Positions 1 through 64,000 of a stretch of 64,000 nucleotides of DNA are shown here, in pieces. Location of the stretch: the IMG/VR virus record IMGVR_UViG_3300045988_140118. The stretch is one strand, 5' to 3'. Under the pieces are notes generated by a model. That model did no database searches, was not told where the DNA came from, and saw only the letters and a program-made list of their open reading frames with translations. The translations under genes and the position numbers were made by a program. The stretch's first letter is position 1. Each line of letters begins with the position of its first letter. Source of the stretch: a virus.

Positions 1-48
1 ACTAAAATTAAGAGACTGGATGACTAATAAGTCCCTAAATTAAATAAG

Positions 49-78
49 AGTCGGGATATAAATGTCCCGACTTTTTTA
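49..78 (+). terminator. rho-independent terminator-like hairpin
   Basis: GTCGGGA (50-56) pairs with TCCCGAC (65-71), followed by a T6 run. Confidence 0.6.
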
Positions 79-107
79 TTATCTAATAACTAATACACAT
101 TAAGATT

Positions 108-380
108 ATGAAAAAAAATGATTTAATTGCAGCTATTGCTGAAAAGGCACAAGTTTCTAGAGTTAAAGTTGCCAATGTCCTGGATGCCCTTCCTTCCGTA
201 CTTTCTGAAAATTTAAGCGGAGACGAACCGATTAGTTTTCCGGGTCTTGGTAAGTTTTCTATTACCCACAAAGAATCCCGTGAAGCTAGAAATCCTGCTA
301 CTGGTAAGAAAGTAACCGTTCCGGCAAAGGATGTTCCTACGTTTAAATTCTCTGCGTCTTTTAAGGACCTGTTTAAATAA
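108..380 (+). CDS. HU/IHF-family histone-like DNA-binding protein
   Basis: 90 aa. N-terminal MKKNDLIAAIAEKA and the arm RNPATGKKVTVPAKDVPTFKFS are typical of HU. Confidence 0.9.
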   Translation: MKKNDLIAAIAEKAQVSRVKVANVLDALPSVLSENLSGDEPISFPGLGKFSITHKESREARNPATGKKVTVPAKDVPTFKFSASFKDLFK

Positions 381-832
381 TGCCAAAGGTTCGGAAGAAA
401 CATAATTCCGTTGCAGAGGATATTGCAAGGGAGGCATTTCGTCTGATCGAAAATAAAAAACAGATCTCAGTTCTTGAAAGCGAAAATAAAAAAATCAAGA
501 GTGTTCTTGATTCGTTTGTTTCCGAAAACGGAACTGAGACTGAAACAGGATCTATTATTTCTACTATTGAATACGCAGATAAAGTAGTAGTCTTAAAGAA
601 AACACTTAGAAATTATGCCTCCTTGATGCCTACTGCTATAGAGGAATTGGAGAAGGCTGGTCTGTCTGACTGTATTGAGGTAACTCCTGTAGTTCGTGAC
701 GATAGAGTTGCCGAATTATACGCTGCCGGAAAGATCAGTAAACGACTGATGAAAAAGATTTATTCTTATAAAGCCACTTATGCTTTTAGTGCTGATATAA
801 AAAATCGCTTTCTGGATGAAGAAGAGGAATAG
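380..832 (+). CDS. hypothetical protein, possible Mu Gam-like DNA-end-binding protein
   Basis: N-terminal coiled coil; the segment AIEELEKAGLSDCIEVTPVVRDDRV resembles the Gam architecture from memory. Weak call. Confidence 0.35.
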   Translation: MPKVRKKHNSVAEDIAREAFRLIENKKQISVLESENKKIKSVLDSFVSENGTETETGSIISTIEYADKVVVLKKTLRNYASLMPTAIEELEKAGLSDCIEVTPVVRDDRVAELYAAGKISKRLMKKIYSYKATYAFSADIKNRFLDEEEE

Positions 833-1145
833 ACCTTATGGTATAAAAAGAAATAAAAAAAGTCGTTTACAAGTAAATGGGGTATTAGTGGAAGCTGTTA
901 CCGTTGCCGGACTTGGTGAAATTATAGGACGCTCTAGAGATACTATATTACGCTATGAAAGGAATGGTACGTTTCCGCCAGCCCCATTAATTTGTAATGG
1001 GTATCGGTACTATCCAGTACCTTTTGCCTACGAGCTTGCAAAACTGGTAAAGAAAATGCCATTGTCAAAAGCTCCTGATGCAAAGACAGTGGTAAGTATT
1101 AATAAACTTTTCAAAGAGGAGAAAGACAAGTATGCCAAAAATTGA
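816..1145 (+). CDS. MerR/excisionase-type HTH DNA-binding protein
   Basis: VAGLGEIIGRSRDTILRYERNGTFPPAP...GYRYY matches the MerR-like HTH pattern. Confidence 0.45.
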   Translation: MKKRNRPYGIKRNKKSRLQVNGVLVEAVTVAGLGEIIGRSRDTILRYERNGTFPPAPLICNGYRYYPVPFAYELAKLVKKMPLSKAPDAKTVVSINKLFKEEKDKYAKN

Positions 1146-1398
1146 AAGTAAAGGTTCTCCGGTATCCGAAGATACTGTTAAACTTTTGAGAACTCAGAAT
1201 TGTACCGTATATTATGAAAAGTCGGTTACTAAAAATATGGGTGACTTTAATAGTGCCAAAATAACAGTAGGTGTTACTCTTCCCATAGATCCCTCTAAAG
1301 AAGAAGTGGTTGCTATCCGGTCTACCCTAAGGGTAGGAGATAATATTGTTACTCGTGAGATAGAAAAACAAGTAGATGAACTTTTAGAATCTGAATAA
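1132..1398 (+). CDS. hypothetical protein
   Basis: Packed co-directional ORF; no motif recognised. Confidence 0.5.
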   Translation: MPKIESKGSPVSEDTVKLLRTQNCTVYYEKSVTKNMGDFNSAKITVGVTLPIDPSKEEVVAIRSTLRVGDNIVTREIEKQVDELLESE

Positions 1399-1399
1399 T

Positions 1400-2173
1400 A
1401 TGAACGTATTGTTACGGCTACGAAAGGATATGGTTATTTCAAGCCTCGTACCGTTCAAATACTTAGTTTATGCCGCACTATTATCAGATGTTACTAGTTA
1501 TTATTGCGAGGAAGATAACATTAAATACGGGATATTCGGCAAGGAGTATGACGATTTATTTGACTACTTAGTAGAATGGACTAGTCTTGATGACAGAAAG
1601 GACGAACTTTTGAAAGCCTTGGATGAACTTATCGAAGAAGATCTTATTTTTCTGGATGACGAACAACGCATTTATTTAGGGGAGTTCCGTGGGAAAAAAT
1701 TCTTTCCCTTCGAGGTTAAAAGTTCTACTTTTGATAAAGCGGTTGAGTTACTGAATGATACGTTAAATACATATAAGTCTTCCAGAGTCGCTAAGATGCG
1801 ATCGAGAGGACGTTACTTGCAGGATCAAATAAATATGCTTCTGGAAACAGGCGTTGATAAATTGACTCCTAAAGACTTTACCGATTTACATGGCTATCTT
1901 TATGAATTGTATACAGGAGGAGAATCTTATATTATCCGGAATAAAGTAGAATACTTTCAAACTAACAATATCCTAAAAGCTTACGACAAATATACAACGT
2001 TTGCCATTTTGGTTGAAGGTACTCTGCATTTTGATAAGTATCGGAGAAAGGGGATGCCTACTCTTACTACAGTAGCCTGTATTAAGGATGACGTTGTAAA
2101 CGGTTTGACTAGAGTCGGTGCCGGAAGTAAAGAATATATGCGTGAAAAACAAGAAGACAATGGAGAGTTCTAA
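1400..2173 (+). CDS. hypothetical protein (possible replication initiator, by position)
   Basis: 257-aa ORF immediately upstream of the helicase-loader and helicase genes; no motif recognised. Confidence 0.5.
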   Translation: MNVLLRLRKDMVISSLVPFKYLVYAALLSDVTSYYCEEDNIKYGIFGKEYDDLFDYLVEWTSLDDRKDELLKALDELIEEDLIFLDDEQRIYLGEFRGKKFFPFEVKSSTFDKAVELLNDTLNTYKSSRVAKMRSRGRYLQDQINMLLETGVDKLTPKDFTDLHGYLYELYTGGESYIIRNKVEYFQTNNILKAYDKYTTFAILVEGTLHFDKYRRKGMPTLTTVACIKDDVVNGLTRVGAGSKEYMREKQEDNGEF

Positions 2174-2789
2174 AGAAAAAAACCACGCTTACTATAGAGC
2201 GTGTGGTATTCGGGAAAATTGGTTTTATAAAACAGTGAAGGAGTTCGAGAATGACCCTGAAGCTAAGAAGATGGTCCAGAGTTACCTTCAACAGTTAAAG
2301 GATATGGTGCGTAAAGGAATAGGGTTGTATCTGTGGGGTGCAAACGGTACTGGAAAATCCCATCTTATGCACTGTACCTTTAAAGCGCTTCTGCATCAAA
2401 GATATACGGTTAAGATTCTTACACTGGATGAATTGGTTGATAAGTTTACAGCTTCTTGGTATAACGAGGAGGTAAAAGCTAACTTTCACCGGATGCTCCT
2501 TACTGTGCAGTTTTTAGGTATTGATGAATTTGGTAAGAATGTAGGTGCTGATGGAGAGCCTAATTATTTACCTGACCTAGTAAAAAGGGTTATCGAGGAA
2601 GTGATTCGGTATCGGGTCCATACAAAAAAACCGATCTGGATTACTTCCAATACAGAGCCTAAGAATGTTGCTTCTGTATTTAGTGAAGACGTTGCTTCAT
2701 TACTCAGTGAAGCTTGTGTCCCAGTAAAGGTCTGTGGATGTGATTACCGTAAAATTATTCAGAAACGAAATAAGCTTCTTTTGAAATGA
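2160..2789 (+). CDS. DnaC/IstB-like AAA+ helicase loader
   Basis: Walker A GANGTGKSH and Walker B LGIDEFG. An alternative upstream ATG lies at 2118. Confidence 0.8.
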   Translation: MESSKEKNHAYYRACGIRENWFYKTVKEFENDPEAKKMVQSYLQQLKDMVRKGIGLYLWGANGTGKSHLMHCTFKALLHQRYTVKILTLDELVDKFTASWYNEEVKANFHRMLLTVQFLGIDEFGKNVGADGEPNYLPDLVKRVIEEVIRYRVHTKKPIWITSNTEPKNVASVFSEDVASLLSEACVPVKVCGCDYRKIIQKRNKLLLK

Positions 2790-4066
2790 CTACCGCAGAA
2801 CAACTTTTTATAGCGTGCTTGAAATACACCGATCAGAAAACGTTTTCCATGATCCAAAAAGATTGGTTGGAAGGAGAAGAATTACGCCAGTACAGATGTA
2901 TCGTTTCTTATTATCGGGAACATGGTGAACTGTTAGGACTACATACTTTCTGTACCAAATTTAAATTGGACTCTTCTGACGTGGACTCAAAACCTTCTTT
3001 TTATTTGAACGCTTTAAAGGAGCGTTTCATTATTACGGAACTTTCTGATAAGGTTCCTAAAATACTGAGAGGGTTGAAAAGTGATCCCAGACCTAAACTA
3101 ACGGAACTGCAATCTTTAGTAGCTGCCCTAGCCTCCGATTCCAGTGAGGTTAGGGATGTTCTGTACTCTGACGATACCGAACAAAGAAAGCTTGACTATG
3201 AAGAAAGGATGCGTTGTAATGGTGTTACCTATTTAAGTATGGGTAATAATGACCTTGATAAAACATTCTACGGCTATCGTAAACAGGACCTTATTACGAT
3301 TGGTGGTAGAGCCGGTCAAGGTAAAACATGGCTTCTTATCTATTTGGTGTATCTTCTTGAATGTGCATTGGAGGAACGTTCTGATGCTACCGGAGAGACG
3401 TTCAATGATATTTTATTTATCACGAATGAAATGGGTTCTGAGGAAATAAAGGAACGTCTTGACTGTATCCGTTTCCGGCTGCCTTATGAATCCTTTTTGA
3501 AAGGCTCTCTAACAAAAAGAGAACGTGCCCGATATTATAAAGGTCTTTCCGAATTAAAAGAGAAGCCCTCTCGTATACGTCTAGCCTACAGTTGCCAGAC
3601 ATTAGACGAACTGACTACTTTAGTCGGTATCTATCAGCCTTGCGCTGTCTTTGTGGACGGTTCTTATATGATGGAGCCTAGGATGCAGGAAGGTTGGGAA
3701 AAAATAACCTTTATTACCAGAGGACTGAAACGACTGGCTAAAAATACATTGACCCCCATAGTTAATACCACCCAGTTAAAAAAGGGAACTGGTAAAGGGG
3801 TTTCTAAAATGGCTCTTGACGGACAAGATGATTTTGCGTATTCTTCGTCTTATACGCAGGACTCCGATATTGCTTTCCGGTTGTTTCAAGATGCTGATAT
3901 GAAATTTCACTCAGAAATTGGAGCTGAAGTAGTAAAGGGACGACGTGTAGTTACAGGAACTACTATCGTGTTTAAAAATGATCTCGACTTAATGGATTTA
4001 TCACTTACTTTACCTATAGATGACGATGAAGCAGACAGAGCACCAAAAGTTACTGATGACTACTAA
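2786..4066 (+). CDS. DnaB-like replicative DNA helicase
   Basis: Walker A GGRAGQGKTW, Walker B-like VFVDGSYMM, and TTQLKKG; 426 aa. Confidence 0.85.
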   Translation: MTTAEQLFIACLKYTDQKTFSMIQKDWLEGEELRQYRCIVSYYREHGELLGLHTFCTKFKLDSSDVDSKPSFYLNALKERFIITELSDKVPKILRGLKSDPRPKLTELQSLVAALASDSSEVRDVLYSDDTEQRKLDYEERMRCNGVTYLSMGNNDLDKTFYGYRKQDLITIGGRAGQGKTWLLIYLVYLLECALEERSDATGETFNDILFITNEMGSEEIKERLDCIRFRLPYESFLKGSLTKRERARYYKGLSELKEKPSRIRLAYSCQTLDELTTLVGIYQPCAVFVDGSYMMEPRMQEGWEKITFITRGLKRLAKNTLTPIVNTTQLKKGTGKGVSKMALDGQDDFAYSSSYTQDSDIAFRLFQDADMKFHSEIGAEVVKGRRVVTGTTIVFKNDLDLMDLSLTLPIDDDEADRAPKVTDDY

Positions 4067-4070
4067 TTTT

Positions 4071-4394
4071 ATGCGGGTTCATAGATATGGTATGGTACGT
4101 CTCAGAACCGGAAGGATAATTGCCGTTCCTATTTGTGCAATTTTTCGATGGGACAAATACTACTTTATGATACACCTAAATGGAGATGTCACCGAATGTT
4201 CTACTGGAGCAAAAGCTATTCAAACTTTTAAAACCGATCCTGAAAAAGCATTGGTAGAAGCAGTAACTTATTTCGAACATAAGAAATACTATTTCTCCAC
4301 GTCTGTAGGAAATATCCTAGTTAAGTATCAGGAGAACCTTTTATCTTATAATTGTGCTTTAATTGACCCTTGTTTATTTATTACTTATGGATGA
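4071..4394 (+). CDS. hypothetical protein
   Basis: First ATG after the helicase stop; packed ORF. Confidence 0.5.
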   Translation: MRVHRYGMVRLRTGRIIAVPICAIFRWDKYYFMIHLNGDVTECSTGAKAIQTFKTDPEKALVEAVTYFEHKKYYFSTSVGNILVKYQENLLSYNCALIDPCLFITYG

Positions 4395-4809
4395 TATAGA
4401 GATTATTTTCGAAGAGGGAACTACAAAAAATATTTTTATAAAGAATCCCTATGAAGGTCAACCGGAGTATGCAAGGTTTGCGTATGCCGAATATCGGATG
4501 GTTGACTATAGTGCCTACTTTTACTTAGAAGGGTTTAAGTTTTATTTTGTTGAATCTAGAGATTCTGTAAACAAAGATCCTTGCTTGTTAGAAGCCTCTA
4601 CGGGAGCGTTGGTAACTTCGAAACTTTTTGTAACGACAGACTACCCCCCTAGTAGATTTCCGGTACTTCCGGATGCCCAGATTAAAGTTCTTGCGCAAAG
4701 TCTGAAAGATAAAATAAGACGGTCCGGAAGACCTCTGGGTGTTACTGTGAACAATTTTAAAGAACGTACCTCAATAGAACTAGAACCATGGTTAAACGTA
4801 TTATTGTAA
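4387..4809 (+). CDS. hypothetical protein
   Basis: Packed ORF; ATG overlaps the upstream stop. Confidence 0.5.
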   Translation: MDDIEIIFEEGTTKNIFIKNPYEGQPEYARFAYAEYRMVDYSAYFYLEGFKFYFVESRDSVNKDPCLLEASTGALVTSKLFVTTDYPPSRFPVLPDAQIKVLAQSLKDKIRRSGRPLGVTVNNFKERTSIELEPWLNVLL

Positions 4810-5189
4810 TAAGCTTATTAGTTATCGTTATTTTAACAATTTGTTATTTCGTGTTTGTCGATCCCTTCGTAAATAGTGGGAATTACGCAGAAATTCGCTT
4901 TTATGCACGCTTATTTTTGCTTTTGGTGGTTGTTAGTACCTTTGGTATTTTACGCTCGTATAACGCTACAGTGAACAATACTAGGTTTTTAATTAAACTA
5001 CATAAGCTTTTGGGAGGTGTTTTGATAGAACTTCCTAAAACAAACAAAGCTATTACCGATACAAAAGTTTCTTCTAAAGCTTTGCGTGAAGGTATTCTTA
5101 AAAACATAGAGTCTCTTCGTGAATTGGCGGGAGAGAACGAACAACTTAGAAAGTCGCTTGACTCTTTTAAAAATAAGTTAGATGCCTAA
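4788..5189 (+). CDS. membrane protein with C-terminal coiled coil
   Basis: Two hydrophobic helices (IIVISLLVIVILTICYFVFV and LFLLLVVVSTFGIL). Confidence 0.5.
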   Translation: MVKRIIVISLLVIVILTICYFVFVDPFVNSGNYAEIRFYARLFLLLVVVSTFGILRSYNATVNNTRFLIKLHKLLGGVLIELPKTNKAITDTKVSSKALREGILKNIESLRELAGENEQLRKSLDSFKNKLDA

Positions 5190-6117
5190 AGAATTATCCC
5201 TTTTAGATATTTTTTCCGAATACCGTCCTAGAAAAATGTCAAACGGACAAATTCGTATGATGTGCCCGTTTACAGAGAATCATACGGACGGTTCCGGAAA
5301 AATGTCTTTTTTCGCTACTCCTGAGAAAAACGCTTACCATTGTTTCAGTTGCGAGGCTAAAGGGACATTGACCAGATTATTAACCAAACATTTTGGCGTT
5401 CCTTTGTTTGAAGCTCTTGATTTGGTAAACCCTTTGTTTGAAAAGGATACTGAAAAAGACAAAAAATCGTTTGACTTGGATATATCGTGGAACTTGACTC
5501 CTCCTTCAGAGTTCACTTCCAGAGGTTATTCAAAGGATACCCTGAAATATTTTCGGGTGGGTATGACTGAAGATGACCGTATTGTGATTCCGTACTATAA
5601 AGATTTTAAGTGTCCCTTAGATCTAGTAGGTTATCAGATACGTGATTATCGGAAAGGTAGGACTGTGAGGAATAATGAAAATTTCGAGAAAACATCTTAT
5701 CTGTATAACTTAGATTTTTCCTACGATTATACAATATTAGTTGAAGGACAGTCTGACTGTTGGAGGTTATTTCAACATGGTTACAATGCTACCGGATTAA
5801 TGGGTAACTCCATCTCTGACTGGCAAAAGGAACAACTCTGCAAGTTTAAGACAGTTTACCTTGCCCTTGATAATGATGAACCAGGAAGAATAGGAATCGA
5901 GCGCTGTTATGCAACATTGAAAAATGATACGGAGATCTTATTGATTCCTTATAATACAAAAGATCCGGGTGACTGCATTTCTCCGAGGATATGGAGTAAA
6001 CATTTTCACGCAGCAACCGATTACCTGACTTATTCTTTAGAGATGTCCCTTAATTGGGATGGTTATGTAGATATGCGTGATAAAGTGTTAAGAAGCATAC
6101 GATCAAATGATAAATAA
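5182..6117 (+). CDS. DNA primase (CHC2 zinc finger + TOPRIM)
   Basis: CPFTENH...YHCFSCEAKG zinc finger; TOPRIM motifs LVEGQSDCW and LALDNDEPG. Confidence 0.85.
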   Translation: MPKELSLLDIFSEYRPRKMSNGQIRMMCPFTENHTDGSGKMSFFATPEKNAYHCFSCEAKGTLTRLLTKHFGVPLFEALDLVNPLFEKDTEKDKKSFDLDISWNLTPPSEFTSRGYSKDTLKYFRVGMTEDDRIVIPYYKDFKCPLDLVGYQIRDYRKGRTVRNNENFEKTSYLYNLDFSYDYTILVEGQSDCWRLFQHGYNATGLMGNSISDWQKEQLCKFKTVYLALDNDEPGRIGIERCYATLKNDTEILLIPYNTKDPGDCISPRIWSKHFHAATDYLTYSLEMSLNWDGYVDMRDKVLRSIRSNDK

Positions 6118-6125
6118 CAATAGCT

Positions 6126-6383
6126 ATGAATAGATGTTATGAACGTAAATTTGCCCTAAAAAATTTGGGAAAGAGAGTTATGCTTATAAAAAATGGTAGG
6201 CTAGTATCGGGTATGGTAGTTGGATATTATGCTTCGAAAAAAGATACCGGTATACTAGTTTCGTTTACAAATCGGTCAGGATGGACCAGCGATTTTCAAG
6301 ATCCCGGTTATAAGGTTTTGGTACATTCACCGTTGAACGTTTCTTTTTGGCGTACATGTACTAGCCAATGCGCATGCTATTGA
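6126..6383 (+). CDS. hypothetical protein
   Basis: Packed co-directional ORF. Confidence 0.45.
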   Translation: MNRCYERKFALKNLGKRVMLIKNGRLVSGMVVGYYASKKDTGILVSFTNRSGWTSDFQDPGYKVLVHSPLNVSFWRTCTSQCACY

Positions 6384-6500
6384 ACATGCGGAGAAAATAA
6401 CCGTTTTGGAACATTTCAAATAAAACGTTATATTTACAACGTATTTTTAAAACACATAGTGTTAAACCGGACAATGCAATGTCCATAAAATTTAAAGATT

Positions 6501-7178
6501 ATGCCTTATACAGAAAGTACCAGACGTAGAAGACGCTCTGAAGAGGATGACGCACCTAGAAGAAAATCGTCAGCAAAACCCCAAGGATGGGGAGCAGTTG
6601 CTCGTAGACAAGCTGAAATAGCAGAACGTGAGGAAGAAATTCGTAACATTCCTAGAGATTTTTTCTTGAAAGATGGAGAATCTGCGATCATCCAATTTTT
6701 GCAAGATGAACCTTACTGTTATGACGCTCACAGCGTGAAAGACAAACGAGGTAATTTCCAGTATGTACCTTGCCAGTTGAACACCGGAAAACATTGCTTG
6801 ATGTGTCAAGACGGTATCAAACTTACTTGGAGAGCCGCTTTTAAACTTATCGACTATCGAGGTAGTTGGGATAAGGCTAAAGGTAAATTCAAGTACGATA
6901 CTCCACAGGAAAAAATTTGGAAAGTAGGTACTACTATTGCCCAACAGCTAAAATCTATTTGTGACAAACGTGGAAAGCAACTTTCCGAGATGGTTTTTGA
7001 AGTTTCTCGTTCCGGAGCAAATAAAGATGCTACTTACAATTTCGAACAAGCTTTGGATGATGACGATGTACGTATGAAACCGAAGCGGTGGATCGAAAAA
7101 ATGGCTACTGCCGAAGAACTTTGTCAACCTCCTACAGTTGAGGATATTGATAAAGCCGGTTATTCTTCTGTAGAGTAA
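6501..7178 (+). CDS. putative ssDNA-binding protein (gp32-like, zinc motif)
   Basis: Basic N-terminus, C-x8-HCxxC motif, acidic tail DDDDV, and position between primase and polymerase. Confidence 0.4.
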   Translation: MPYTESTRRRRRSEEDDAPRRKSSAKPQGWGAVARRQAEIAEREEEIRNIPRDFFLKDGESAIIQFLQDEPYCYDAHSVKDKRGNFQYVPCQLNTGKHCLMCQDGIKLTWRAAFKLIDYRGSWDKAKGKFKYDTPQEKIWKVGTTIAQQLKSICDKRGKQLSEMVFEVSRSGANKDATYNFEQALDDDDVRMKPKRWIEKMATAEELCQPPTVEDIDKAGYSSVE

Positions 7179-7267
7179 CAGTTGTGATTGCTTTTATTTT
7201 GTTTAGTTAGAACTATAAGGTGTCGTGAGACAGAAATGTTTCCGATACCTTATTTTATCTCAGAACC

Positions 7268-9127
7268 ATGAAGAAATTAGATGTGTACGGAGGATATGTA
7301 GGACTCCTTGAAAATATCAAAGAACTTAGAGATTATTTACGTTCGATTGATGAAGGGGAAATACTTGTAAATGACTGGGAAACTACCGGATTGGGATATA
7401 ACGCCACGCCTCTTGGATTATCGTTATGTGCCAGAGATAAACCTCCTGTTTTTGCACCCACAGATTTTTATTTCTCTAAGGGAATACCTATGGAAGAAAT
7501 TGCTTCTGTCTGTAATGAAGAGTATCCTAAATTTAAATTAGTGGCCCATAATGCGAAATATGATAGCATGATTAATAAGATGAATGGTATCGAGGATGCC
7601 AATTGTAACTGGTATGCGGATACTTTAATCATGATTCATTTGGTAGATCCTAATATGGATATGAACCTTGAAAAAAGAGTTGCTCTCGATTTTGGGTATG
7701 AAAAACAGAAGTTTGAAAAACTTTGTGGTAAACGGTGGAACCGGATTAATTGGGCTACTGATGGGGACGATCTGTTACCTATTCTTGCTGCCTATGCTGG
7801 GGAGGATACTTATTGGGAACTTAAAATGTACGAGAAGTATCGTCCTAAAATGACTCCTAGATTATGGAAAATGCACTGTTCGATGGAGATGCCCTTAGTA
7901 AAAATTTTGCGGGACGCTAAAATTAGGGGCGTTTTGATTGATGTTCCCTTATTGAAAGATATGGGAGTCGAAGTAGATAAACGTTTATCTCAGTATATCC
8001 AAGAAATATATGATGAATGTGGCTGCGTCTTTAATATTAATTCTACTCCACAGAAACAACGTGTATTTTTTGATAAGATGAAACTTCCGGTTATTTCTAC
8101 CACAAAAAGCGGAGGTTACAGTACGGATGCAAAAACCGCCAGTGCTTGGGCAGATGCCGGGTATAAAATAGGTGAACTTCTTGTGAAGTATTCAGAACTC
8201 CAAAAATTAAATTCGGGGTATATTAGGTCTATCCCTAACCTAGTGGATGAACATAATGTACTTCGTGGAGACTTGAATAGCTGTGGTACGGTAACAAGCA
8301 GGTTTAGTAGTTCTAATCCTAACTTGCAGAATCAGCCGAATAATCATGATTTTCCCATACGACAAGCATTTATCCCAAGACCCGGATATTGCTTTCTGAA
8401 TTACGACTATTCTCAATTGGAACTTCGTGTGATGGCTCACATGGCTCCTGACCCGGTATTTAAGAAGATCTTTTTATCCGGTGGTGATCCACATGCGGAA
8501 ACTGCAAAACTATTAAATACAACCAGAAAAAATGCGAAGACTTGTAACTTCGGAGTTCTTTATGGTTTAGGTATTCCTAATTTTGCAAAACGCTTTAAAA
8601 CAACCAATGCAGAAGCCCAAAAAATCATAGACCGTTACCATGATACATATTATGGATATGCTAAATGGAAAGTTCGTACCGAGGAATACGTACAAAAGAA
8701 CGGTTATGTAGAAACTTTATTCGGTTTTCGCAGACTTCTTCCTGAAGCAATGAAAAGTCCTTTTAAGAGAACCGCTTACTCGTTTTATGAAGCTTTACGA
8801 CAAGCATGTAATACGGTTATTCAGGGTACTGGTGCGGGAATCGTAAAACTTGCTACTATAGCCGCAGTTAAAAAAATGCAGGAAGCCGGATTAGACTGCC
8901 ATTTCTTATTGCAAGTTCATGATGAACTTCTTTTTGAGGTACGTATTGATCAGGCTCTTGAAGCGGAACGTATTTTGATTGATGCGATGGAGAATACAAC
9001 GAAACTGGATGTACCTTTAACAGTAGACGGTAAGATTCTTGCTAACTGGGGAGAGATGAAAGATGACGATATACCGAGCTTACCTTATAGGTTTGACTAT
9101 TCATTATACGCACCTTTATTAAGTTAG
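7268..9127 (+). CDS. family A DNA polymerase with 3'-5' exonuclease domain
   Basis: Exonuclease motifs DWETTGL and HNAKYD; polymerase motifs DYSQLELRVMAH, RKNAKTCNFGVLYG and QVHDELLFE. Confidence 0.95.
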   Translation: MKKLDVYGGYVGLLENIKELRDYLRSIDEGEILVNDWETTGLGYNATPLGLSLCARDKPPVFAPTDFYFSKGIPMEEIASVCNEEYPKFKLVAHNAKYDSMINKMNGIEDANCNWYADTLIMIHLVDPNMDMNLEKRVALDFGYEKQKFEKLCGKRWNRINWATDGDDLLPILAAYAGEDTYWELKMYEKYRPKMTPRLWKMHCSMEMPLVKILRDAKIRGVLIDVPLLKDMGVEVDKRLSQYIQEIYDECGCVFNINSTPQKQRVFFDKMKLPVISTTKSGGYSTDAKTASAWADAGYKIGELLVKYSELQKLNSGYIRSIPNLVDEHNVLRGDLNSCGTVTSRFSSSNPNLQNQPNNHDFPIRQAFIPRPGYCFLNYDYSQLELRVMAHMAPDPVFKKIFLSGGDPHAETAKLLNTTRKNAKTCNFGVLYGLGIPNFAKRFKTTNAEAQKIIDRYHDTYYGYAKWKVRTEEYVQKNGYVETLFGFRRLLPEAMKSPFKRTAYSFYEALRQACNTVIQGTGAGIVKLATIAAVKKMQEAGLDCHFLLQVHDELLFEVRIDQALEAERILIDAMENTTKLDVPLTVDGKILANWGEMKDDDIPSLPYRFDYSLYAPLLS

Positions 9128-9133
9128 ATAATC

Positions 9134-9247
9134 ATGCTAAAACTGGAACTTTTTTGTCTTGCTGCCGGAGTTATCGTAGGATTTTTAGGAGGGTTATATT
9201 ATGCCTCCCATACAGATGACGATGACCAAGACTCTAAACACTATTAA
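9134..9247 (+). CDS. small membrane peptide (37 aa)
   Basis: MLKLELFCLAAGVIVGFLGGLYYA transmembrane segment with an acidic tail; fills the pol-recA gap. Confidence 0.3.
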   Translation: MLKLELFCLAAGVIVGFLGGLYYASHTDDDDQDSKHY

Positions 9248-9252
9248 AAACA

Positions 9253-10422
9253 ATGGCTAAGAAAGATAGTTTATCACCTTTGAATGAAGCCCTAGAAAAA
9301 TTTAATAAAACTATGGGCGATGGAATTATACATACTGCCTCTGTATTACCTCCTTGTAGAAAGGTACTTTCTACTATTCCGGCTTACAACTATGTAAGTG
9401 ATGGAGGTTATCCGGTAGGTAGAGTTATTGAACATCTTGGAGAAAATGGTTCGTTGAAGAGTTATTGCGCTTATGATGCAATAGCTCAATTTCAGCATTA
9501 TGATTGGGGAAACCATGAACAAAATGCCTTTACTAGTTTTGAATATACCGGAAGCGGTGCTACTAGAGAACTGAAGAAGTACACCCTTCGTAGAGGATAT
9601 AAACCTAAGAATGACCCTATAGTAAAAAGGGTTGCTTTGGTTGATATTGAAGCTACCTACACCCCTGACTGGGGAGAAAATTTTGGCATTGATAACGAGG
9701 GACTTATTTTGATTCGTCCTATGTTATTGTCTCAGTGTGTAGATATTGTTCAGATGCTTCTTGCTGATGAAAGCATTTCCCTTGTGGTTATTGACAGCTT
9801 ATCGGCCATTGGTACGGATGATGAAGTTGATAAGTCTATGGAAGATAATCAAATGGCATCCGGTGCTAAATTCTGGAATAAAGCATTTCGAAAATTACAG
9901 GCTGCTATGTTGGCTAATCCTACTGCGGAATCCTCTTTACTGGTTATCAATTCAGCTTATCAAAAAGTAGGCATTGTTTACGGAGACCCTGAAAATATTA
10001 GGAACGGTGAACAATTAAAACGGACCAAATCTCTTTCCATTAAGTTTAAGGCTCTTAAAGAGATCTCTTCTAAATTAGAAGGGGGAGATGCGGTTGTTGG
10101 TAAGAACATTACTATAAAATGCGTGAAGAGTAAAGTAGGTCGTCCTAGTAGAGATGCTACTTTCTTTTATTCTTATATAGATCATGGATACAATAAAGCT
10201 TGCTCTACCGATGTTGCCGGACAGTTGGTAGATCTTGGTATCCGGTTTAACCTGATAAAAAGGGCTGGTGCCTGGATTTCTTACAAGGATATGAAAGTAC
10301 AAGGCATTGATGCCTTTTCAGAAGAACTTGTCGTACAGAAGCGGTTAAAAGAACTCGAAAAGGAAGTTTATGCTGCCATGTCAAATCCTAAAGATTGTGA
10401 TGAAGATGATTCAGAAGACTAA
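9253..10422 (+). CDS. RecA-like recombinase with non-canonical P-loop
   Basis: GRVIEHLGENGSLKS in place of GPESSGKTT; Walker B LVVIDSLSAI; FWNKAFRKLQ resembles the RecA L1 region. Confidence 0.75.
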   Translation: MAKKDSLSPLNEALEKFNKTMGDGIIHTASVLPPCRKVLSTIPAYNYVSDGGYPVGRVIEHLGENGSLKSYCAYDAIAQFQHYDWGNHEQNAFTSFEYTGSGATRELKKYTLRRGYKPKNDPIVKRVALVDIEATYTPDWGENFGIDNEGLILIRPMLLSQCVDIVQMLLADESISLVVIDSLSAIGTDDEVDKSMEDNQMASGAKFWNKAFRKLQAAMLANPTAESSLLVINSAYQKVGIVYGDPENIRNGEQLKRTKSLSIKFKALKEISSKLEGGDAVVGKNITIKCVKSKVGRPSRDATFFYSYIDHGYNKACSTDVAGQLVDLGIRFNLIKRAGAWISYKDMKVQGIDAFSEELVVQKRLKELEKEVYAAMSNPKDCDEDDSED

Positions 10423-10440
10423 TTTTAAAAATATGTAATT

Positions 10441-10719
10441 ATGAAAATGCAGATTGATGAAGCCGACTTAAAAAAGCTTCTTTTAATGGCTTTGTGTAGT
10501 AAACCTTTTGTTAAGTTAGATCCGAAAGATCTTTTTCTTGGTAATTTGTGGAGGGTTGCTCCTAAAGTTGCTGAGAAAATATTACGCCAGAATGGTTATG
10601 AGGTAGTTGAGTCTAAAGGTAGAAAAGTAATTAAACAGAAAGGTGGGGAGGAACACGAAGAAGATTCCTCTTCCGAAGAACCTGTTATTTCTCGTAAAAG
10701 AAGAACTCGTAAAAAGTAA
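10441..10719 (+). CDS. hypothetical protein with acidic then basic C-terminus
   Basis: Packed ORF followed by a terminator. Confidence 0.5.
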   Translation: MKMQIDEADLKKLLLMALCSKPFVKLDPKDLFLGNLWRVAPKVAEKILRQNGYEVVESKGRKVIKQKGGEEHEEDSSSEEPVISRKRRTRKK

Positions 10720-10731
10720 CTTAAAGAAAAT

Positions 10732-10760
10732 CCCGGTAGTATCCTTATTACCGGGTTTTA
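10732..10760 (+). terminator. rho-independent terminator-like hairpin
   Basis: CCCGGTA (10732-38) pairs with TACCGGG (10749-55), followed by TTTT. Confidence 0.6.
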
Positions 10761-10768
10761 TTCGTATT

Positions 10769-11179
10769 ATGATAGACGCTTACTTATTTTCGTTTTTGGT
10801 AAAGGATACTTTACCCAGAACTTTTGTTGTGAATGAATTTGGGGTTGTCACAACTTCGTTAGTTTTACAGGTTCCGGATAAGAAAATTGCTGAAAATCTG
10901 TACTTCAAACTTTGTAGAATTAATGGGTTATGGAAATGTTCTTCTACATTCTATGGATGTAGTTGCGGAGCTAGTTCCCCAATTACCGAGAAATATAACC
11001 CTTCTTTTCCGGACCTTACTTCGGCAGTGGTACATTATTGGGAAAGGTTTTTGGAATACGCTGAGAGAAGTACCGTTAAAGAAAAAACGGTTTCCGCTAT
11101 GAAAAAATACATGTCTTTTTGGGTATCTTTGTCGGAGGAAGAGAAATTAAAAACGCTATCTAATGAAACGAAAATATAA
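10769..11179 (+). CDS. hypothetical protein
   Basis: First ATG after the terminator, inside track ORF 10643-11179. Confidence 0.5.
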   Translation: MIDAYLFSFLVKDTLPRTFVVNEFGVVTTSLVLQVPDKKIAENLYFKLCRINGLWKCSSTFYGCSCGASSPITEKYNPSFPDLTSAVVHYWERFLEYAERSTVKEKTVSAMKKYMSFWVSLSEEEKLKTLSNETKI

Positions 11180-11516
11180 ATATCTAGAGGCACTTGATTC
11201 TCCTAAAACTACACGAGCACGTTCTTATAAACAAGAAAGTAGAATCGCCAAAGAACTGAAAGGAAAAACCACCATTAACAGTGGTGCTACTTTCGGGCAA
11301 AATGATGTATATACAGATTATTGTGAAGTGGAAGCCAAAACTACTACACATAAATCATACAGCCTTACGCTTGCTGATTGGTATAAACTAAAGCGCAAAT
11401 GTAACATTGCTAAAATGCCTGTAATGGTGGTAGATTTCGAAGGAACTCCAACTAGTCTTGCCGTCCTTTCATTTGAGGATTTAAAATTCCTTATATCGCA
11501 AGCTAATAAGGAGTAG
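11163..11516 (+). CDS. small PD-(D/E)XK nuclease, Holliday-junction-resolvase-like
   Basis: E...SGA...D...EVEAK pattern; paralogous to 17224-17640. Confidence 0.5.
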   Translation: MKRKYKYLEALDSPKTTRARSYKQESRIAKELKGKTTINSGATFGQNDVYTDYCEVEAKTTTHKSYSLTLADWYKLKRKCNIAKMPVMVVDFEGTPTSLAVLSFEDLKFLISQANKE

Positions 11517-11547
11517 TTTTGATCTTTTCTAAAAACATCTTATTTTT

Positions 11548-11757
11548 ATGGTAAAATTTTACAGATACATAGACGGTTATCGTATTAAGAAACAACAACA
11601 CGGCTTGTTTAAAGTAATTGAGTACTCGTCTTTAGTAGACGGTACTTCTTTACGAAAAAGAACGCTGTTTAAAGATCTGACTATTTCTGACGCTGAAGAT
11701 CATGTGTACAAGTTAGAAACTAAAAATGCGAATCGTTTGAAAAGAAACATAACATAA
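11548..11757 (+). CDS. hypothetical protein
   Basis: Packed co-directional ORF. Confidence 0.5.
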   Translation: MVKFYRYIDGYRIKKQQHGLFKVIEYSSLVDGTSLRKRTLFKDLTISDAEDHVYKLETKNANRLKRNIT

Positions 11758-11778
11758 TTTTTAAAAAGAATCCCACAA

Positions 11779-12996
11779 ATGAAGTATTATTTTTTAAAGT
11801 CTGTTTATGAAACAGGATCGACCACTTCGGTAAGGTTAAGAGCATTGCCAGGTCAAGCTTTCGAGACAGGTGCCCGTATTGACCCTTCTATTAATGTCGC
11901 AGGAAAACCGTTTATACGTACAGCCTATCCTATAGGTACTGTCTTTGGTTGTTCCGATCTGGTCTCTTTTGGCACTTATTATAAAACGGAGTCGTATTTT
12001 CCTATAAATATTTCGGAGAGTGATTTGAAAGATAAATATCATAAAGCTCCTGAAGATATGCTACGTGCGTATGAATCGTTTATAGGACTTGCTCTTTCCG
12101 AAACAGACGGTGATTCTGAGGAAGCTGAGGAACCGCCAGTTAAGAATACCTATCTTTCCAAAATGAAGAAGAATCCTAATTTTAAGGTTCCCACTGTTCT
12201 TTCTGATGGATTCTACGTACAAGAAGATATTTGGTATTTATTGTTACGTAATATCAGATCACAAGTAAATACTTTAATGGTAGGTCCTACAGGAACGGGA
12301 AAGACCGAATTGGTAATGCTTGCTTGCAAGAAGCTTGGAATTTCATGCTCTGTTTACGATATGGGAGCCATGTATGATCCGGTAGCTGGTTTGTTAGGTG
12401 TTCACCGTCTGCATGAAGGGGGAGTTTCTGTTTTTGACTACGCTAAATTTACGAAAGATATTTCAAAACCTGGAGTAGTTCTTTTGGACGAACTTTCCCG
12501 TGCTCCGGCTACTACTAATAATATTTTGTTTCCTTGTCTAGACTCTAGACGATCTCTCCCGGTTGAAATTGCCGGAGGAAATGATTTGAGGGAAATACCC
12601 GTTTCTCCGGAGTGTTGTTTTATAGCTACTGCAAATATAGGGTCTGAATATACCGGTACTATGGATATTGACCGTGCGTTGCAAAACAGATTTTTCCCTC
12701 TGGAACTCTCTTATTTGCCGCCTGATGAAGAGATCAATGTTTTGAAAAAACGCTGCTTTATTGGGCGTGTTAATGCGGGACATATTGTAGCGGTTGCAAA
12801 TAATATACGTGACTTATATATAAAACAGGAGATTAGTTGTTCCATCTCTACAAGAGAAACATTAATGGCTGCTGAGTTGGTAGCCGATGGTTGGTCTGTT
12901 TTAAGATCTTTGGAACTTTCATTCTTGCCTCTGTTTGAAGGTTCAGGAAGTGATGGGGAAAGGGGTATCGTGAAAAAAATCATTTCAAGTAGATAG
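11779..12996 (+). CDS. MoxR/CobS-like AAA+ ATPase
   Basis: Walker A GPTGTGKTE, Walker B VVLLDELSRA, and ATAN...DRALQNRF. Confidence 0.85.
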   Translation: MKYYFLKSVYETGSTTSVRLRALPGQAFETGARIDPSINVAGKPFIRTAYPIGTVFGCSDLVSFGTYYKTESYFPINISESDLKDKYHKAPEDMLRAYESFIGLALSETDGDSEEAEEPPVKNTYLSKMKKNPNFKVPTVLSDGFYVQEDIWYLLLRNIRSQVNTLMVGPTGTGKTELVMLACKKLGISCSVYDMGAMYDPVAGLLGVHRLHEGGVSVFDYAKFTKDISKPGVVLLDELSRAPATTNNILFPCLDSRRSLPVEIAGGNDLREIPVSPECCFIATANIGSEYTGTMDIDRALQNRFFPLELSYLPPDEEINVLKKRCFIGRVNAGHIVAVANNIRDLYIKQEISCSISTRETLMAAELVADGWSVLRSLELSFLPLFEGSGSDGERGIVKKIISSR

Positions 12997-12999
12997 TTT

Positions 13000-13167
13000 A
13001 TGGTTAAGAGTAAGCAGTTTCCGGTTTCTAAGCCTAGGTATGGTAAACTTTTATATGATGGTAAGGTTATACTGTCAAATAGGGCTTTTCCGATATTGCA
13101 GGCAGAAAAACGAAGACTGCTTGCTACCGGATATTATAAAAAGGAATTACTAAAAATAACATATTGA
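13000..13167 (+). CDS. small hypothetical protein (55 aa)
   Basis: ATG ORF that exactly fills the gap between the AAA+ and vWA genes; below the ORF-track cutoff. Confidence 0.35.
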   Translation: MVKSKQFPVSKPRYGKLLYDGKVILSNRAFPILQAEKRRLLATGYYKKELLKITY

Positions 13168-13168
13168 T

Positions 13169-15055
13169 ATGGAAAGTGTTGATGAACGTGTCTCTAAAGA
13201 AATAGATTCTTTATTAGGAGATTGGTTAGATCGTGGATCTACTTATGTAAAGACACGAAAGTCCGGAAGAATTGGGTGGGAATCTTCTTTAGAAGAAGGG
13301 TCTTCTTATTCTTCGTATTATTTGGAAGCTCCTTCTACCAGAGAGTTAATCAGAAGAGCATACCCACTGGCAAGGGATATGCTTGTTGCAATGAATCCTC
13401 CTTGTAAGTTTAACGTGCAGATAAGTCCAGGAAAGATTGGCGGTTGTACTGATGGAAAAACTGTTTTTGTAAAAACCGGAGTTTTTGATGACTCTGAGTT
13501 AGAGCCTTCCGAAATGCTAGATATATTTCTAGGTGTTGTGGTGCATGAAGGATGCCATCTGTTATATACAGATATGTCGTTACTTTCTGATACCCGGTTA
13601 GACTCTCTGAGTAAGAACATATTTAATATCTTGGAAGACGAACGTATAGAGACTATCTGTGGTGATCGCAAACCAGGATTTTCTCGTTTTATTGAAAAAG
13701 TGAAATACTACCTTTTCGATAAACTTTTTATTGAGGATACTGCGTTAACTCTGGAAGAAAAACCACTATTTGAACGTTTTATGATCTCTTTTCTTCAGGT
13801 TGTTAGGTATCCCAGGTATGTGAACAAAGATGCCGTGGGAGAGTTTCTTTACCAGTTTTCCGAAATAAAAGATTTACTTCTTCCTTTTCCTACTGACGGA
13901 AAAACTACTTTGGAATGTTCTTTAATGATTGCAGATATTATCCGTGACCTGTATATCGAAGAAGAAAAGAAACGTGACGAGGAAAAGTCAAAGGGAGGAA
14001 AAGAAGGAGATGGGGAAGGATCTTCTGATGGTGATTCCAGTGTCGATACTGAAGCTACTAGGACTTCCCGTGCTTTTAAACGTCTTGAAGAGGATGCTAA
14101 GAAATTCAGCAAAACGTTAGATAAGTTATCTTCCTCTCCTAGTGAAGAAGGTTTGGGCAAAGAAGATACCTCCAAGGAAGTGTTGAAAGATGGAGGTTTA
14201 CTTGGTGAGTTATGTGAGGGTAGAATTGAAGTAGGTGATCATGATTCTTATTTTAAGAAAGCCCCTGCTGCTAAGGGACCGTATCTATCCTCTTTAGGCA
14301 AAGTGTCGAGGTATATTCCTTCTGTTTCTAGAGTTATTAAGGGTCATTGTAAGGAGTACCGGCTTATACATAGATCTATGCGTAGTGGTATTCTTGACAC
14401 TAATAAGCTTGCCGAAGCCATTCAGGGTGTTCCGACTGTTTATTTGCGGGAGGGACAGGTATTTACTGATAAAGTAGCTGTGTGTGTTCTTATTGATGAA
14501 TCAGGATCTATGTGTGGTGGAAGTATATCCGGAGGAAGCAAAATGGACGCTGCTAAGGATGCTGCTGTATTATTGAATGAAGCCGTTTCCTCGTTACCAG
14601 CCATAGAATTATTTATTTACGGTCATTCAGGTGATATGCGTTATTCGGGTGCTACTGAATTAAATGTGTATAAAGAACCTGGATATTCTCCTAAATATGC
14701 TTTAGGCTCTGCTGTTGCTAGAAGTCAGAACAGGGACGGTATCGCTATTCTTGAAACAGCAAAAAGAGTTAGAAAGTTTACGAAGAATCCTGTCCTCTTT
14801 TTTGTAATTTCTGATGGCGCTCCTGCTGCTGATTCTTACGATGGCATGCAGGCTATACAACATACTAAAGATGCGGTATTACAAGTGGAGAAAATGGACT
14901 TTTCTGTTGTACAAGTTTGCATAGACTCGTGCTATGATCCTAAACTGATGTTTAAACATTATGTCATACTAACAGATATTGCGAGACTTTCTATTGATTT
15001 AGGAAAGGTGATAAAAAACGCAATAGTAAAGAAAGCAAAAGTACATACCTTATGA
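13169..15055 (+). CDS. vWA-domain protein with N-terminal HExxH metallopeptidase-like domain (CobT/DUF2201-like)
   Basis: HEGCH motif, acidic Ser/Gly linker, and MIDAS motif VLIDESGSM in the C-terminal vWA domain. Confidence 0.8.
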   Translation: MESVDERVSKEIDSLLGDWLDRGSTYVKTRKSGRIGWESSLEEGSSYSSYYLEAPSTRELIRRAYPLARDMLVAMNPPCKFNVQISPGKIGGCTDGKTVFVKTGVFDDSELEPSEMLDIFLGVVVHEGCHLLYTDMSLLSDTRLDSLSKNIFNILEDERIETICGDRKPGFSRFIEKVKYYLFDKLFIEDTALTLEEKPLFERFMISFLQVVRYPRYVNKDAVGEFLYQFSEIKDLLLPFPTDGKTTLECSLMIADIIRDLYIEEEKKRDEEKSKGGKEGDGEGSSDGDSSVDTEATRTSRAFKRLEEDAKKFSKTLDKLSSSPSEEGLGKEDTSKEVLKDGGLLGELCEGRIEVGDHDSYFKKAPAAKGPYLSSLGKVSRYIPSVSRVIKGHCKEYRLIHRSMRSGILDTNKLAEAIQGVPTVYLREGQVFTDKVAVCVLIDESGSMCGGSISGGSKMDAAKDAAVLLNEAVSSLPAIELFIYGHSGDMRYSGATELNVYKEPGYSPKYALGSAVARSQNRDGIAILETAKRVRKFTKNPVLFFVISDGAPAADSYDGMQAIQHTKDAVLQVEKMDFSVVQVCIDSCYDPKLMFKHYVILTDIARLSIDLGKVIKNAIVKKAKVHTL

Positions 15056-15186
15056 TCATAGACTTTTTGAAGTTATCCAGTTTAATAGAATTTGGAACTT
15101 TTCTTTCTCTTGAATTAATGGCTCTGTCCTGTAGTTCTTATTTAGGTGTTTGCTTGGTATATCTTTTTTGGCCCTCGAAAAGATAG

Positions 15187-15218
15187 TTTGTAGAACCTCT
15201 AAAAATACCTTATATTTG
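15187..15218 (+). promoter_or_regulatory. Bacteroidota-type promoter, TTTG-N20-TATATTTG
   Basis: Exact match to the -33 TTTG / -7 TAnnTTTG consensus. Confidence 0.6.
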
Positions 15219-15252
15219 TAGTCAGTTACAGAGACTATTGTCTGTAACAGTC

Positions 15253-15261
15253 GGGGGGGGG
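15253..15261 (+). repeat. G9 homopolymer tract in a 5' leader
   Basis: 9 consecutive G, followed by C5 at 15274-15278; preceded by an 8-bp hairpin at 15225-15248. Confidence 0.9.
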
Positions 15262-15313
15262 TTAAGTGGGATTCCCCCTCCTGATTTAATCAAAGCCCCA
15301 TTTTAAAGATATT

Positions 15314-15613
15314 ATGTCTGGAATGATAGAAAATCCTCAAATTAAAACAAAGAAATGTTCTGTATGTGGTCAGGAACTTCCCCTTTCTTCCTTTTCGAAG
15401 AATCCAGGTATGCGGGATGGTTATTTGAATACTTGTAAGATATGCCGTAATGAAAAAGCTAAGTATCGAAAGGCTCTTAAAAAAGACGAGCCGTATCCGA
15501 ATCCCGATCTAGCTTCGTTCACCCCTTTACAATTAATAACCGAGTTAAAAGTAAGAGGTTACAAAGGAGACCTTACTTTTGAAGAGGTGAAAATTCATAG
15601 AATAAAGTTATAA
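15314..15613 (+). CDS. zinc-ribbon protein
   Basis: CSVCG...CKIC four-Cys motif. Confidence 0.55.
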   Translation: MSGMIENPQIKTKKCSVCGQELPLSSFSKNPGMRDGYLNTCKICRNEKAKYRKALKKDEPYPNPDLASFTPLQLITELKVRGYKGDLTFEEVKIHRIKL

Positions 15614-16476
15614 TGGTAAATATAGGAAAACTCTTAAAAGAAGCTTACTCACCGAGAAAGAAAAAGATGACGGAAAAAGTTTCCGTTTCTGAGTTATTGA
15701 ATAAGGCTTGTGCTGATGGTATAACCGAAGCAGGGTCTTTTTCTCTTATGGGAATAAGAAGACTTTTGAAAAAAATTCTTCGTTCTTTAGATGACGATTT
15801 TGATAGGGATAAATTTTTCTCCATGTTCATGGAACTCTATGCTCTGGTAATGGCACCCTCTAAAAGAGCCAAAGGAGTTTTCCATCCTTCCAGCTTAATG
15901 GAGGATTGTCCCAGACAATTAGTTTATTCCCTATCAAGATGTCCTCCTAGTGATAAGAAAGTAAACACTGTGTCCGGAGAGTTACAACGTATTTTTGACA
16001 CAGGTACTTGGAATCACATTTATTTTCAGGCTTTGTTATATCGGTTAGGTCTTTTGCAACAGGCGGAAGTTCCGGTAATCAACAAAGAGAAGTATATAAA
16101 CGGTAAAGCCGATGGTGTTTTTAAAGATTCTGTTTTTGGAGAAAAAACCGTTCTAGAAATTAAGACTATGAATGATTTTAATTATAGAAAGGCTATCTTT
16201 ACTCCTTTTAAAAAACACGAATTTCAAGCGTCCCTCTATGCTCGTGAATTAGGTGCTACTAAGGTACTTTATTTGTATATCAATAAAAATACCTGTGAGA
16301 TTCGTGATTTTTTGAGGCCCTTGCAAGAAGATATGTTGCTAGCTGCTGATAAGAAAATGGATTCTATAATCGAGTGTGTTGAGGACGGTACCCTACCAAA
16401 GAGAAAGTGTGCTACTGAAAGTTGTGATACTGCCTTGAATTGCCCTTATAGAACACGCTGTTTTAAAGATTTATAA
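15613..16476 (+). CDS. Cas4/RecB-like PD-(D/E)XK exonuclease with Cys cluster
   Basis: HPSSLMEDCPRQLVY, D...EIKT, QASLYA, and C-terminal C-x4-C-x5-C-x5-C. Confidence 0.8.
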   Translation: MVNIGKLLKEAYSPRKKKMTEKVSVSELLNKACADGITEAGSFSLMGIRRLLKKILRSLDDDFDRDKFFSMFMELYALVMAPSKRAKGVFHPSSLMEDCPRQLVYSLSRCPPSDKKVNTVSGELQRIFDTGTWNHIYFQALLYRLGLLQQAEVPVINKEKYINGKADGVFKDSVFGEKTVLEIKTMNDFNYRKAIFTPFKKHEFQASLYARELGATKVLYLYINKNTCEIRDFLRPLQEDMLLAADKKMDSIIECVEDGTLPKRKCATESCDTALNCPYRTRCFKDL

Positions 16477-16495
16477 CTGTAACCATATCGTAAAG

Positions 16496-16503
16496 TATAT
16501 TTG
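16496..16503 (+). promoter_or_regulatory. -7 box TATATTTG (no -33 TTTG)
   Basis: TAnnTTTG 31 nt upstream of ATG 16534. Confidence 0.35.
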
Positions 16504-16533
16504 TGATTATTATACAACTAAAACCATAAGATT

Positions 16534-16983
16534 ATGCCAAAAGTTAAAGAGGTGGTTAAAAATCCACTTGAAAGGTTTAGAGAACATTTTTCTGAGATTG
16601 CATGTCCGGCAGGGGGTCTTCCTACAATGCCTACTGCTATATCAAGCACTTCCTCTGCTAAATTAGGAGATATGATAGCCAGGTATAGCGCTTGGAGAGA
16701 GTATACGGAAGATCGCCACATGGAAGCTTGTGCTGTTTTTGCCCAATGTAAATCAGAGTATGACTTAGCTTGTAACAAAGCCATGTTAAAAGCTGACGGA
16801 GCTACTGTCACTGAAAAGAAAGCGAAAGCAAAGTTTGGTGATAGTGACATAGAACCCCTTTACAGAGCTTTGAACGAAGCGGAAATATTTCGGGATCTGC
16901 TAGCTAATAAACTGGACTCCTTTAGTAATGTATTGGCTATGCTTAGTCGTGAATTAACCCGTAGAGGTGTAGAAAATATGTAA
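16534..16983 (+). CDS. hypothetical protein
   Basis: Packed co-directional ORF. Confidence 0.55.
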   Translation: MPKVKEVVKNPLERFREHFSEIACPAGGLPTMPTAISSTSSAKLGDMIARYSAWREYTEDRHMEACAVFAQCKSEYDLACNKAMLKADGATVTEKKAKAKFGDSDIEPLYRALNEAEIFRDLLANKLDSFSNVLAMLSRELTRRGVENM

Positions 16984-16985
16984 TT

Positions 16986-17222
16986 ATGGAACTTGTAACT
17001 ACCTGTGTAACCTCTACTGCTGAAGAGATAAACGCTTTTATGAAGGGTATGATCCCTACCGACTATCCCAAGTTAACCGAAAAAATTCGTGAGCAACTTC
17101 CCTCTTTATATGAAGATCTTGCTTTGGATTATTACAATCCGTGGCACTCTAGTTGTGGAGAGACAGATACTCACTATATTTTAGTACATTCAGCTATCGA
17201 GTATATTCTAACAAAGACCTGA
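16986..17222 (+). CDS. hypothetical protein
   Basis: Packed co-directional ORF. Confidence 0.5.
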   Translation: MELVTTCVTSTAEEINAFMKGMIPTDYPKLTEKIREQLPSLYEDLALDYYNPWHSSCGETDTHYILVHSAIEYILTKT

Positions 17223-17223
17223 G

Positions 17224-17640
17224 ATGCCAAAAATAAAAAAAGTAAAACTTACGAGGAAAAAAAGACTTTCCAAAGAGCTTATTCGAAAGAATAATGTGGT
17301 TGTGAAAAAACCTACTAGTAAAAGTTGTTGGAAGTCTTTCGAAGCTCTTGTTGCTAAGTTTTTCAGTACCCGCAGAGTTCCTTTGTCCGGAAGTAATAGT
17401 GGACATGGAACGAATAGTGACTCTTTGCATGATAAGTTGTACATTGAGTGCAAAGTACGCCAGAAAATTTCTTTGTGGCAGCTATTTACAGATACGGAAG
17501 AAAAAGCAAAGGTGGAGAAAAAGTTTCCCGTAGTTGCCATTAAACAAAAAGGAGGCAAAGGGTATCTGTTGGTGCTTCGTCCAGAAGATTTGCAAGAGAT
17601 CGCAAAAATTCAACGGGAAGGTATTGCAGAACCGGAATAA
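17224..17640 (+). CDS. small PD-(D/E)XK nuclease, paralog of 11163-11516
   Basis: E...PLSGSNSG...D...YIECK pattern. Confidence 0.5.
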   Translation: MPKIKKVKLTRKKRLSKELIRKNNVVVKKPTSKSCWKSFEALVAKFFSTRRVPLSGSNSGHGTNSDSLHDKLYIECKVRQKISLWQLFTDTEEKAKVEKKFPVVAIKQKGGKGYLLVLRPEDLQEIAKIQREGIAEPE

Positions 17641-17646
17641 TTATTG

Positions 17647-17654
17647 TATGTTTG
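17647..17654 (+). promoter_or_regulatory. -7 box TATGTTTG
   Basis: TAnnTTTG upstream of the SpoVS-like gene. Confidence 0.35.
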
Positions 17655-17704
17655 TAAATCTCAAAAACAAAGTTACCGAAGGACTAATTTAAATCGTGGA
17701 AATT

Positions 17705-17989
17705 ATGGAAGTAGTTAACGAGACACAGAAAGTACTTCGGTGTTCAACAGCCACAGATGCTAATAAACTTGCTGAAAGTATCTATTCTTCTTGTAAGAAT
17801 GATGCTAATGTTAAGTTAAGCATCCGTGTTATCGGAGCAGGCGCTTTGAATCAAGCAGTGAAAGCCTCTATCCTAAGCAATAAATTCTTTTCTAAAAAGG
17901 GATTGCGTGTAGGTTTAGTTCCTTCATTTCAAGATTCAGAGAACAACGTAACAGTGATAGAACTAAAAGTATTTCTTTTAAAGAATTAA
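17705..17989 (+). CDS. SpoVS-like protein
   Basis: IGAGALNQAVKA matches the conserved SpoVS core as I recall it. ATG 17705 preferred over GTG 17696. Confidence 0.8.
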   Translation: MEVVNETQKVLRCSTATDANKLAESIYSSCKNDANVKLSIRVIGAGALNQAVKASILSNKFFSKKGLRVGLVPSFQDSENNVTVIELKVFLLKN

Positions 17990-18024
17990 TAACTGAAATT
18001 CCTTGGAGATACTAAAAGTTTTTA

Positions 18025-18032
18025 TACCTTTG
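18025..18032 (+). promoter_or_regulatory. -7 box TACCTTTG
   Basis: TAnnTTTG 72 nt upstream of the micro-ORF at 18104. Confidence 0.35.
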
Positions 18033-18103
18033 CACCGTAGCGGTTAATACCAGCTAATCGCTTTATAAAAGAATACTGCTGCATCATTTAAATTTTTAGA
18101 ACT

Positions 18104-18199
18104 ATGCCTAGAAAGAAAGCTCCTGCAACAAAACCAGGTAGAAAGACAGCCGGTGGTGGTAAGAAAGCGGCTGCTAAGACAGCTAAATCATCTAGCTGA
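18104..18199 (+). CDS. 31-aa Lys/Ala/Pro-rich histone-H1-like peptide
   Basis: MPRKKAPATKPGRKTAGGGKKAAAKTAKSSS, flanked by its own -7 box and a hairpin. Confidence 0.45.
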   Translation: MPRKKAPATKPGRKTAGGGKKAAAKTAKSSS

Positions 18200-18226
18200 T
18201 TTTTGGTAAACTGATTGATTAATCAC

Positions 18227-18260
18227 AAAAAGCCTTTTCATTCACTTGGAGAGGCTTTTT
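18227..18260 (+). terminator. terminator-like hairpin
   Basis: AAAAAGCCT pairs with AGGCTTTTT (9-bp stem, 16-nt loop). Confidence 0.5.
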
Positions 18261-18275
18261 CATTATAAAAATTAT

Positions 18276-18995
18276 ATGGAGAAAAAAGTATTATTGTTTT
18301 CCGGAGGTTTTGACTCCACTTTACAGGAATGGCTGATTAAACCTGATGTGTTATTGTATGTGGATATGAAGACTTCTTATTCGGAGGTTGAAATAGAATT
18401 TTTAAAAACACTTCCCACTTATTATACAGATCGGCTTATTATAAAAGAGTGCCCCCTAGGAGAGTATGAACGTGAAAATAAGTACCTCCCTTATCGAAAT
18501 TTGATATTAGGGACTCTTGCTATGGAATATGGTCAACACGTTTACTTTGGGTTTAATGAAGCTGATAACGCTCCTGATAAAGATGATCTCTTCTTAAAAA
18601 GAATCACTTCCTTATTCAAACATTTGAACGTAAATTGTATTGGAGATATGGGATGGGAGAATAGGAAATTCAGTTTTAACGCTCCTTTTAAACATCTGAC
18701 AAAAACAGAACTGGTTGCCAAATGCCTTAAAAAAGGAATGGACCCTGAAGTAATCAGACATATCCGGTCTTGCTATGACGGAGTTTCTAAGATAGGTTGT
18801 GGTGTTTGTCGCCCTTGCATAAATCGAGCAGTGTCTCTGATAAATAACGGTATTTATTCAGATGACCTCTTTGATGCTCCGGTTACTCCTGAGAGTATAA
18901 AAGACTTGATCAAGAAAACCGAGGAATCTGAACACTCTAAAAATTATTATGCCGACCTTAAAAAAGCATATAAACGGATACGACAGAAGGGATAA
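18276..18995 (+). CDS. queC: QueC-like 7-cyano-7-deazaguanine synthase (PP-loop ATPase)
   Basis: N-terminal VLLFSGGFDST PP-loop and C-terminal Zn motif C-x9-CxxCxxC. ATG 18276 preferred over TTG 18246. Confidence 0.8.
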   Translation: MEKKVLLFSGGFDSTLQEWLIKPDVLLYVDMKTSYSEVEIEFLKTLPTYYTDRLIIKECPLGEYERENKYLPYRNLILGTLAMEYGQHVYFGFNEADNAPDKDDLFLKRITSLFKHLNVNCIGDMGWENRKFSFNAPFKHLTKTELVAKCLKKGMDPEVIRHIRSCYDGVSKIGCGVCRPCINRAVSLINNGIYSDDLFDAPVTPESIKDLIKKTEESEHSKNYYADLKKAYKRIRQKG

Positions 18996-19881
18996 CAAGG
19001 GAATATTGTTTTTCTCTGCTTCTTCTGTTGGAGATACTAAACAGCTTCTTGATTTTGGTATCCGGGAAATTCTTGTCTCGTATTTCTATATCAAAAAAAG
19101 TCTGAGCTTCTATGATGGAGTACTGAAAACTATCCAAAAAGACAGAGGTCTTTTTATGACTGACTCAGGAGGATTCAGTTTTATGGGAACTACCCTAACT
19201 GATGAAATGCGGACGGAAAAGTACTGGATACCTTATCTAGAGGAATATGTTGATTGGCTTCGAAAACATAAAGACCATATTTATGTAGCTGCTAATCTAG
19301 ACCTTGATAAAGTGGTTGGTAGGGATGTGGTCAGAAAGTGGAACAGAAAATATTTTGAACCCTTGGAAAAAGAGGGACTTCAGATAGTTTATGTTGCCCA
19401 TGAAGATGACCAGCGTGACAAACACGGGATCGAACACTTTAAAGAATATTGCCGTTCCTACAAATATGTGGGTATTAATCAATCTCAGAAAGATTATGCT
19501 TCCCGCTTTTATCAGATAGCAAAACATTATCGTGTAAGAGTTCATGGTTTTGCCTGGACCGAGTTAGGTATTGTTAAACACTATCCGTTTGCCTCCTTAG
19601 ATTCTACTACATGGTTGGGAGGTGTCCGTTATGGAACTACCTATGACTATGATGGAAAAAATTTTCGCACCATAGACTACAAACATAAATACCGTAGAAA
19701 AGCTCGCAGACTAAAATATGAATCTATCGGAGTTTCTATTCATGATGTTACCGGAAACAAAGAAGATCGGTACGCTGTTAATAAAATGAATCTTTTAGGA
19801 TGGATTGGTTTTAGAAAAGAGTATCTTCGTGTAGCTAATTTAAAGTTACATTCTAAAAAAGTAAGCACTTATGTTAGATGA
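18949..19881 (+). CDS. dpdA: DpdA-like DNA transglycosylase (TGT family)
   Basis: TDSGGFSF (TGT DSGGFQ-like motif), about 310 aa, overlaps queC. Confidence 0.7.
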   Translation: MPTLKKHINGYDRRDNKGILFFSASSVGDTKQLLDFGIREILVSYFYIKKSLSFYDGVLKTIQKDRGLFMTDSGGFSFMGTTLTDEMRTEKYWIPYLEEYVDWLRKHKDHIYVAANLDLDKVVGRDVVRKWNRKYFEPLEKEGLQIVYVAHEDDQRDKHGIEHFKEYCRSYKYVGINQSQKDYASRFYQIAKHYRVRVHGFAWTELGIVKHYPFASLDSTTWLGGVRYGTTYDYDGKNFRTIDYKHKYRRKARRLKYESIGVSIHDVTGNKEDRYAVNKMNLLGWIGFRKEYLRVANLKLHSKKVSTYVR

Positions 19882-20623
19882 AAATATTAAAAAACGAATT
19901 TCCCTAATTACAGAAGCAGGAGACGATATTGATGATTTGAAAGATTGCGTGTGTTCTTTCTTTGAAAAAGGGGGCTGTTCTGATTGTATCGGGTGTCCTA
20001 AAGATGAAGATTCGGTTTTAGGATGTAGGGACTACTACTTGGAAAAGATAAAAATGAATCCGATGGAATTATGGTCAGAGGATTTTGATAAACAAGTAGT
20101 CCTTTCCAGAGATAAAATATCTGTGGATTCTTTAGCCGGTATAGGACTTAATTGCGATTCTTGTATTATGTATGATAAATGCCCTTACTACAAGAAAGGG
20201 TATTCCTGTGCGATAGACTGGGTAGGAAGTAATAAACCGGGTACTCCTGCGGAGTTCATGGATTTCTTAGTTTCCACTCAATACGAGCGTGTGAAGAGAG
20301 CAGTAGTCATAGAAAAAATAGACGGTGGTGTGCCCGATGCTAATTTATCCGGAGAGTTGGATAGGTTACAATCTTTAGTTTTAGGACGTGTTGATATGGA
20401 TCGTGCGAAATTCTCAGTGAGTGTAGAAGCTTCAGGACCTTCTAGCGCTGCAAAAAGCGGTGGTATCTTAGCTGCTATTTTTGGGAAAAGTACACCTTCC
20501 GAACCGGAGCCGTTAGCCATTGCAGAGAAACCTGAATCCAGATCTGATATTACAGATATTACTGAGTATGAACCCGTAGAAGAACCTGTAAAGGTAAAAC
20601 GTAGAAAGAGAGGTGCCGAATGA
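19871..20623 (+). CDS. Cys-rich protein with acidic C-terminus
   Basis: Two Cys clusters (CVCSFFEKGGCSDCIGC and CDSCIMYDKCPYYKKGYSC); overlaps the dpdA stop. Confidence 0.55.
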   Translation: MLDENIKKRISLITEAGDDIDDLKDCVCSFFEKGGCSDCIGCPKDEDSVLGCRDYYLEKIKMNPMELWSEDFDKQVVLSRDKISVDSLAGIGLNCDSCIMYDKCPYYKKGYSCAIDWVGSNKPGTPAEFMDFLVSTQYERVKRAVVIEKIDGGVPDANLSGELDRLQSLVLGRVDMDRAKFSVSVEASGPSSAAKSGGILAAIFGKSTPSEPEPLAIAEKPESRSDITDITEYEPVEEPVKVKRRKRGAE

Positions 20624-20946
20624 CCACTGTAAAAAGACATGTTAGAAAAAGAAAAAATAGTGCCTCTGTAGTAAAGAAGCACTATCGTAAAGGAAGCACC
20701 CATAAAACAGTAAATGGCGTAAAGTATGTTTTTGTGGATGGTTTTTGGAAACACGATGACTACCCTAATGCTCCTAAAGCGGGGTGGACGTATGAACGTT
20801 TAGTGAAAGAACGTGCCAAGTACCAGAAAGATCTTGCTGATGGTTTGGCGGGAAGAGATATTTTGCCTCCTCGAAAATTAGGTCTCCTTACTAGGAGAAT
20901 TAAGAAAATAAATAGATTCCTGAAAGGAAAAACTCCCAAAATTTAA
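20620..20946 (+). CDS. basic double-heptad N-terminal module protein (paralog A)
   Basis: VKRHVRK...VKKHYRK at the N-terminus. Confidence 0.6.
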   Translation: MTTVKRHVRKRKNSASVVKKHYRKGSTHKTVNGVKYVFVDGFWKHDDYPNAPKAGWTYERLVKERAKYQKDLADGLAGRDILPPRKLGLLTRRIKKINRFLKGKTPKI

Positions 20947-20958
20947 ACTGCTAATACT

Positions 20959-21153
20959 ATGGATAAACTCGTATTACTTCATTATATACTTTGTTTTTTC
21001 GCATTTTCGTTTATTTTATCCTCCCTTATTGGTTTACTTTGTTCAGTCAAAAATAACCGAAATATCGAGCGTATTATGGTTATTTTTGCCGTTCTTTCAT
21101 TTAGTTTTACCTTCTTTACTTCCCTAGTGATACAGCTAGTACATATATGTTAG
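20959..21153 (+). CDS. small membrane protein
   Basis: Two hydrophobic helices. Confidence 0.5.
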   Translation: MDKLVLLHYILCFFAFSFILSSLIGLLCSVKNNRNIERIMVIFAVLSFSFTFFTSLVIQLVHIC

Positions 21154-21218
21154 CGATTTGGAGAACCTCTTTATGTTTCGTATATTTATGACAAAGTATT
21201 AAAATTAACGTAAATGAT

Positions 21219-21479
21219 ATGGGACGAGAATTATTTAAAGTGTTAGGGACTTTGTATGTCCCCGATTTCGGACAAGTCGAACATGTAACTGGCTACATTG
21301 GAGATGTAGTTTTTTCTAAATCAAAAGATTTTAAAGCTTCCTGTTACAGATGTTGCTTTATAAAACAACGCACAATGTGCGGAAAGCCACTGGATTTACC
21401 ATCTTGTATAGTAGAGGAGTTTAGTAATGAAAGTGCATTTTACCGTAGAAAAACAGCCGAAAATATTAGTAAATCATGA
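21219..21479 (+). CDS. hypothetical protein
   Basis: Packed co-directional ORF. Confidence 0.5.
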   Translation: MGRELFKVLGTLYVPDFGQVEHVTGYIGDVVFSKSKDFKASCYRCCFIKQRTMCGKPLDLPSCIVEEFSNESAFYRRKTAENISKS

Positions 21480-21967
21480 AAAAAGTTTCTTTGAAGAAAG
21501 AGATAACCTCCATCTTAGATAATGCCATTTTAAAAAATGGTTTGTGCATAACCGAGGTAACTAATGAACAAGGGTTTAAGTGTGTGTACAGATTTCCAAA
21601 AAATATGCGGGATCTATTATTGAAACGTGCCAGTAAGCCCAAGAGAACGCCTGTTACAAATGCAGGAGAATCCACGCAAAAAAGACTCGTTCTTTTACAA
21701 AAGAATAGAGAAGCCATTCAACCCCTATTTGATATTAGTTACCTAATGAAAACTTATGGGTATGACGACCACATGGCTTGTGATGTACTATTCAAAGATA
21801 AAAAAGAACTTCCAACCGGTTTTTACAAGACTTATGTCAGTGTAGGTTACGAAAGAAAAGTAAAATACTACTTTAGGGATAACCGTATAGAATATAGTAT
21901 AAAGTCCTTTGTTGCTTTATTGCCGTTGTTGCCTAAAGCTTGGACTCAAACCATTAAAGAGGACTAG
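21476..21967 (+). CDS. hypothetical protein
   Basis: Packed ORF; ATGA overlap with the upstream stop. Confidence 0.55.
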   Translation: MKKVSLKKEITSILDNAILKNGLCITEVTNEQGFKCVYRFPKNMRDLLLKRASKPKRTPVTNAGESTQKRLVLLQKNREAIQPLFDISYLMKTYGYDDHMACDVLFKDKKELPTGFYKTYVSVGYERKVKYYFRDNRIEYSIKSFVALLPLLPKAWTQTIKED

Positions 21968-21969
21968 CT

Positions 21970-22359
21970 ATGGGATTTACAACACCATGTTTTATATACA
22001 AAAATACCTTGAAGCTTCAAGGTAAATTAAAATATTTAGGGTATGTTGAGCACCCTACGATGATGAATGTAGATACATCTTCACAATTTCTAATTTGCAA
22101 TCGTGGGTTCTTTGTGGGATTTCCAATTGGTTATCAAGAGGAAATAGACAGTGCCATTGATTGTGGAACCAACGAGGAACTCTTCTTGGCTATCGCTGCA
22201 TTGAGAGATGATACAGATAAGTTTCAATGGTTTACTGATGGTTGCCATTGGGAAAAATGCCCCTATGAAGTAGTATATATTAATGCTTGGATATACAAAT
22301 GTGAGTGCTCACCTCACAAGGCTACAGTAGAAGAACTTATTAATCATTTTGTCTTATGA
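21970..22359 (+). CDS. hypothetical protein
   Basis: Packed co-directional ORF. Confidence 0.55.
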   Translation: MGFTTPCFIYKNTLKLQGKLKYLGYVEHPTMMNVDTSSQFLICNRGFFVGFPIGYQEEIDSAIDCGTNEELFLAIAALRDDTDKFQWFTDGCHWEKCPYEVVYINAWIYKCECSPHKATVEELINHFVL

Positions 22360-22670
22360 AGGTTTTGAAGAAACATATCGAAGATCGCTTTATAACCAAA
22401 AAACTTTTGGAGATAAAAATGTTTTGCGGTCTTTCTGTTAAACCATGCGACTATTTTACAGGAATACGTACATTTGGAAATACGGGAAGAAAGTATTTCA
22501 ACGTTATCCTTAATGAAAAGGATAAGTATCATTCCAAAGAGTATGCAGCTCTTGAAAGGTGTGTTCGCAAAGGTATTATTTCTGATGTTATGGAAAATGG
22601 AGTTTACCGTGTAGCCCTATTTTTCAACTACTCTTTTAAAATTCGCACTTTAAGATTACCAAAGATATGA
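22356..22670 (+). CDS. hypothetical protein
   Basis: Packed ORF; overlaps the upstream stop. Confidence 0.5.
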   Translation: MKVLKKHIEDRFITKKLLEIKMFCGLSVKPCDYFTGIRTFGNTGRKYFNVILNEKDKYHSKEYAALERCVRKGIISDVMENGVYRVALFFNYSFKIRTLRLPKI

Positions 22671-22912
22671 AAACATTGATAATTTATAATTCAACAGATT
22701 CACCTTTGCACTATGCAATAGTCGAAGGTGATTATTCTGATTTAAACGGAATCTGTATTAATTCTTTTGATGAAGACACAATAAAAGTTGAGAAAGCATG
22801 TGAACTTCTCTATGATAAAGAGGGAAGATTTTTGCTTCCATTTTCTGAAGATATTTCCCTATTGAATAATAAAAATTGGGATGTAGCTGCTGTAATAACA
22901 TTCATTTTTTGA
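22667..22912 (+). CDS. hypothetical protein
   Basis: Packed ORF; overlaps the upstream stop. Confidence 0.5.
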   Translation: MKTLIIYNSTDSPLHYAIVEGDYSDLNGICINSFDEDTIKVEKACELLYDKEGRFLLPFSEDISLLNNKNWDVAAVITFIF

Positions 22913-22926
22913 AGTAATGTAAGTTT

Positions 22927-23259
22927 ATGAAACAGACAGTAGAAAAAGAAGCAATATCATTTGCAAATAAATGCCGTATTGCAAATATTAAAGGAGGTCT
23001 TGACTATCCTTATGATGAACTTGATATGAGAAATGCTTTTGAGGAAGGGGCAAAGTGGCAATCAAAGCAATCACCGTGGATAAGTGTAGAGGAACGGTTG
23101 CCTGAATATCCGTGCTGGGTGCTTGTGACATGTAAGGAGTATAAATATCGAATTTTATTTTACTGTGAAGGTAAGTTCTATACGGATAAAAGTTTAACAT
23201 CATATGATGGGAGCGTTCTTTTCTGGATACCCATTCCTTCTTTAGACAAAGATCTTTAA
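22927..23259 (+). CDS. DUF551-like phage protein
   Basis: WISVEERLPE...WVLV...FWIPIP pattern typical of DUF551. Confidence 0.5.
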   Translation: MKQTVEKEAISFANKCRIANIKGGLDYPYDELDMRNAFEEGAKWQSKQSPWISVEERLPEYPCWVLVTCKEYKYRILFYCEGKFYTDKSLTSYDGSVLFWIPIPSLDKDL

Positions 23260-23261
23260 TC

Positions 23262-23696
23262 ATGAGTAAAACACCTAAAATAAATAGAGTTTGGAATAAA
23301 CAGGAGAAGCGGATAGTTCGGCTTCTCTATCGCAAAGGATTTGATATAGATTTATCAAACTTGTATTGGGTCTCCTATAAAAAGACAGGCAAGAAGTACA
23401 GACGTAAAGGTTCTACGTTTAGCTCTCCGGGTTATCGTGACGAAGTTTATTTTTGTATTAAGGACTATTGGGGAGAATATGAGGAACATTCTTTAGTTGA
23501 CATCTTTATAGAAACGAAGACATGGGAAAATATTCCTGATGACGTACTAAAGAACTGTGATCATATGTCGGAAGTATATTCGCTATCAAATTTCCAATGT
23601 AAAAGTAGAAAGTGGCTGATTAAATACTTGTCAGCCCTTCCCACCGTTAGATGTGATTCGAAGATAAATAAAATATTAAAAATTACCACCGCTTAA
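23262..23696 (+). CDS. hypothetical protein
   Basis: Packed co-directional ORF. Confidence 0.55.
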   Translation: MSKTPKINRVWNKQEKRIVRLLYRKGFDIDLSNLYWVSYKKTGKKYRRKGSTFSSPGYRDEVYFCIKDYWGEYEEHSLVDIFIETKTWENIPDDVLKNCDHMSEVYSLSNFQCKSRKWLIKYLSALPTVRCDSKINKILKITTA

Positions 23697-23699
23697 AAT

Positions 23700-23912
23700 A
23701 TGGAAAATAGAAGAAAATTAGCAATAGCAAATCTTTGTCGTGAGTATCTTGCACTACAAGGCTTTTTAAGTAGCGCAGAAAATGAGAAAGTGCATAACCG
23801 TATCATGAAATTTAGAGATAAAAATAAGGTTTTCATTTCAGAAGCCCAATTAGATTCTGTCGATTTTACCTATGATGATAACGCACAAGAAGAATCTGAT
23901 GATGAAGGATAA
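23700..23912 (+). CDS. hypothetical protein, acidic C-terminus
   Basis: Packed co-directional ORF. Confidence 0.5.
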   Translation: MENRRKLAIANLCREYLALQGFLSSAENEKVHNRIMKFRDKNKVFISEAQLDSVDFTYDDNAQEESDDEG

Positions 23913-23945
23913 TTAATCATGGATATAAAGAAAGGAGACTGATTT

Positions 23946-24149
23946 ATGAGGTTTGTATTACTTATACTTATGATAACCATGCTATTATCTTGTAAAGATG
24001 ATATGGCTGGTCCTTTAAAAGGAGGAACTATTATTACTGTTAAGGGAGATACTATTGAGTTTTATGGGGGAACGTTGACTTATATGGGATTTGGTACTAG
24101 AAGTATTAGAGATATTGCGGTCAATGACTTAAAGGAGAAAGGAGATTAA
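23946..24149 (+). CDS. small lipoprotein
   Basis: Signal peptide MRFVLLILMITMLLSC with a lipobox-like LLSC; SD AAAGGAG 8 nt upstream. Confidence 0.55.
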   Translation: MRFVLLILMITMLLSCKDDMAGPLKGGTIITVKGDTIEFYGGTLTYMGFGTRSIRDIAVNDLKEKGD

Positions 24150-24150
24150 A

Positions 24151-24441
24151 ATGAGCAGAAGTAAAGAATATAAGACCATTAAAAATTACATTCATAACGA
24201 ACTCGGTTTATCTAGGGATGCTATAAGAGAAATTATGGTTCCATTAATTAAAGAAGAGGTTAACCGTGTTTTCCACTACACTTATGGAGACGATGTAAGT
24301 CTAGGAAATTTGATTCGTAATATGGTAAACGATGAAATAAAACGAGGAAATTTTAATATGGTCAGGCTATTGTGCAAGGAGGTTATAAGAGATGAATTAG
24401 CTGGCAAGATTGAAATAACCATTAAAGATAAAGGAGATTAA
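24151..24441 (+). CDS. hypothetical protein
   Basis: SD AAAGGAG 6 nt upstream; packed ORF. Confidence 0.55.
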   Translation: MSRSKEYKTIKNYIHNELGLSRDAIREIMVPLIKEEVNRVFHYTYGDDVSLGNLIRNMVNDEIKRGNFNMVRLLCKEVIRDELAGKIEITIKDKGD

Positions 24442-24443
24442 AT

Positions 24444-24764
24444 ATGAAAGCAAGAGTAAAATCAACCGGAGTTCTGATAGATGTAATTCCGAAAATAAAT
24501 ACCAGTGCGCAACATAGCATAGATAATCTGTATGTATGCGATAATATGGTTTTCAGAGAGTGTGATCTTGATTTTTTGAATGTGAAAGATTCTGCGATCG
24601 ATTGGGAACAGAGGCGTTATGAAATAGCGAAAGCCGCTATGCAAGGGATTTTATGCGCTCCTATTATTGAGGGAGTAGATCCTAATCCAACACCTTGTGA
24701 GCTGGCAATGGCGGCAGTAAGAAACGCTGATGCTCTTATTGAAGAATTAAAGAAAGGAGAATAA
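24444..24764 (+). CDS. hypothetical protein
   Basis: SD AAGGAG 7 nt upstream; packed ORF. Confidence 0.55.
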   Translation: MKARVKSTGVLIDVIPKINTSAQHSIDNLYVCDNMVFRECDLDFLNVKDSAIDWEQRRYEIAKAAMQGILCAPIIEGVDPNPTPCELAMAAVRNADALIEELKKGE

Positions 24765-24766
24765 CC

Positions 24767-25144
24767 ATGACCGAAGAACTTGTAACGCTTGAAACAGCAA
24801 AGCTTCTAAAAGAAAAAGGTTTTAATGAATACTGCGAGAATGTTATTGATAATAACGGTGTATTGCGCAAAACTTTATACCGAACAAATAACTATTTGCC
24901 TAAAGTGTGTTATTCTCGACCTACCCAAACTATTGTGGCTAAATGGTTAAGAGAGACAAAGAATGTTCATATATGTATTTATAATAATGCTTGCGGCTAT
25001 GGATATGAAATATCTAAAGCAGATAATGGCACACACATATCTAATGACTTAAAAGATGGTCCTAACAATGGAGGAGTTTGGGATACATATGAAGAAGCAT
25101 TGGAAGCAGGTATTAAAGAGGCACTAAGTCTAATTGTTGTTTAA
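24767..25144 (+). CDS. hypothetical protein
   Basis: SD AAAGGAG 7 nt upstream; packed ORF. Confidence 0.55.
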   Translation: MTEELVTLETAKLLKEKGFNEYCENVIDNNGVLRKTLYRTNNYLPKVCYSRPTQTIVAKWLRETKNVHICIYNNACGYGYEISKADNGTHISNDLKDGPNNGGVWDTYEEALEAGIKEALSLIVV

Positions 25145-25180
25145 CATGGTAGTCTCAAAATAATTTAGAAAGGATCAAAA

Positions 25181-25408
25181 ATGGGAACAGGATTTACGGA
25201 ATACGAAGAAAGCCTTATACAAGCAATTTGTTCGTTATATCATATACAGACGAGGACTTATAAACAGGGTGTATTCATAGGTATGATTCCTAAAAACGTT
25301 CGTATGACATTGAACGGTACTTATATGATGGAGTTATTAAATACCGGGAACGTTGTTTATCTTGAAATAAAAGATGGTATTAATGTGATAATAATTATGC
25401 GTCAATAA
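25181..25408 (+). CDS. hypothetical protein
   Basis: Partial SD AAAGGA; packed ORF. Confidence 0.5.
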   Translation: MGTGFTEYEESLIQAICSLYHIQTRTYKQGVFIGMIPKNVRMTLNGTYMMELLNTGNVVYLEIKDGINVIIIMRQ

Positions 25409-25409
25409 A

Positions 25410-25592
25410 ATGAAGGAAATAGATTTTATTGTATATGGGAATAGCTACATAACTAAGTGTCCATTCAGTCAAAAGATGGTTGGTTCAAAATCTTGTTATG
25501 ATTGCAAATATTTCGTTAGGGAAAAGTCATACATAGATATTGGCAGCGGTGGCGAAGGTGTTATTATATGTTCTGAACTGAATAAGAAATGA
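25410..25592 (+). CDS. small Cys-containing (zinc-ribbon-like) protein
   Basis: C...CYDC...C arrangement. Confidence 0.45.
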   Translation: MKEIDFIVYGNSYITKCPFSQKMVGSKSCYDCKYFVREKSYIDIGSGGEGVIICSELNKK

Positions 25593-25678
25593 ATGAAATT
25601 ATAATCATTAACGGCTATGAGTATACAAAGGATGAATTTGATACCATAGCGGCATTTGTAGGAAGCGATATTAACTAA
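25589..25678 (+). CDS. 29-aa hypothetical peptide
   Basis: ATGA-overlap start; fills a gap; below the ORF-track cutoff. Confidence 0.25.
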   Translation: MNEIIIINGYEYTKDEFDTIAAFVGSDIN

Positions 25679-25701
25679 CTAGAAGAAAGGAGGAATGTGA
25701 A

Positions 25702-25836
25702 ATGCACCAGTGTGATTACTGTTGTTGGTATAACGAAAGATATGGGAAGTGTGACTGTCCCACAGTTATGAAAAGCCAAGCTTGTAAAAAAGCTAAAAAA
25801 GTATTGTTATCAATGCTCGTAAACCACCGCTTATGA
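25702..25836 (+). CDS. 44-aa Cys-rich mini-protein
   Basis: MHQCDYCCWYNERYGKCDCP; SD AAAGGAGG 8 nt upstream; stop overlaps the next ATG. Confidence 0.4.
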   Translation: MHQCDYCCWYNERYGKCDCPTVMKSQACKKAKKVLLSMLVNHRL

Positions 25837-26024
25837 AAATAGAACAAGATAGACATTGCAGCATGTGTAAATATTACCAGTGTGTAAATTTCTTCATGTA
25901 TTGTACGAAGCTGCAACACCGAATTAAAGCATCAAGAAAAAATGGTTGCAAGTTCTTTGTAGAAAGAGGTTATCAAGAAATCAACAATTTAAATCCGATA
26001 AGAAATGAGCTATTATCCAGATAA
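25833..26024 (+). CDS. Cys-rich mini-protein
   Basis: HCSMCKYYQC...YC...GC. Confidence 0.5.
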   Translation: MKIEQDRHCSMCKYYQCVNFFMYCTKLQHRIKASRKNGCKFFVERGYQEINNLNPIRNELLSR

Positions 26025-26241
26025 AAATCAAATTCCGACAGGATTTGAAGAATGGTCTTTTGCCAATATGCCCGAAGACGGTGAGGTCGTAGAAGTATTA
26101 TCATACGGTAAGATAGAAACTATGAGATTTGATAAACCATATATGTCGTTCAACCCTCCGGCTATTACCCGTTTAGGTGGGTGGGCTTTAGGTTGTAAGC
26201 GGCAAGAAGGGATTACGCATTTTAAAAGAATTAAATCATAA
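26005..26241 (+). CDS. hypothetical protein
   Basis: Packed ORF. Confidence 0.5.
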   Translation: MSYYPDKNQIPTGFEEWSFANMPEDGEVVEVLSYGKIETMRFDKPYMSFNPPAITRLGGWALGCKRQEGITHFKRIKS

Positions 26242-26261
26242 CAGAACAAAAAGGAATATTT

Positions 26262-26663
26262 ATGAAGAGTAAAAAAATAACCGTAATCATATCCTACGAT
26301 TACGAAGATAAAAATACCGTTAGTAATGATCGGATTGCCGACAGAGTAAAAAATGACTTGCTGAAAGGCAGTAATCCCAATCACGAAAAGATAGAATCCG
26401 TTACAGTGGAAGATAACCAAACAGAAATGAAACAAAAGATAGAAGAAGCAAAAGGAAAAATTAATCGCTATTATAGCGACTTTATTGAAAAATGCCGTGA
26501 AGTACATGGCATTGACTTAACAACAATCATCAGTGATTGTGTAACGGCCGGTTATGAATCCCGTTCGGATGAAATCATAGAGCTTAGGAGAAAATTAGAC
26601 GGCATAGAAGAAATGAATAGTGGTGGTAGTCATTTAACTAATAACAGTATAGAAAGGAGGTAA
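26262..26663 (+). CDS. hypothetical protein
   Basis: Packed ORF. Confidence 0.55.
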   Translation: MKSKKITVIISYDYEDKNTVSNDRIADRVKNDLLKGSNPNHEKIESVTVEDNQTEMKQKIEEAKGKINRYYSDFIEKCREVHGIDLTTIISDCVTAGYESRSDEIIELRRKLDGIEEMNSGGSHLTNNSIERR

Positions 26664-26667
26664 ATAT

Positions 26668-26877
26668 ATGGGCGTAGCTTGTGTGCAAGACATTTACAGG
26701 TGTGATACTTGCAAATCTGCATTGGACGAATACGGTCGAGGATGCAAACACGGTCTTTTGTTTCCGTTAGCACTTCTTATGACCGAACAAACTAAATGTG
26801 TAAATTATGAGTTTGACCCCCAAAAGGTTGAACTTCAATTACAGAGAAAGGATAATTTAGAAACAGAAAGGAGCTAA
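26668..26877 (+). CDS. Cys-rich mini-protein
   Basis: RCDTCK...GCKH...KC; SD AAAGGAGG 7 nt upstream. Confidence 0.55.
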   Translation: MGVACVQDIYRCDTCKSALDEYGRGCKHGLLFPLALLMTEQTKCVNYEFDPQKVELQLQRKDNLETERS

Positions 26878-26878
26878 T

Positions 26879-27247
26879 ATGAAATTAACAAAAGAAGAAG
26901 ATAAAGTAATCTGCAAGTTTTTAAAAAGCGCATCTGACGAAGGAGGTAAAAGTCTGTTTAGATTAATGCAGTTTGTTCTTATGAAACTATCAGAAGATGC
27001 TATTCAGATGAACGCTGCCGAAGTAGTTTTAAGCCAAGTTATGGCTTTCGAAGGAGAGAAATACAATACACGCATGGCCATCCAATACTCCAAAGTCGGT
27101 GAAAAAACTTTGGAAGAACGTGCATACGAAATAGCTGACCGGATGCTTTCGTTAGGATCTGAAAACTGCGATCTTCGGGAAGAGTTGAAAAAGGCTATTT
27201 TAGCCGGATATAATTTGCATCATGAAGATTTCGATGACGAAAAATAA
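26879..27247 (+). CDS. hypothetical protein
   Basis: SD AAAGGAG 5 nt upstream; packed ORF. Confidence 0.55.
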   Translation: MKLTKEEDKVICKFLKSASDEGGKSLFRLMQFVLMKLSEDAIQMNAAEVVLSQVMAFEGEKYNTRMAIQYSKVGEKTLEERAYEIADRMLSLGSENCDLREELKKAILAGYNLHHEDFDDEK

Positions 27248-27262
27248 ATTAACGTTAAAGAA

Positions 27263-27523
27263 ATGGTCAAAATAACAATATCAGAAAAAGTACAGCAATT
27301 TATTGCAGAACGTACAGATAAAGCAGGTAACTGCTACGAGTATAGCGATGTCATCTCTCAAAAACATGCCCTAGAAGCCGCTGAAATGGTGAAGCAGGAA
27401 ACAATAGAGAAATGTCAAATAGCCTTTCACAACTTTATGCTTAGAGCCACTCTTGCAAATATTTCCGGGGAATCGTTTGATTTTGAGAAAGAGTTTGATA
27501 ATATTAGAATCAAATTTGACTAA
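27263..27523 (+). CDS. hypothetical protein
   Basis: Packed ORF. Confidence 0.5.
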   Translation: MVKITISEKVQQFIAERTDKAGNCYEYSDVISQKHALEAAEMVKQETIEKCQIAFHNFMLRATLANISGESFDFEKEFDNIRIKFD

Positions 27524-27530
27524 TAACAAA

Positions 27531-27713
27531 ATGAAAGCAAGGATAAAGAGAAAGATACAAAAACGTCCGTACCTATATAATGTCGGACAAGTGTTTAAAG
27601 CTTGTAGTTGGCTTATCTACCTTCAACGTGGAGAATATCGTTGGAGAAGATACCGTACATTTGGTACGATCGTAAAAGTTAAGTATAAGGTGCTTAACTG
27701 TTTTGGTAAATGA
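27531..27713 (+). CDS. small basic hypothetical protein
   Basis: ATG 27531 inside track ORF 27453-27713. Confidence 0.45.
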   Translation: MKARIKRKIQKRPYLYNVGQVFKACSWLIYLQRGEYRWRRYRTFGTIVKVKYKVLNCFGK

Positions 27714-27779
27714 CCTAGTATAACATAGATGCTTTTAAATAAAGCTCTGTAGAATCATATAATTAAAACGAAAATTAAA

Positions 27780-27923
27780 ATGAAAAAGTACATTGGAACA
27801 AAACAAATTGAAGCGGAACCTATGACAATGGGAGAAGCTTTTGAGAAAAATTTACTGCTAACAGATGGTATAGAACCTACTGAAGTTGAAAAAGAGAAAA
27901 ACAGGTTACCATGTGAAGGATGA
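27780..27923 (+). CDS. N-terminal fragment of a gp49/Sf6-gp66-like domain (frame-disrupted)
   Basis: MKKYIGTKQIEAEPMTMGEAF, the family's N-terminal half. The continuation lies in the +1 frame. Confidence 0.5.
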   Translation: MKKYIGTKQIEAEPMTMGEAFEKNLLLTDGIEPTEVEKEKNRLPCEG

Positions 27924-28503
27924 ATATGGTTGTGAAAGCTGGTCGCCTGCCGAACCGTTTGAGGAAGCATATAAATGCGCTGACACTTTCCTTGACCGTT
28001 TGCAGATTGAGCATGATGATCTTGTAGAAAAGTATGACAAGTGCGAAAAGTTTGTAGATTCGGATAAGTTCCGTGAAATTGTACAAGAGGATTATCCGGC
28101 ATTTCTGTTATCATTGCAACGAAATGTGATGAATAGATATGGAAGTATTATTGAACAAAGAATGTCCATAGCTAAAGGAGAAACAAGCATTACAACACTG
28201 CCAAGAATGTCCTTTGGAGATGCAATCGAAGCGTTGAAGTTCGGTTTTGCCATCCGTAGAAAAGGCTGGAACGGTAAAGGTCTGATGGTATTCAAGCAAG
28301 TACCTGCCTACATAGAGAGTGACATCATTCCTAAGATGCAATCGCTTCCACAATCTGCAAAAGACCTTATTCTGAAAGGTAAAGGTTTTATTGACTATAC
28401 AAGTCAGTGCCTTATCTACAACGAGAATACCGGGCGTGCAGATTCATGGGTTCCGTCTATCAGTGATGTGTTTGCCGAAGATTGGGAGATTGTTACAAAA
28501 TAA
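27886..28503 (+). CDS. rest of the gp49-like domain fused to a DUF2829 (Tad2-like) domain
   Basis: GYHVKDEYGCESWSPAEPFEEAY then MSFGDAIEALKFGFAIRRKGWNGKG...SWVPSISDVFAEDWEIV. No ATG start (TTG only). Confidence 0.6.
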   Translation: MKKRKTGYHVKDEYGCESWSPAEPFEEAYKCADTFLDRLQIEHDDLVEKYDKCEKFVDSDKFREIVQEDYPAFLLSLQRNVMNRYGSIIEQRMSIAKGETSITTLPRMSFGDAIEALKFGFAIRRKGWNGKGLMVFKQVPAYIESDIIPKMQSLPQSAKDLILKGKGFIDYTSQCLIYNENTGRADSWVPSISDVFAEDWEIVTK

Positions 28504-28519
28504 TTTTAAAAAGTATTTT

Positions 28520-29584
28520 ATGCCAAAATATAGAAAAAAACCAGTAGTTATTGAAGCTGTTAGATTCATTGTTGGGGCAGAAGTTCCAGTAATGAATTTC
28601 TTAGGTTTAACAGAAGAGTATCAATTAGTAGACAGTAAAGCTGCTCCTATACATTATAGAAATGATGTTGCTGAAATATTTATATATCAACCAGAAGTAG
28701 CTTCTCTTTATATTTATACGTTAGAAGGAAAAATGGAGGCTAAAGACGGTGATTACATCATTAAAGGTGTAAACGGTGAATTTTATCCTTGTAAACCGGA
28801 CATCTTCGAGAAGACTTATGATCTTGCTGACGAAGATTCTGAAAGCCTTATTGTAGATACGATTTATTCCTCTTTTATGGGAGAAGTAAATAAATTCGGG
28901 ATCGGTTCTTTATGTACGTTTGTACGATTACAAGGGTGTAACCTCAGATGTTATAAACGAACTTGCGGATTTTTATGTGACACCCCTGAAGCTCTCTTAG
29001 TCAAGAAGAGTTTTCCTGAAAAAGAGAAGACAATTCCCTGTATAGTTGATACGGTGGAAAAACTGGGAAACAAAATAATCTGTTTAACCGGAGGAGAGCC
29101 TCTACTACAAGAGGGAGTTGAAACTCTTCTTAAAACGTTATCTTCAAAAGGGTATAACGTAGTAGTGGAAACTAATGGAAGTGTGGGTATTTCTAAGTAC
29201 CGAAACATAGAAAATGTTAGTTTTGTAGTAGACTATAAACTACCCTCGACAGGAGAAGATGGTAAAATGGATTCTACTGTGTGGCCTCTTATGAAAGCAG
29301 ATGACTATCTAAAATTTGTGGTTTCAAACGGCGATGACTTACTAAACCTACGTACATGGTTAGGACTTTACGCTGCTTCTTTTAAAGGAATTATTGCAAT
29401 AGGTTCTATGTGGGAAGTATGTTGTTTTAGTCAAGAGGAACTGTTGGCCCACATATCTTCTTTATCTGTGGAATTTCCCTCTGTAAGATTTTGCTTAAAT
29501 ATGCAAACCCACAAACTGATAAGCCTTTACGATCAGACTCCGAAACTTGACTTACAAAGGATAAAAATCAAAAAAGATTTGTAG
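28520..29584 (+). CDS. queE: QueE-like radical-SAM 7-carboxy-7-deazaguanine synthase fused to an N-terminal ~105-aa phage domain
   Basis: RLQGCNLRC...CDT, CLTGGEPLLQ and VVETNGS; N-terminal domain KKPVVIEAVRF...GDYIIKGVNGEFYPCKPDIFEKTY. Confidence 0.8.
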   Translation: MPKYRKKPVVIEAVRFIVGAEVPVMNFLGLTEEYQLVDSKAAPIHYRNDVAEIFIYQPEVASLYIYTLEGKMEAKDGDYIIKGVNGEFYPCKPDIFEKTYDLADEDSESLIVDTIYSSFMGEVNKFGIGSLCTFVRLQGCNLRCYKRTCGFLCDTPEALLVKKSFPEKEKTIPCIVDTVEKLGNKIICLTGGEPLLQEGVETLLKTLSSKGYNVVVETNGSVGISKYRNIENVSFVVDYKLPSTGEDGKMDSTVWPLMKADDYLKFVVSNGDDLLNLRTWLGLYAASFKGIIAIGSMWEVCCFSQEELLAHISSLSVEFPSVRFCLNMQTHKLISLYDQTPKLDLQRIKIKKDL

Positions 29585-29608
29585 ATCATGCTTTTATTTG
29601 TATCTTTG
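29578..29608 (+). promoter_or_regulatory. Bacteroidota-type promoter, TTTG-N19-TATCTTTG
   Basis: Exact consensus match; 45 nt upstream of ATG 29653. Confidence 0.6.
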
Positions 29609-29652
29609 GAGGCGTATAAATTATTTGTTTTACTTTTAATTAAAAGAAAATC

Positions 29653-29889
29653 ATGGCTAAAATTACAGAATTGACCATTTTGAATCCATCGGATAAGACC
29701 CGTATGTATTCCGTTGCAACAGGAAAGGGTGCTCCTGCTGATGCAGACGATGTTTTAGTAACAGACATTCGTACTTACCCTGCTGGGTCACAGTATACCG
29801 ATCTGACCGGAGGAAAGTTTTATGTTCGTACAAAAGAAGAAGCCAAGGTTGCCGATTGGGCTAACATCGGATCTTCAGCTGGAGCATAA
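29653..29889 (+). CDS. hypothetical 78-aa protein (monocistronic unit)
   Basis: Has its own consensus promoter and terminator. Confidence 0.65.
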   Translation: MAKITELTILNPSDKTRMYSVATGKGAPADADDVLVTDIRTYPAGSQYTDLTGGKFYVRTKEEAKVADWANIGSSAGA

Positions 29890-29909
29890 AAGAGATTAAC
29901 CATTAAAAT

Positions 29910-29946
29910 GGGGATGTGGGAATTTCTGCATCCCCTATTTTTATTT
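29910..29946 (+). terminator. rho-independent terminator
   Basis: GGGGATG pairs with CATCCCC, followed by TATTTTTATTT. Confidence 0.65.
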
Positions 29947-30366
29947 ATGGATAGTATAAGAAAACTTATTAGGATTTATACGCCTTTTATCGTTACCCTT
30001 TGTAATTTGACATACGGTGTATTATTTCTGAAGGAAACATTAACCGATAACGAAGCATTTACTTTGAATGTTATTTCCGGTTGTTCTTTCAGCTTTGTGA
30101 TATACGTTTGGGCTGCAAGTAAGCACATGTGTATATGGTACAAACTGAATCTACTGAGCATGGTTTTGATGTTGGTGGATACAGTCTTATATTATGTAAC
30201 TGATGTAATAGACCGAGTGTTATACAGCTACATTTATGTGTTATTAGCGACAGCAGGATTGATTTGCTTTCTAGCATTTTGGTTTACGTTCGTACTTTTT
30301 AGAAACGTGGTGTGTAATCGCAAACATTCAAAAGTACAAGAAGAACGCCAAGACCTAGTTCCTTGA
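29947..30366 (+). CDS. multi-pass membrane protein
   Basis: First ATG after the terminator; 4 hydrophobic helices. Confidence 0.5.
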   Translation: MDSIRKLIRIYTPFIVTLCNLTYGVLFLKETLTDNEAFTLNVISGCSFSFVIYVWAASKHMCIWYKLNLLSMVLMLVDTVLYYVTDVIDRVLYSYIYVLLATAGLICFLAFWFTFVLFRNVVCNRKHSKVQEERQDLVP

Positions 30367-30607
30367 TTGCTTGTAACGAGAATTTCTTTCCCTTCGTATG
30401 CGCAATGTATGCCGGGATTATTTCTGAGTTCTTGGATAATCCGTTATTAGCACGAATGTGTCTTGTATGGTTGTTTACTGTGAAACGGGAGATATGCAGC
30501 TTGTCAGCGATTTCCTTTTCTGAGAAACCTCTTGATATGTAATCGGCTACCTCCAATTCTCTTGTACTAAAGATTGGTGTCTTTGCGTCATTGTATATCT
30601 TATCCAT
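30299..30607 (-). CDS. LuxR/GerE-type HTH transcriptional regulator
   Basis: FSTRELEVADYISRGFSEKEIADKLHISRFTVNNHTRHI. The only convincing minus-strand gene. Confidence 0.75.
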   Translation of the reverse strand: MDKIYNDAKTPIFSTRELEVADYISRGFSEKEIADKLHISRFTVNNHTRHIRANNGLSKNSEIIPAYIAHTKGKKFSLQAIKELGLGVLLVLLNVCDYTPRF

Positions 30608-30629
30608 AAGGAGTTAATTTGTAGTAATA

Positions 30630-30637
30630 CAAAAGTA
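30630..30637 (-). promoter_or_regulatory. -7 box TACTTTTG on the minus strand
   Basis: TAnnTTTG 22 nt upstream of the LuxR-type gene start. Confidence 0.35.
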
Positions 30638-30662
30638 ACAAATTAGAGGGACACTTGTTCTG

Positions 30663-30672
30663 CCCCCCCCCC
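30663..30672. repeat. C10/G10 homopolymer tract between divergent regulator genes
   Basis: 10 consecutive C; 19 nt separate it from ATG 30692. Confidence 0.9.
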
Positions 30673-30691
30673 TAGAAATTTTTAGAATATT

Positions 30692-31012
30692 ATGAAATAC
30701 GAAGAATTGTTCGTTGAGATTCTGACCGTTGTGTCGGATGTTACCAGTTTAAGTGTAGTAGACATACTCACTTCCAACCGTGAAGAATGTGTAGATGCCA
30801 GACACATCTTAATATACACATTAAGCGTTAGAGGTTTCTCTGACTGCAAAATTGCGGAGTTAATGAAAATTACAAGACCTGCTGTTTGTATGGCACGTAA
30901 TAGTTTCAAGTACAGAAGAAAGCGGTATTTCGTTAACCTTCATTATCAAGAAGTTTACTCCCTAATTTTTGTCAGTAAAGAACCTGTTAACGATACGGTA
31001 AAGAAGCAGTAA
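30692..31012 (+). CDS. DnaA-C-terminal-like HTH protein
   Basis: ILTSNREECVDARHILIYTLSVRGFSDCKIAELMKITRPAV resembles the DnaA domain IV HTH. Confidence 0.5.
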   Translation: MKYEELFVEILTVVSDVTSLSVVDILTSNREECVDARHILIYTLSVRGFSDCKIAELMKITRPAVCMARNSFKYRRKRYFVNLHYQEVYSLIFVSKEPVNDTVKKQ

Positions 31013-31106
31013 CTCGATCTTTTGCCAGTCATAACTAAATTCAGACCTTTGGAGTAATTCCTAAAGAGAGGAAGAATCTTTATTATTCAATCAAAAATTT
31101 AATGTT

Positions 31107-31616
31107 ATGACCGCAGAGGAATTAATGGCCATCAATGGTGTGACCAAAGGTACAGACATGAGTTCTTACGAACATTTTATGGTATCTGAAAAGTCAGCAC
31201 GCAGACCTTCAGGAGTTGGTATTGCAGGCTTGGCAATCGGTAGCACTGCCCTTTTAGTAGGTGTTGGTGCTTGGATTTTCGGAGGTGTTTATGCTGCTCA
31301 GGGAGCTAAATCTAATGCCCGTGATATTGACCGTCTAGCTTCTTTCCAATTACAGGATCGTGCTGAACGTATCGGCTATCAGGGACAGAACACACCTGGA
31401 GTAGTTGACATCATTCGTATTATGAACAACGCTCAGAGTGGAGCAGGTGCCGGAGCTGGTGCCGGTGCTAACGCATTGGCTACTGCTGAAGCTCTCGCAT
31501 TGCTTAACAATGCAAGTGGAGGTGGCATGGGACGCAACGGACAGGTTTGTCCTCAACCAGTTGCTTTGTACCAGCCAGCTATGCCGTGCTCTTGCCCGGG
31601 TGGTTGCAATCAGTAA
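31107..31616 (+). CDS. membrane protein with (GA)n repeat and Cys-rich C-terminus
   Basis: Transmembrane segment GVGIAGLAIGSTALLVGVGAWIFGG; SGAGAGAGAGAN; CPQP...PCSCPGGC. Confidence 0.6.
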   Translation: MTAEELMAINGVTKGTDMSSYEHFMVSEKSARRPSGVGIAGLAIGSTALLVGVGAWIFGGVYAAQGAKSNARDIDRLASFQLQDRAERIGYQGQNTPGVVDIIRIMNNAQSGAGAGAGAGANALATAEALALLNNASGGGMGRNGQVCPQPVALYQPAMPCSCPGGCNQ

Positions 31617-31675
31617 CAACAAAGAAAAGGGAGTGCTCTTTAGGGAGTATTCCCTTCTCCCTTTAGTACCTTAAT

Positions 31676-32029
31676 ATGTGGAATAGAAATAAAGTGACCC
31701 CAGAAATGATGAAAGGTATTAGACCTACAAGCAAATTGTCTCTGAAATTAACTTGTCTAGCGGTTAATAAAGGGGATGTTGACAAAGCTATGAAGATGTA
31801 TGAATACTTTGCAAAGGACATGGATTTGCCTGATGTTGATCCTGTAGCTCCTACTACTTTTCAACAAGTGAAAGAAACTGCCGGAGGAATTTTTGGATGG
31901 GTGAAAGAAAACCAAGAAGATTTAGCGAAGGCTTTTAACATGGTACAAAGTTTTCGATCCGGTAAGACAATAAGTGTGGCTCCTTCTGCTCCTGTGGAAG
32001 TTCCGCCACCATTACCCCCAGTAGAATAA
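31676..32029 (+). CDS. hypothetical protein, Pro-rich C-terminus
   Basis: Packed ORF. Confidence 0.55.
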   Translation: MWNRNKVTPEMMKGIRPTSKLSLKLTCLAVNKGDVDKAMKMYEYFAKDMDLPDVDPVAPTTFQQVKETAGGIFGWVKENQEDLAKAFNMVQSFRSGKTISVAPSAPVEVPPPLPPVE

Positions 32030-32047
32030 TTGTAAACCGTGAATAAG

Positions 32048-32254
32048 ATGTTGAAACCTTTTGAACTCAAAGTTTTCATCTACGCAGAAGATGAACAGGA
32101 AGTTAAAGATGCTGCCAAGGCAGTATATGACTTTATAGAAGAGAATCGACAAGAAGGTAGAGTAATGACCGCCAAGAAACTTGCTGAAGCTCTTTCTCAC
32201 TGGAAAGATAATTTTCTAGTAAAAACCGGAATTATTAATTTTTTAAATAAGTAA
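32048..32254 (+). CDS. hypothetical protein
   Basis: ATG 32048 preferred over GTG 32039. Confidence 0.5.
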   Translation: MLKPFELKVFIYAEDEQEVKDAAKAVYDFIEENRQEGRVMTAKKLAEALSHWKDNFLVKTGIINFLNK

Positions 32255-32259
32255 CGAAA

Positions 32260-32499
32260 ATGGCTAAACAAGGATGTGATAAAGATTGCAGTACTTGCGG
32301 TATCAATAACTGGACATATTGTGCTGTGCAATTTGGTTTGAAGAACCAAGAACTACTCCTGCAACAGCAAGAGATGATTTCCTCGTTAATAACAATTTTG
32401 TCTCCGTTATTTTCGCAAGCTACTGCCCCTATAGCTCCTTCAATTCCGGGGGAGGAAGATGTAAAAGAGAAAGTCCCGGAAAAAGAAACTAAAAAATAA
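32260..32499 (+). CDS. small Cys-motif protein
   Basis: CDKDCSTCG...YC. Confidence 0.5.
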   Translation: MAKQGCDKDCSTCGINNWTYCAVQFGLKNQELLLQQQEMISSLITILSPLFSQATAPIAPSIPGEEDVKEKVPEKETKK

Positions 32500-32511
32500 T
32501 TGGATAAGATT

Positions 32512-32958
32512 ATGATTCATGTAACTCCTATCGCAATTTCGGCTAACTCGCAGCAATATGCTTGCAGTATAACCGAGAATCTGTGTCAATGCTACTGCTT
32601 GAACGCAGATATTCAGCCTACGGCTGACGTTAAATTTTCCGTTGCTAGTCAACAAGTTGTTAATGGGATGACGTATCTCACCATTCTTGCAAAAGGTAGT
32701 ATCACGTACTTACCTAGAGGTGCTAATAGATGTTGCTGCCGACCGCTTACTAAGATGTTCGCAGAAACATTTGACTGTATTTTTGCTGGAGCTAAGACTT
32801 CTGCTCCTACACTTACTGTAGGCTCTACTTTGGATTCCGCAGCTAATGTAAAATGTAACGGCAATGTGTTTGCCTACAATTTATTGACCCCTGTAACTAT
32901 AGCGTTTGCAACTGCCTCTGAGGAAAGTGCTGCTGTAGCTGCCTCTAAAGTGAAGTGA
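32512..32958 (+). CDS. Cys-containing hypothetical protein
   Basis: ATG 32512 preferred over TTG 32500; motifs CQCYC and CCC. Confidence 0.5.
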   Translation: MIHVTPIAISANSQQYACSITENLCQCYCLNADIQPTADVKFSVASQQVVNGMTYLTILAKGSITYLPRGANRCCCRPLTKMFAETFDCIFAGAKTSAPTLTVGSTLDSAANVKCNGNVFAYNLLTPVTIAFATASEESAAVAASKVK

Positions 32959-33281
32959 TGAAAGACTTATTGTGCATAATGCTAATAGCCGTACTCTTTA
33001 ACCATTTGGGACTTGCTGATACAGTAACTTTTCATACAAAGCGTAACGTCCTGATAAATTGTTCCAAATGCTTGACTTTTTGGAGTACACTTGGATATTC
33101 CCTGCTTGTTTTAAAGTGGGGAATTATCCTCGCTTTCTTAGCCGCTTTTTCTTGCGCCTATTGTGCATTATGGACAGAATTAGTTCTGAATGTTTTTAAT
33201 TACTTTTATCAGAAAACCTATGGCAAAATATATTCCGAAACCGATAAAGCAAATGCCGACTCGACCGATAAAATGCCCTAA
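32958..33281 (+). CDS. three-helix membrane protein
   Basis: ATG overlaps the upstream TGA; three hydrophobic segments. Confidence 0.5.
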   Translation: MKDLLCIMLIAVLFNHLGLADTVTFHTKRNVLINCSKCLTFWSTLGYSLLVLKWGIILAFLAAFSCAYCALWTELVLNVFNYFYQKTYGKIYSETDKANADSTDKMP

Positions 33282-33293
33282 TTGTAAATAGCT

Positions 33294-33815
33294 ATGGATA
33301 AGAAAGAATTGCTAGAAAAGTTTGACGCTCTCTTGAAAGAAGCCATGAAGACTAACGATAAAGAAGATATTGTAATGTCGATGGATATGTTCAAGAAGAC
33401 GTTTTTGTTGTTGGCTGATACGAATTTTCGTGATGCCAAAGAGGTATACGAGTGTTTCGATGGAACACTAAAGTATTATAATTTCCTGACTGAAACCGAA
33501 GCGGATGCGGTTGTAGACCACTTCGTTAATCAGGATGGAAGTAAAGGCCCTAAATGGAGGGATGCTGATGACCTGTTTAAGATCATTGAAGATATGGGTG
33601 GTAAAATAGAGTGTGCTCCATACTACAATAAATGGGCGCTGTACGTTACCATGAACAAATTTTTCTCCGATCAGAACAGTGCCATCTTAAAATGGGTAGG
33701 AGATAACAAAGACAAGTACATCGAGGCTTGCTATGACTTGTCCGTTACTCAGTTAAAAGACAAGGACCGTCCCAATTGGGTTCGGTGGTACTTTCACGTA
33801 GAAGATAAATTCTAA
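33294..33815 (+). CDS. hypothetical protein
   Basis: Packed ORF followed by a terminator. Confidence 0.55.
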   Translation: MDKKELLEKFDALLKEAMKTNDKEDIVMSMDMFKKTFLLLADTNFRDAKEVYECFDGTLKYYNFLTETEADAVVDHFVNQDGSKGPKWRDADDLFKIIEDMGGKIECAPYYNKWALYVTMNKFFSDQNSAILKWVGDNKDKYIEACYDLSVTQLKDKDRPNWVRWYFHVEDKF

Positions 33816-33838
33816 GGTTTATTTTCGTCTATTCCGGT

Positions 33839-33877
33839 ATAGGGTGCTGCATGTGATATGTAACACCCTATTTTTTT
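33839..33877 (+). terminator. rho-independent terminator
   Basis: ATAGGGTG pairs with CACCCTAT (8 bp), followed by T7. Confidence 0.65.
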
Positions 33878-33950
33878 AAGCGTTCTGTCTCAATTTGGAA
33901 GTTTTCAAGTTTACCCGTATATTTACACATCTTAAAAAAGAAATTCCGCT

Positions 33951-34337
33951 ATGCTAGAACCAAATTTGTTTTCGCTTCTATTTCCGGAAGAACATCCTAT
34001 AGGGGATGCCAAAATAATTATACGAGGAAGGTTTCCGGAAGAAATTACACCTATCTGCAATTTCTTGAATAAAGAACTTCCTTTTCATGCAGAAATACTT
34101 TTTACCAAAGACAAAGGGAATGATTTCGCTGTTAAGTGTTTGAACGAAGCGATAGATGCTATTTTTGAAGAAGATTATGACGGACCTAATTACATAGGAA
34201 AGTTTTCCGGTTGTGAGGTGTTTATTCCGTATAATTGCATAAAGTTTTTTGAGAAGTTTACGGATGTTCTCCACATTTCTGAGGTATTGGAAATACCTGG
34301 AACACATAGTGCGAGACTTTTAAAATGCAGAATGTGA
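33951..34337 (+). CDS. hypothetical protein
   Basis: Packed ORF; a TATATTTA box lies at 33918. Confidence 0.5.
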   Translation: MLEPNLFSLLFPEEHPIGDAKIIIRGRFPEEITPICNFLNKELPFHAEILFTKDKGNDFAVKCLNEAIDAIFEEDYDGPNYIGKFSGCEVFIPYNCIKFFEKFTDVLHISEVLEIPGTHSARLLKCRM

Positions 34338-34630
34338 TGGGAAGATTTATACCTAAAATGCTAGTTCGTACTTCGTATGGTACAGGACCCTATAAGATTA
34401 TAGACGTGACAGAAAATTGTGAGTGTCCGTCTTTTAGTGATTCTATAACGTTACTAGATAAAGCACCCCATTCAAGGAAACATGTGCACATTCGTTGCCG
34501 TGACCTTGTAAATAGATACAGTAACTACTATCTGAACGGATATGATGAAAACGGGTTATCTGTATGGGATGAAAATAACCGTTTGATCGTATGTGCCGAA
34601 GAAACATTACTACTAACTTTATTTTTATAA
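34325..34630 (+). CDS. hypothetical protein
   Basis: Packed ORF. Confidence 0.5.
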   Translation: MQNVMGRFIPKMLVRTSYGTGPYKIIDVTENCECPSFSDSITLLDKAPHSRKHVHIRCRDLVNRYSNYYLNGYDENGLSVWDENNRLIVCAEETLLLTLFL

Positions 34631-35112
34631 TGACACAATTAGAACTTGCTACGAGAATCAAAGAAGTGACTCCCTCTTTACAGAGGAGCGCTTACTATTT
34701 TACCGGGAATATGGATGATGCCTCTGACTTATTTCAGGATACTATGGTTGCGGTGACTGCCAACATAGATAAATTTTCTCCTGAGACTAATTTCCATGCG
34801 TGGTGTCAAGTAGTTCTGAAGAATCTGTTTTATGATAAGTGGAGACAGAAAAATTCCCGTCCTCCCACTGTACCAACAAGTGAACAGTATTGCGGAAGTG
34901 TTGTAGATCCGTCTCCAATGGACTTTACCCATATTTGGAATACTATTGACCATTTACCAAAGCCGTGGTCTACTGTGATGAAGCTGCGTGTGTCCGGTTA
35001 TGGGTACCAAGAGATCAGTGATAAATTAGGTATTCCGTTGGGAACTGTAAAAAGTAGAATCAGTCTTTCTAGAAAACGTCTGAGTAAAGATTTGGCTGAA
35101 TATTTGTTTTAA
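34630..35112 (+). CDS. ECF-type sigma-70 family sigma factor
   Basis: Region 2 DLFQDTMVAV...FHAWCQVVLKNLFYDKWR; region 4 YQEISDKLGIPLGTVKSRISLSRKRL. Confidence 0.85.
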   Translation: MTQLELATRIKEVTPSLQRSAYYFTGNMDDASDLFQDTMVAVTANIDKFSPETNFHAWCQVVLKNLFYDKWRQKNSRPPTVPTSEQYCGSVVDPSPMDFTHIWNTIDHLPKPWSTVMKLRVSGYGYQEISDKLGIPLGTVKSRISLSRKRLSKDLAEYLF

Positions 35113-35135
35113 TAAAGAATTAACTAGTATATTTG
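35103..35135 (+). promoter_or_regulatory. Bacteroidota-type promoter, TTTG-N21-TATATTTG
   Basis: Exact consensus match. Confidence 0.6.
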
Positions 35136-35160
35136 TCAGAAACTAAAACTTATTTATCGT

Positions 35161-35433
35161 ATGAATGAACAAGGTAAACTAGCAACAGATGTTGCTAACA
35201 ATACAGTACAATGTTTAATGTTGGGAGAAGCAGTAAATGTAACATCTGCTAATGTAACAGCCTATTTGCCTGTTATTCGGGTTTACGCTGAGGAAGCTAC
35301 TAATTTGAAACTTTCCTCACAAGCGGGTGATGGAGTAGTGATTCCCAAAGGAGGCGTAGAGTATTTTGGTGTGCGGTCGGGAGTTACCATAGTGGTAAAC
35401 GGTAAAGCTAATATAATGGGTGTTAGGTTATGA
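35161..35433 (+). CDS. hypothetical small protein
   Basis: ORF downstream of a consensus promoter. Confidence 0.55.
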   Translation: MNEQGKLATDVANNTVQCLMLGEAVNVTSANVTAYLPVIRVYAEEATNLKLSSQAGDGVVIPKGGVEYFGVRSGVTIVVNGKANIMGVRL

Positions 35434-36422
35434 TGAATCCACAATTAGGGAGGTTGGGATCAGTCTCCCCATCGTTACTAAATGGTGGTTCTGCGAAACC
35501 TATTTTTCGTGGAGACTTAGTAGACTTCTTCACCTTTAAAGGGAAGGGTAATATGGACCTTGACCGTAATACAATAACCGGACTCCTAGAGAATAAATTA
35601 ACAGCCTACAATTTTGGATGGAGTTTAATGTCAGGGTATGGGGGGTATAATGAAAATTATCTGACTTATTCTAAAGCTGCTAATGTATTCGTAACGGATG
35701 ATCATTCTATTACGATAATGAACTTTGTTCCGGCCAATACTTGGATACTTTTCAAATATGGAACTGAGCATTTAAATACTACAAGAATAAGAGTGACAGG
35801 ACTTACAGCCAATAACCAACTTGCTTATGGGTATTCACCTACTAATGATGGAGCAAGAGTCTTAATGGCAATTCCCTCAGATGGAGAATATGATTTACCT
35901 AAGAGTGTAGTTAATACTCAAACTTATAATGTTGGTTTCATTGTACAGAACGCCTTATCTCAAAATGTAACTATACAGCAAATTCCAGAATATGAAGGGG
36001 CAATAGTTACGGATGGCGTTAACGATTATCTGAAACTTGATAAGGTAGGATATAAGATAGGAACTGTTATAATTAAATATGTCCCTATTTCAATACATGC
36101 AGGATGGAATGTAGTATTTGATACCTATAATGATGTTTATGAAAATAAATGCTTAATGTTCTACAATAGAATTGTTAGCAATTGGGGTTCTACTATGAAC
36201 AGAAAAATTATAAATGATTATTCTGCATTTGTTAGCAACACTCCTAAAAATGTAGATGTGCCTTTATATCTTGCAGCAAGGTATGAAAATACAGTTAAAG
36301 ATTATCTTAATATGGCTCTATATGATATTGCTATTTACAGCACTGCTCTGTCTGAGGAGGATGTTCAGAAAGAAATATCCGAAGCTTTTCCTAAATACGA
36401 ACAATTAATTTTAAACAGGTGA
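35430..36422 (+). CDS. LamG/concanavalin-like jelly-roll protein (possible receptor-binding or fibre component)
   Basis: C-terminal LNMALYDIAIYSTALSEEDVQKEI resembles the LamG terminal strand motif. Confidence 0.45.
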   Translation: MMNPQLGRLGSVSPSLLNGGSAKPIFRGDLVDFFTFKGKGNMDLDRNTITGLLENKLTAYNFGWSLMSGYGGYNENYLTYSKAANVFVTDDHSITIMNFVPANTWILFKYGTEHLNTTRIRVTGLTANNQLAYGYSPTNDGARVLMAIPSDGEYDLPKSVVNTQTYNVGFIVQNALSQNVTIQQIPEYEGAIVTDGVNDYLKLDKVGYKIGTVIIKYVPISIHAGWNVVFDTYNDVYENKCLMFYNRIVSNWGSTMNRKIINDYSAFVSNTPKNVDVPLYLAARYENTVKDYLNMALYDIAIYSTALSEEDVQKEISEAFPKYEQLILNR

Positions 36423-36721
36423 TTATGGATTTTTTTCTAAAGGAACCTTTATCTGTATACCAAAACGGAAATATGTACTCTATCCGGACGCAGACTAAAG
36501 GGGTAGAACAGTTAGGTCAAGTATTGTTTTTTGATGTGACTAAATCGGTGGCTATTTCCTTTGCAAAAGATTTTTGCTTAGAAAATACTTCCATGTTTCA
36601 GGTAAATAGAGTTATCAGTGATAAGGAAGTTTCATTAAGAGACGTTCTTAAAGTAATTGCTGAGACTACTCTTTCTGACAATAAAAAACAAGAATTATTT
36701 TTAAAACTAAACTCTTTGTAA
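36419..36721 (+). CDS. hypothetical protein
   Basis: GTGA-overlap start; an alternative ATG lies at 36425. Confidence 0.5.
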   Translation: MIMDFFLKEPLSVYQNGNMYSIRTQTKGVEQLGQVLFFDVTKSVAISFAKDFCLENTSMFQVNRVISDKEVSLRDVLKVIAETTLSDNKKQELFLKLNSL

Positions 36722-36722
36722 T

Positions 36723-37400
36723 ATGTTAGATAAAACAAAAACCGATTCCGTATTAGGAGCAAGCGTAAATGAAATGCTTCTAGAGTTGGGAGTTGAAACT
36801 CCTATGGTTGGTTTAACTCCGTTAACGTCCGAAGATAAATACGCCAGTATAAAAGATGCTGTTTTTGATATTATGCAGTGTTTGGGTCTTGACACGGAGG
36901 ATGACAGTTTGGCACGTACTCCCCATAGAATAGCCAAGATGTTTTTGGACGAATTGTTTTGGGGACTTGACTACGATAATTTCCCGAAAATAACAACTAT
37001 CGAGAATAAAATGCAGTATAATTCCTTGCTAATGGAAAGACACATTAAAGTTCATTCTATGTGTGAGCATCATTTCGTACCCATTATCGGAGAAGCTTTT
37101 ATTGCATATATTCCCAACGAACGGGTGATAGGTCTTTCAAAGATCAATCGTGTTGTTGAGTTTTTCTGTAGAAGACCGCAAGTGCAAGAACGTTTATGTG
37201 AACAGATATTCCATACTTTACGCTATATTTTAGGCACCGAAAGCGTTGCCGTTCTTATTCGGGCAGAACATTCATGCGTAAAAGTAAGAGGTATTGAAGA
37301 TATTAACTCTGACACGCAGACGTGCAGATTCTCCGGTGCGTTTAATGAAGTAGCTACCAGAGGAGAGTTTTACAGTTTAATCGGCATGAATAATGGCTAA
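36723..37400 (+). CDS. folE: GTP cyclohydrolase I
   Basis: SMCEHHFVPIIGEAFIAYIP...IGLSKINRVVEFFCRRPQVQERL. Confidence 0.9.
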   Translation: MLDKTKTDSVLGASVNEMLLELGVETPMVGLTPLTSEDKYASIKDAVFDIMQCLGLDTEDDSLARTPHRIAKMFLDELFWGLDYDNFPKITTIENKMQYNSLLMERHIKVHSMCEHHFVPIIGEAFIAYIPNERVIGLSKINRVVEFFCRRPQVQERLCEQIFHTLRYILGTESVAVLIRAEHSCVKVRGIEDINSDTQTCRFSGAFNEVATRGEFYSLIGMNNG

Positions 37401-37974
37401 TAAAAAATACGTTGCTATTAATGGAATCTACGTAGAGAAAGCAATATTCTCTACGTATTTTGTTTGTGACTATGATGTATGCAAAGGAAAGTGCTGTTAT
37501 GCTACCTTATCAGACGGGACCTATCTTTTAGGTGGTGGATTAACCAATGACGAGGCTAAGGAACTAACCCGAAAAAGACATGCACTCCTTAAGTATGTAC
37601 CTAACAAACTACAGCAGTTTGCTGTTACTCCTGTAGTGTACACAGCTTTCGGAAATTTCACTTGTTTATCCGATAACAACGTATGTTGTTACTCTGATTC
37701 TGAAAATCGTTGTTGTGCCCTTAAAAACGCTCACAAAAGTGGCGATTTATCTTTTCCTATTCCGGTAGAGTGCTCTTTGTATCCGTTGAGTTATGAAGGA
37801 CCGAATACCAAAGCTGGTTATTTAAAGCTTTTACATACGTTTGATGAATTTTGTGGGTGTGCCTATGAAAAGGGAAACAGAGAAAAAATATGCGTTATTG
37901 ACTTTGTGAAAGATTCTATTATCCGCTTATTGGGAACAGAATTTTTTGATGCTCTTAAAAACTATAAACTCTAA
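37393..37974 (+). CDS. Cys-rich DUF3109-like protein
   Basis: CKGKCC, CC, CC and further Cys; overlaps the folE stop by 8 nt. Confidence 0.5.
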   Translation: MANKKYVAINGIYVEKAIFSTYFVCDYDVCKGKCCYATLSDGTYLLGGGLTNDEAKELTRKRHALLKYVPNKLQQFAVTPVVYTAFGNFTCLSDNNVCCYSDSENRCCALKNAHKSGDLSFPIPVECSLYPLSYEGPNTKAGYLKLLHTFDEFCGCAYEKGNREKICVIDFVKDSIIRLLGTEFFDALKNYKL

Positions 37975-37988
37975 AATAAAAAAGAACT

Positions 37989-38318
37989 ATGACTCCTCCA
38001 GTATTTTCTACAGATGCAGACTTCAGAGTAAGTGTTCTATCTTACCTAAAAAGTGCCAACTCTATTAAAAAGTCTACTGTATTAGTAGCAACGACTAAGG
38101 GATATAAAGGGAAATTATTCTCAATAATTTTTCAGACCGTTTATTCCATAAAGAGTGAAAAAGCCCCTTTGGTTACTATTTTGAAAGGTTCTTGCTTTTT
38201 TATTGACTCTAGAAATCGCTTAGAGGTTTCTTGTGCTATGTCAAGCGTACCTCTTTCTACGTGTAGCTTCCCTACAAAGGACGAATACAATGCTTATTTA
38301 AATATTCCGGTAGTATGA
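37989..38318 (+). CDS. hypothetical protein
   Basis: Packed ORF. Confidence 0.5.
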   Translation: MTPPVFSTDADFRVSVLSYLKSANSIKKSTVLVATTKGYKGKLFSIIFQTVYSIKSEKAPLVTILKGSCFFIDSRNRLEVSCAMSSVPLSTCSFPTKDEYNAYLNIPVV

Positions 38319-38563
38319 TAACTATTTTACTAACTACTTTACTATTTCAGGTAGGCACCAATCTTATTTTATGGTATAAGTTTATACGGACTAAGAAACA
38401 AAAGGAGTGCGCTTACTATATAGACTATCGAAAGGGAAACACAATATTAAGAGTGTTCAAACCTTTTTACGAAGGAAAAGTGATCTCCGAAATACCCCTA
38501 CATAAAATTTTAGACCGTGGTACATTGAATCAGTATTACTTGTGGGTATTGATAGAGATGTGA
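38315..38563 (+). CDS. small membrane protein
   Basis: N-terminal transmembrane segment ITILLTTLLFQVGTNLILW. Confidence 0.5.
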   Translation: MITILLTTLLFQVGTNLILWYKFIRTKKQKECAYYIDYRKGNTILRVFKPFYEGKVISEIPLHKILDRGTLNQYYLWVLIEM

Positions 38564-38595
38564 TTTGGAGAGTTATTAACTATCTCCTATATTTG
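38564..38595 (+). promoter_or_regulatory. Bacteroidota-type promoter, TTTG-N20-TATATTTG
   Basis: Exact consensus match. Confidence 0.6.
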
Positions 38596-38617
38596 AACCA
38601 AAATTTCTTAAAAACAG

Positions 38618-38923
38618 ATGAAAAGTATAAACAGTTTAGCATTAGATTCTCTTAGGATCGCACTCCTGAGAAATAAAGTAACCATTTTTTCTGAAGAAGC
38701 CTCAGTCCATCAAGAGACTTGTGACAGTCTTCGTGAAGAAGTTGACGAGTTTTTACAAGCAAGTGAGTGTAAACCTTCCGAGCATTTACCTGAATATACT
38801 GAAGCAGTCGAAGAGCTTGCCGATATTGCTTTAGTAGCTTTGACCGAACTCTCCAGAAGAGGGGTTAACGTAGAGAAAGTTTTACTACTCAAAAGCATGT
38901 ACAATGAAAGAAGAAATGATTGA
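38618..38923 (+). CDS. MazG-like nucleotide pyrophosphohydrolase
   Basis: REEVDEF ... VEELADIALVAL (ExxE / EExxD pattern); about 100 aa, all-alpha. Confidence 0.65.
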   Translation: MKSINSLALDSLRIALLRNKVTIFSEEASVHQETCDSLREEVDEFLQASECKPSEHLPEYTEAVEELADIALVALTELSRRGVNVEKVLLLKSMYNERRND

Positions 38924-39215
38924 CTTTACCTGTTCCGGAATGACCGTTGAAAACGCTACAGATTTACTGAATGTTTTTCTACAGGAATATTGTACAGAAC
39001 ATTCGTTTACGGAAACGTCCTTGAAAGAACACCTCTTTGTCATTTCTTCTGGAGAAGGTTTTTCTGTCAACAAGAAAGACGATAACAATCCTATTTTTAA
39101 ACTATCTAAGAAGGATACTGCTTTTGAAGGGACTATTTATGCTTCAGAAGAATCTTATCCAATAACTACAAAATTTCTCCGCAGGTTTACCTCTGTGGAG
39201 TCAATGATTTACTAA
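38904..39215 (+). CDS. hypothetical protein
   Basis: Packed ORF. Confidence 0.5.
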   Translation: MKEEMIDFTCSGMTVENATDLLNVFLQEYCTEHSFTETSLKEHLFVISSGEGFSVNKKDDNNPIFKLSKKDTAFEGTIYASEESYPITTKFLRRFTSVESMIY

Positions 39216-39231
39216 CTTAAAACAAAAAATT

Positions 39232-39798
39232 ATGCGATCTTTTAAAGTTTATTGCGGTGGAAAATTTCATGAAACCGTGGATCATTTAATTAACTTAGGC
39301 TATAAGACTTGTGCTTCTTGTACTGATGATGACGGACCTTTTATTGTCGCCACGGAAGACGGTTCTTTTATTTGGCTATCTGACTACAAAGCATTTAGAA
39401 GTGTCACGGATGTGATAGAACTTCCTTTGTCTGTAGTTAATGCGTTTAAAGCTCAGGATATTATGTTTGAGATTCCTGCGGGATCTTCCGTGATGCCTCT
39501 TCTTGAAAAAGATGGAGTCCCTTCTATTTTTTCTGTCTCCGATGGAGAAACATTTTATATAAGAACCGTTGATAGGGATAACCGTTTCGATGGGAATTTC
39601 CTGAAACTAACTCTTTTACCAATGGGAGAGATGTCAAACGATGCAACCGAAGCCAGTAAAGTTGCTCGAAACATTTCCGGGATTACTGCCGGGGAACTAC
39701 TAGCGGTACTGGTAGAACATTCTAAATACTACAAGCACATCGGTTCGGATGTTCGTGATTGTTTGCGGGCAGTGCATGTCACTTTTGAAGGACTTTAA
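39232..39798 (+). CDS. hypothetical protein
   Basis: Packed ORF. Confidence 0.55.
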   Translation: MRSFKVYCGGKFHETVDHLINLGYKTCASCTDDDGPFIVATEDGSFIWLSDYKAFRSVTDVIELPLSVVNAFKAQDIMFEIPAGSSVMPLLEKDGVPSIFSVSDGETFYIRTVDRDNRFDGNFLKLTLLPMGEMSNDATEASKVARNISGITAGELLAVLVEHSKYYKHIGSDVRDCLRAVHVTFEGL

Positions 39799-39855
39799 TC
39801 TTTGGAGTAATGGAATACATATCAGATTATCTGCCTTGTGACGAAATAATTATCC

Positions 39856-40158
39856 GTGCCAGTGAAAACAACTCTGAAAAAGGAGATTCAGAATTTCCCG
39901 AAATTTATCTCCCTTAAAAATAAGCTGGTCCTCCGACTAACCGGAATAGACTTGAAAGGCAATGGTATTTATGCCCATGAAAATAGACATAAGTTTTTAC
40001 TAGTTGCCCGAAAGAAGGATAAGTTTATTATCCTGAACTATCCGGAAGAGTCGGAGAATTTTACGGAATGTACTTTGTCCTCTCGATCTGCTTATATACA
40101 ATCGGTAGGAGGTTGTGTTGACTATCAAAAAATAAAACGTACTGAAAATTTATATTAA
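39856..40158 (+). CDS. hypothetical protein (start uncertain; possibly frame-disrupted)
   Basis: Only a GTG start. ATG 39810 opens a 35-codon ORF in the -1 frame relative to this one. Confidence 0.4.
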   Translation: MPVKTTLKKEIQNFPKFISLKNKLVLRLTGIDLKGNGIYAHENRHKFLLVARKKDKFIILNYPEESENFTECTLSSRSAYIQSVGGCVDYQKIKRTENLY

Positions 40159-40159
40159 C

Positions 40160-40381
40160 ATGGATTCAGAAACTTATATAGTCCCTGTAGCTATTACAGT
40201 TAGAGGAAAAATCGCTTTAAAAGCGAACAATTGGGTTGAGGCTAGAACAATTGTTGAACAAGAAATTGATAATTTTGGGGTTGCCGTAACCATCCCTGAT
40301 GGATTTTCCGTAGAACTACCTTTTGAGAAATGTCAGGAGTCGCTTGGTTTTGTAACAATTAAAGACAAAACTAAGAAGTGA
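40160..40381 (+). CDS. hypothetical protein
   Basis: Packed ORF. Confidence 0.5.
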   Translation: MDSETYIVPVAITVRGKIALKANNWVEARTIVEQEIDNFGVAVTIPDGFSVELPFEKCQESLGFVTIKDKTKK

Positions 40382-40439
40382 AAAAATCGCTCTTTAAATA
40401 GTTTTTCGCTTTCCGGAGATTGTATGTCTAAAAATTCAT

Positions 40440-40447
40440 TATCTTTG
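40440..40447 (+). promoter_or_regulatory. -7 box TATCTTTG
   Basis: TAnnTTTG 23 nt upstream of the Dps ATG. Confidence 0.4.
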
Positions 40448-40470
40448 CTTCGGATACAAAATTATATGGT

Positions 40471-40941
40471 ATGGCACAGTTAACTTCGTCTACTGTCCAA
40501 AAGATTCGGGTACTGCTTGCTTCTTGGACTTCTGTTAGACAAAAAACGCATGTGTTCCATTGGAATATTACAGGAAGTAGTTTTAATGAACTGCATAAAT
40601 ATTTTGAGGAACTCTATGATGAAGCAGTGAATAGTATGGATAGTTGCGCAGAACGTCTACGACAAGTAGGAGTTTTCGTAGAAATGTCGCTAAAAGATGC
40701 TGCCGAATTATCCGTTCTCGGAGATGCCGGATTTTCTACGACTGATGACCGGGAAATGGTAATCGACCTAATCAGATCTTATGCACAGCTTACCGCTTTA
40801 CAAAATGAAATTTATTCGGAGGCTGATGAAGTAGGAGATTATGTAACGGCTGACTTAATGACGCAGCTAAGTAAAACGAACGAGTTAAGAAGTTGGTTCT
40901 TATCTTCATGGTTAGGAGAACAGAATCAAACCCAGTTATAG
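40471..40941 (+). CDS. Dps-family ferritin-like DNA-protection protein
   Basis: HVFHWNITGSSFNELHKYFEELYDE...DSCAERL matches the Dps ferroxidase region. Confidence 0.8.
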   Translation: MAQLTSSTVQKIRVLLASWTSVRQKTHVFHWNITGSSFNELHKYFEELYDEAVNSMDSCAERLRQVGVFVEMSLKDAAELSVLGDAGFSTTDDREMVIDLIRSYAQLTALQNEIYSEADEVGDYVTADLMTQLSKTNELRSWFLSSWLGEQNQTQL

Positions 40942-41097
40942 AATCATTTTTAAGTCATAATTGATTAGCTATAAAATTCATTCGATCCCGGACGTACAAA
41001 AAATACTTGTGAAAGTAGAGTCCAGTAAAATTAATTCGATTTGCATATTATGTAGGAAAGGATTGCCTGTGAAGGTAGTCCTTTTATTTTTATAAGT

Positions 41098-41137
41098 ACC
41101 CTCGACTCTCCTAAAAAAGAGTTTGAGGGTATTTTTG
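41098..41137 (+). terminator. rho-independent terminator
   Basis: ACCCTCGACTCT pairs with AGAGTTTGAGGGT (about 11 bp, one bulge), followed by ATTTTTG. Confidence 0.7.
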
Positions 41138-41145
41138 TGCCCAAG
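41130..41145 (+). promoter_or_regulatory. TAnnTTTG box with conserved extension TATTTTTGTGCCCAAG
   Basis: Near-identical to the boxes at 50130 and 49382; faces the ORF-free region. Confidence 0.35.
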
Positions 41146-41827
41146 TTAGTTATAACTATATGTACCTAAAAAATCGCATTTTAAAACTACCTATTTTTCC
41201 CTATTTATTTTCCTTTCTACCTAGTTTCTTATAACTACCTGATAAATTCCTTTTCCAGTAATTAAAAAACGCTCCCATGAAGCGGTATGTCTTACTATAT
41301 GCAATAAGGAGAATCCCCTATATAAAGACGGTTCTGCAAACAAGTCCCCCGGAAAGTTTGCCAAAAAGCTAAGGATTTTTGCGGATAAATGTTTTAATAC
41401 TATTATAATAACATTAATACTATAAGTATGTGTAATGGGAGTGATGGGTAAGCAAGAAAGATAGAAATCTCCTATTACTAGATTACTGGCTAGATAGCAA
41501 GAAAACAGGGCTACACATAGCTGTAGGGCAGTGAGCGTTCGTGCAATTATAGAAATTAGCTGTGTATTTACGCAGGTATTTACGCTTATTTAGTTTTAAT
41601 TGGCTGGTTGGTTACTTACTTTTTTAGCTGTTTTTCTTGTTTAGAACCCTGTTTTTACCCTTCTAATTTGAGAAAAGTTAGGGAAGTTTACAAAAACAGC
41701 CTATTTTCTAATTTATGCCATCACTGAGTATCAGATAGTTAGCTCAAAAATTTCCGGGGGTTATATCTTTTTGCCCAATTCATAAAAATCATTACACAAA
41801 AACGAGCGATAACAATAATTAGAAGCT

Positions 41828-41899
41828 AATTAGCGTAATTACGTAGTAAATTAGCCGTGTAACTAATTAAATTACGCATGCAGAATTAAAATTAGCGTA
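41828..41899 (+). repeat. iteron-like array, 4 x AATTA(G/C)(C/G)(G/C)N at 20-21 bp spacing
   Basis: AATTAGCGTA at 41828, AATTAGCCGT at 41849, AATTACGCAT at 41870, AATTAGCGTA at 41890. Confidence 0.7.
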
Positions 41900-41979
41900 G
41901 TTTTATTTTAGTTATTCTTTCTACTTTCTTATATAACTAACTTAGCGATTAAAAATAAACTGGAAATTACGTGCGGAAA

Positions 41980-42131
41980 TTAATTTCTACTTTAATTCTT
42001 ATCTTATACTCCTATTATATACTAGAAACTAAATTAATTTGCGGCGAATATTTTAATTTCTAGTTCTAATTTTATCTATGTCTTATGATATAGGTATACA
42101 TAGAATAAAATAGCGTGCGAAATTAAATCTA
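41980..42131 (+). repeat. degenerate ~70-73-bp-period repeats (GCG-rich core + TTAATTTCTA)
   Basis: TTAATTTCTA at 41980 and 42053, TTAAATCTA at 42123, each preceded by a GCGG/GCGTGCG core. Confidence 0.6.
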
Positions 42132-42484
42132 CTTTGCTAAGCGTAGCGATTCTTTCTAATAGAAATTAAATAAGCCCAATTAAAAACGGCAAATAAACTA
42201 ATTACTTTTAGTAAACCATATACTAAGTAGAGATACTTACTATTACCTACTAAGTAACCGATGGATTTATTCAAAGAAACATCGAAGGAAAGATAACTTT
42301 AAATTTTTTGCGGCAATTTCTTATTCCTTATTCCCAGAAAGATCTACCCGTAGATACATAGAGTGATTGGACGTGAGCTGACTGAGCTGAACCAAGAGAG
42401 GGGTACCCTTAAATGGACTTAGCAGGGCGGTTAGGTTCGGGTAGTACGCTTAGGTCACAGAGTGGAAAAGACGACCTGTATTTT

Positions 42485-42570
42485 TGTGACTGCATGTGTG
42501 ATAGACAGTGTGTGGTGTGTAGTGTGTGTCTGAGAAATGTAGTGTGGTGGTGTGTGACTGCGTGTGTGAT
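42485..42570 (+). repeat. TG-rich tract bounded by an 18-nt direct repeat
   Basis: TGTGACTGCATGTGTGAT (42485-42502) and TGTGACTGCGTGTGTGAT (42553-42570) match at 17/18; (TG)n-like sequence between them. Confidence 0.8.
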
Positions 42571-42695
42571 CGAACGAAAAAGGACGCTACACGGTACGAC
42601 TATCTAATGTGTATACCTATACAGTTACTTTGCATGTGATAACTGTTAATTGATCTAAAAATAACAATGCCTTTTGAATAAAACTTTCTTTTCAG

Positions 42696-42726
42696 TTTGT
42701 TATCTAACATAAAATTACTATCTTTG
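42696..42726 (+). promoter_or_regulatory. Bacteroidota-type promoter, TTTG-N19-TATCTTTG
   Basis: Exact consensus match; 42 nt upstream of ATG 42769. Confidence 0.6.
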
Positions 42727-42768
42727 TGTATAAAAGTTAATCACCTAACAACATTAAAAGACAAGGTT

Positions 42769-43014
42769 ATGAAAGCAATTACAGAAAAAGAGACACTAAA
42801 CAATAGGTTTTGTAAAACAGATAAAAAGACAAACAAAGTTACTTTAACTAAAGTGAGTCGCAAACAAGCTGAAAAAATGGATATACGTACTTTATGTTTG
42901 TACATAGCTTCAGAGAGCCTAAGATTTAGAAGTGTTGCTAAAGCTACTGAAAATGCGAATCGGTGGTTAGCAGAAGGAGATAAAGAAAAAATAGTAAGTT
43001 TGTTTTTTGAATAA
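42769..43014 (+). CDS. hypothetical protein
   Basis: ATG 42769 inside track ORF 42697-43014, downstream of a consensus promoter. Confidence 0.55.
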   Translation: MKAITEKETLNNRFCKTDKKTNKVTLTKVSRKQAEKMDIRTLCLYIASESLRFRSVAKATENANRWLAEGDKEKIVSLFFE

Positions 43015-43046
43015 TTAGAATATAGACCTTTTAAAAATATACAATT

Positions 43047-43346
43047 ATGAAAACAGTTATTTCAAAATTAGACAAGAAGACATATTATCTGGCAGTTGCT
43101 ACTAACTGCGAGTACAGTGAGTTTATTGAAGGAGAAAGATACCAAGTGAGAAGCGCAACGAAAGAAGATTGCCCGGACTTTGAAGATTACTGTGTAGTAA
43201 ATGGTACTTTCTGGGAAACACTTCCTGAGATAGACTTTCTTCGTATAAGCGGAAGACCCATGATCAACCGATACAATGGCACTTACTTTCTTCACAGACT
43301 GGTATTGAAGAGTGATTGCAAAAAGTATCTGTCTTATCTTAACTAA
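43047..43346 (+). CDS. hypothetical protein
   Basis: Packed ORF. Confidence 0.5.
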   Translation: MKTVISKLDKKTYYLAVATNCEYSEFIEGERYQVRSATKEDCPDFEDYCVVNGTFWETLPEIDFLRISGRPMINRYNGTYFLHRLVLKSDCKKYLSYLN

Positions 43347-43367
43347 TAATGAATTTGATATAAGAAA

Positions 43368-43595
43368 ATGGGAACTTCCAAGAAACAAGCTAATATTTTT
43401 GAAAAGGTGGCTACTTGCCAGAGTCCAACAGGAACTACCTACGGATATATTTATACCAAGAACGGATGGTTTGGTTATTACATGTGTGGTTACAAATATC
43501 CGGAGAAAAAAGGTACCCTGGAAGAAGTTGAAAAATATGTCCGTGAAGAATGGGATTTGATTATAAAGAGAAGTGCGAAATTTAAGAATATGTAA
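43368..43595 (+). CDS. hypothetical protein
   Basis: Preferred over the overlapping ORF 43312-43560 because of spacing and composition. Confidence 0.45.
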   Translation: MGTSKKQANIFEKVATCQSPTGTTYGYIYTKNGWFGYYMCGYKYPEKKGTLEEVEKYVREEWDLIIKRSAKFKNM

Positions 43596-43632
43596 AACCG
43601 GTAGCCGAAAGCTGCCACAACACCCAAAAATT

Positions 43633-44499
43633 ATGAAAACAACTGTAGAAACTATTTCATTAGAAAAACTCCATGAAACTTGTGTAAAGAAATTCGGCGA
43701 TACGCTGGATACGTACTACACCCGTAAAGTAACTGCCCGTTTGGCAAAGAAGATTACCCGTGAACTGGAAGAAATCGCTTCAGGTATGCGTAAACCGAAA
43801 ACAGAGATCCTGCCTGTTGAGGAAGTAGAGAGCTTCGATTCGTTTACCGTAATGCTGGATGGCGAGAAGTATGTATTCAGTGGGGACGATGACGAATACT
43901 ACCTGAAACCCGCCAAGAGAGTCAGAAGAAAAGCAAGTGCTCCGGCGGAAGAGACTCCGGTAACTCAAAAGGCTCCCACCAAGCTGGTAAGGAAAGAAGC
44001 TCCGAAAACCAAAGAGGTGAAATTGGTTCCGGGTAAGGACTACGTATACGAGTTGGTACGTCCGTTACCCATGTGGAAAGGAGTGTACCCGTCTATGGAG
44101 GAGATTACGAAAGTTTGGAACGTGATTACGATGTCTTGTTCGGACGAGCTGCTGTTTCAGATGTTGAACGCAGCCACTATTCCGAATGTAAAAACCGAAC
44201 GGATGCCGGAACTCAGTCGGATTCTTTCCGGTAAACAAAAAGACCGCAGCCAACTTCGGGTATTGGCGAACTTGCTGATTCACGATCTGGCCGGTGCGCT
44301 CAGCGGGAATGTTGCCATGTATACGGATAAAGCGGTGAAAACGGTTGCCTCTTTTGTACAGAGCGTGCCGTACCGTACAGCCAACGTTACCGCTTACTTG
44401 GAGGAACGTGGTTTTAAGTTGACGGGTAACGTTTATAAACGTGGACGTACCGTACTGAATACCTACAAAGAGATAGCCGAATTTATAAACGCTTGTTAA
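43633..44499 (+). CDS. hypothetical protein (first gene of the higher-GC island)
   Basis: ATG 43633 inside the track ORF; Lys/Pro-rich linker. Confidence 0.55.
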   Translation: MKTTVETISLEKLHETCVKKFGDTLDTYYTRKVTARLAKKITRELEEIASGMRKPKTEILPVEEVESFDSFTVMLDGEKYVFSGDDDEYYLKPAKRVRRKASAPAEETPVTQKAPTKLVRKEAPKTKEVKLVPGKDYVYELVRPLPMWKGVYPSMEEITKVWNVITMSCSDELLFQMLNAATIPNVKTERMPELSRILSGKQKDRSQLRVLANLLIHDLAGALSGNVAMYTDKAVKTVASFVQSVPYRTANVTAYLEERGFKLTGNVYKRGRTVLNTYKEIAEFINAC

Positions 44500-44507
44500 G
44501 ATAGGAT

Positions 44508-44741
44508 ATGGGACGAATGAATTACACAGTGGAGAGCAGCTTTATCAAATCGGCTGCTTACTCCGAAGAAAAACAATGCTTGCGTTTGGAGATCAGGGAT
44601 TACTTTTATTACTATTACGGGATTACGAAAAATAGGTGTACCCGTTTCCGTAACGCAACCAGCAGAGGAGCTTACTTCTGCACACACATCAAAGGACAGT
44701 TTACTTGTGTAAAACGAAAAATAAGGAGGGCAAAAAAGTGA
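44508..44741 (+). CDS. KTSC-domain protein
   Basis: VESSFIKSAAYSEEKQCLRLEI...ATSRGAYF matches the KTSC pattern; paralog at 50150. Confidence 0.6.
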   Translation: MGRMNYTVESSFIKSAAYSEEKQCLRLEIRDYFYYYYGITKNRCTRFRNATSRGAYFCTHIKGQFTCVKRKIRRAKK

Positions 44742-45310
44742 GAACACGTGAGATGATTGACGCATTGGTAGGGAAAGACTCTAAACGGTTTGACCGTAAA
44801 CATCTGGAATCGTTGCCGGCTGCTGCCGTAGGTGTAGTTTATAAATGTGTATTCGGGGAGCCAAAAGTACTCCCCAATAACAAAGACTACGACAGTCAGG
44901 GAAATGAAGTGACCTACGAAATAAAAGAGGCGGACGATACCGAAATAGTGGAACCCTATGACCCTGAATACCTGGAGGAGAATCCGCAAAGGGACGAGGT
45001 ACTTTCCACGTATGAAAAATGGTACTTGAAAGAGGTTGCCAAAATCGAGAAAGCGTTACGGCAAGTACGGGTTGCCTTTGATTGGGATGACCGCTTCGAT
45101 ACATTCCGGGTTGCTCGTTACCCTAGAGGTGAATATCCGGTTTATCGGTATATCTGGATCGAGGAAGACAATACGTATGCGTTCGGTCCGGCAGAAAGTA
45201 TGGAGTCCGGACATGATACCGTAACCACTCCCAGGCTATCCGTACTTGTGAGAAAAGTAAAGACTTGGACAGAAACTAAATTAATAAAGAAAGATGAAAA
45301 CCATGATTGA
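44738..45310 (+). CDS. hypothetical protein
   Basis: GTG start overlapping the upstream TGA, with AAGGAGG 8 nt upstream. The track ORF starts at 44705. Confidence 0.5.
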   Translation: MRTREMIDALVGKDSKRFDRKHLESLPAAAVGVVYKCVFGEPKVLPNNKDYDSQGNEVTYEIKEADDTEIVEPYDPEYLEENPQRDEVLSTYEKWYLKEVAKIEKALRQVRVAFDWDDRFDTFRVARYPRGEYPVYRYIWIEEDNTYAFGPAESMESGHDTVTTPRLSVLVRKVKTWTETKLIKKDENHD

Positions 45311-45497
45311 AGAAAAACCCAGACTTATCCGTTTCTTGGACGGTGAATTTAAGAACAGAACCCTGCGTAAACCGTATCGGATGTGGTGGAGAAACTTTAT
45401 GTATTCTACCGTAATGATCGTAGCTACCCTTTTGCTGTTCCTGTTTATACAGATATTGAGTAACATAGCTGATTACATTAATTACGTGGTAAGATGA
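45294..45497 (+). CDS. small membrane protein
   Basis: Transmembrane segment YSTVMIVATLLLFLFIQIL. Confidence 0.5.
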   Translation: MKTMIEEKPRLIRFLDGEFKNRTLRKPYRMWWRNFMYSTVMIVATLLLFLFIQILSNIADYINYVVR

Positions 45498-46147
45498 AAA
45501 AACGATTGTCTAGAAAAGAATACACGGAGATAAGTGAGGAGATCAGAGCTGCCGTTGAAGAAGTAGCCAAAAAACACGGGTTCACAAGCAGCATCCCTTC
45601 CTTTACTTTTAACGAAGGTGTTAAAGGAATATTTAACGGAGTGCTCCGGTTGATGGATGGTGATGACATCCTGTTTACCTCAAAAGAACATACAACGGCT
45701 GATACGTATGCAAAAGATGTGGTGTTTCCCGGAGCACATATCCTAGGAAGTAAGTTTAAAGGTGTCCCCGGACTTCCGGCCCTTACTTTCACCATAGTAG
45801 ATATAAGAAAAAGTAAACTTACCCCTTTTGTAGTAGTAAGCGAGGAGGGTGATAAGTATAAGGTGGGAATCGAATTACTGCGCAGAGCTACTTTTATTAC
45901 GGAGGAAGGAGATTGCGTCCCCTTTACAATGAAGACCTTTGTCAGTTTCTTGCAAGGTGAGACTTTTAGAGCCGCTTTTAAATTCTTCACATATGAAGAA
46001 CGTTCCGACCTTAACCTGATTCGTGAAAAGATAAACCGGTTGGGCAATGTGCCTCTTGATGTGATTGAGAAGGTGTATAGGTTTGTTCTCCGGACAGATA
46101 TGCTGAGTGCTTTTAAAGTAATAAAAAGATACGAAAAAACTTTGTGA
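45494..46147 (+). CDS. hypothetical protein
   Basis: Protein-like composition; the longer antisense ORF was rejected. Confidence 0.55.
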   Translation: MKKRLSRKEYTEISEEIRAAVEEVAKKHGFTSSIPSFTFNEGVKGIFNGVLRLMDGDDILFTSKEHTTADTYAKDVVFPGAHILGSKFKGVPGLPALTFTIVDIRKSKLTPFVVVSEEGDKYKVGIELLRRATFITEEGDCVPFTMKTFVSFLQGETFRAAFKFFTYEERSDLNLIREKINRLGNVPLDVIEKVYRFVLRTDMLSAFKVIKRYEKTL

Positions 46148-46467
46148 TTATGAATACAAGAGATTTTAAGAGACTGATCGTGGTAGGATTTGACCTGCCT
46201 TCTTTGTACAAACGTTCGGTATGGAGACAAGCGGAAGAAGTGATGAACGTACTTGTGAAACATTGTCCGGTAGTGAAAGCCACTCCACGGTCAGCCTGCA
46301 AGTTTGCTTTTACCGGAGCCATGACAAATACGACCATAGATGAACTGGTAAAAGTATACAGATCGAAAACTCCTCTGAGAAAAGAACTGGACGATATGCG
46401 TGAACTGGCTTCTCAGAACAACATTCCCTTAAACAGCTTTAAATTATTAACCCTTTATTTGAAATAA
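46144..46467 (+). CDS. hypothetical protein
   Basis: GTGA-overlap start; an alternative ATG lies at 46150. Confidence 0.5.
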   Translation: MIMNTRDFKRLIVVGFDLPSLYKRSVWRQAEEVMNVLVKHCPVVKATPRSACKFAFTGAMTNTTIDELVKVYRSKTPLRKELDDMRELASQNNIPLNSFKLLTLYLK

Positions 46468-46468
46468 T

Positions 46469-47887
46469 ATGGAATCGAAAAAATTAATTGCCTGCCTGAA
46501 AGGTTGCAGAACCCGTTACAGTAAAAATGCAGATCCTAAGATGGAGTCCAAAGTAGTAACTTCTTTATTAAAGGACAGTGACCCTTCTTTCCTGCAAATG
46601 TTGAAAGAAAAAAGTTCCGACCTATATCACTACGTAAATACAGTTTTGAGCGTATCCGACCTTAAAACGCCTAAATTGACGAGATCTCCTGTGGTACTTC
46701 CTTCTGAAAATACGGAATGTCTCGCACACAGTACAAAAGGAGTGGTCTATGAAATTGACACCATCAAGAAAACCTGTAAACGGGTACTCTCCGATCTGTC
46801 ACAGTTAGCCGATACAGAAATCGAGATGGAGGAAATGCCGATGACGGTTTACCAAAGATACCTGAAGGATAAATTTTTCGGTGAGACTGTAGTCATTAAA
46901 AAAGGAAAACTCCTGTTCAGAGGATACCGGGTTTCCTGCACAAAGGAAAACGGTTTTATGATTGAGGATACCATGAATAAATATAAAGTGGTAGATACAA
47001 CATTCGAGGGCATCCCTACTCCGGCAGAATTGGGAGAATTTTTCGTCCGTCCTCGTGTAGAGCATACACCGGAAGATTTACATGCTGCTGTTGAAAGAGG
47101 CAAACAGCTAGCTTCCGAAAAAACAAAGACGGTCAGTATTGAAGTGGAAGAACCGGAAGAAGTAGACTTCGAAACACTCCGGTTAAAAGTGCTCGGAAAG
47201 ATTAACGCTATCCGTGAAGGAAAGGTTTCAAACTTTGACCCGGTGGATTTTCCGAAGATGATACCGTTTCGCAGATGGAAACGTTCGGTATCTATCCATA
47301 TTAATAAATGGAAGAACAAAAAGCTCCGGTATAAAACTTTATTAGCCGCCATTGAGAAAGTAACTCGTGAGGAGACTTTCGTGGTAGAGGAAAAAAATCA
47401 CCGGAGTTCTTTTGTAGGAACTATCCTTCCCGAATTTAAAACAGTAGGACGGTTGATCGGTAACAAACTGGAGGTAGACGGTAAGTTGGTGGACGCTGTT
47501 CCTTTCTTGCAGGCTCACTTACTCCATTATGAACCGAAAGCCATGCAACAACTAATGCGATTTGCCCGACACGAGATTGATGCGGTAACTTTGCTACAGA
47601 ATCCTTATCACGATGACTGGAAGATTGAGTACAACAGCAAACTGTTACCCAATACCAAAGAGGTAGCCGATATTCTCTCCGCCTTACATGAAAGTACAGG
47701 ACTTTGTGTACCACAAGATGTTTTATATGAAGCAGACCTGAAAATTGGAGATAAAATACTTATATTTGTCGATGGCTCTTGGAAACGTAAAACAATTACT
47801 GAGCTTGAAAACGGTATTTGTATCAATAAGGGAGTCGGGCTAATGAAATATGATAAGTGGATAAAATTAGACGATGAAAAGAAGTGA
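46469..47887 (+). CDS. hypothetical 472-aa protein
   Basis: Long ORF; no motif recognised. Confidence 0.6.
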   Translation: MESKKLIACLKGCRTRYSKNADPKMESKVVTSLLKDSDPSFLQMLKEKSSDLYHYVNTVLSVSDLKTPKLTRSPVVLPSENTECLAHSTKGVVYEIDTIKKTCKRVLSDLSQLADTEIEMEEMPMTVYQRYLKDKFFGETVVIKKGKLLFRGYRVSCTKENGFMIEDTMNKYKVVDTTFEGIPTPAELGEFFVRPRVEHTPEDLHAAVERGKQLASEKTKTVSIEVEEPEEVDFETLRLKVLGKINAIREGKVSNFDPVDFPKMIPFRRWKRSVSIHINKWKNKKLRYKTLLAAIEKVTREETFVVEEKNHRSSFVGTILPEFKTVGRLIGNKLEVDGKLVDAVPFLQAHLLHYEPKAMQQLMRFARHEIDAVTLLQNPYHDDWKIEYNSKLLPNTKEVADILSALHESTGLCVPQDVLYEADLKIGDKILIFVDGSWKRKTITELENGICINKGVGLMKYDKWIKLDDEKK

Positions 47888-48233
47888 AATAAAGGATGCT
47901 ATAATGCGGGTACAGATTGATGCTGCCATAATGACGATGGAACAGTTTCTTTCAGAGTACTCCAACATTACAGAGGAACATTATTGGGGACAGATGAAAA
48001 ATCTGGATTACCCGATGGTAAAGACAGTCTTGTTTAATAGTCTTCGGGAGGTAGCGGTGAATCCTCCTCCCGTTGAAAAGGCTATAATAGAAATGAATAA
48101 AAACTTATTCAAGGTTCAACTTTTAAAAATGCTATTTTATGAAAAATGTTTTGAGACTAAAGATTCTAGGTTTTATCCTGTTATGCTGTGCACAGATCAG
48201 TGCACAAAACAAGGTTTCTTTGTTACCTGCTGA
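47874..48233 (+). CDS. hypothetical protein
   Basis: Packed ORF; the 3' end overlaps the next gene by 95 nt. Confidence 0.45.
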   Translation: MKRSEIKDAIMRVQIDAAIMTMEQFLSEYSNITEEHYWGQMKNLDYPMVKTVLFNSLREVAVNPPPVEKAIIEMNKNLFKVQLLKMLFYEKCFETKDSRFYPVMLCTDQCTKQGFFVTC

Positions 48234-48618
48234 AATGGTAAAACACATAGGTGTTTCTGATCGCCCTTCTTTTGAAGAATTAATTGGTGCGCCTAGTGAT
48301 TCTATCCCTGAACGAAATACATTCGTTTATCACGTGGTAAATACGTATGATAATCTACCAACGTCCGTGCATGTTGTTTATAACGTACATACCGGAAAAC
48401 TTGGTAGTGTACGTTTCGGTTCAAGAAAACATCTGGGTTATTGGATGGACTTTTCCCTATTGCCTGGATTTGTTGCCAAACGTGACCAAACCATTTCCGG
48501 AAATCCGGAACATCGGGTTACTCTGAGAAGAGGAAAGTTCCTCTGTATTCTTGATAACATAGAATATGATTATTCGGGAGTTTCATATATGACGGTTATT
48601 TATTCTAGAAAGCCATGA
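48139..48618 (+). CDS. secreted protein or lipoprotein
   Basis: Signal peptide MKNVLRLKILGFILLCCAQISAQ. Confidence 0.55.
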   Translation: MKNVLRLKILGFILLCCAQISAQNKVSLLPAEMVKHIGVSDRPSFEELIGAPSDSIPERNTFVYHVVNTYDNLPTSVHVVYNVHTGKLGSVRFGSRKHLGYWMDFSLLPGFVAKRDQTISGNPEHRVTLRRGKFLCILDNIEYDYSGVSYMTVIYSRKP

Positions 48619-48719
48619 TCTTACTTGGAGTTATTTTTGTTCTTCTTGCCTGCATGACAAAGAAGAAATTTTGGAGAATCTTATTTTGGATACTTGCTAT
48701 TTTAATTGTATTCTTTTGA
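48615..48719 (+). CDS. 34-aa membrane peptide
   Basis: MILLGVIFVLLAC...ILFWILAILIVFF; ATGA-overlap start; below the ORF-track cutoff. Confidence 0.3.
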   Translation: MILLGVIFVLLACMTKKKFWRILFWILAILIVFF

Positions 48720-48720
48720 T

Positions 48721-49041
48721 ATGGAATTACGTTGTTATAATGTAAAGGAGATTTGGCATGAATGTGTCAAGTGCCGGATTGGAGATGACATAGGAATCTA
48801 TGCTGACAAGTTTGAGCTTCGTAAAGAAGATATTAAGTCAATGGTTTCCCAGATAAAGAATGACCACGGAGAAACTTATTGCTGTGAATGTCACATACGA
48901 CAAGACGGTGAACAATGGACTCCTTATCGTCAGATAGTTGAGATGCTAATATTAATGGGAGCTAAAGCAGGTGCATTGCATTTCTGCGGCTCCTTAGTAG
49001 ATAACCCTTTAATTCGTTTTGAACAATATGGCCAGAAATAG
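48721..49041 (+). CDS. hypothetical Cys-containing protein
   Basis: ATG 48721 inside track ORF 48706-49041. Confidence 0.5.
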   Translation: MELRCYNVKEIWHECVKCRIGDDIGIYADKFELRKEDIKSMVSQIKNDHGETYCCECHIRQDGEQWTPYRQIVEMLILMGAKAGALHFCGSLVDNPLIRFEQYGQK

Positions 49042-49312
49042 AAAACGTGTCGAGGCAGGTGATCCTGTAGAACTTAGTAACATTCGTGAAATGATAAGAG
49101 CGAAGATCATAGAGAATCATGGAAGTATCGCTTATTTCATGAAGTCCGATTTTGGAAAATCTTTAGGAGGTTTAAAAATAAGAACCTATTTGTATGACTC
49201 AGGACCTACAAATTTCAGAATTTTAAGAGACCTGTGTGAACATTTTGGGATCGGATCGCTTTCTAAGAAGGAGAAGATCATTCGCACAGTCACGTATAGA
49301 TTGAGTAAGTAA
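49019..49312 (+). CDS. hypothetical protein
   Basis: Packed ORF followed by a terminator. Confidence 0.5.
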   Translation: MNNMARNRKRVEAGDPVELSNIREMIRAKIIENHGSIAYFMKSDFGKSLGGLKIRTYLYDSGPTNFRILRDLCEHFGIGSLSKKEKIIRTVTYRLSK

Positions 49313-49329
49313 GATCGTTTTTGTAGTAT

Positions 49330-49367
49330 GAAGCGCAACAATTAATTTTGTTTGCGCTTCTTTTTTT
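49330..49367 (+). terminator. rho-independent terminator
   Basis: GAAGCGCAA pairs with TTGCGCTTC (9 bp), followed by T7. Confidence 0.7.
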
Positions 49368-49381
49368 GTCTAAAAGATTAG

Positions 49382-49397
49382 TATCTTTGTCCCAAAG
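49382..49397 (+). promoter_or_regulatory. -7 box with extension TATCTTTGTCCCAAAG
   Basis: TAnnTTTG 36 nt upstream of ATG 49426; the extension is shared with 41130 and 50130. Confidence 0.45.
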
Positions 49398-49425
49398 GGG
49401 TGTGAACTTTAAAATTTTAAAACTT

Positions 49426-50076
49426 ATGCAGAAAGAGAAACAAATAAAATCGTACCAGCGAAAAACCAAATCAGGTAAAGTAGTTACAGTAAAAGCACAT
49501 ACTGCTAAATATACTGCTGCCGACATGGCTGCTGAAGCATTGAGAAAAAAGCATGGTGCCGGTAATGAACTTGAAGGACTTAAAAGAAAATCTCCCGGTA
49601 ATAAAGAAAAACCATCTGAAAGGCAATCCAAGGAACTTCTACATTCATCGTCTGGAAAGGTATATAAGAGGGGTAGTTCTGGAGAACTCGTTGAGGTTAA
49701 CCCATCAAAGACCTCTAAGAAAAAAGAGACTAAAAAACCGAAACCCCGTTCTAATGCAAAGAGTAAGAATAGGACTATAGGTACAGGAGTTAATGGACCC
49801 GTTAAGAAGAGTCCCAAGACGAAAGATGTACTGCCCATTCCCGAAGCCAAAACTAAGAAACGCATGTCTCCAAAAAGTACAAAAAGAACTGGACACGCTG
49901 GGAAATCTACCCCTTTTAGTGGACAGACACAGCTTAAACAGGAAATGGCTATGTGGAAGAAATCTCCAACAAGTGCTATGGGAAAAGCAAGTAGGAATAA
50001 TATAACTAAACTTCTTCAAGAGAAGAAAAAGCAGGGTCATAAACTTACCAAAAGAGAAGAAGCCTTTTTGTGGTAG
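49426..50076 (+). CDS. Lys-rich protein with basic double-heptad N-terminal module (paralog B)
   Basis: IKSYQRKTKSGKVVTVKAHTAK, followed by about 190 aa of Lys/Ser/Pro-rich low-complexity sequence. Confidence 0.65.
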   Translation: MQKEKQIKSYQRKTKSGKVVTVKAHTAKYTAADMAAEALRKKHGAGNELEGLKRKSPGNKEKPSERQSKELLHSSSGKVYKRGSSGELVEVNPSKTSKKKETKKPKPRSNAKSKNRTIGTGVNGPVKKSPKTKDVLPIPEAKTKKRMSPKSTKRTGHAGKSTPFSGQTQLKQEMAMWKKSPTSAMGKASRNNITKLLQEKKKQGHKLTKREEAFLW

Positions 50077-50099
50077 CTAAAATAAAATCACTATCTTTG
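50067..50099 (+). promoter_or_regulatory. Bacteroidota-type promoter, TTTG-N21-TATCTTTG
   Basis: Exact consensus match. Confidence 0.6.
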
Positions 50100-50100
50100 C

Positions 50101-50137
50101 AGGTGAGCATCGGTAAAACGGTGTTCACCTATTTTTG
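50101..50137 (+). terminator. hairpin + T-run (terminator or 5'-leader structure)
   Basis: AGGTGA...TCACCT with an inner CG/CG pair, followed by TATTTTTG. Confidence 0.5.
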
Positions 50138-50149
50138 TACCCAATAGAA

Positions 50150-50362
50150 ATGCAGATAAATTCATCTAACATAAGAGAAGCTGACTATGATCGAAAAAGT
50201 CGTTTACTAAGGATGACTTTTATAAATCGTCCTCGTTGGGAGTATACTTATTACAATGTTCCCCCGACTATATGGACCCGCTTTCTTCAGGCATCCAGTA
50301 AGGGAGGTTACTTTTCCGACTTTATTAGGGATGTGTTTAGATATAGTAGAATAATAAAGTAA
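50150..50362 (+). CDS. KTSC-domain protein
   Basis: INSSNIREADYDRKSRLLRMTF...YYNVPPTIWTRFLQASSKGGYF. Confidence 0.7.
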   Translation: MQINSSNIREADYDRKSRLLRMTFINRPRWEYTYYNVPPTIWTRFLQASSKGGYFSDFIRDVFRYSRIIK

Positions 50363-50381
50363 CATTAAAATCGTAGAAATT

Positions 50382-50912
50382 ATGGGAACTATTACAAGAG
50401 TGTTTGAGTTTGATTGTGCCCATCGGGTAATGAATGAAAAAGTAAAATGTTTCAATTTGCATGGTCACAGGTTCAAAGCGGAAGTGACCCTTTCTTACTC
50501 AGAGAAAGCTGCTTTAGGTTATGCAACCGACTTTAAAGAATTGAAAAGGATTTTAGGTGATTTCATAGACAGGTTTTTAGACCATGCCTGTTTACTGAAC
50601 CCCGAAGATCTGGGTCTTATTACCATGTGCTCCGAAAATAAATGGCGCTTGTGGATTATGGGATTAGGACATCATGCGGATGTTAATCCTTCTGCTGAGA
50701 ATATTGCTTCTGAACTTTTCTACATCTTCAGACAGTTTTTTCCTAAAGACTCTCAAACCAGTATTGAGAAGATCCGTTTATACGAGACTCCTAATTGTTG
50801 GGTAGAGGTTACTGGCTACGACTATGAAGCCACAGAATCTTTTCAAAAAGAGATTATGAAGTGGAGAAACTCAAAAGGAACATTCAACTACGATATAAGA
50901 ACTGATATTTGA
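50382..50912 (+). CDS. queD: QueD-like 6-carboxytetrahydropterin synthase
   Basis: FEFDCAHRV...CFNLHGHRFKAEV...GYATDFKELK...LDHACLLN. Confidence 0.85.
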   Translation: MGTITRVFEFDCAHRVMNEKVKCFNLHGHRFKAEVTLSYSEKAALGYATDFKELKRILGDFIDRFLDHACLLNPEDLGLITMCSENKWRLWIMGLGHHADVNPSAENIASELFYIFRQFFPKDSQTSIEKIRLYETPNCWVEVTGYDYEATESFQKEIMKWRNSKGTFNYDIRTDI

Positions 50913-50913
50913 T

Positions 50914-52566
50914 ATGCCAAAACTAAGGAAGAAAACTCCTGATGAAGAAGGGTATGTATTTCCCGCTACTGGTAAGAGTATAGATGATATACATACTGAA
51001 GACATTGCCGGAAAATCTATCTCTTTTGATGCCCACGAGATTACAGGTAAGATTATCGAGTTCGGGAAAGTCCTTACAGGAATCTCTTTGTACAAGTATC
51101 AAGAAGACATAGCTTATGGAATTATATATTCCGTCATTACTTTTTCCGGAGATGTAAAGACTGTGCTTCTTTCCAGACAGTCCGGTAAGTCTGAGGTAAT
51201 GGCATTTGTAATTGATACACTTACCGTTCTAATGCCGGCACTTGCAAATATTATCCCTGAGTTCGAACAATTCCAGACCGGATTTCGAATAGGACTGTTT
51301 GCTCCACAAAGTGATCAGGTAGAAACTACTTATTCCAGAGCACTTGCCAGAATTAATTCCGCTAATGCGGAAATGGTTTTAGATGACCCTGATATTGGTG
51401 TTTCTTTGGAAAGTGCCGTTCGTTTGCAATTAAGCAACGGTTCTTTTCTTGCCGGACAAACTGCCAGTAAACAATCTAAGATCGAGTCTAAAACTTATGA
51501 CCTAGTAATTGTTGAAGAGGCTCAGGACGTTGATGACTTTATTGTCAGCAAGTCCATAGAACCTATGCTTTCTTCTACTGCCGGAACTCTTATTAAAGTA
51601 GGTACTACTGGTATGACTAAGAATCACTTTTACTACGAGATTCAACATAACCGAAACAGTGACCGAAAACTAAAAGATCCCAGAGTACGGAATCATTTTG
51701 AGTATGACTATAAAAAGATTATTCAAGACCGTAAAAAGCAATATGATTTAGACCACAAACGTTTCCACCTTAATTACGAGGCGGATGTTTTGCGTAAAAA
51801 AGCTCGTTGGGGAGAAGACTCTCAGGCATTTAAACTTGCTTATGCGTTGATATGGGACTTGGAAAGCGGTATGCTTATTACCGATAAAGAGTATAATAAA
51901 CTTCTTAACCGTAAATTAGGCTATCAAGATCCTACCGAAAGAGACTTGGTAGTTGCTGGTCTGGATATTGCTAAAAGTCCTGCCAGCACTGTCTTGACTA
52001 TCGGAAAAGTTATCCCAAACGAAGATCCTTTTGAAAGAAAGAAAAAACAAATTCTTGCGTGGGTTGACCTGAAAGGACTTGACTATGAAGCTCAACACCG
52101 TGTTATCATGGATTGTATTGTCGATTTCAATATTTCTATTATCTTTGCGGATTATACAGGTGTCGGTAAGCCAGTAGTAGACCGTCTATCATTTGCTTGC
52201 GGAGAATATGTATCGGTTGTTCCGTACACATTTACTTCTCAGAGTAAATCGGATATGTGGTATAACTTCATTAACGAGATTCAGACGCAAAGTTTGATTA
52301 TCCCGGCTAATAAAACAGTTCGTGAATCTGAGGAATATAAATGCTTCGAGGAACAGATTAAAAACTGCCAAAAATATTATAACGGCTCTTACTTAGTCTG
52401 TGAAAAGTCGGAGGGATTTTTTGATGACTATGTAGATAGTACAGCTCTTATGTGTTTGGCGGGTAATGACGAACCGGAGATTGAAGACGAGATGGAGGTA
52501 ACTGACAATCCGTTGTACTCGAATATCTCAGATACAATTAATGCACTTAGAAGATACTCTTTTTAA
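50914..52566 (+). CDS. terL: terminase large subunit
   Basis: Walker A-like LSRQSGKSE and Walker B DLVIVEEAQ; 550 aa, upstream of the portal. Confidence 0.85.
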   Translation: MPKLRKKTPDEEGYVFPATGKSIDDIHTEDIAGKSISFDAHEITGKIIEFGKVLTGISLYKYQEDIAYGIIYSVITFSGDVKTVLLSRQSGKSEVMAFVIDTLTVLMPALANIIPEFEQFQTGFRIGLFAPQSDQVETTYSRALARINSANAEMVLDDPDIGVSLESAVRLQLSNGSFLAGQTASKQSKIESKTYDLVIVEEAQDVDDFIVSKSIEPMLSSTAGTLIKVGTTGMTKNHFYYEIQHNRNSDRKLKDPRVRNHFEYDYKKIIQDRKKQYDLDHKRFHLNYEADVLRKKARWGEDSQAFKLAYALIWDLESGMLITDKEYNKLLNRKLGYQDPTERDLVVAGLDIAKSPASTVLTIGKVIPNEDPFERKKKQILAWVDLKGLDYEAQHRVIMDCIVDFNISIIFADYTGVGKPVVDRLSFACGEYVSVVPYTFTSQSKSDMWYNFINEIQTQSLIIPANKTVRESEEYKCFEEQIKNCQKYYNGSYLVCEKSEGFFDDYVDSTALMCLAGNDEPEIEDEMEVTDNPLYSNISDTINALRRYSF

Positions 52567-52575
52567 AATTACGAT

Positions 52576-54171
52576 ATGGGAATAGGTACTATGAATCCTT
52601 CAGGACCCGGTAGCTATAACGGCTATCCCGGTTCCGATTATTGGGCTGTAGACAGTCGGCCACTTAGCGAAGCTACAAATGTGCTTCGTTCTTTTGTTAC
52701 GCAGAATATCGTTCAAGATAACCAATGGGAAATAGATCGGTTGACCCGGTATTATTTGTTCTGGAAATTTTATGATGGACTTCATTACAAAGACTTTAAT
52801 GATGGGATGCTCTCTTTTAACTATATTCGAGCATTTATTGATAAAGTAAATATGTTCCTGTTGGGAGATGAAGCATTTACCTTTCATGTGAAAAGTTTCT
52901 ATTCTACACAGATAGATAACGAGCTTGAAAAAAATGCCGAGGAACTAATGATGTATCATTGGGGAAAGTCTAAGAAGGTTTCTCTCGCCTACGAGATGTT
53001 ACAAATGGGGGGAATTACAGGTGATTGTTGGTTAGGGGTTGACTGGATGCCTGATGACCTTGACAGATATTGTAAGATAAGTGTTTACGATAGCCGCCAG
53101 GTATTCCCCCATTTTAAAGGGGGAGACTTTAACAACATGGATGCTTTGCTGATTCGTATTCCTCTAGATGTGAAAGGAAATGCCCAACCTTACCGTTTGT
53201 ATGTAATCAGATGGACTCCCAAAAATATGGAGACGTGGTATCAGAAAGACGTTTCTATTGATGAAGATTCCGTAGTTAAGTATGACTATACGAAAACTAA
53301 AAATGTATATGGATTTATTCCGATCGTACACATTAAAAATAAACCTAATTCTTCCGGATTTTACGGTAAATCTGATGCAAACGATATATTGAAAATAAAC
53401 AAAGTATATAACGAATTAATTCAGCAAGTAAAGGCTGTCATTGATTATCATGTAACACCTACGACCGTAATTACTGGAGCTTCTGCTAAATCACTGAAAA
53501 AAGGACTTGGACAAATATGGTCAGGACTTCCTGCCGAAGCCAATGTGTTTAATTTAGGTCTTGATGTGGATCTATCTGCTACAGTTAATTTTATCAAAGA
53601 CTTAAAAACCGCTATGCACGAACTATCTGATGTTCCGGAAAACGCATTAGGTAAAATTCAAGCAATAAGCAATACTTCCGCAGCCGCTTTGCAGATTACT
53701 TATCATCCGCTATTACAGCAAGCGAATATAAAAGCTATGACTTATGGTGAAGGAATTGCCGAAGTAAACCGGATGATCTTTAGGATTCTTGATACGGTAG
53801 ATCCTGAAAACGAACGTCTAGTTAAAATTAAACAACTAAACCCCAATTTTCTTTCTGAGATGTTGGTAGAACCCGTTTTCGCTTATGGTTTCCCGAAAGA
53901 TAAGATGGATGAATTGCAACGTGCCCAGTTGGAACTTAATATGAAATTAGGTAGCAGACGTGAGATTATGGAACGTATGGGTAAACAGAACATTCCTGAA
54001 CTTTTGCAGGAGATTGATGACGATACTGTACAACAAGCCCTGTTACAAGTAGAGATTAATGAAATGGTTGCTGGCGGAAATCCTGAAGAATCTACAGAAG
54101 CACCTTCTCTTGAAACAGAAGATATTTCTGGAAATGAAGAATCTGTTAGCAGTGGTGAAATGACAGAATAA
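52576..54171 (+). CDS. portal protein
   Basis: 531 aa immediately after TerL, with an acidic C-terminus. Called from position and size. Confidence 0.7.
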   Translation: MGIGTMNPSGPGSYNGYPGSDYWAVDSRPLSEATNVLRSFVTQNIVQDNQWEIDRLTRYYLFWKFYDGLHYKDFNDGMLSFNYIRAFIDKVNMFLLGDEAFTFHVKSFYSTQIDNELEKNAEELMMYHWGKSKKVSLAYEMLQMGGITGDCWLGVDWMPDDLDRYCKISVYDSRQVFPHFKGGDFNNMDALLIRIPLDVKGNAQPYRLYVIRWTPKNMETWYQKDVSIDEDSVVKYDYTKTKNVYGFIPIVHIKNKPNSSGFYGKSDANDILKINKVYNELIQQVKAVIDYHVTPTTVITGASAKSLKKGLGQIWSGLPAEANVFNLGLDVDLSATVNFIKDLKTAMHELSDVPENALGKIQAISNTSAAALQITYHPLLQQANIKAMTYGEGIAEVNRMIFRILDTVDPENERLVKIKQLNPNFLSEMLVEPVFAYGFPKDKMDELQRAQLELNMKLGSRREIMERMGKQNIPELLQEIDDDTVQQALLQVEINEMVAGGNPEESTEAPSLETEDISGNEESVSSGEMTE

Positions 54172-54191
54172 CCTAAATTTTTGCGTTATAT

Positions 54192-54222
54192 TTTGTTATT
54201 TAGAAATAAAGGTGTATTTTTG
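54192..54222 (+). promoter_or_regulatory. Bacteroidota-type promoter, TTTG-N19-TATTTTTG
   Basis: Exact consensus match, upstream of the head genes. Confidence 0.55.
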
Positions 54223-54266
54223 AACCGCTATCAGTAATTAAATGTTTCACTAAAAATTTTAAAATC

Positions 54267-54464
54267 ATGGCTGGATTACAGACATTAGATCCCAAAGACC
54301 CGGAAGCATTGCACGATATAGGGCAGAGCAAGGGTATGAAAGTTAGCGAAAAATTCGTTAACCCCGGTACACCGGATTCACCGTTGGTTAGTAGAGAACA
54401 GATGACGCAGGCTACCATTAAAGGTAATGGCGCTGAAGTTATGAAGGCTAACCTTATTAAGTAA
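54267..54464 (+). CDS. small head-module protein
   Basis: ORF between the portal and scaffold genes. Confidence 0.5.
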   Translation: MAGLQTLDPKDPEALHDIGQSKGMKVSEKFVNPGTPDSPLVSREQMTQATIKGNGAEVMKANLIK

Positions 54465-54502
54465 CTATTCCCAATTTGTAAAACTTCTAATCGTAGAATA
54501 AA

Positions 54503-55219
54503 ATGGATCATACCGAAGAAACAACAGTAACTATCCCAGAAAGTATTACAATCGGCGGAATCTCTTATGTAGTTAGAGACACTCCGGAATTGCTTAAGTT
54601 CATGCAAGCCGTTGCTAAAGTTGAGAAAAACAAGATGTACACGCAGTTCGAACTTTTGCGGAAACAAATCAACCAGTTATCAAAGACTCCTGTATCTACT
54701 ACCCCTTTGGATGCAACATCATTGATAGCCGAGTTGAAAGAATCTTTTGTAACCAAAGAAGATTTGGCGAACACAGTAAAAGAAGCGTTGCAGCCGGTTA
54801 TTTCTTACAATCAGCAAACGCAGCAGGAAACTCTTGAAACATTCCGGGAGAAACTACTTAAAGAAAATGACGGAAAATGTATTCCTGAACTGGTCACTGG
54901 AAACAGCAAAGAGGAACTTCTTCAATCCCTTGAAAAATCAAAAGAGCTTTATTCGAAGTATGGTGGAGGTCCGGTTGGTCGCCCGCAAGACGCTAGTCCT
55001 GTAGTAGATCCTACTTTGGCACGCCAAGCTGCTAATCTCGCTCCTGAAGATATTGCTCCCAGATATATTCCTCCTGTTCCTGCTCCGGCACCTAGAGTTT
55101 CTGCTCCCGAATTTACAGGACAATCTGGACTTGAAAATATCAAGAGCCTCTCTCCTGAAGAGTTCGCTGCCAAACGTGCCGAACTTGAAAATACACTTAA
55201 ACAGTTGTATGGAAACTAA
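54503..55219 (+). CDS. putative scaffolding protein
   Basis: Coiled-coil-rich with a Pro/Ala-rich tail; directly upstream of the capsid gene. Confidence 0.5.
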   Translation: MDHTEETTVTIPESITIGGISYVVRDTPELLKFMQAVAKVEKNKMYTQFELLRKQINQLSKTPVSTTPLDATSLIAELKESFVTKEDLANTVKEALQPVISYNQQTQQETLETFREKLLKENDGKCIPELVTGNSKEELLQSLEKSKELYSKYGGGPVGRPQDASPVVDPTLARQAANLAPEDIAPRYIPPVPAPAPRVSAPEFTGQSGLENIKSLSPEEFAAKRAELENTLKQLYGN

Positions 55220-55261
55220 TTTCGTCCTACCCATTAAATAACTAAAAACAAGAAAAAGAAG

Positions 55262-56263
55262 ATGATTACATTGTTGACATTCTTACTGGCTACGTTAGGT
55301 AGCATAGTAGTAGGATTTGCTTTCGGTGAGACTACTGCTGCTGGTGCTAATACTGGTGGCTATACAGCTATACCACAAGCAGTCCGTGACTTTTATTCAC
55401 GTGAGGTTATGTTTAAAGCACAGCCTCGTTTGCGTTTTTTGCAGTTTGCTAAAATAAAACGAGACTTACAGGCCGTTCGTGGAAAATCTATTGTATTTGT
55501 TAAATACGGAAACCTTGAAGGTGGTGGTTCTTTGGAGGAAAGTGATGTGCTGACTCCGGAAGGTATGACTACTTCTGAAATTAGTATCCCGGTTAAAGAA
55601 CAGGGAAATGCTGTTCAGGTTACTGAATACCTTTTGAGAACTTCTATTTTGGATGTGTTGGGTGATGCTTCAAAACTATTGGCTAATAACGTTGCTAAGG
55701 TATTGGATACTCAGTTCCGTGATACTGTTTTGAAAACACCTAATACTGTATATGGAGGTACTGCTACACAATTATCGGAACTTTCTACAAGCAATGGTGC
55801 GTTTACTACAAAAACAGTAAAAGATGCCGTTGAAATTTTGGCTACTCACAATGCACCGAGAATTGCAGGTGACTACTACGTTTGTGTCGCTCACCCCCAT
55901 CAATTGAGACAGTTGCGTGACGATAAGGAATGGATTAATGCCAATACTTATATGGGACGTAGACAGTTGTATATCGGTGAAGTAGGTATGTACGAAGGAA
56001 CTATCTTTATTGAAACTACTCAGATGCCTATGCTTAACGCTGCGGGAATTAAAGCTAAGTATGGTTCCGGGGCTACTGTAGATACTGCTTATGAAGCCGT
56101 GTTCTTCGGAGACAACGCTTATGGTTGGGGAGTTGCTTTGGACGTAGAACTTCGTGATGACGGTGTGGTAGAACTTGGACGTAAACATACTCTTGGCTGG
56201 TATGGTATTTGGGGAACCGGCATTATCGAGGAGAATAACATTGTAAAAGCTCTCACTGTATAA
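55262..56263 (+). CDS. major capsid protein (HK97-fold type)
   Basis: 333 aa; position after portal and scaffold; YSREVMFKAQPRLRFLQFA is capsid-like from memory. Confidence 0.65.
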   Translation: MITLLTFLLATLGSIVVGFAFGETTAAGANTGGYTAIPQAVRDFYSREVMFKAQPRLRFLQFAKIKRDLQAVRGKSIVFVKYGNLEGGGSLEESDVLTPEGMTTSEISIPVKEQGNAVQVTEYLLRTSILDVLGDASKLLANNVAKVLDTQFRDTVLKTPNTVYGGTATQLSELSTSNGAFTTKTVKDAVEILATHNAPRIAGDYYVCVAHPHQLRQLRDDKEWINANTYMGRRQLYIGEVGMYEGTIFIETTQMPMLNAAGIKAKYGSGATVDTAYEAVFFGDNAYGWGVALDVELRDDGVVELGRKHTLGWYGIWGTGIIEENNIVKALTV

Positions 56264-56299
56264 GGTGAGAGTATTTCTTTAACGCTTAAAATTTGCATT

Positions 56300-56560
56300 A
56301 TGGCTAGACAAAAAATTGAAGACCCAGATTTGTTACAACCGGATCTGAACGAGGAAAAAAATGAAGAAGGAGTCGAAAAGCAACCGGTAAAAGATGCTAC
56401 TGTACAAGAAAAACAGAGAAAGGTTTCTTGTAGAGTTGTTGATGACGTTAATGTATTTATCGGTAGCAGACATATTGTATGCAAGAAAGATTCTAATGTG
56501 AGTCTTGATTCAGACGTAGCTGCTATCTTGTCACACGCTGGAAAACTATATAGACTTTAA
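56300..56560 (+). CDS. hypothetical head-associated protein
   Basis: Packed ORF after the capsid gene. Confidence 0.5.
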   Translation: MARQKIEDPDLLQPDLNEEKNEEGVEKQPVKDATVQEKQRKVSCRVVDDVNVFIGSRHIVCKKDSNVSLDSDVAAILSHAGKLYRL

Positions 56561-56564
56561 ATAA

Positions 56565-57539
56565 ATGGCACAGTCCAAGGTAACTTTGAAAGAGATAATG
56601 GTAGCGGTCCGGGAGTTAACTTTCGACCGCTTCATTATTCCGGCATTTGCAATAAAACAGATGGGGAAGGATGTTTATATTGATATTGATCCTTCTTTTA
56701 AACCTGTTAGTGAGGAACCCGTAGAACCTGGAAGATTAAGAATCTTCAAAAAAGAAACCTCCATTGACCCCGATACGGAAACTGAAGAAATAATTGAAAA
56801 ACCTATCGTAGAATTATTGTTTGCTGACTATCCAGAAGTAGACGATATATTGAATCAGCTAATAGATCAAGGAATCGTAATTGCGTATACTCCGTATTAT
56901 CGTAGCGAAGAACCCTCCACCAGCCTTATAAAAACTACTTTCGAACTTACTGAAGATCGTACTATTTTCAGACGCTATTTTTTTGCGGACGAAGAAATTA
57001 TAGATGTTATTCAATGGTACTATTATACCGTACTTAGAATACCCAATGCAGAAATTAATGATGAACTGGTTGGCCTTTTAAAACGTCCCTCTGAGAGACA
57101 TCTCTCCGTTTGGGTAGCTTACCAGTTAGTTGATAAACGGCGTATGTATGAAGCTGCTGCCAATAGCATAGGACAGTCTTTTACTGATGGCTCTGACTAT
57201 ACCGGCTCTTCCGGCAGTTCCTCTCCTACATCTACAACGGTACAAATTGGCTCCGTTTTTTCTATCACGGAGGATGCACAACAAGGTTATTTTTACGAGG
57301 ATTTCAATCGTGTGGGTTCTGACAATACATGGGGTGACAGATATTCTTTTTGGTATAAGCTTATGCTTTACCTAAGAAACATTCTTGAAGAACATTTTGG
57401 AGATTACCGCTTGCGTAAAGACAATGTGATTCCCGGATATATTTCTTTGCAAAGGGAACTTGACTTTAGAGAATATTTCGACAGCTATCCGTTTACTCTA
57501 TCCCCACTGTCCCGTGGAATCTTATCTAAAACACCCTAA
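56565..57539 (+). CDS. hypothetical structural protein
   Basis: 324-aa ORF in the morphogenesis module. Confidence 0.55.
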   Translation: MAQSKVTLKEIMVAVRELTFDRFIIPAFAIKQMGKDVYIDIDPSFKPVSEEPVEPGRLRIFKKETSIDPDTETEEIIEKPIVELLFADYPEVDDILNQLIDQGIVIAYTPYYRSEEPSTSLIKTTFELTEDRTIFRRYFFADEEIIDVIQWYYYTVLRIPNAEINDELVGLLKRPSERHLSVWVAYQLVDKRRMYEAAANSIGQSFTDGSDYTGSSGSSSPTSTTVQIGSVFSITEDAQQGYFYEDFNRVGSDNTWGDRYSFWYKLMLYLRNILEEHFGDYRLRKDNVIPGYISLQRELDFREYFDSYPFTLSPLSRGILSKTP

Positions 57540-57542
57540 AAT

Positions 57543-57995
57543 ATGGAAATACAAGTAAAGTCCTATCAGAGAAGGACAAAATCTGGAAAGCTTATCACTG
57601 TAAAACCCTACTCCCGTAAAGGTGATAAAAAAGCTAAAGTAACCGGACAAAAAGTTCGCGGAAATGAACTAGTGTCTATGAAGCTAGAGAATTACGTTAA
57701 TAATCTTGGTCCGGACGATTTTAAGGAACTGGTTGATACTCTGGAAGAGTACGCTGATACTACTTTGTGGAGTAAAACAGGAACCGTCAAAAGACAGAAT
57801 GTTATAAATCTTATCAGAGAAGAGGCAGCTCACTCAGGAGAAGGTCCTAATAGGAATCCTATGGATTTTGTTGTTAAATCTCTTATGAAAGGTAAAGCGA
57901 AAACCCCCTTAACCTCTAAACAAGCTGATAAGAGATATGCGTTTTATGACGATAAGACCCTTAAAAAAGTACGTAATAGAGTAAGAAGCACTTAA
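57543..57995 (+). CDS. basic double-heptad N-terminal module protein (paralog C)
   Basis: VKSYQRRTKSGKLITVKPYSRK. Confidence 0.6.
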   Translation: MEIQVKSYQRRTKSGKLITVKPYSRKGDKKAKVTGQKVRGNELVSMKLENYVNNLGPDDFKELVDTLEEYADTTLWSKTGTVKRQNVINLIREEAAHSGEGPNRNPMDFVVKSLMKGKAKTPLTSKQADKRYAFYDDKTLKKVRNRVRST

Positions 57996-57996
57996 T

Positions 57997-58434
57997 ATGT
58001 TAGTAGATAAAGCAAGATTTTTGTCCTACCAGAACTTGTTTTATAGGAAGCTGCAACAGACTCCTTATAAAATTCAGCTTGAAGTGGTTACTGTGCAGAG
58101 AGTGGAACCTACTGAAGACTTTTCTTTTGATGCTTTCGTAGGAGACAGTCCGAGAGAATCTACGTTTTATAGTTTTCAAGCTCTTTACGAAAAGGAGATT
58201 CCAAACCGCACCCGTGAGAAATACGGCCTTCCTAAAGAAGTAAACGGGGTTGTTTATCTCTCCCCTTTACAATTAGTACCCAAATTAGGTGACTACCATC
58301 TGAACTGGAATAAGACGAAAGTACATTTTGAAGGAAGAGTACAAGTAGTTGATAAAATAGTCTACCTTGAAGAATTATACGGAAGCTGTGTAGGCTTACA
58401 GATATTTATCAAGGATGATTTAAAAGGAGGTTAA
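57997..58434 (+). CDS. hypothetical structural protein
   Basis: Packed ORF. Confidence 0.55.
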   Translation: MLVDKARFLSYQNLFYRKLQQTPYKIQLEVVTVQRVEPTEDFSFDAFVGDSPRESTFYSFQALYEKEIPNRTREKYGLPKEVNGVVYLSPLQLVPKLGDYHLNWNKTKVHFEGRVQVVDKIVYLEELYGSCVGLQIFIKDDLKGG

Positions 58435-58436
58435 CT

Positions 58437-58745
58437 ATGACAAAAGTAAAGACACATAAGCGTAAAGGAAAGAATAAGGTTTCCGTTGTTAAGCAGCACA
58501 ATCGTAAAGATAAGGTGTCTGCTTTTCGTGGTGCTAAAGAGTTCTCTGAAAAACAACGAGATAAACTTTCTTCCAAAGGAGAAGCATTACCTGATGGTTC
58601 TTACCCAATCGCCAGTAAACGGGATTTGGCAAACGCTATTTCTTCTTACGGACGTGCTAAGAATCCTGAGATTGTTAAACGATGGATCAAGAAACGTGCT
58701 AAAGCTCTTGGTGCTTGTGACATGATCCCTGCAAACTGGAAGTAA
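58437..58745 (+). CDS. basic double-heptad N-terminal module protein (paralog D)
   Basis: VKTHKRKGKNKVSVVKQHNRK; the C-terminal part has LPDGSYPI...AISSYGRAKNP. Confidence 0.6.
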   Translation: MTKVKTHKRKGKNKVSVVKQHNRKDKVSAFRGAKEFSEKQRDKLSSKGEALPDGSYPIASKRDLANAISSYGRAKNPEIVKRWIKKRAKALGACDMIPANWK

Positions 58746-58747
58746 GT

Positions 58748-58990
58748 ATGGCTACTAACCAAAAAGATATTGATCATATTAATGCGCATAAGAATTTGGA
58801 CGTTCAAACTAGTGTGATTCCTCGTTATCCTGAGATAGAGAAAATTGTTCGGTACGAACGTACTCCGGAACACTATCGTGAAGAGAACGAGGTTGCCGCT
58901 TATGCCGCTATGGGAAGACCTAATGCCAATACCAATACTAAGAGTTGGTATCGGGATATTTATGAATTTTATCAGAACAATGAATACTAA
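58748..58990 (+). CDS. hypothetical protein
   Basis: Packed ORF. Confidence 0.5.
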   Translation: MATNQKDIDHINAHKNLDVQTSVIPRYPEIEKIVRYERTPEHYREENEVAAYAAMGRPNANTNTKSWYRDIYEFYQNNEY

Positions 58991-59021
58991 GATCTATTTT
59001 ATTAACTAAAAACAAATTGTT

Positions 59022-59135
59022 ATGCCTACAAAATCTAAAAAGACAAAAGAGGAAAATCCACCTGTAAACCCCAAAGGTACTAAAAAAGATCCTCCTATTG
59101 GAACTGGAGTAAATGGACCCGTAATAAAGAGATGA
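59022..59135 (+). CDS. 37-aa Lys/Pro-rich peptide
   Basis: MPTKSKKTKEENPPVNPKGTKKDPPIGTGVNGPVIKR; shares IGTGVNGPV with 49426-50076; fills a gap. Confidence 0.4.
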   Translation: MPTKSKKTKEENPPVNPKGTKKDPPIGTGVNGPVIKR

Positions 59136-59136
59136 T

Positions 59137-59595
59137 ATGCGTAAATTCCCTAGATTACCAAAAGCCTTACTTAAAACACCTCCTGGCTTTAAAAAACCAA
59201 AGGTGTCTGACTTTAAGACTGACATGCAACATTTAGGGGAAGAAATTGCCGAAGATTTTAAAGAGACAGTAATTGCCAACATAGAGGAGAATAATTACAA
59301 TTTCGAAAATGCTCCTAGTACAGTAAAACAAAAAGGCAGTGATACCCCTCTGATAAATACTCAGGAATTAGTAGATTCTATCTATAGGGAAGGGACTGTT
59401 GTTTCAGTAGAGAATACTCCACGAGACGATAGTCCCTTAACTAATTTAGAGTTGGCTATGGTTCTTGAATATGGTACAAAGGATAGGCATATTCCTGCAC
59501 GTCCGGTCTGGAGAAATACATATCGTGACTTTAAAGAGGAAGCACGGGAAAAAGTTGAAGAGTTTTTTAAACTTCAAAAGTCTAAGAAGAAATGA
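59137..59595 (+). CDS. HK97 gp10-like neck/tail-completion protein
   Basis: EYGTKDRHIPARPVWRN resembles the gp10-family motif. Confidence 0.45.
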   Translation: MRKFPRLPKALLKTPPGFKKPKVSDFKTDMQHLGEEIAEDFKETVIANIEENNYNFENAPSTVKQKGSDTPLINTQELVDSIYREGTVVSVENTPRDDSPLTNLELAMVLEYGTKDRHIPARPVWRNTYRDFKEEAREKVEEFFKLQKSKKK

Positions 59596-60059
59596 CAGAG
59601 ATTACCATTAAAGGATATTCAAGAAGATCTCGTAAAGGGAACTTGGTCAAAGTAAACAGCTACAAACGGAGGGTAGGAAAGAAAGGAGTCATCTCTCCCA
59701 AAAAGACTTCTCCTGTCAAAGAAGCTGCTACTTCTACACCTACACCCGGTGCTGAGATAAAAACAAAACTTAGTCCTGAAGAACTTGCACGTAGACGTGC
59801 TTGGGATAAAGAGGCTAGAAGAGCCAGTATGTCTGCTTATGGCGGACGTGCCGAAACAAAAGAAGAGTGGCAGAGACGAGTCCAACGTGAAGAGGATGAT
59901 CGAAAATCTAACGAGATTCCCGGATATAAACCTAAACGGTCAACTCCCCCTGCTAGAGAGATTAAGAAAAAGAAAGCCGACATCTTTGCCCGCATTGAAG
60001 ACAAGATCGCTCGTTTTTCTGAAAAATACGGTAAGAAGAAATATAAACGCTATTTATAA
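59592..60059 (+). CDS. basic double-heptad N-terminal module protein (paralog E)
   Basis: IKGYSRRSRKGNLVKVNSYKRR. Confidence 0.6.
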   Translation: MTEITIKGYSRRSRKGNLVKVNSYKRRVGKKGVISPKKTSPVKEAATSTPTPGAEIKTKLSPEELARRRAWDKEARRASMSAYGGRAETKEEWQRRVQREEDDRKSNEIPGYKPKRSTPPAREIKKKKADIFARIEDKIARFSEKYGKKKYKRYL

Positions 60060-60373
60060 TGGATACTTTATTTATTAAACTATTTGAGATTTTCTCTCTC
60101 CCTTACATGTTTTCCGTAATTTGTGGAAGCTACTTTATCATTAAGATGGTTGACTTTCTAAACGGCGAGGCTAAAGTACCTTGTTGGTTGAAAAGAACGA
60201 TCACCTTTTTTGTTGGTGCTCTCCTTTTCGGTGTTTTCGTTGCGTATACCGATACTTCGTGCGAGTGCCTTATATCTTCTTACTTTTGCGCTGTATTTAC
60301 TTACGATGCGGCTATAAAAGTGCTGATTAAAAAATTTGGTATAGACTATAAAAAAGATGCTTCGGACGATTAA
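60059..60373 (+). CDS. three-helix membrane protein (holin-like topology)
   Basis: Three hydrophobic segments with a charged C-terminus. Confidence 0.45.
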   Translation: MDTLFIKLFEIFSLPYMFSVICGSYFIIKMVDFLNGEAKVPCWLKRTITFFVGALLFGVFVAYTDTSCECLISSYFCAVFTYDAAIKVLIKKFGIDYKKDASDD

Positions 60374-60947
60374 ACAAACCAATGAAGAATTTTTCCGTCT
60401 GTTTCACGGGTTGAAGATACCTATGGACGGTACGGAATTTCCTGTACTTTCCCGTTATGCCCGTAAATCTAGTAAGGACTATGTGGAGGAACAGGAAAAT
60501 CAGATATACCCATGTATCGCCATACAAGACTATATACCCGTTCCTAAGAAAGAATGGTTTATAGACATGAAATCTTATTTCGGAGGTAAGGACTTTCAAA
60601 ATCTAACCGGATACTTGTATCTAAGACCTATCTGGATGGAGTTTCGTTATGACGTAAGTATAGCTACCAAAAGCTATAAAGAGTATCTTGCCATGCAGGA
60701 CTATTTCAACAGAAAATTTGTGTACGGAAAAGCATTTATTTTTTGTAAGCAATTAGTAGTTGAGGATACTGTAGGCGTGGTAGTTCCTTACACGACCAGA
60801 CCACAAGATATACCTCGTACAGATGGAGTTTACGAAACCAATTACGAGTTTACGCTAAATGTTTGGTTATACGTTAAAGACCCCCAAGAAGTACAACTTA
60901 TTCAAAAAATTGTAGTAGATGCCCGTCCTCACCTATTGGATATTTAA
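60357..60947 (+). CDS. hypothetical structural protein
   Basis: Packed ORF. Confidence 0.55.
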   Translation: MLRTIKQTNEEFFRLFHGLKIPMDGTEFPVLSRYARKSSKDYVEEQENQIYPCIAIQDYIPVPKKEWFIDMKSYFGGKDFQNLTGYLYLRPIWMEFRYDVSIATKSYKEYLAMQDYFNRKFVYGKAFIFCKQLVVEDTVGVVVPYTTRPQDIPRTDGVYETNYEFTLNVWLYVKDPQEVQLIQKIVVDARPHLLDI

Positions 60948-60986
60948 AATAAAAGATTTATATTTGAACAACTAAAATAGACAACT

Positions 60987-61190
60987 ATGACTGACGAAAA
61001 GAAAGTAGAATCTCCGGTTTCTAAACCAAAACGGGTAGTTTCTACGACAAAGAGAATCCGAAATATGGGAAAAAACAAAATAGAGCTTGTCATAGACGGG
61101 AAAGTTATTCCTCTCCTTCCTAGACAAACTTGTGAGGTTCCCGAAGAGTATGATGTTCCGAAAGGAGTTAATTTACTCGTACTGATATGA
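60987..61190 (+). CDS. hypothetical protein
   Basis: Packed ORF. Confidence 0.5.
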   Translation: MTDEKKVESPVSKPKRVVSTTKRIRNMGKNKIELVIDGKVIPLLPRQTCEVPEEYDVPKGVNLLVLI

Positions 61191-61555
61191 TAGTAGGCTT
61201 TACTGTAACAGATTATAAAGGACATGAAAAGATTGCGGTTGAATTTATCAGAAAATACTGCATCTTAAGTAGTCCGGACATTGCGCAGAATATTGTTAAT
61301 GCAGGACCCGGAGTAAACATTTACTCTGACTCGTTAACGGCAGCGTTGGTACAAGGACAACCCTTTTTAAGTACTCTTATTGAGACACGATCCGGAAGAT
61401 CTATGGTAGTTTCAACAGTGAATTTTACAGTAGAGCTTACCTATAACGGGAGGATAAAGAGGTTACTCCCTACTGAGTATTTTTACATTGCCCCGACAGA
61501 AAAGGGACAATTTGATTATTACAAAGAACTAGGACTTATTAAAATTATAGATTAA
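61187..61555 (+). CDS. hypothetical structural protein
   Basis: Packed ORF. Confidence 0.5.
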   Translation: MIVGFTVTDYKGHEKIAVEFIRKYCILSSPDIAQNIVNAGPGVNIYSDSLTAALVQGQPFLSTLIETRSGRSMVVSTVNFTVELTYNGRIKRLLPTEYFYIAPTEKGQFDYYKELGLIKIID

Positions 61556-61926
61556 TGGGCGATGATATTGCTGAAAACTTAGAGCTTATGTGTGACAGGG
61601 ATAATCCACAGGATAAAAAAATCCTCCTGCTCGCAAGGTTAATGCAAGGACGATTTGAGACTCTTTCTAACAATCAGGAAGAGCTTAAAAAATCTCTGGA
61701 GCATACCAATAAAAAACTAGATCGTATTCTAGATACTATTGAACAGTACGAGAGTGCTGCCGAGAATTGCCCTGTGTCTAAAAACAAAGATGATATCGAA
61801 ACACTGATCTTATTTTTTAGGTACCCTAAACTAAGTTTCATCTTAATCATTGGCATTGCTGCTCTCCTTGGAGGCTTAGTAAGTAATGGTTTCACAGATA
61901 TGATAAAAGCATTATTAGGAGTATGA
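61555..61926 (+). CDS. C-terminally anchored membrane protein (holin candidate)
   Basis: Coiled coil plus transmembrane segment LSFILIIGIAALLGGLV; immediately upstream of the amidase. Confidence 0.45.
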   Translation: MGDDIAENLELMCDRDNPQDKKILLLARLMQGRFETLSNNQEELKKSLEHTNKKLDRILDTIEQYESAAENCPVSKNKDDIETLILFFRYPKLSFILIIGIAALLGGLVSNGFTDMIKALLGV

Positions 61927-62534
61927 AAAAATTAGTGATTGTTCTAGATCCTGCACATGGTGAGAATGTTGCGGGAAAATGTTCTCCCGATAAAACCCAT
62001 TATGAATACTTATGGAGTCGGGAAAGATGTAAGGCTTTAAAAAGTCTTTTGGAGGATAGAGGTTATCGAGTAGTGTTCACTACAGACTCTATCAATGAAC
62101 CGGGATTATCGAAAAGAAAGAATTTTGCTTCTGCATTAAAGGTTGAAAAAGGTCAATTAAAACTTCTTATTTCTCCACATAATAATGCAGCAGGACGTGG
62201 TGATAACTGGATGACTGCTACCGGTATCGAAGTATGGACTTCTCCGGGGGTTACTAAATCCGATGAATGTGCTGATATTATCATAGACCAGCTTGCAAAA
62301 GACTTTCCTGATATAAAAATGCGCTTAAATTCTTCTCAATGTCTACAAAAAGATAAAGAGGCGAATTTTACCGTTTTAATGGGTGCCGATTATATGGCCG
62401 TATTAATAGAATGGTTATTTCAGGACAATAAAAAGGATGTGGAACTTCTCAAAGACGTTACTGTCAATAAACGTTTTGAAAAGTCATTAGTAGAAGCTAT
62501 CGAAAGAATCAATAATCATTTCTCTAAGGTATGA
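61923..62534 (+). CDS. N-acetylmuramoyl-L-alanine amidase (Amidase_3-type endolysin)
   Basis: VLDPAHGENVAGK, LLISPHNNA, GIEVW, FTVL and IEWLFQDN fit the Amidase_3 pattern. Confidence 0.8.
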   Translation: MKKLVIVLDPAHGENVAGKCSPDKTHYEYLWSRERCKALKSLLEDRGYRVVFTTDSINEPGLSKRKNFASALKVEKGQLKLLISPHNNAAGRGDNWMTATGIEVWTSPGVTKSDECADIIIDQLAKDFPDIKMRLNSSQCLQKDKEANFTVLMGADYMAVLIEWLFQDNKKDVELLKDVTVNKRFEKSLVEAIERINNHFSKV

Positions 62535-62884
62535 AGAAACAGACTAAAGTGAATTTATTTTTCGTGAGCATTGCTATAATTGGAGTTATTATTGCTATAT
62601 TTGCGCTGTATGCTAGATCGGTAACTCCGGTTTTGCCTACTAAGAACGATGTGTATCGGGCAAATATAAAAGTTCTTTCCGATACTGTGGAAGAACTTAG
62701 AAGAGATATAGCTCGCTACGAAGAACAGATAAACCAACTTAACCTTGAAAAAGAAAACCTAAAAAGAGAAATTGACAAAATTATAAAAGCCAATGAAGAG
62801 ACTGATAACAAGCTTGTTAATGGTACTTTGGATGACAACGTGGAGTTTCTCTCAAAGTACCTATCCGAAAATTCTGATGAATGA
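62531..62884 (+). CDS. type-II membrane coiled-coil protein (i-spanin-like)
   Basis: N-terminal transmembrane segment LFFVSIAIIGVIIAIFALYA followed by a heptad-rich region. Confidence 0.5.
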   Translation: MKKQTKVNLFFVSIAIIGVIIAIFALYARSVTPVLPTKNDVYRANIKVLSDTVEELRRDIARYEEQINQLNLEKENLKREIDKIIKANEETDNKLVNGTLDDNVEFLSKYLSENSDE

Positions 62885-63215
62885 CGGGGATACAGTTGTA
62901 GCTATAACTCCTCCGCAGCTTCTTACTGTAAACAGACATCTTAACAGCTATATCCATTTGAAGAAAATGACAGAACTTCTTCAGATGGATATTCTCGTTT
63001 CTGATTCTTTAATAAGATCTCAGAAAACAGTCATGCAAAAACAAGACTCTATTATCCTGTTTCAGAAGATTCAAGTAAACGAGTCCATACGTTTTGTAGA
63101 TGACCTGGAATCTCAATTAAAAAAACAGAAGAAAACTTCCCGAAAAAACGCTATATTTACCGGACTTGGGTGTACCGTGATCGGAGTAATTGCAGGGATT
63201 CTTATTTTAAAATAA
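62793..63215 (+). CDS. protein with signal-peptide-like N-terminus and C-terminal membrane anchor, overlapping the upstream gene
   Basis: MKRLITSLLMVLWMTTWSFSQS is encoded in the +1 frame of the last 92 nt of 62531-62884. An alternative start lies at 62877. Confidence 0.45.
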   Translation: MKRLITSLLMVLWMTTWSFSQSTYPKILMNDGDTVVAITPPQLLTVNRHLNSYIHLKKMTELLQMDILVSDSLIRSQKTVMQKQDSIILFQKIQVNESIRFVDDLESQLKKQKKTSRKNAIFTGLGCTVIGVIAGILILK

Positions 63216-63245
63216 AAGGGGTATCATTAACTAATTTATAAAAAG

Positions 63246-64000
63246 ATGAATAATGTAGGATTAACAATTACAGAGGGTGTTGCTAGAGGTGCTACTCCCT
63301 ACACTGGCCCTTCCAAAAGAAATATAGGTCTTTTAGGAGGTTTTATTCGAGGTGCCGCTTTCACACCTACGAAGGTTACATCTATGGAAGATGTAAATAC
63401 GATATTCGGAGGACTCAGTTCCTCTTTCTATGGGCCTGCTATCGTCAAGAGTATTTTTGATGAAGCTGGTGAAGCAAAAGTTACTTTGTACTTGGCTAGA
63501 GCCGTTTCCGAAACATCTCAAACAGCTACCGGAGAAGTTTCTATTGGCGATTCTTCCGCTAAGATGACCGGTACTGCTGCCTATAAAGGAAATCCTGATC
63601 CCGGAGCTTGGGGAAATAAAGTAACGCTTACTTTGTATTCATACGGGTATAAAGTCAAAGATGCGTTTACCTTAACTATTTCCTACAATGGAGGTACTCC
63701 GGAAAGTTATTCGTATGACACTCTAGCCAAAATACAGGATGCCGTTAACAAGGTTAGCAAATATGCTACCGTGGTATTCTCTAAAGAGATAGAAAAACTT
63801 ACCTTCAAAGAAATTTCTGGAACTGCCACTACAACAACTGCCAGTAAGGAGGTTACGGGTGTAGGAACTACGTTTACTTCATTGAAACCGGGAAATGTAT
63901 TGTACAACAATGCAAACGAAATTGTGGGTACTATCGCTGAGATAAAAAGTGATACTTCGATACTTCTGACAAGCAAAGCCTTTGTTGCTGTTGCTGCCGG
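63246..64000 (+). CDS. tail sheath protein (3' end truncated by the window)
   Basis: Open frame to the window end; N-terminal ...VTSMEDVNTIFGG... and GAWGNKVTLTL are sheath-like. Confidence 0.6.
   Translation, partial: MNNVGLTITEGVARGATPYTGPSKRNIGLLGGFIRGAAFTPTKVTSMEDVNTIFGGLSSSFYGPAIVKSIFDEAGEAKVTLYLARAVSETSQTATGEVSIGDSSAKMTGTAAYKGNPDPGAWGNKVTLTLYSYGYKVKDAFTLTISYNGGTPESYSYDTLAKIQDAVNKVSKYATVVFSKEIEKLTFKEISGTATTTTASKEVTGVGTTFTSLKPGNVLYNNANEIVGTIAEIKSDTSILLTSKAFVAVAA

Follow-up and report, generated by a model that had tools for sequence, protein, structure and literature searches.

In the literature, Sequestin and Tad2 are described as nucleotide-signal sponge families that block Thoeris and, for some members, CBASS. 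Characteristically, Tad2 forms a homotetramer and blocks Thoeris by sequestering gcADPR, His-ADPR or cyclic nucleotides. PF13876, the N4 gp49/Sf6 gp66 family, has since been recognised as the CBASS sponge Acb4. Sequestin, which corresponds to PF21825, is a 3'cADPR sponge family that blocks type I Thoeris and is often fused to Tad2 or Acb4; Tal et al. counted 60 Tad2-PF21825 fusions, and the conserved pocket residues of SequestinA are R8, E12, Q47 and R61 (bioRxiv 10.1101/2025.07.12.664507). Loss of sponge genes has been described as well. In phages that escape the Panoptes system, the sponge gene acb2 has acquired frameshifts, stop codons or deletions, phage PaMx41 has a natural premature stop in acb2, and SptTad2 weakly triggers Panoptes (PMC12657218). 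Phage Ab09 is rescued on Panoptes by deleting acb4-sequestin (bioRxiv 10.64898/2026.06.04.730250). Both Sequestin-Tad2 fusion sponges and natural loss-of-function sponge alleles are already known, and the gene that we examine here belongs to both.

The gene lies in a 64,000-nucleotide stretch of viral DNA (IMG/VR record IMGVR_UViG_3300045988_140118), referred to throughout as the window. The window is phage-like, with a GC content of 37.6% and nearly all long ORFs on the plus strand, and it belongs to a gut Bacteroides phage; the phages of this sponge-gene group have genomes of about 91 kb. No Rfam family matched anywhere in the window, and a tRNA scan of it was empty. Three genes of the window are named here after the Pfam labels of the equivalent genes on related contigs:

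18246-18995: QueC
28520-29584: QueE-like radical SAM protein
36723-37400: GTP cyclohydrolase I

Together these suggest 7-deazaguanine DNA modification. The sponge gene immediately precedes the QueE-like gene, within an accessory region of anti-defence-like character, and is interrupted by a frame break. Its parts are as follows:

27780-27923, plus strand: ORF1, 47 aa (MKKYIGT...EVEKEKNRLPCEG*), whose residues 1-38 are the first half of the N-terminal domain
27921-27923, plus strand: TGA stop of ORF1, which closes an out-of-frame tail of 9 residues (EKNRLPCEG)
27886-28503, plus strand: ORF2, in the +1 frame (...KTGYHVKDEYGCESWSPAEPFEEAY...SWVPSISDVFAEDWEIVTK*), 205 aa from TTG 27886 or 196 aa from GTG 27913
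27888-27902, plus strand: overlap of the ORF1 and ORF2 frames, GAAAAAGAGAAAAAC
27889-27893, plus strand: the lesion, an A5 run that is A4 in in-frame alleles (alignments to L084-L091 and L227-L236)
27897-27901, plus strand: second A5 run, of the same length in in-frame relatives
27780-27975, plus strand: N-terminal beta-rich domain, residues 1-65 of the joined protein (PHROG, AlphaFold2 models)
27985-28167, plus strand: Sequestin domain (PF21825, crAss001_48), residues 69-129 (Pfam, AlphaFold2 model)
28207-28494, plus strand: Tad2-like domain (PF11195/DUF2829), residues 143-238 (Pfam, phmmer, Foldseek)

A minus-strand ORF at 27755-28114 overlaps this strongly conserved plus-strand gene.

The sequence-only reading that preceded this analysis had described ORF1 and its continuation in the +1 frame, had placed the meeting of the two frames in the overlap listed above, and had proposed that the two pieces rebuild one domain. 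The frames, their meeting point and all of the sequences quoted in support were found on the DNA as described. The proposal of a single, conserved domain also holds, because the alignments to PHROG 872, 32732 and 9467 run continuously over the junction; thousands of homologues encode the same domain in frame. ORF2 contains, in order, the second half of this N-terminal domain, Sequestin and Tad2, and the joined frames give a 240-aa (27-kDa) protein of three modules, with the predicted junction peptide ...EVEKRKTGYHVK....

The assignment of the C-terminal part to DUF2829/Tad2, likewise made from sequence at first, was right. Membership in the Tad2 and Sequestin families was judged by the Pfam gathering score, which both domains exceed. 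On the joined protein, PF11195 scores 67.4 bits (cut-off 25, E 1.6e-18) over profile positions 1-73 of 73. A phmmer comparison of the Tad2 part with solved Tad2 proteins returned 8wjd (3.7e-16), 8kbi (4.9e-12) and 8sme (1.5e-10), and 9eib also matched. The modeled Tad2 part matches the solved structures with a Foldseek probability of 1.0 and a target-normalised TM score of 0.52-0.72, at a model pLDDT of 57-83 in that region. Between this part and the N-terminal domain lies the Sequestin domain, which the first reading had overlooked. PF21825 scores 46 bits on the joined protein (cut-off 24.8, E 4.9e-12) over profile positions 2-60 of 61, and the region is helical in the AlphaFold2 model, with helices at residues 70-92, 95-100 and 105-131. 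In our alignment (A1), each of R73, E77, Q113 and R127 is either invariant or conserved to 90% or more, and their spacing, compared by residue numbering, is 4/36/14 as against 4/35/14 for the pocket residues of SequestinA.

The N-terminal domain is a different matter. It had been called an N4 gp49/Sf6 gp66-type domain, which would make it Acb4, and this call is rejected. Neither the joined protein (scanned with Pfam at E<=1) nor the P0004 variant and three N-domain sequences (at E<=10) gave a PF13876 hit, while the same scan detected it in Stenotrophomonas phage Philippe at 79.9 bits. No Pfam or NCBIfam family matched the domain at all. An N-domain profile did not match the solved Acb4 structure 9e4w in the PDB at E<=10, which residues 5-75 of the Philippe protein, its PF13876 part, do find. 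The AlphaFold2 model of the domain has four strands and one helix, and a Foldseek search of the PDB with this model returned nothing below E 0.9 and no fold match. Its matches in BFVD are uncharacterised viral proteins only, some of them stand-alone proteins of 65-68 aa. Finally, the 227-aa protein of Philippe carries the two as separate modules in tandem, with PF13876 at residues 8-80, a homologue of the N-domain at 98-160 and Sequestin at 166-224. This protein is encoded at 749-1432 of locus L226 (MZ326861.1), with a separate Tad2 gene two ORFs upstream.

As the arrangement in Philippe shows, the N-domain is found in the company of three different sponge families. In an unbiased IMG/VR sample, it occurs with Sequestin in proteins of 129-135 aa, with Tad2 in proteins of 166 aa and with both in proteins of 232-238 aa; three ORFs of 61-65 aa may hold it alone, and a downstream remainder is possible for these. 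Some relatives contain further material. A 351-aa variant from Bacteroides fragilis genomes and metagenomes (P0004, P0201-P0203) has four modules, with an inserted WDGH domain (PF25311, 126.9 bits) that follows the N-domain and precedes Sequestin, and P0204 and P0206 look like in-frame deletion derivatives of this variant. The N-domain is an unnamed module, and the reasoning from fusions through which Sequestin was discovered makes it a candidate new anti-defence module. Its occurrence alone, with Sequestin, with Tad2, with both, or after Acb4 as in Philippe is a useful side result of the analysis.

The lesion was located by comparison with the closest in-frame relatives, which have GAAGTTGAAAAGAGAAAAACAGG in place of the window's GAAGTTGAAAAAGAGAAAAACAGG. 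This puts a single additional A in the first run, at 27889-27893, and makes the true junction ...EVEKRKTGYHV. The second A5 run is not the site, because it is identical in the in-frame relatives. In the model, the affected position falls in the loop between helix 1 and strand 3 of the N-domain. The in-frame allele P0186 encodes exactly the predicted 240-aa protein and is found on 24-25 contigs of public collections, which are 99.8-99.95% identical to the window over 4.1 kb; the extra A is the sole difference from the window that all of them share. The exact 47-aa ORF1 is found on 14 contigs from at least 9 samples and several accession series, contig counts here and above not being counts of independent phage populations. 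These 14 contigs come from SPAdes, MEGAHIT-type and Logan assemblies, among them a SPAdes contig of 92,877 bp at 26x coverage. They show no differences from each other anywhere across the gene and share a C at 26361 with one in-frame contig, a background that fits a single recent origin of A5 followed by spread. What breaks the frame is a real insertion of one base, in an allele that is young and in circulation. The suggestion of a homopolymer indel was thus borne out as regards a recent mutation, seen against an allele that is 99.95% identical, and fails as regards an assembly error, since the same allele was recovered in many assemblies.

In this phage group, the gene has been damaged independently at least six to eight times in nature, the window allele being one such lesion. 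All of these lesions were checked on DNA except for the in-frame deletion in P0204/P0206, for which the comparison was at the protein level. The other lesions, together with two in related phages, are:

L092: one A added to the same A4 run, in a second lineage (99.3% identical to in-frame L084, different flanking SNP)
L250: 2-nt deletion of AG in the same loop
L237/L244: 23-nt deletion between TGCAGAT repeats (at least 4 contigs)
L239/L248: CAA to TAA at Q113, a conserved Sequestin residue (8 contigs)
L243: deletion that fuses the upstream 122-aa ORF to the end of the N-domain (10 contigs)
P0204/P0206: half of the N-domain deleted in frame (protein level only)
L245: loss of the whole gene and of upstream accessory ORFs
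L254, another phage: 1-nt deletion that splits Tad2 from the N-domain and Sequestin
L001, cultured Bacteroides phage BS162P1 (OP172706.1), 3001-3718: +1 break at an A6 run (AAT GAA AAA AGG), at the homologous position before the GY motif

L092 is a single Logan contig with three unique non-synonymous changes. In L245 (ERZ28572640, a contig of 80,611 bp, at about 780-1200), some 2 kb are gone, from within the 133-aa ORF up to QueE, an extent read off gene calls and a stretch of poor alignment and so not exact to the base; the lost block as a whole appears dispensable for the phage. The GenBank annotation of BS162P1 lists the downstream 208-aa part alone, as a hypothetical protein. An exact-pattern scan of IMG/VR and JGI metagenome contigs found neither the junction of the window nor that of BS162P1.

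When genome arrangements were sampled through the exact neighboring QueE protein, and thus independently of the state of the sponge gene, five of ten were intact, four were disrupted by different lesions and one was deleted. In the loci that were instead retrieved according to the condition of the sponge gene itself, all QueE genes were undamaged (27 of 27), and so were 16 of 17 copies of the upstream 122-aa ORF, with only the L243 fusion allele departing from this. Four of the six small lesions fall within about 30 nt of the purine-rich loop (P about 4e-5 under a uniform model), in a gene with 13 homopolymer runs of at least 4, and the Tad2 ORF is uninterrupted in every partial lesion.

With regard to expression from the broken allele, one added A means that translation from ATG 27780 stops after 47 residues and that the N-domain is destroyed. 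The ORF1 product, half a domain with a short tail, is very likely inert. The GTG at 27913 is in frame with ORF2, 8 nt before the ORF1 stop and behind an A-rich leader. Scored with a start-context matrix built from 79 genes of the window, its context reaches 2.25 bits, a value at the 43rd percentile among true starts and at the 99th among internal start-like codons, and gene callers picked the GTG start on other contigs. A 196-aa Sequestin-Tad2 product is plausible because this context scores like that of a genuine start, and the product is probably still made at some level.

The explanation that we favor, and hold to be quite probable, is ordinary, unprogrammed slippage in an accessory sponge gene that is recurrently lost in the same phage group; in other words, the phage most likely lost, through everyday mutation, a sponge module that it can do without or that at times harms it. 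Replication slippage in the clone represented by the window added one A to the A4 run in the purine-rich loop of the N-domain, leaving ORF1 truncated and the N-domain lost. The phage spreads well without the intact protein, with the Sequestin-Tad2 part presumably supplied to some extent from GTG 27913. The repeated losses would then reflect either relaxed selection or a disadvantage of the sponge, or specifically of its N-domain, in sponge-sensing hosts. Such a selective cause is our conjecture, for which the Panoptes escape mutants are a direct precedent.

The alternative that fares best gives the loss a use. The N-domain might be a liability that is sensed by some Bacteroides hosts, or a costly fourth sponge, and the slippage-prone loop a cheap switch that sheds the N-domain and keeps Sequestin-Tad2 through the GTG start, as a form of bet-hedging. 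It fits this reading that most lesions remove or uncouple the N-domain, that the partial lesions spare the Tad2 ORF and that the small lesions cluster in the loop. The two independent hits to the A4 run, together with the clustering, could mean more than simple slippage. The clustering and the spared Tad2 are suggestive, resting on few events and subject to some detection bias, and we regard bet-hedging as unlikely. If true, it would be a natural case of bet-hedging between Thoeris hosts and hosts with sponge-sensing guard systems.

A reversible switch is a related idea, and a distinctly doubtful one. In this case, the purine-rich loop with its A4/A5 run and GA repeat would be a contingency tract that turns the N-domain or the fusion off and on between hosts by phase variation. 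A4 and A5 do coexist on near-identical backgrounds (24-25 and 14 contigs), so that run length is polymorphic in a lineage whose backgrounds are 99.8% identical or more; L092 acquired its extra A in this run through a separate event, the AG deletion of L250 and the added A of BS162P1 fall in the same loop, the local density of small lesions is that given above (4 of 6 within about 30 nt, P about 4e-5 if uniform), and a real A7/A8/A9 tract varies two genes upstream. However, known contingency tracts are long, usually at least 7 nt, and switch repeatedly, whereas the run here is far shorter, at 4-5 nt, and no reversion was seen among the alleles. Moreover, the A5 contigs are all identical on the C26361 background, which fits a single origin, and irreversible alleles, namely nonsense mutations and deletions, are equally common.

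The upstream tract just mentioned deserves a description of its own. It is a poly-A run at 26270-26276, in codons 4-6 of a 133-aa ORF (26262-26663), and its length differs among near-identical contigs. A7, in the window and most contigs, is in frame; A8 (L233, L236) and A9 (L229) are frameshifted, and for these alleles the gene callers give a product of 100-101 aa. It resembles a classical contingency tract more closely than the A4/A5 site.

Recoding had been offered by the sequence-only reading in the form of a regulated frameshift. Programmed +1 ribosomal frameshifting or transcriptional slippage at GAA-AAA-GAG (GAAAAAGAG) would yield full-length and 47-aa products in a fixed proportion. As read from the sequence, a slip of tRNA-Lys from AAA to AAG in the +1 frame could give exactly the EVEKRKTGY of the in-frame allele, and the break in BS162P1 is at AAA-AGG, which puts the Arg codon AGG in the A site in a Ty1-like manner. 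In the window, the A-site codon is GAG, an ordinary codon and not a known pause codon, and transcriptional slippage as known needs a longer run than A5. Nor is the site conserved. Homologues fall into 2,967 clusters at E<=1e-10 and, among the matches listed, almost all are 237-240 aa long and in frame; the in-frame allele of the window's own lineage is on more contigs than the broken one. A break at the window's site was found in 0 of 120 IMG/VR loci that were picked only by their conserved 5' coding sequence, and 65 clusters of short N-terminal fragments have scattered end points in both alternative frames. Downstream of the site, a stretch of 87 nt has a folding energy of -17.7 kcal/mol, which does not stand out from shuffled sequence (z -0.67) and gives no sign of a stimulatory structure. 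A conserved recoding site is thereby rejected, and because the nonsense and deletion alleles are beyond rescue by any frameshift, regulated frameshifting is not supported. We consider this kind of recoding very unlikely and take the break to be unprogrammed.

Least probable of all, to the point that we set it aside, is a sequencing or assembly error that conceals a phage in frame, for which one could cite the position of the lesion in a homopolymer and a Logan contig of the lineage, L232, with several homopolymer insertions as in noisy reads, but which is opposed by an identical allele from different assemblers and samples, by an A5 run that is short for an Illumina error and by the reproducibility of the broken and in-frame alleles alike. 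Compared with window positions 26263-26347, L232 (Logan ERR14040686) has four extra single bases in about 90 nt, three of them in homopolymer runs, and single Logan contigs are therefore not to be trusted for homopolymer length.

The frameshift itself, as ordinary mutational loss, is of a common kind. What gives the locus its significance is that one gut phage of about 91 kb has at least 6 independent natural lesions of one multi-sponge gene, that about half of the sampled genome arrangements are affected and that the pattern is as in laboratory escape from sponge-sensing defences such as Panoptes. Whether counter-counter-defence of this kind operates in the human gut could thus be studied in a natural setting, and both the unusually frequent independent inactivation and the unannotated N-terminal module are worth following.

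Module by module, the gene can be set against what has been described. The C-terminal 96 residues align end to end with SptTad2 (8wjd), HgmTad2/AcrIIA7 (8kbi), SPO1 Tad2 (8sme) and Myroides ModTad2 (9eib), at 29-36% identity. The solved proteins stand alone, with about 90-100 aa, whereas the Tad2 of the window is the last module of a 240-aa fusion. The Tad2-Sequestin fusions of Tal et al. (bioRxiv 10.1101/2025.07.12.664507) likewise have both Pfam domains on one polypeptide in a phage accessory region. In contrast to these, the window protein, known here from its sequence, has an extra unannotated N-terminal beta domain, and its copy is split by a frameshift. The Acb4-Sequestin protein gp59 of Pseudomonas phage Ab09 and the protein of phage Philippe are also multi-module sponges with Sequestin on the C-terminal side, and in Philippe an N-domain of the window type stands directly ahead of Sequestin, at 98-160. 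The difference is that both of these have a true PF13876/Acb4 module, which the window protein does not, and that the Tad2 of Philippe is a separate gene. As for the lesions, the loss alleles of acb2 in Panoptes escape phages and in PaMx41 (PMC12657218) are like those of the window gene in kind, comprising small frameshifting indels, stops and larger deletions in a phage that remains viable. The Panoptes lesions of acb2 were selected in the laboratory against a defined system, whereas those described here are natural alleles in gut metagenomes.

Follow-up and report, generated by a model that had tools for sequence, protein, structure and literature searches.

According to the portions of Benler et al. 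2021 (PMC8008677) consulted, phages of the type analyzed here belong to those detected most often in human gut metagenomes. In the same portions, the family 'Flandersviridae' is described with a structural block, followed by DnaB/DnaG/PolA and then by a long series of ORFs, most of which have no assigned function, and the present phage has the same layout; a Bacteroides host, Dps-like genes in the family and closed-circle assemblies are shared as well. Neither a non-coding region nor an origin nor a topoisomerase is mentioned there. In the literature searched, nothing was found on the replication or DNA packaging of these phages or on BS162P1, one of the related phages, and no report of satellites of Bacteroides or Bacteroidota phages was found. 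It is established both that satellites copy cis sites of their helpers and that small satellites of virulent phages are packaged as concatemers (PMC10803314).

We analyzed 64,000 nucleotides (64 kb; the window) of a phage whose full contig is 92,557 bp. It encodes a DnaC-like loader (2118-2789), a DnaB helicase (2786-4066), DnaG primase and PolA. Its relatives are phages of 83-92 kb that agree with 'Flandersviridae' in size, gene order and host, and the closest isolate infects Bacteroides salyersiae. Set against the family description only, as given in the consulted portions of PMC8008677, the phage itself agrees with 'Flandersviridae' (genome of ~85 kb, colinear modules, Bacteroides host). 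An earlier note on this DNA had pointed to a region without ORFs downstream of the Dps-like gene. We concluded that this ORF-free stretch of a common gut Bacteroides phage is conserved and is probably a DNA control region.

The ORF-free region and its borders

According to the earlier note, neither strand has an ORF of 60 aa or more between the stop of the Dps-like gene (40941) and the next plausible ATG (42769), with one exception that it took for a repeat artefact. This was borne out. The single ORF of at least 60 aa in 40942-42768, on either strand, was 42413-42607 (64 aa), which sits in the GT-rich tract and had a counterpart in none of the relatives. The stretch 40942-42412 (1471 nt) was the longest in the window without such an ORF on either strand. 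All genes of the window are on one strand and the 1.8-kb gap is the sole large gap. The other gaps were short, as the note had said; the runner-up measured 258 nt when both strands were considered, and 325 nt when the plus strand alone was counted.

The description of the region as repeat-laden held statistically and for short words, but long or tandem repeats were absent except for the (GT)n-like tract. We counted 132 repeated 8-mers against 71 +/- 10 in dinucleotide shuffles (z ~6; ~2x), and the maximum in any other 1.8-kb segment of the 64 kb was 93. AATTA[GC][CG] words were 19x denser in the region than in the rest of the window. The cumulative GC skew showed no switch across the gap at the scale of the window. 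A local C-rich-to-G-rich pattern is present here and is missing in some lineages. From left to right, the region contains two tandem terminators, short repeats with a 450-nt AT-rich stretch, Block A, Block B, the GT-rich tract and a promoter (Table 1).

Table 1. Positions in the window of the features assigned to the ORF-free region and its left-hand neighbor.
Feature	Position	Strand	Basis or remark
Ferritin/Dps-like ORF	40471-40941	+	Pfam PF00210
3' untranslated tail of Dps-like gene	40942-41055	+	aligns weakly to BS162P1
Intrinsic terminator T1 (hairpin and T-run), ending the Dps operon	41056-41091	+	terminator scan, 13 pairs
Intrinsic terminator T2 with tail TATTTTTGTGCCCAAG; left edge of conserved cassette	41096-41145	+	terminator scan
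C/T-rich tract with CTACCT-type short repeats	41187-41241	.	GC skew -0.68; repeat families D2, D5, D6
Block C: ACTATATGCAA, AT-rich TAATACTAT stretch, then ATGTG..TGGGTAAGC	41294-41453	.	motif recurrence
Short conserved palindrome GGGCTACACATAGCTGTAGGGC	41508-41529	.	near-identical in L067/L068
Short-repeat set 1: AAATTAGCTGTG / TATTTACGCAGG / TATTTACGCTTA, three units, 12-nt spacing	41553-41593	.	read from sequence
Block A: ..GTTTACAAAAACAGCCTATTTTCTAATTTAT..TATCAGATAGTTAGC..TTTTTGCCCAATTC	41662-41790	.	conservation
Iteron-like cluster 2: 5-6 (A/T)AATTA(G/C)(C/G)GT(A/G) units, one orientation	41814-41914	.	spacing 9-12 or 20-21 nt
AT-rich stretch with many GCGG-AAAT motifs; candidate unwinding region	41850-42300	.	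composition profile
Block B module: GAGCTGA x2, GGGGTACCCTTAAATGG (42400-42416), 22-nt spacer, GGGTAGT (42439-42445), CCTGTATTTTTGTG	42372-42490	.	conservation
GT-rich, C-poor, length-variable tract	42485-42573	.	repeat family D3; TRF period 7
Inverted repeat CAGTTAC..GATAACTG upstream of promoter	42622-42645	.	L067 lineage comparison
Bacteroides-type promoter, TTTG at -33 and TATCTTTG at -7, for the gene at ATG 42769	42693-42726	+	spacing of TTTG and TAnnTTTG box; kept in L067/L068

The strong hairpin with a T-run noted before at 41098-41137 is present, as the second of two tandem terminator-like hairpins, T1 and T2. At the place of T1, BS162P1 has a hairpin with another stem sequence and the same CTGTGAAAG-type loop. 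A contig 97% identical to this one (L003) has a 480-nt insertion with a small ORF precisely between T1 and T2; because of this small gene, T2 would be the terminator of a gene lost here. The succession of a hairpin and TATTTTTRTGCC(C)AAA is kept in the L067, L073 and L081 lineages. The likenesses reported among the boxes were also found: TATTTTTGTGCCCAAG at 41130, TATTTTTGTACCCAAT at 50130, TATCTTTGTCCCAAAG at 49382 and TATTTTTGTGAC at 42479. An exact 11-mer repeat, GTATTTTTGTG, occurs at 41129 and 42478. For the T-run box at 41130, the best reading is that it forms an intrinsic terminator's tail; both TAnnTTTG boxes, at 41130 and 42479, follow hairpins and are read as terminator tails.

At the right border, the promoter, with TTTG 15-30 nt upstream of the TAnnTTTG box, is kept in L067 and L068, and AAAGTAACTAnnTTTGTAA-type boxes precede the first gene in BS162P1 and L006. 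The L067 lineage has the inverted repeat at the same place, with its stem shifted to GTTAG..CTAAC.

Conservation in related phages

The earlier note had raised the possibility that homologous phages encode a protein here, and had proposed a comparison for conserved synteny. In every relative retrieved through the Dps-like anchor, down to ~47% Dps identity, a gene-free gap of 1.25-2.16 kb was found in the corresponding syntenic position, so that none of these phages encodes a protein here. Repeat cluster 2 and the two Blocks A and B showed 85-100% identity against a background of 65%, and are probably under selection at the DNA level. The part of the earlier reading that called the region cis-acting agrees with its conservation as DNA in all phage relatives, with the lack of a coding signal, and with the terminators on its left and the promoter on its right.

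The left half of the cassette was conserved to various degrees. The C/T-rich tract was partly kept in the L067 lineage, and ACTATATGCAA and TGGGTAAG-type motifs of Block C were found in 6-7 of 8 other lineages. BS162P1 has CTACGCATACGTGTAG, which is related to the palindrome GGGCTACACATAGCTGTAGGGC. Block A was ~90% identical to L067/L068 (background 65%) and 84% identical to BS162P1 over 73 nt. Used as a search probe, the 15-mer TATCAGATAGTTAGC gave mainly chance matches. Cluster 2 was ~85-90% conserved against the L067 lineage and holds both exact WAATTAGCGTR copies of the whole window, and a window-wide scan allowing 2 mismatches showed no enrichment of this word; AATTAGCGTA recurs in 6/8 lineages. 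The repeat units are 10-12 nt long and degenerate, with 2 exact copies. The AT-rich stretch has 23-29% G+C against a window mean of ~37% and is the most AT-rich 450 nt; its TAATTTGCGG is common to 7/8 lineages, and the low-GC 'aaaaa' block just upstream of Block B is also present in the L067 and BS162P1 lineages. The sequence of the repeats varies by lineage, being of AATTAGCG type here and GGGTAA (x24) in L081, as would be expected if the repeats co-evolve with a binding protein encoded by the element. GGGTA was enriched 3-15x in the gaps of relatives with a bias to the plus strand. There was no perfect DnaA box in the region, which has only the one-mismatch words TGTGGGTAA and TGCGGATAA.

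Block B (GGGGTACCCTTAAATGG-N22-GGGTAGT) is the sole single-copy, family-wide invariant non-coding site found. It occurs once in the window and is almost invariant across lineages; its spacer was precisely 22 nt in all 14 phage gaps (14/14), two of which have a variant left arm. Each relative's gap has one full Block B, to which some lineages add a partial CC(C)TTAAAT-type motif ~100 nt downstream, and Block B was also found in ~40 further metagenome and MAG loci. Since it is single-copy in 64 kb, Block B is not a promoter class. We also considered it as a target of a poxvirus-type topoisomerase IB, with CCCTT in its invariant 17-mer, an attractive candidate that we rejected because Block B is kept in the window, in whose 64 kb (of the 92.6 kb of the full contig) no TopIB gene was found, the syntenic block included. 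TopIB genes are located 1-2 kb downstream in BS162P1 and the L071-L079 lineages, and one lineage reads CCCGTT where Block B has CCCTT.

To the right of Block B, the GT-rich tract, with a GC skew of +0.55 to +0.59, has one copy of a 21-nt direct repeat at either end (42485-42505 and 42553-42573). Indels in this tract distinguish the close relatives L067, L068 and L069, and an excess of G over C downstream of Block B was seen in nearly all lineages.

Chromosomal islands carrying the cassette

About 1.2 kb of the cassette, in the same order, was also found in small tRNA-integrated islands of Bacteroidales. Such islands occur in MAGs of Odoribacter and Parabacteroides, on contigs that are chromosomal. 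Island-phage blastn scores were 44-67 bits, compared with at most 39.7 for shuffles and at most 35.4 for reversed sequences; one island (L118) was 83% identical to the phage L071 over 709 nt. The whole cassette was recognizable in two islands, and the others have it in part or have Block B alone. In island L111 the motifs can be read directly: it carries a recognizable Block A copy, the ACTATATGCAA and TGGGTAAG-type motifs and AATTAGCGTA. The GT-rich tract is missing from the islands, in which the promoter follows 10-40 nt after the end of Block B and a GTTAT..ATAAC inverted repeat, and a conserved structured RNA leader lies next to the cassette. No island protein tested against the window and 17 phage loci gave a match.

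The sole delimited island, L101 (~7.5 kb), is flanked by 13-nt direct repeats and sits at a tRNA gene; besides variable cargo, it codes for two tyrosine recombinases and an HTH_17 protein. As is expected of satellites, the islands are small integrated elements with integrase and excision genes and without virion genes. From these sequences we infer that the islands are satellite-like, that they copied the phage cassette, and that such phages are their helpers. By analogy with the helper cis sites of known satellites, the cassette may be enough in cis to tap the replication and/or packaging machinery of the phage. A bolder version, which we put forward tentatively and would not expect to hold as a whole, is that the cassette is a complete cis replication-and-packaging module and the islands a new family of minimal phage satellites. 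If this is true, their layout would be integrase, excision gene, cassette, promoter, structured RNA leader and variable defence-like cargo, and they would encode no recognizable replication or virion protein, borrowing everything by mimicking the non-coding DNA of the helper.

Function of the region and comparison with known systems

Our main reading, to which we give a probability of about one half, is that the cassette acts in cis as the replication origin and/or as the region recognized for packaging, and that the satellite-like islands copied it. We infer the role of each block, and every functional assignment, as follows. T1 and T2 would stop rightward transcription and the host-type promoter would restart it for the next operon; because of these terminators on the left and the promoter on the right, the ~1.5 kb between them would be transcriptionally insulated. 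The short repeats (set 1 and cluster 2), which are spaced by ~1-2 helical turns, may bind an initiator together with Block A, upon which the adjoining 450-nt AT-rich stretch would open and let the DnaC-like loader and the DnaB helicase enter. Block B may be recognized by one highly conserved protein, either the terminase (at a pac, cos or end site) or an initiation factor.

For an origin of the iteron type, an AT-rich unwinding region is expected, and 41850-42300 is such a region. The candidate initiator is the 257-aa product of 1400-2173, for which no match was found in Pfam, PHROGs, NCBIfam or PDB. An origin inside the candidate initiator gene was also considered and was rejected, as no repeat array was found in or near that gene. 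For a packaging site, a unique recognition site is expected, and Block B is one. It lies outside the terminase genes and their immediate surroundings, with TerL (50914-52566) 8.4 kb downstream; no small terminase was found beside TerL, and the gene just before it is QueD-like. For phages with terminal repeats, adjacency to the terminase genes is not obligatory.

Two of the alternatives turn on what the region encodes. The view that the stretch is decayed coding sequence, with frameshifted gene remnants, can draw on the gene lost between T1 and T2 relative to L003, of which L067 has a degraded form, but this loss explains the T1/T2 junction only and the remainder is gene-free in all relatives. 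Moreover, tblastx matches were spread equally over all six frames and no small ORF was conserved beyond the closest lineage; because of this frame-independent similarity and the unconserved small ORFs, the pseudogene reading was rejected, and we consider its chance next to negligible. The earlier note had also suggested a long structured or decoy RNA. Transcription of the region into non-coding RNA (structured, decoy or antisense), for instance starting at one of the TATTTTTG boxes (41130 or 42479), would be in line with the presence of two TAnnTTTG boxes inside the region, with the GCCCAA extension behind the box at 41130, which is kept in relatives, and with a terminator-like hairpin on the minus strand (41284-41270). 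However, the box at 41130 has A in place of the promoter-defining G of TAnnTTTG in the L067 and L073 lineages, and both boxes stand behind hairpins, as terminator tails do. The Infernal/Rfam and covariation checks proposed by the note gave no family match, whether with the gathering threshold or with E<=1, and no compensatory pair in RNAalifold on 10 and 20 diverged Block B copies. The same procedure, applied as a positive control to the RNA leader adjoining the cassette in the islands, returned 16 compensatory pairs out of 43. No tRNA or tmRNA gene was found in the region, and its folding (z-scores -1.04 and -0.64) was no better than that of shuffles. We therefore regard the RNA reading as very improbable.

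The other alternatives accept the region as a DNA site and differ in its use. In phages and islands alike the cassette lies just upstream of a rightward promoter, a position that fits a role in transcription control equally well. The cassette would then be an upstream control array, with binding sites of a phage or host regulator, for the promoter of the next operon, and the islands would have copied it as a helper sensor that turns on their cargo operon upon phage infection; the late promoters of P4, which mimic those of P2, are a comparable case of helper sensing. The orientation is the same in every context, directly upstream of a TAnnTTTG promoter, at the short distance described above in the islands and with the promoter at 42693-42726 in the phage, and an inverted repeat that overlaps the -33 region looks like an operator. 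We still consider this rather unlikely: a phage promoter with 1.2-1.5 kb of control DNA would be most unusual, Block B in the phages is 200-625 nt from the promoter with filler of variable length between, it is single-copy although the window has many promoters, and the AT-rich stretch with phased repeats suits an origin better. That the gap is instead the junction of the physical ends is unlikely. In this reading a circular assembly would have collapsed a short direct terminal repeat, as in T7 or BRock, with the processing signals on its flanks, and Block B and the GT-rich tract would be the repeat or cleavage region. Genes on one strand with a sole large gap would suit it, as would the closest characterized relatives of TerL, which include that of Streptomyces phage BRock (31% identity), a phage with a 221-bp direct terminal repeat (PMC7453282). 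The left end of T7 is also alike, with GGGGGTACCTAAAG, a G/T-rich repeat, CCTAAAG arrays and early promoters before the first gene at 925, but this likeness covers few nucleotides and might be due to chance. The record of BS162P1, which is marked as partial, has its opening point within the gap, and the scaffold of a third relative begins at a (CA)n tract in the repeat region; however, complete-size contigs of the family open at arbitrary places and the ends within the gap fall at different points, and with no common pile-up point they give no hint of fixed ends in the gap. According to the consulted portions of Benler et al. (PMC8008677), the coverage of one family member is even, and the islands are without the GT-rich tract. 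A plasmid-like maintenance region, consisting of an origin and a partition centromere for an episome or carrier state, is quite improbable. Such a state was a speculation of Benler et al. for this family, whose genomes assemble as closed circles from whole-community metagenomes, according to the same portions of PMC8008677. The short phased repeat arrays resemble type Ib/II centromeres, and some relatives have a ParA/MinD-superfamily ATPase of 415-421 aa 1-3 kb upstream of the Dps-like gene. However, this ATPase matches ParA-type models over its N-terminal ~50-150 residues only and below curated cut-offs, so that it is not a bona fide ParA; it is missing from the window although the gap is kept, and neither a ParB-like gene nor a lysogeny or repressor module was recognized. 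A partition site was rejected on the grounds of this ATPase.

An origin and a packaging or terminal region remain the leading readings, neither of which is provable in silico. The region is the obvious place to look for the replication and packaging of these phages, and the sharing of the cassette alone with the islands is a testable lead to phage satellites in Bacteroidales. What is shared also offers a natural way to define the minimal DNA on which these phages act in cis. The cassette and the GT-rich tract may explain why some assemblies and database records of these phages break or are opened here, and Block B could be a marker to find both phages and islands.

Compared with iteron-type origins (lambda ori, SPP1 oriL/oriR, P1 oriR), the putative origin likewise has an AT-rich stretch, next to which lie what look like clustered, phased short repeats of the same orientation, a loader and a DnaB-type helicase encoded by the phage, and a repeat sequence that changes between lineages. 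The repeats here are, however, degenerate and of 10-12 nt, whereas classic iterons are 17-22 bp, and the region is intergenic, ~38 kb from the replication genes and outside the initiator gene, with no DnaA box and no initiator protein recognized. In genomes with the genes on one strand, the concatemer junction of T7 and the ends of short-DTR phages such as BRock likewise have a long stretch free of genes that separates the last gene from the first. T7 has GGGGGTACCTAAAG where this phage has GGGGTACCCTTAAATGG, each a unique G+C-rich element accompanied by a G/T-rich tract and short-repeat arrays and followed by host-type promoters. The sequence likeness is limited to ~13 nt and may be chance, and this ~92-kb phage is unrelated to T7 and of a family described as contractile-tailed.

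Among satellites that carry cis sites of their helpers (P2 cos in P4, helper cos in cos-type PICIs, P2-type late promoters in P4), an element without a shared protein likewise carries a unique non-coding site of the phage, as the islands do. The DNA shared here amounts to ~1.2 kb in several blocks, far above a cos site or a promoter, and the helper-satellite relation is a putative one. The islands come close to the PICMIs (PMC10803314) in being small (~7.5 kb versus ~6 kb) and site-specifically integrated, in having an integrase and a small excision-type HTH gene while lacking capsid genes, in the apparently virulent helper, which here is a candidate, and in cargo that looks defence-like. PICMIs encode a primase, integrate next to fis and have no helper cis element identified (PMC10803314), whereas the islands are found at tRNA genes, have two tyrosine recombinases, and carry copies of the cassette together with the conserved structured RNA leader.

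Gene content and the gene-free region

The nearest GenBank record was that of Bacteroides phage BS162P1 (88.9 kb), with about 67% nucleotide identity in the Dps gene and 73% protein identity in TerL. A 92,557-bp contig encoded a 99% identical Dps-like protein in the same local gene order as the window. All plausible genes of the window are on the + strand, and a structural block is followed by a replication module and then by many consecutive ORFs, most of which have no assigned function. The encoded proteins include a DnaC-like loader, DnaB helicase, DnaG primase, PolA, RecA, TerL and a portal protein. Compared by description, the phage fits the 'Flandersviridae' in size, gene order and host, as presented by Benler et al. 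(PMC8008677).

The window also carries a 7-deazaguanine (queuosine-precursor) DNA-modification gene set: two adjacent tRNA-guanine-transglycosylase/DpdA-like ORFs, a QueE-like radical SAM protein, GTP cyclohydrolase I and QueD/PTPS (18949-20623, 28391-29584, 36723-37400, 50382-50912). QueD occupies the position directly ahead of TerL at which one would expect a small terminase. TerL spans 1.65 kb (50914-52566), versus matches split in two pieces over about 2.7 kb in BS162P1 (OP172706.1, 9334-12054) and a Mexican gut scaffold (MT835482.1, 11123-13837); this pattern suggests that the terminase gene of those two relatives is interrupted by an intron, an intein or a homing-endonuclease gene. Two compact terminator-and-promoter arrangements were seen at 49343-49396 and 50092-50145. 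In the latter, a canonical TTTG/TATCTTTG promoter is followed, at most 10 nt on, by a strong hairpin and TATTTTTGTACCCAAT, and it could be an attenuator-like leader ahead of the QueD-TerL operon. The long block of small ORFs also holds a gene (27886-28503) for a Tad2-like/Sequestin-type protein, whose family carries the annotation of anti-defence nucleotide sponges; four relatives (L071, L073, L075, L079) have it too, with 58% identity between window and relatives. A MoxR/CbbQ-type AAA+ ATPase is followed by a 628-aa, weakly CobT-like protein, with a Cas4/PD-(D/E)XK-type exonuclease nearby (11779-12996, 13169-15055, 15613-16476).

The earlier note described the DNA between the Dps-like stop (40941) and the ATG at 42769 as ORF-free and repeat-laden. 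Its coding claim held: on neither strand is there an ORF of at least 60 aa other than 42413-42607. No ORF-free stretch in the window is longer than 40942-42412 (1471 nt); the runner-up measures 258 nt for both strands or 325 nt for the + strand alone. The ORF at 42413-42607 (64 aa) is inside a GT-rich tract of variable length among near-identical genomes, and comparison with relatives revealed no counterpart. The repeat claim was right for short words, since repeated 8-mers numbered 132 (71 ± 10 in dinucleotide shuffles; at most 93 in other 1.8-kb windows), but not for long or tandem repeats, of which the region yielded none apart from a period-7 GT tract. AATTA[GC][CG] words were 19-fold denser in the gap than in the rest of the window. 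These AATTA-type repeats are degenerate, with only two exact copies, and their sequence depends on the lineage: L081 has GGGTA x24 instead.

Using the Dps-like protein as an anchor, we fetched the genomic context of relatives in nine lineages. The gap was present without called genes in every phage context, at 1.25-2.16 kb; no homologous phage was seen to code for a protein there. Some relatives have one to three small inserted genes ahead of it. The BS162P1 gap, about 2.05 kb, also follows the Dps-like gene; that record was opened within its gap, and its ends overlap by 55 nt.

Several neighbouring genes were observed in relatives. A 415-421-aa ATPase of the ParA/MinD/Mrp superfamily is encoded 1-3 kb upstream of the Dps-like gene in some of them (L071 1830-3092; L073 1305-2570; L075 872-2119) and not in the window; its model matches cover only the N-terminal part and are below all curated cut-offs. 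An Fe/Mn superoxide dismutase gene adjoins the Dps-like gene in two (L079 3297-3962; L075 2791-3420), and the pair looks like an oxidative-stress auxiliary module just upstream of the cassette.

Anatomy of the cassette

The region was 65% identical overall to that of the L067-L069 phage lineage, with conserved pieces at 85-100%.

Features of the cassette from left to right in the window, and of the island RNA leader
Feature	Position	Remarks
Dps/ferritin-like gene	40471-40941 (+)	Pfam PF00210; left neighbour of the gap
Terminator-like hairpin T1	41056-41091	left edge of the gap
Terminator-like hairpin T2	41096-41145	left edge of the gap; the "strong hairpin" noted earlier
Block C	41294-41453	conserved piece vs L067 lineage
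Short palindrome	41508-41529	conserved piece vs L067 lineage
Block A	41662-41790	conserved piece vs L067 lineage
Repeat cluster	41814-41914	five to six AATTA(G/C)(C/G)GT-type units, one orientation, 9-12 or 20-21 nt apart; conserved vs L067 lineage
GCGG-AAAT motifs		within the most AT-rich 450 nt (23-29% G+C); conserved vs L067 lineage
Block B	42372-42490	conserved piece vs L067 lineage
Inverted repeat	42622-42645	conserved vs L067 lineage
Canonical TTTG/TATCTTTG promoter	42693-42726	conserved vs L067 lineage
Island RNA leader	L111:3215-3415; L086:10470-10665; L101:5520-5715 (minus strand)	about 30 other loci

A 97% identical contig (L003) carries 480 extra nt (6627-7108), including a small ORF, exactly between T1 and T2 (between 41094 and 41098 of the window), and the L067 lineage seems to hold a degraded copy of this insertion. 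The T1/T2 junction is a hotspot of gene gain or loss at the left border of the cassette, and T2 is therefore the terminator of a gene lost in the window. The likeness of the T2 tail, TATTTTTGTGCCCAAG, to the boxes at 50130 and 49382 was confirmed. Three other lineages have the left border marked by a hairpin and then TATTTTTRTGCC(C)AAA, and the G that defines the Bacteroides -7 box in the T2 tail is A in two of them. We therefore take it primarily for the tail of a terminator; a promoter is a second, weaker possibility.

In Block B, AGCT(C)GAA and GGGGTACCCTTAAATGG are separated by 6-13 nt; a variable spacer of exactly 22 nt then leads to GGGTAGT, which is followed by either a T-run or a GTTAT..ATAAC inverted repeat. 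The module is single-copy within the 64-kb window and was found in all 14 phage gaps examined, two with a variant left arm. Downstream of it, nearly all lineages have 100-400 nt with G > C on the + strand. Within its invariant 17-mer, Block B has CCCTT, the cleavage motif of poxvirus-type type IB topoisomerase. A type IB topoisomerase gene is 1-2 kb downstream of the gap in several relatives (L002 1827-2591, L071 6935-7696, L073, L075, L079) and missing from the window's syntenic block; the co-occurrence is probably a coincidence.

Islands sharing the cassette

Scanning metagenomes with Block B gave 46 loci, a few being genomes of this phage family and most another type of element, small tRNA-integrated Bacteroidales islands. 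Their layout opens with an integrase of 409-410 aa that has an arm-binding domain, next to which is an excision-type gene of the HTH_17 kind; 0.7-1.5 kb of non-coding sequence containing Block B follows, then a TAnnTTTG promoter and a structured RNA leader. Beyond the leader come variable cargo genes, whose products include PD-(D/E)XK, Ig-like, FtsK-gamma and NTPase-like proteins, and finally a second recombinase gene and a tRNA gene. The L101 island measures about 7.5 kb between copies of a 13-nt repeat from the 3' end of the tRNA; a 234-kb contig from an Odoribacter MAG bears an island of this type, and a Parabacteroides MAG bears one of another type.

Where the islands are low in GC, their non-coding DNA keeps the order of the phage gap: motifs of Block C, repeats of the AATTAGCG type, Block A, an AT-rich stretch containing GCGG motifs, Block B and the inverted repeat. 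This collinearity scored 44-67 bits in blastn, versus at most 39.7 for shuffled and 35.4 for reversed queries, and one island fragment matched a phage gap at 83% identity over 709 nt. When 24 island proteins were searched by tblastn against the window and 17 phage loci, none matched. The cis DNA is the only thing common to islands and phages.

The island 5' leader, about 190 nt between promoter and first cargo gene, showed compensatory changes in 16 of 43 pairs and a consensus fold of -52 kcal/mol. It had no Rfam match, is absent from the phage window, and may be an undescribed RNA motif.

Function of the cassette and comparison with known systems

With the covariation of the island leader as a positive control, RNAalifold gave no supported structure for Block B from 10 or 20 diverged copies; the sole predicted helix pairs two invariant arms, and is therefore beyond covariation testing. 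Rfam was empty for the region even at E<=1 and folding energies were ordinary. We conclude from these results that the region works as DNA. Of the earlier note's proposals, cis action was supported, the region being conserved as DNA, and a structured or decoy RNA was not; a non-coding RNA is very improbable. Gap-versus-gap tblastx similarity was equal in all six frames, and the gaps had no conserved small ORF beyond the closest lineage; decayed genes are scarcely credible as an explanation.

We give a probability of about 0.5 to the cassette being a cis-acting replication and/or packaging region, because it is transcriptionally insulated at either end and conserved as DNA, its phased, lineage-specific short repeats adjoin an AT-rich stretch, it has one invariant single-copy site, and the phage supplies its own loader, helicase, primase and polymerase. 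The strongest rival, unlikely as it is, is a transcription-control or helper-sensing region, and in both phages and islands the cassette does precede a rightward promoter. A terminal-repeat junction would suit a one-strand genome and the T7-like grammar of the region, and a TerL relative has a 221-bp terminal repeat (PMC7453282), but contig ends gave it no support and we consider it doubtful. There is a slim chance of a plasmid-like maintenance locus, which echoes a speculation of Benler et al. (PMC8008677); the ParA-like ATPase of relatives is, however, absent from the window and not a bona fide ParA.

Under the replication and/or packaging reading, the origin would be made up of the repeats together with Block A and the AT-rich stretch, and Block B would be the site for a highly conserved protein, a terminase or an initiation factor. 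The putative binder could equally be a conserved host protein, since Block B is invariant across elements with diverged or unrelated proteins.

That islands without recognisable replication or virion genes have captured the entire cassette is what would be expected of satellites that depend on a helper for replication and packaging. There is precedent in known satellites, which carry cos sites of their helpers, and in minimalist satellites of virulent phages, whose DNA is packaged in concatemeric form (PMC10803314). The cassette, its invariant site and the sharing with islands are not described in the available text of Benler et al. (PMC8008677), nor in what a limited literature search on Bacteroides phage satellites returned. 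A non-coding origin or packaging region is per se of a known kind; what appears to be new is this particular cassette, the invariant site in it, and the fact that a family of small Bacteroidales islands, which also have an undescribed structured RNA leader, shares the cassette wholesale.

Follow-up and report, generated by a model that had tools for sequence, protein, structure and literature searches.

Phased TAATTA boxes in the non-coding gap of a gut Bacteroides phage: a probable binding-site array and a tentative replication origin

The origin of phage lambda contains four inverted-repeat iterons, which are bound by dimers of the O protein and lie next to an AT-rich region; it is activated by transcription. 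Lambda-type origins are usually found inside or beside the initiator gene. The iteron origins of plasmids (R6K, RK2, pPS10, P1 oriR) consist of direct repeats of 17-22 bp at a spacing of about 22 bp. Lactococcal phage origins of the c2, sk1 and P335 types are located in repeat-rich non-coding DNA and can be detected by the interference with phage replication that they cause when cloned. In P1 pac and lambda cosB, the cut site is flanked or adjoined by arrays of short elements to which terminase binds. The met boxes of MetJ, the ParR/parC system of plasmid R1 and the omega protein of pSM19035 feature tandem short operators, on which dimers are spaced by about one helical turn.

Here we describe an array of short palindromic boxes in a Bacteroides phage that shares features with each of these systems. 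Phased arrays of binding sites are familiar from phage control regions, and nothing established is overturned by the TAATTA array; what is new is a well-supported example, with a defined motif and geometry, in an abundant family of gut Bacteroides phages.

The box cluster and its surroundings

The stretch of DNA that was analysed (64 kb; "the window") is part of a Bacteroides phage genome of ~92 kb, in which nearly all genes are on the plus strand. A Dps-like protein identical to that of the window is carried on contigs of 92.5 kb. Of its named relatives, Bacteroides phage BS162P1 (OP172706.1) is the nearest; MT835482.1, a faecal contig without annotation, is related as well. Relatives are common in human-gut metagenomes, many of them as contigs of ~90 kb. 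Apart from the one sewage isolate, BS162P1, for which a literature search returned no paper, we found no published study of the family, and likewise nothing relevant on the octamers described below. No tRNAs were found, and PLSDB contains no plasmid similar to the region. The phage is apparently non-integrating. The features discussed in the text are collected in Table 1.

Table 1. Positions of genes and cis-elements in the window.
Feature	Position	Strand	Remarks
HU/IHF-family protein	108-380	+	Pfam Bac_DNA_binding, E = 3e-26; possible architectural cofactor
MerR-like HTH protein	816-1145	+	Pfam MerR, E = 0.0023, below cut-off; candidate binder
Initiator-position protein	1400-2173	+	Directly upstream of DnaC-like loader; candidate origin binder
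DnaC-like loader	2160-2789		
DnaB helicase	2786-4066		
Primase	5182-6117		
PolA	7268-9127		
UvsX-like protein	9253-10422		
LuxR/GerE-type HTH protein	30299-30607	-	
ECF-type sigma factor	34591-35112		
SpoVS-like protein			Encoded by the window phage
Dps-like gene	End at 40941		
ORF-free gap (control hub)	41095-42768		Only long one in the phage; bounded by the Dps-like gene and its terminators on one side and by the next module's first gene on the other
Canonical Bacteroides -7 box TATTTTTG	41130-41137	+	Directly after the Dps terminators
Upstream box AAATTAGC	41553-41560	+	Conserved; the relatives' arm has 3-5 boxes as 21-22-bp tandem units
Block between the box arms	41672-41790		Most conserved block; 89% in the footprint, 83.6% identity to BS162P1
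Palindrome CTGAGTATCAG	41724-41734		Within the block 41672-41790; CTGAnTATCAG type
Promoter-like TATCTTTTTGCCCAA	41764-41778		Resembles the -7 box site at 41130 (repeat D9)
TAATTA-box cluster	41816-41900		Six in-phase members; enrichment, phasing, conservation
Cluster members	AATTAG 41817; CTAATTAG 41826-41833; GTAATTAC 41835-41842; AATTAGC 41849; AATTAC 41870; AATTAGCGTA 41890		
Out-of-phase box CTAATTAA	41863-41870		Reads CTACGTAA in the 71%-identical clade
GCGTAGTTTTATTTTAGTTA	41895-41914	+	Invariant in the intermediate clade; contains TAGTTTTA
AT-rich tract	41900-42340		26% G+C; least stable duplex of the window
GCGG-type boxes	41965-41990, 42036-42062, 42110-42131, 42305-42322		In the AT-rich tract
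Isolated full box CTAATTAC	42198-42205		Within the AT-rich tract
Invariant block CCCTTAAATGG ... GGGTAGTACGCTTAGGT	42403-42470	+	CCCTTAAAYGG...GGGTRGT...TAGGT across clades
QueD and small unknown genes			Directly upstream of TerL
TerL	50914-52566		~9 kb downstream of the gap
Portal gene	52576		

The boxes are located in a gap for which the ORF lists of the window contain no credible ORF; there is no other gap of that size. A previous sequence-only reading of the window had drawn attention to four iteron-like boxes in very AT-rich DNA, spaced 21, 21 and 20 bp apart, with an additional box among them and related copies downstream. All of these strings are present (AATTAGCGTA at 41828 and 41890, AATTACGTAG at 41837, AATTAGCCGT at 41849, AATTACGCAT at 41870; downstream, AATTACGTGC at 41965 and GCGTGCGAAATTA at 42113), their coordinates give the spacing claimed, and the G+C content is indeed low, at 29% in the cluster and 26% in 41900-42340. 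Defining the box as a 10-bp unit was imprecise, as what is conserved is a palindrome of 8 bp, [CG]TAATTA[CG], flanked by G/C-rich positions; full boxes are followed by half-sites. Among the 26 non-redundant full sites of the family, which include CTAATTAG and GTAATTAC, G/C is enriched at the two positions that flank the octamer, in otherwise AT-rich sequence. In the window, these two palindromes are offset by 9 bp. Two further sites, AATTAG at 41817 and CTAATTAA at 41863, add to the earlier list.

On the plus strand of the 64 kb there are 29 copies of AATTA[CG][CG], five of which lie inside 72 bp at the cluster, and four of the six AATTAGC in the window are located in the gap. Counted on both strands, AATTAS occurs 117 times in 64 kb, and the maximum of nine copies per 100 bp is reached only at the cluster. 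We simulated 2000 sequences with an order-2 Markov model of the composition of the gap itself; the mean maximum was 2.3 per 100 bp, and none of the simulations (0/2000) reached nine. In this enrichment test against a composition-matched control, the clustering is thus far beyond chance, and the cluster is real rather than a by-product of AT-richness.

The spacing is also non-random. Relative to the first box, the box centres lie at 0, 11, 20, 32, 48, 53 and 73 bp, and all but the one at 48 bp (41863) are whole helical turns apart; six of the seven centres share one helical face, giving six in-phase sites within 75 bp. The forward half-sites, at -11, 0, 9, 21, 42 and 62 bp, are all at multiples of about 10.4 bp. 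For the seven window centres, phasing at 10.5 bp has R = 0.68 with P ~0.008, or ~0.02 if the period is left free between 10 and 11 bp. Across seven gaps of the family, the distances between pairs of centres peak at 9-11, 20-21, 30-32, 40-42, 53 and 62 bp. The family mean of cos(2*pi*d/10.5) is 0.24, compared with -0.02 +/- 0.06 for jittered centres (P ~0.001, with clades that are not fully independent). The window and the MT835482 clade have the site geometry 0/+9/+62 in common.

The order of elements in the hub is conserved in outline across clades. On the plus strand, it begins with the terminators and the canonical -7 box at 41130, followed by the upstream box arm, the conserved block 41672-41790, the cluster, the invariant GCGTAGTTTTATTTTAGTTA, the AT-rich tract with its GCGG-type boxes and the invariant block 42403-42470. 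The 3' end of the hub is made up of a -7 box at 42479 with a TG-rich tract and a -7 box at 42719, ahead of the first gene at 42769. The gap has no canonical Bacteroides -7 boxes other than these three, all of which lie outside the cluster. The TGAnTATCAG palindrome of the conserved block is present in three clades. Just behind the cluster, TAGTTTTA (41896) closely resembles TAnnTTTG, the Bacteroides -7 box, and the GCGTAGTTTTATTTTAGTTA/TAGTTTTA site may serve as a promoter. The possibility that the boxes themselves are promoters, recognised by the ECF sigma factor of the phage or by the host sigma factor, was rejected, since the boxes are confined to the gap, being absent upstream of the dispersed operons, and do not fit TAnnTTTG.

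Starting at the 3' edge of the cluster, the AT-rich tract ranks first among the least stable regions of the 64-kb window at scales of 60, 100, 200 and 400 bp. Within the tract, the GCGG-type boxes stand out as islands of conservation (79-85% versus 37-54%); three of the 11 window matches fall in the tract. An alignment of 41886-42180 as ~72-bp repeat units was poor (57% column identity), only the GCGG cores being conserved. The block 42403-42470 is possibly a second cis-site, for instance for packaging. The predicted RNA fold of 42340-42500 is weak (-6 kcal/mol) and has no covariation support, as its best helix is invariant, and Rfam gave no match in the gap at the gathering threshold or at E <= 1. 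A link between the conserved CCCTT and a topoisomerase IB was dropped because the topoisomerase IB gene occurs only in the BS162P1 clade.

Conservation in related phages

Relatives were gathered through a conserved 472-residue protein (46469-47887; alignment A1), which yielded 19 IMG/VR loci in addition to BS162P1 and MT835482.1. In each of these relatives, an ORF-free gap homologous to that of the window lies 4-5 kb upstream of the gene for this protein. The motif [CG]TAATTA[CG] is nearly confined to this gap, and it is present in four diverged clades of the family. Full boxes lie inside the gap in eight of 11 cases in BS162P1 and five of six in MT835482.1, counting whole genomes, and in three of six in the window. 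An unbiased comparison of k-mers between the gap and its flanks returned CTAATTA, GTAATTA and AATTACG as the most enriched 7-mers in three clades, with, for example, seven observed versus 0.05 expected.

A double box of 19 bp, GCTAATTAGCGTAATTACG, recurs in the MT835482 clade as GCTAATTAG(C/T)GTAATTACG, in surroundings that cannot be aligned with the window; more boxes follow there at +30 and +62 (window: +9, +21, +42 and +62). Among the 2.9 million viral contigs of IMG/VR the double box has 12 matches, nine of which are in this family, the rest being chance matches in AT-rich DNA. In the prokaryote genomes of GTDB (596 Gb) its 71 matches are at or below chance. A search of IMG/VR with GGTACCCTTAAATGGA returned only chance coding matches besides the known relative.

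The footprint of conservation was taken from a clade in which the Dps-like protein is 72-73% identical and the gap DNA ~71% identical to the window. Conservation within the cluster is 93% for the 40 positions of in-phase cores, 69% for the 39 spacer positions and 67% for the out-of-phase box. Since the four sequences compared are closely similar, they amount to about one independent comparison. This clade no longer has the out-of-phase box at 41863, which is therefore probably not a functional site. Boxes of the upstream arm turn over between clades: in BS162P1 and the L116 clade the arm consists of 21-22-bp tandem units resembling TTATTTTAATTAGAAACG, of which the window has decayed copies.

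Possible functions of the array

Given that the sites are palindromic, phased, conserved in motif and private to the hub, the boxes very likely constitute a selected, phased array of binding sites for a dimeric, sequence-specific phage DNA-binding protein; we put the probability of this reading at roughly 85%. The claim of the sequence-only reading that these are binding sites holds up to this extent: the boxes behave as selected sites in their motif, kept in four clades, their footprint (93% versus 69%), their palindromic symmetry, their phasing and the adjacent AT-rich stretch, and it is from these features that we infer binding.

The replication module spans positions 100-15000 of the window. 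Of those suggested earlier, the HU-like, MerR-like and 1400-2173 proteins are all encoded there, whereas the DnaA-C-like match, with a Pfam E of 0.007, does not reach the curated cut-off and is weak. The HU-like protein was detected in BS162P1 and not detected in MT835482.1. The MerR-like protein, which has no significant match in the PDB, is conserved in all clades examined (BS162P1, MT835482.1, G003, G007). The 1400-2173 protein, which we call the initiator-position protein, is likewise conserved in all clades examined and falls into 136 clusters at a 90% identity cut-off. Its AlphaFold2 model (pLDDT 81) has two N-terminal helix/beta-hairpin units and a helical C-terminal half; a search of the PDB gave no fold match (best E = 0.5), and the profile search was empty. 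We found nothing that links the boxes to the HU-like, MerR-like, DnaA-C-like, 1400-2173, ECF, LuxR/GerE-type or SpoVS-like proteins.

Our tentative proposal, to which we give somewhat less than an even chance, is that the array may be the part of a replication origin that binds the initiator or an accessory protein. Dimers would occupy the 8-bp palindromes [CG]TAATTA[CG] or half-sites and, the sites being whole helical turns apart, would be aligned along one face of the DNA, where they could build a higher-order complex that wraps DNA. Such a complex might open the AT-rich tract 41900-42340, perhaps aided by the HU-like protein and by transcription from the promoter-like site at 41764, after which the DnaC-like loader of the phage would place the DnaB helicase on the opened tract. 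The conserved promoter-like block immediately precedes the array, and the most meltable DNA of the window immediately follows it. An origin is favoured because this is the only repeat array of the genome and adjoins the most meltable DNA of the window, and because a set of initiator, loader and helicase needs a defined loading site while no repeat array was found in or near the replication module in three clades. DnaA boxes occur at chance level and form no cluster.

Several observations speak against an origin. The gap is ~39 kb from the initiator-position gene, so that it does not have the placement of a lambda-type origin, and the initiator-position protein has no recognisable fold relative. 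Only a core of 6-10 bp is repeated in the window, as against 17-22 bp in an iteron. In the MT835482 clade, two small genes take the place of the AT-rich tract after the cluster, and in BS162P1 and MT835482.1 the segments with boxes rank among the least stable DNA, but the gap is not the single minimum: it ranks second in BS162P1 and second to fourth in MT835482.1. The minimum of the detrended cumulative GC skew of BS162P1, at 42.4 kb, falls at the replication module and not at the gap; this evidence is ambiguous and weak, since a module boundary coincides with that minimum and the genome has a single direction of transcription.

The same architecture could instead control early transcription, which is possible, although we rate it well below even. 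A dimeric, cooperative regulator would bind the phased palindromes downstream of 41764 as an operator or roadblock; once bound, it would overlap the possible -7 box TAGTTTTA at 41896 and would stop or time the transcription that enters the leader and, beyond the gap, the first genes. Palindromes of 8 bp with G/C flanks are typical of operators for HTH dimers, the cluster is placed between the conserved promoter-like block and the invariant GCGTAGTTTTATTTTAGTTA, and the phage encodes several regulators, among them LuxR/GerE-type, ECF sigma and MerR-like proteins; in the MT835482 clade, moreover, two pairs of small paralogous ORFs (L010, 603-1125 and 1561-2126) are preceded by box clusters at a distance of 30-50 bp. 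Yet no gene starts within ~870 bp downstream in the window, and the few canonical -7 boxes of the gap all lie outside the cluster. There are at least seven sites and an upstream arm, but no adjacent regulator gene: the neighbours are the Dps-like gene and small unknown genes without a family match, and the regulator genes detected are 7-41 kb away from the boxes. A repressor system of the lysogeny type is not expected, since no integrase was found in the complete relatives, namely BS162P1 and three genomes that are 99-100% complete (G002, G003, G007). The same four genomes bear on partition, which had also been offered as a role for the boxes. A centromere-like site for a plasmid-like carrier state, with an adaptor bound to short repeats at one-turn spacing, is brought to mind by the spacings of 9-12 and 20-22 bp, which resemble centromere arrays of the ParR/parC or omega type. 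However, searches for ParB_N (PF02195) and ParA-type ATPases (PF13614, AAA_31) were negative in all four and positive in control genomes, and PLSDB does not contain a similar plasmid. Partition is thus disfavoured, and we regard it as very improbable.

Two box arms around a conserved core also call to mind a packaging site of the pac or cos type, to which a small terminase or accessory protein would bind, with the first cut in 41672-41790 or near 42403-42470. This arrangement of short palindromic boxes is found in all clades, and TerL, at 72% identity across clades, fits with conserved cis-sites. Relatives of TerL in Streptomyces BRock-like phages and Bacillus phage BCD7 are encoded ~25 kb from the start of the record, which may point to defined ends, and some contigs or records start inside the gap (MT835482.1, a partial record; L018; the BS162P1 record junction). 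However, the ends of the BS162P1 record are an assembly overlap of 55 nt and not physical ends, the contig ends in the gap scatter (41197-equivalent, 41320 and 41333, all low-coverage ends), eleven contigs of 50-200 kb and IMG/VR contigs of 88.7-109.5 kb read through the gap, and the 109.5-kb contig has only one copy of it. The gap is also distant from TerL (Table 1), and no recognisable small terminase adjoins it. We consider a packaging site unlikely. That the boxes have no specific function, having arisen only from the AT-rich, low-complexity make-up of the non-coding DNA or from tandem duplications that have since decayed, is hardly credible. TAATTA-like words are likelier in an AT-rich region, only short cores recur in the window, and the downstream ~72-bp units align poorly; but the simulations never reproduced the clustering, the phasing is non-random, the cores are more conserved than the spacers, and the motif reappears in four clades with gaps that cannot otherwise be aligned.

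Returning to the origin proposal, a bolder version would combine it with packaging: a distal, lambda-like origin, remote from its initiator and made up of phased TAATTA palindromes to which a small HTH protein from the replication module would bind (the MerR-like or the 1400-2173 protein), in a hub that also starts packaging through the CCCTTAAAYGG block. We think this doubtful. If it were true, the 1.7-kb gap would be a combined organiser of origin, packaging start and early promoters of a new type, in virulent gut Bacteroides phages of ~85-110 kb. Whichever function applies, the conserved cis-element provides a handle for mapping the origin, early control region or packaging start of the family, for finding the cognate DNA-binding protein, and for developing Bacteroides phage replicons or engineering tools.

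Comparison with known systems

Like ori-lambda, the phage array consists of several phased palindromic sites beside an easily melted AT-rich tract, with a promoter-like element upstream, and like lambda the phage encodes a protein in the initiator position and a helicase loader and relies on a helicase of the DnaB type. It differs from lambda, where the origin is inside the initiator gene, in that the array is some 39 kb from the replication module. The core of 8 bp is also shorter than the ~18-19-bp repeats of lambda, and the 1400-2173 protein has no sequence relation or detectable fold relation to any solved initiator. The plasmid iteron origins are matched by the same-orientation sites at two-turn spacing (20-22 bp), by the adjacent AT-rich tract and, in BS162P1 and the L116 clade, by the tandem units of 21-22 bp in the upstream arm. 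Unlike plasmid iterons, the phage sites are palindromes or half-sites with variable spacers, and there is no recognised initiator of a Rep family and no cluster of DnaA boxes.

With the lactococcal phage origins the locus shares its situation in AT-rich non-coding DNA that is full of repeats, apart from the replication genes and overlapping promoters, in a virulent phage; the sequences and hosts are unrelated. The hub resembles P1 pac and cosB in that two arms of short palindromic elements, hexamers or octamers, enclose a conserved central block. In contrast to these sites, it is away from the terminase genes, and long contigs read through it. Compared with the arrays of MetJ, ParR and omega, the phage sites have variable spacers and are not strictly contiguous, and ParB_N and ParA-type genes were not found in the four genomes searched. 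The likeness is in the finest spacing: the centres of adjacent sites are 9, 11 and 12 bp apart and the palindromes overlap, which suggests that small dimers may sit next to one another along a single helical face, much as in these systems.

Conserved and repeated elements of the gap

The best-conserved element of the gap, the long ORF-free stretch between the Dps-like gene and the next module, is a block of the form CCCTTAAAYGG ... GGGTRGT ... TAGGT, which is invariant in all clades. It has no match in Rfam, and no convincing RNA structure was found for it. The block may be a second cis-acting site, for example one used in packaging. The gap also has an intrinsic-terminator-like hairpin on the minus strand, and a 14-nt inverted repeat, the arms of which enclose 387 bp. 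This hairpin and inverted-repeat region (window 41270-41760) may specify a leftward transcript or a small RNA.

The gap of the MT clade, named after the faecal contig MT835482.1, contains four small ORFs without counterpart in the window. At least two of the four are clear paralogues, having the motifs FPLYA and YLDLF(A/T) in common, and a cluster of the palindromic TAATTA boxes is found upstream of each pair.

Positions of the features described. OP172706.1 is Bacteroides phage BS162P1; L-numbers are related loci.
Feature	Record and position	Strand	Domain match
CCCTTAAAYGG ... GGGTRGT ... TAGGT block	window 42403-42470; L005 340-400; L020 4315-4375; L012 3535-3600		
Terminator-like hairpin CGCTTCATGGGAGCG, then T6	window 41270-41284	minus	
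14-nt inverted repeat, CCCCCGGAAAGTTT / AAAATTTCCGGGGG	window 41346-41359 / 41747-41760		
Four small ORFs	L010 (MT835482.1) 603-851, 862-1125, 1561-1869, 1866-2126		
ECF-type sigma factor	window 34591-35112		Sigma70_r2 1e-12, r4_2 9e-11
SpoVS-like protein	window 17705-17989		Pfam SpoVS 9e-13
Two-piece large terminase match	OP172706.1 9334-12054; MT835482.1 11123-13837		
Type IB topoisomerase gene	OP172706.1 1827-2591; L012, L016 and L017 about 6290-7025		

Contig ends, gap borders and GC skew

Two independent low-coverage metagenome contigs (ERZ1754981 and ERZ1755619) end within the gap only 13 bp apart, at window 41320 and 41333, and a third, from a 72%-identical clade, ends approximately 125-135 bp upstream of them. 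Three such ends are not enough to identify a physical terminus. Given that G001, a relative with 98% identity, has about 480 bp inserted relative to window 41091, after the Dps-like gene and before the terminators, and that its counterpart of window 43050-43630 is replaced or divergent, the borders of the gap look like hot spots of gene gain and loss. Over the whole BS162P1 record, the detrended cumulative GC skew is lowest at 42.4 kb, where the replication module starts, and highest at 12.8 kb. These extremes may be an origin signal, or may just mark the boundary of the structural and replication modules.

Genes of the window and its relatives

The window encodes an ECF-type sigma factor, of which BS162P1 has a weak homologue; a sigma factor encoded by the phage implies that other parts of the genome have promoters specific to the phage. 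The type IB topoisomerase gene, located a few genes past the gap, is restricted to the BS162P1 clade; neither the window nor the retrieved MT-clade DNA yielded a copy. In BS162P1 and MT835482.1, the match to the large terminase is split in two and spans ~2.7 kb, versus 1.65 kb in the window, suggesting that their TerL carries an intein or intron-like insertion. Both also retain the SpoVS-like protein of the window, which is unusual for a phage of Bacteroidota.
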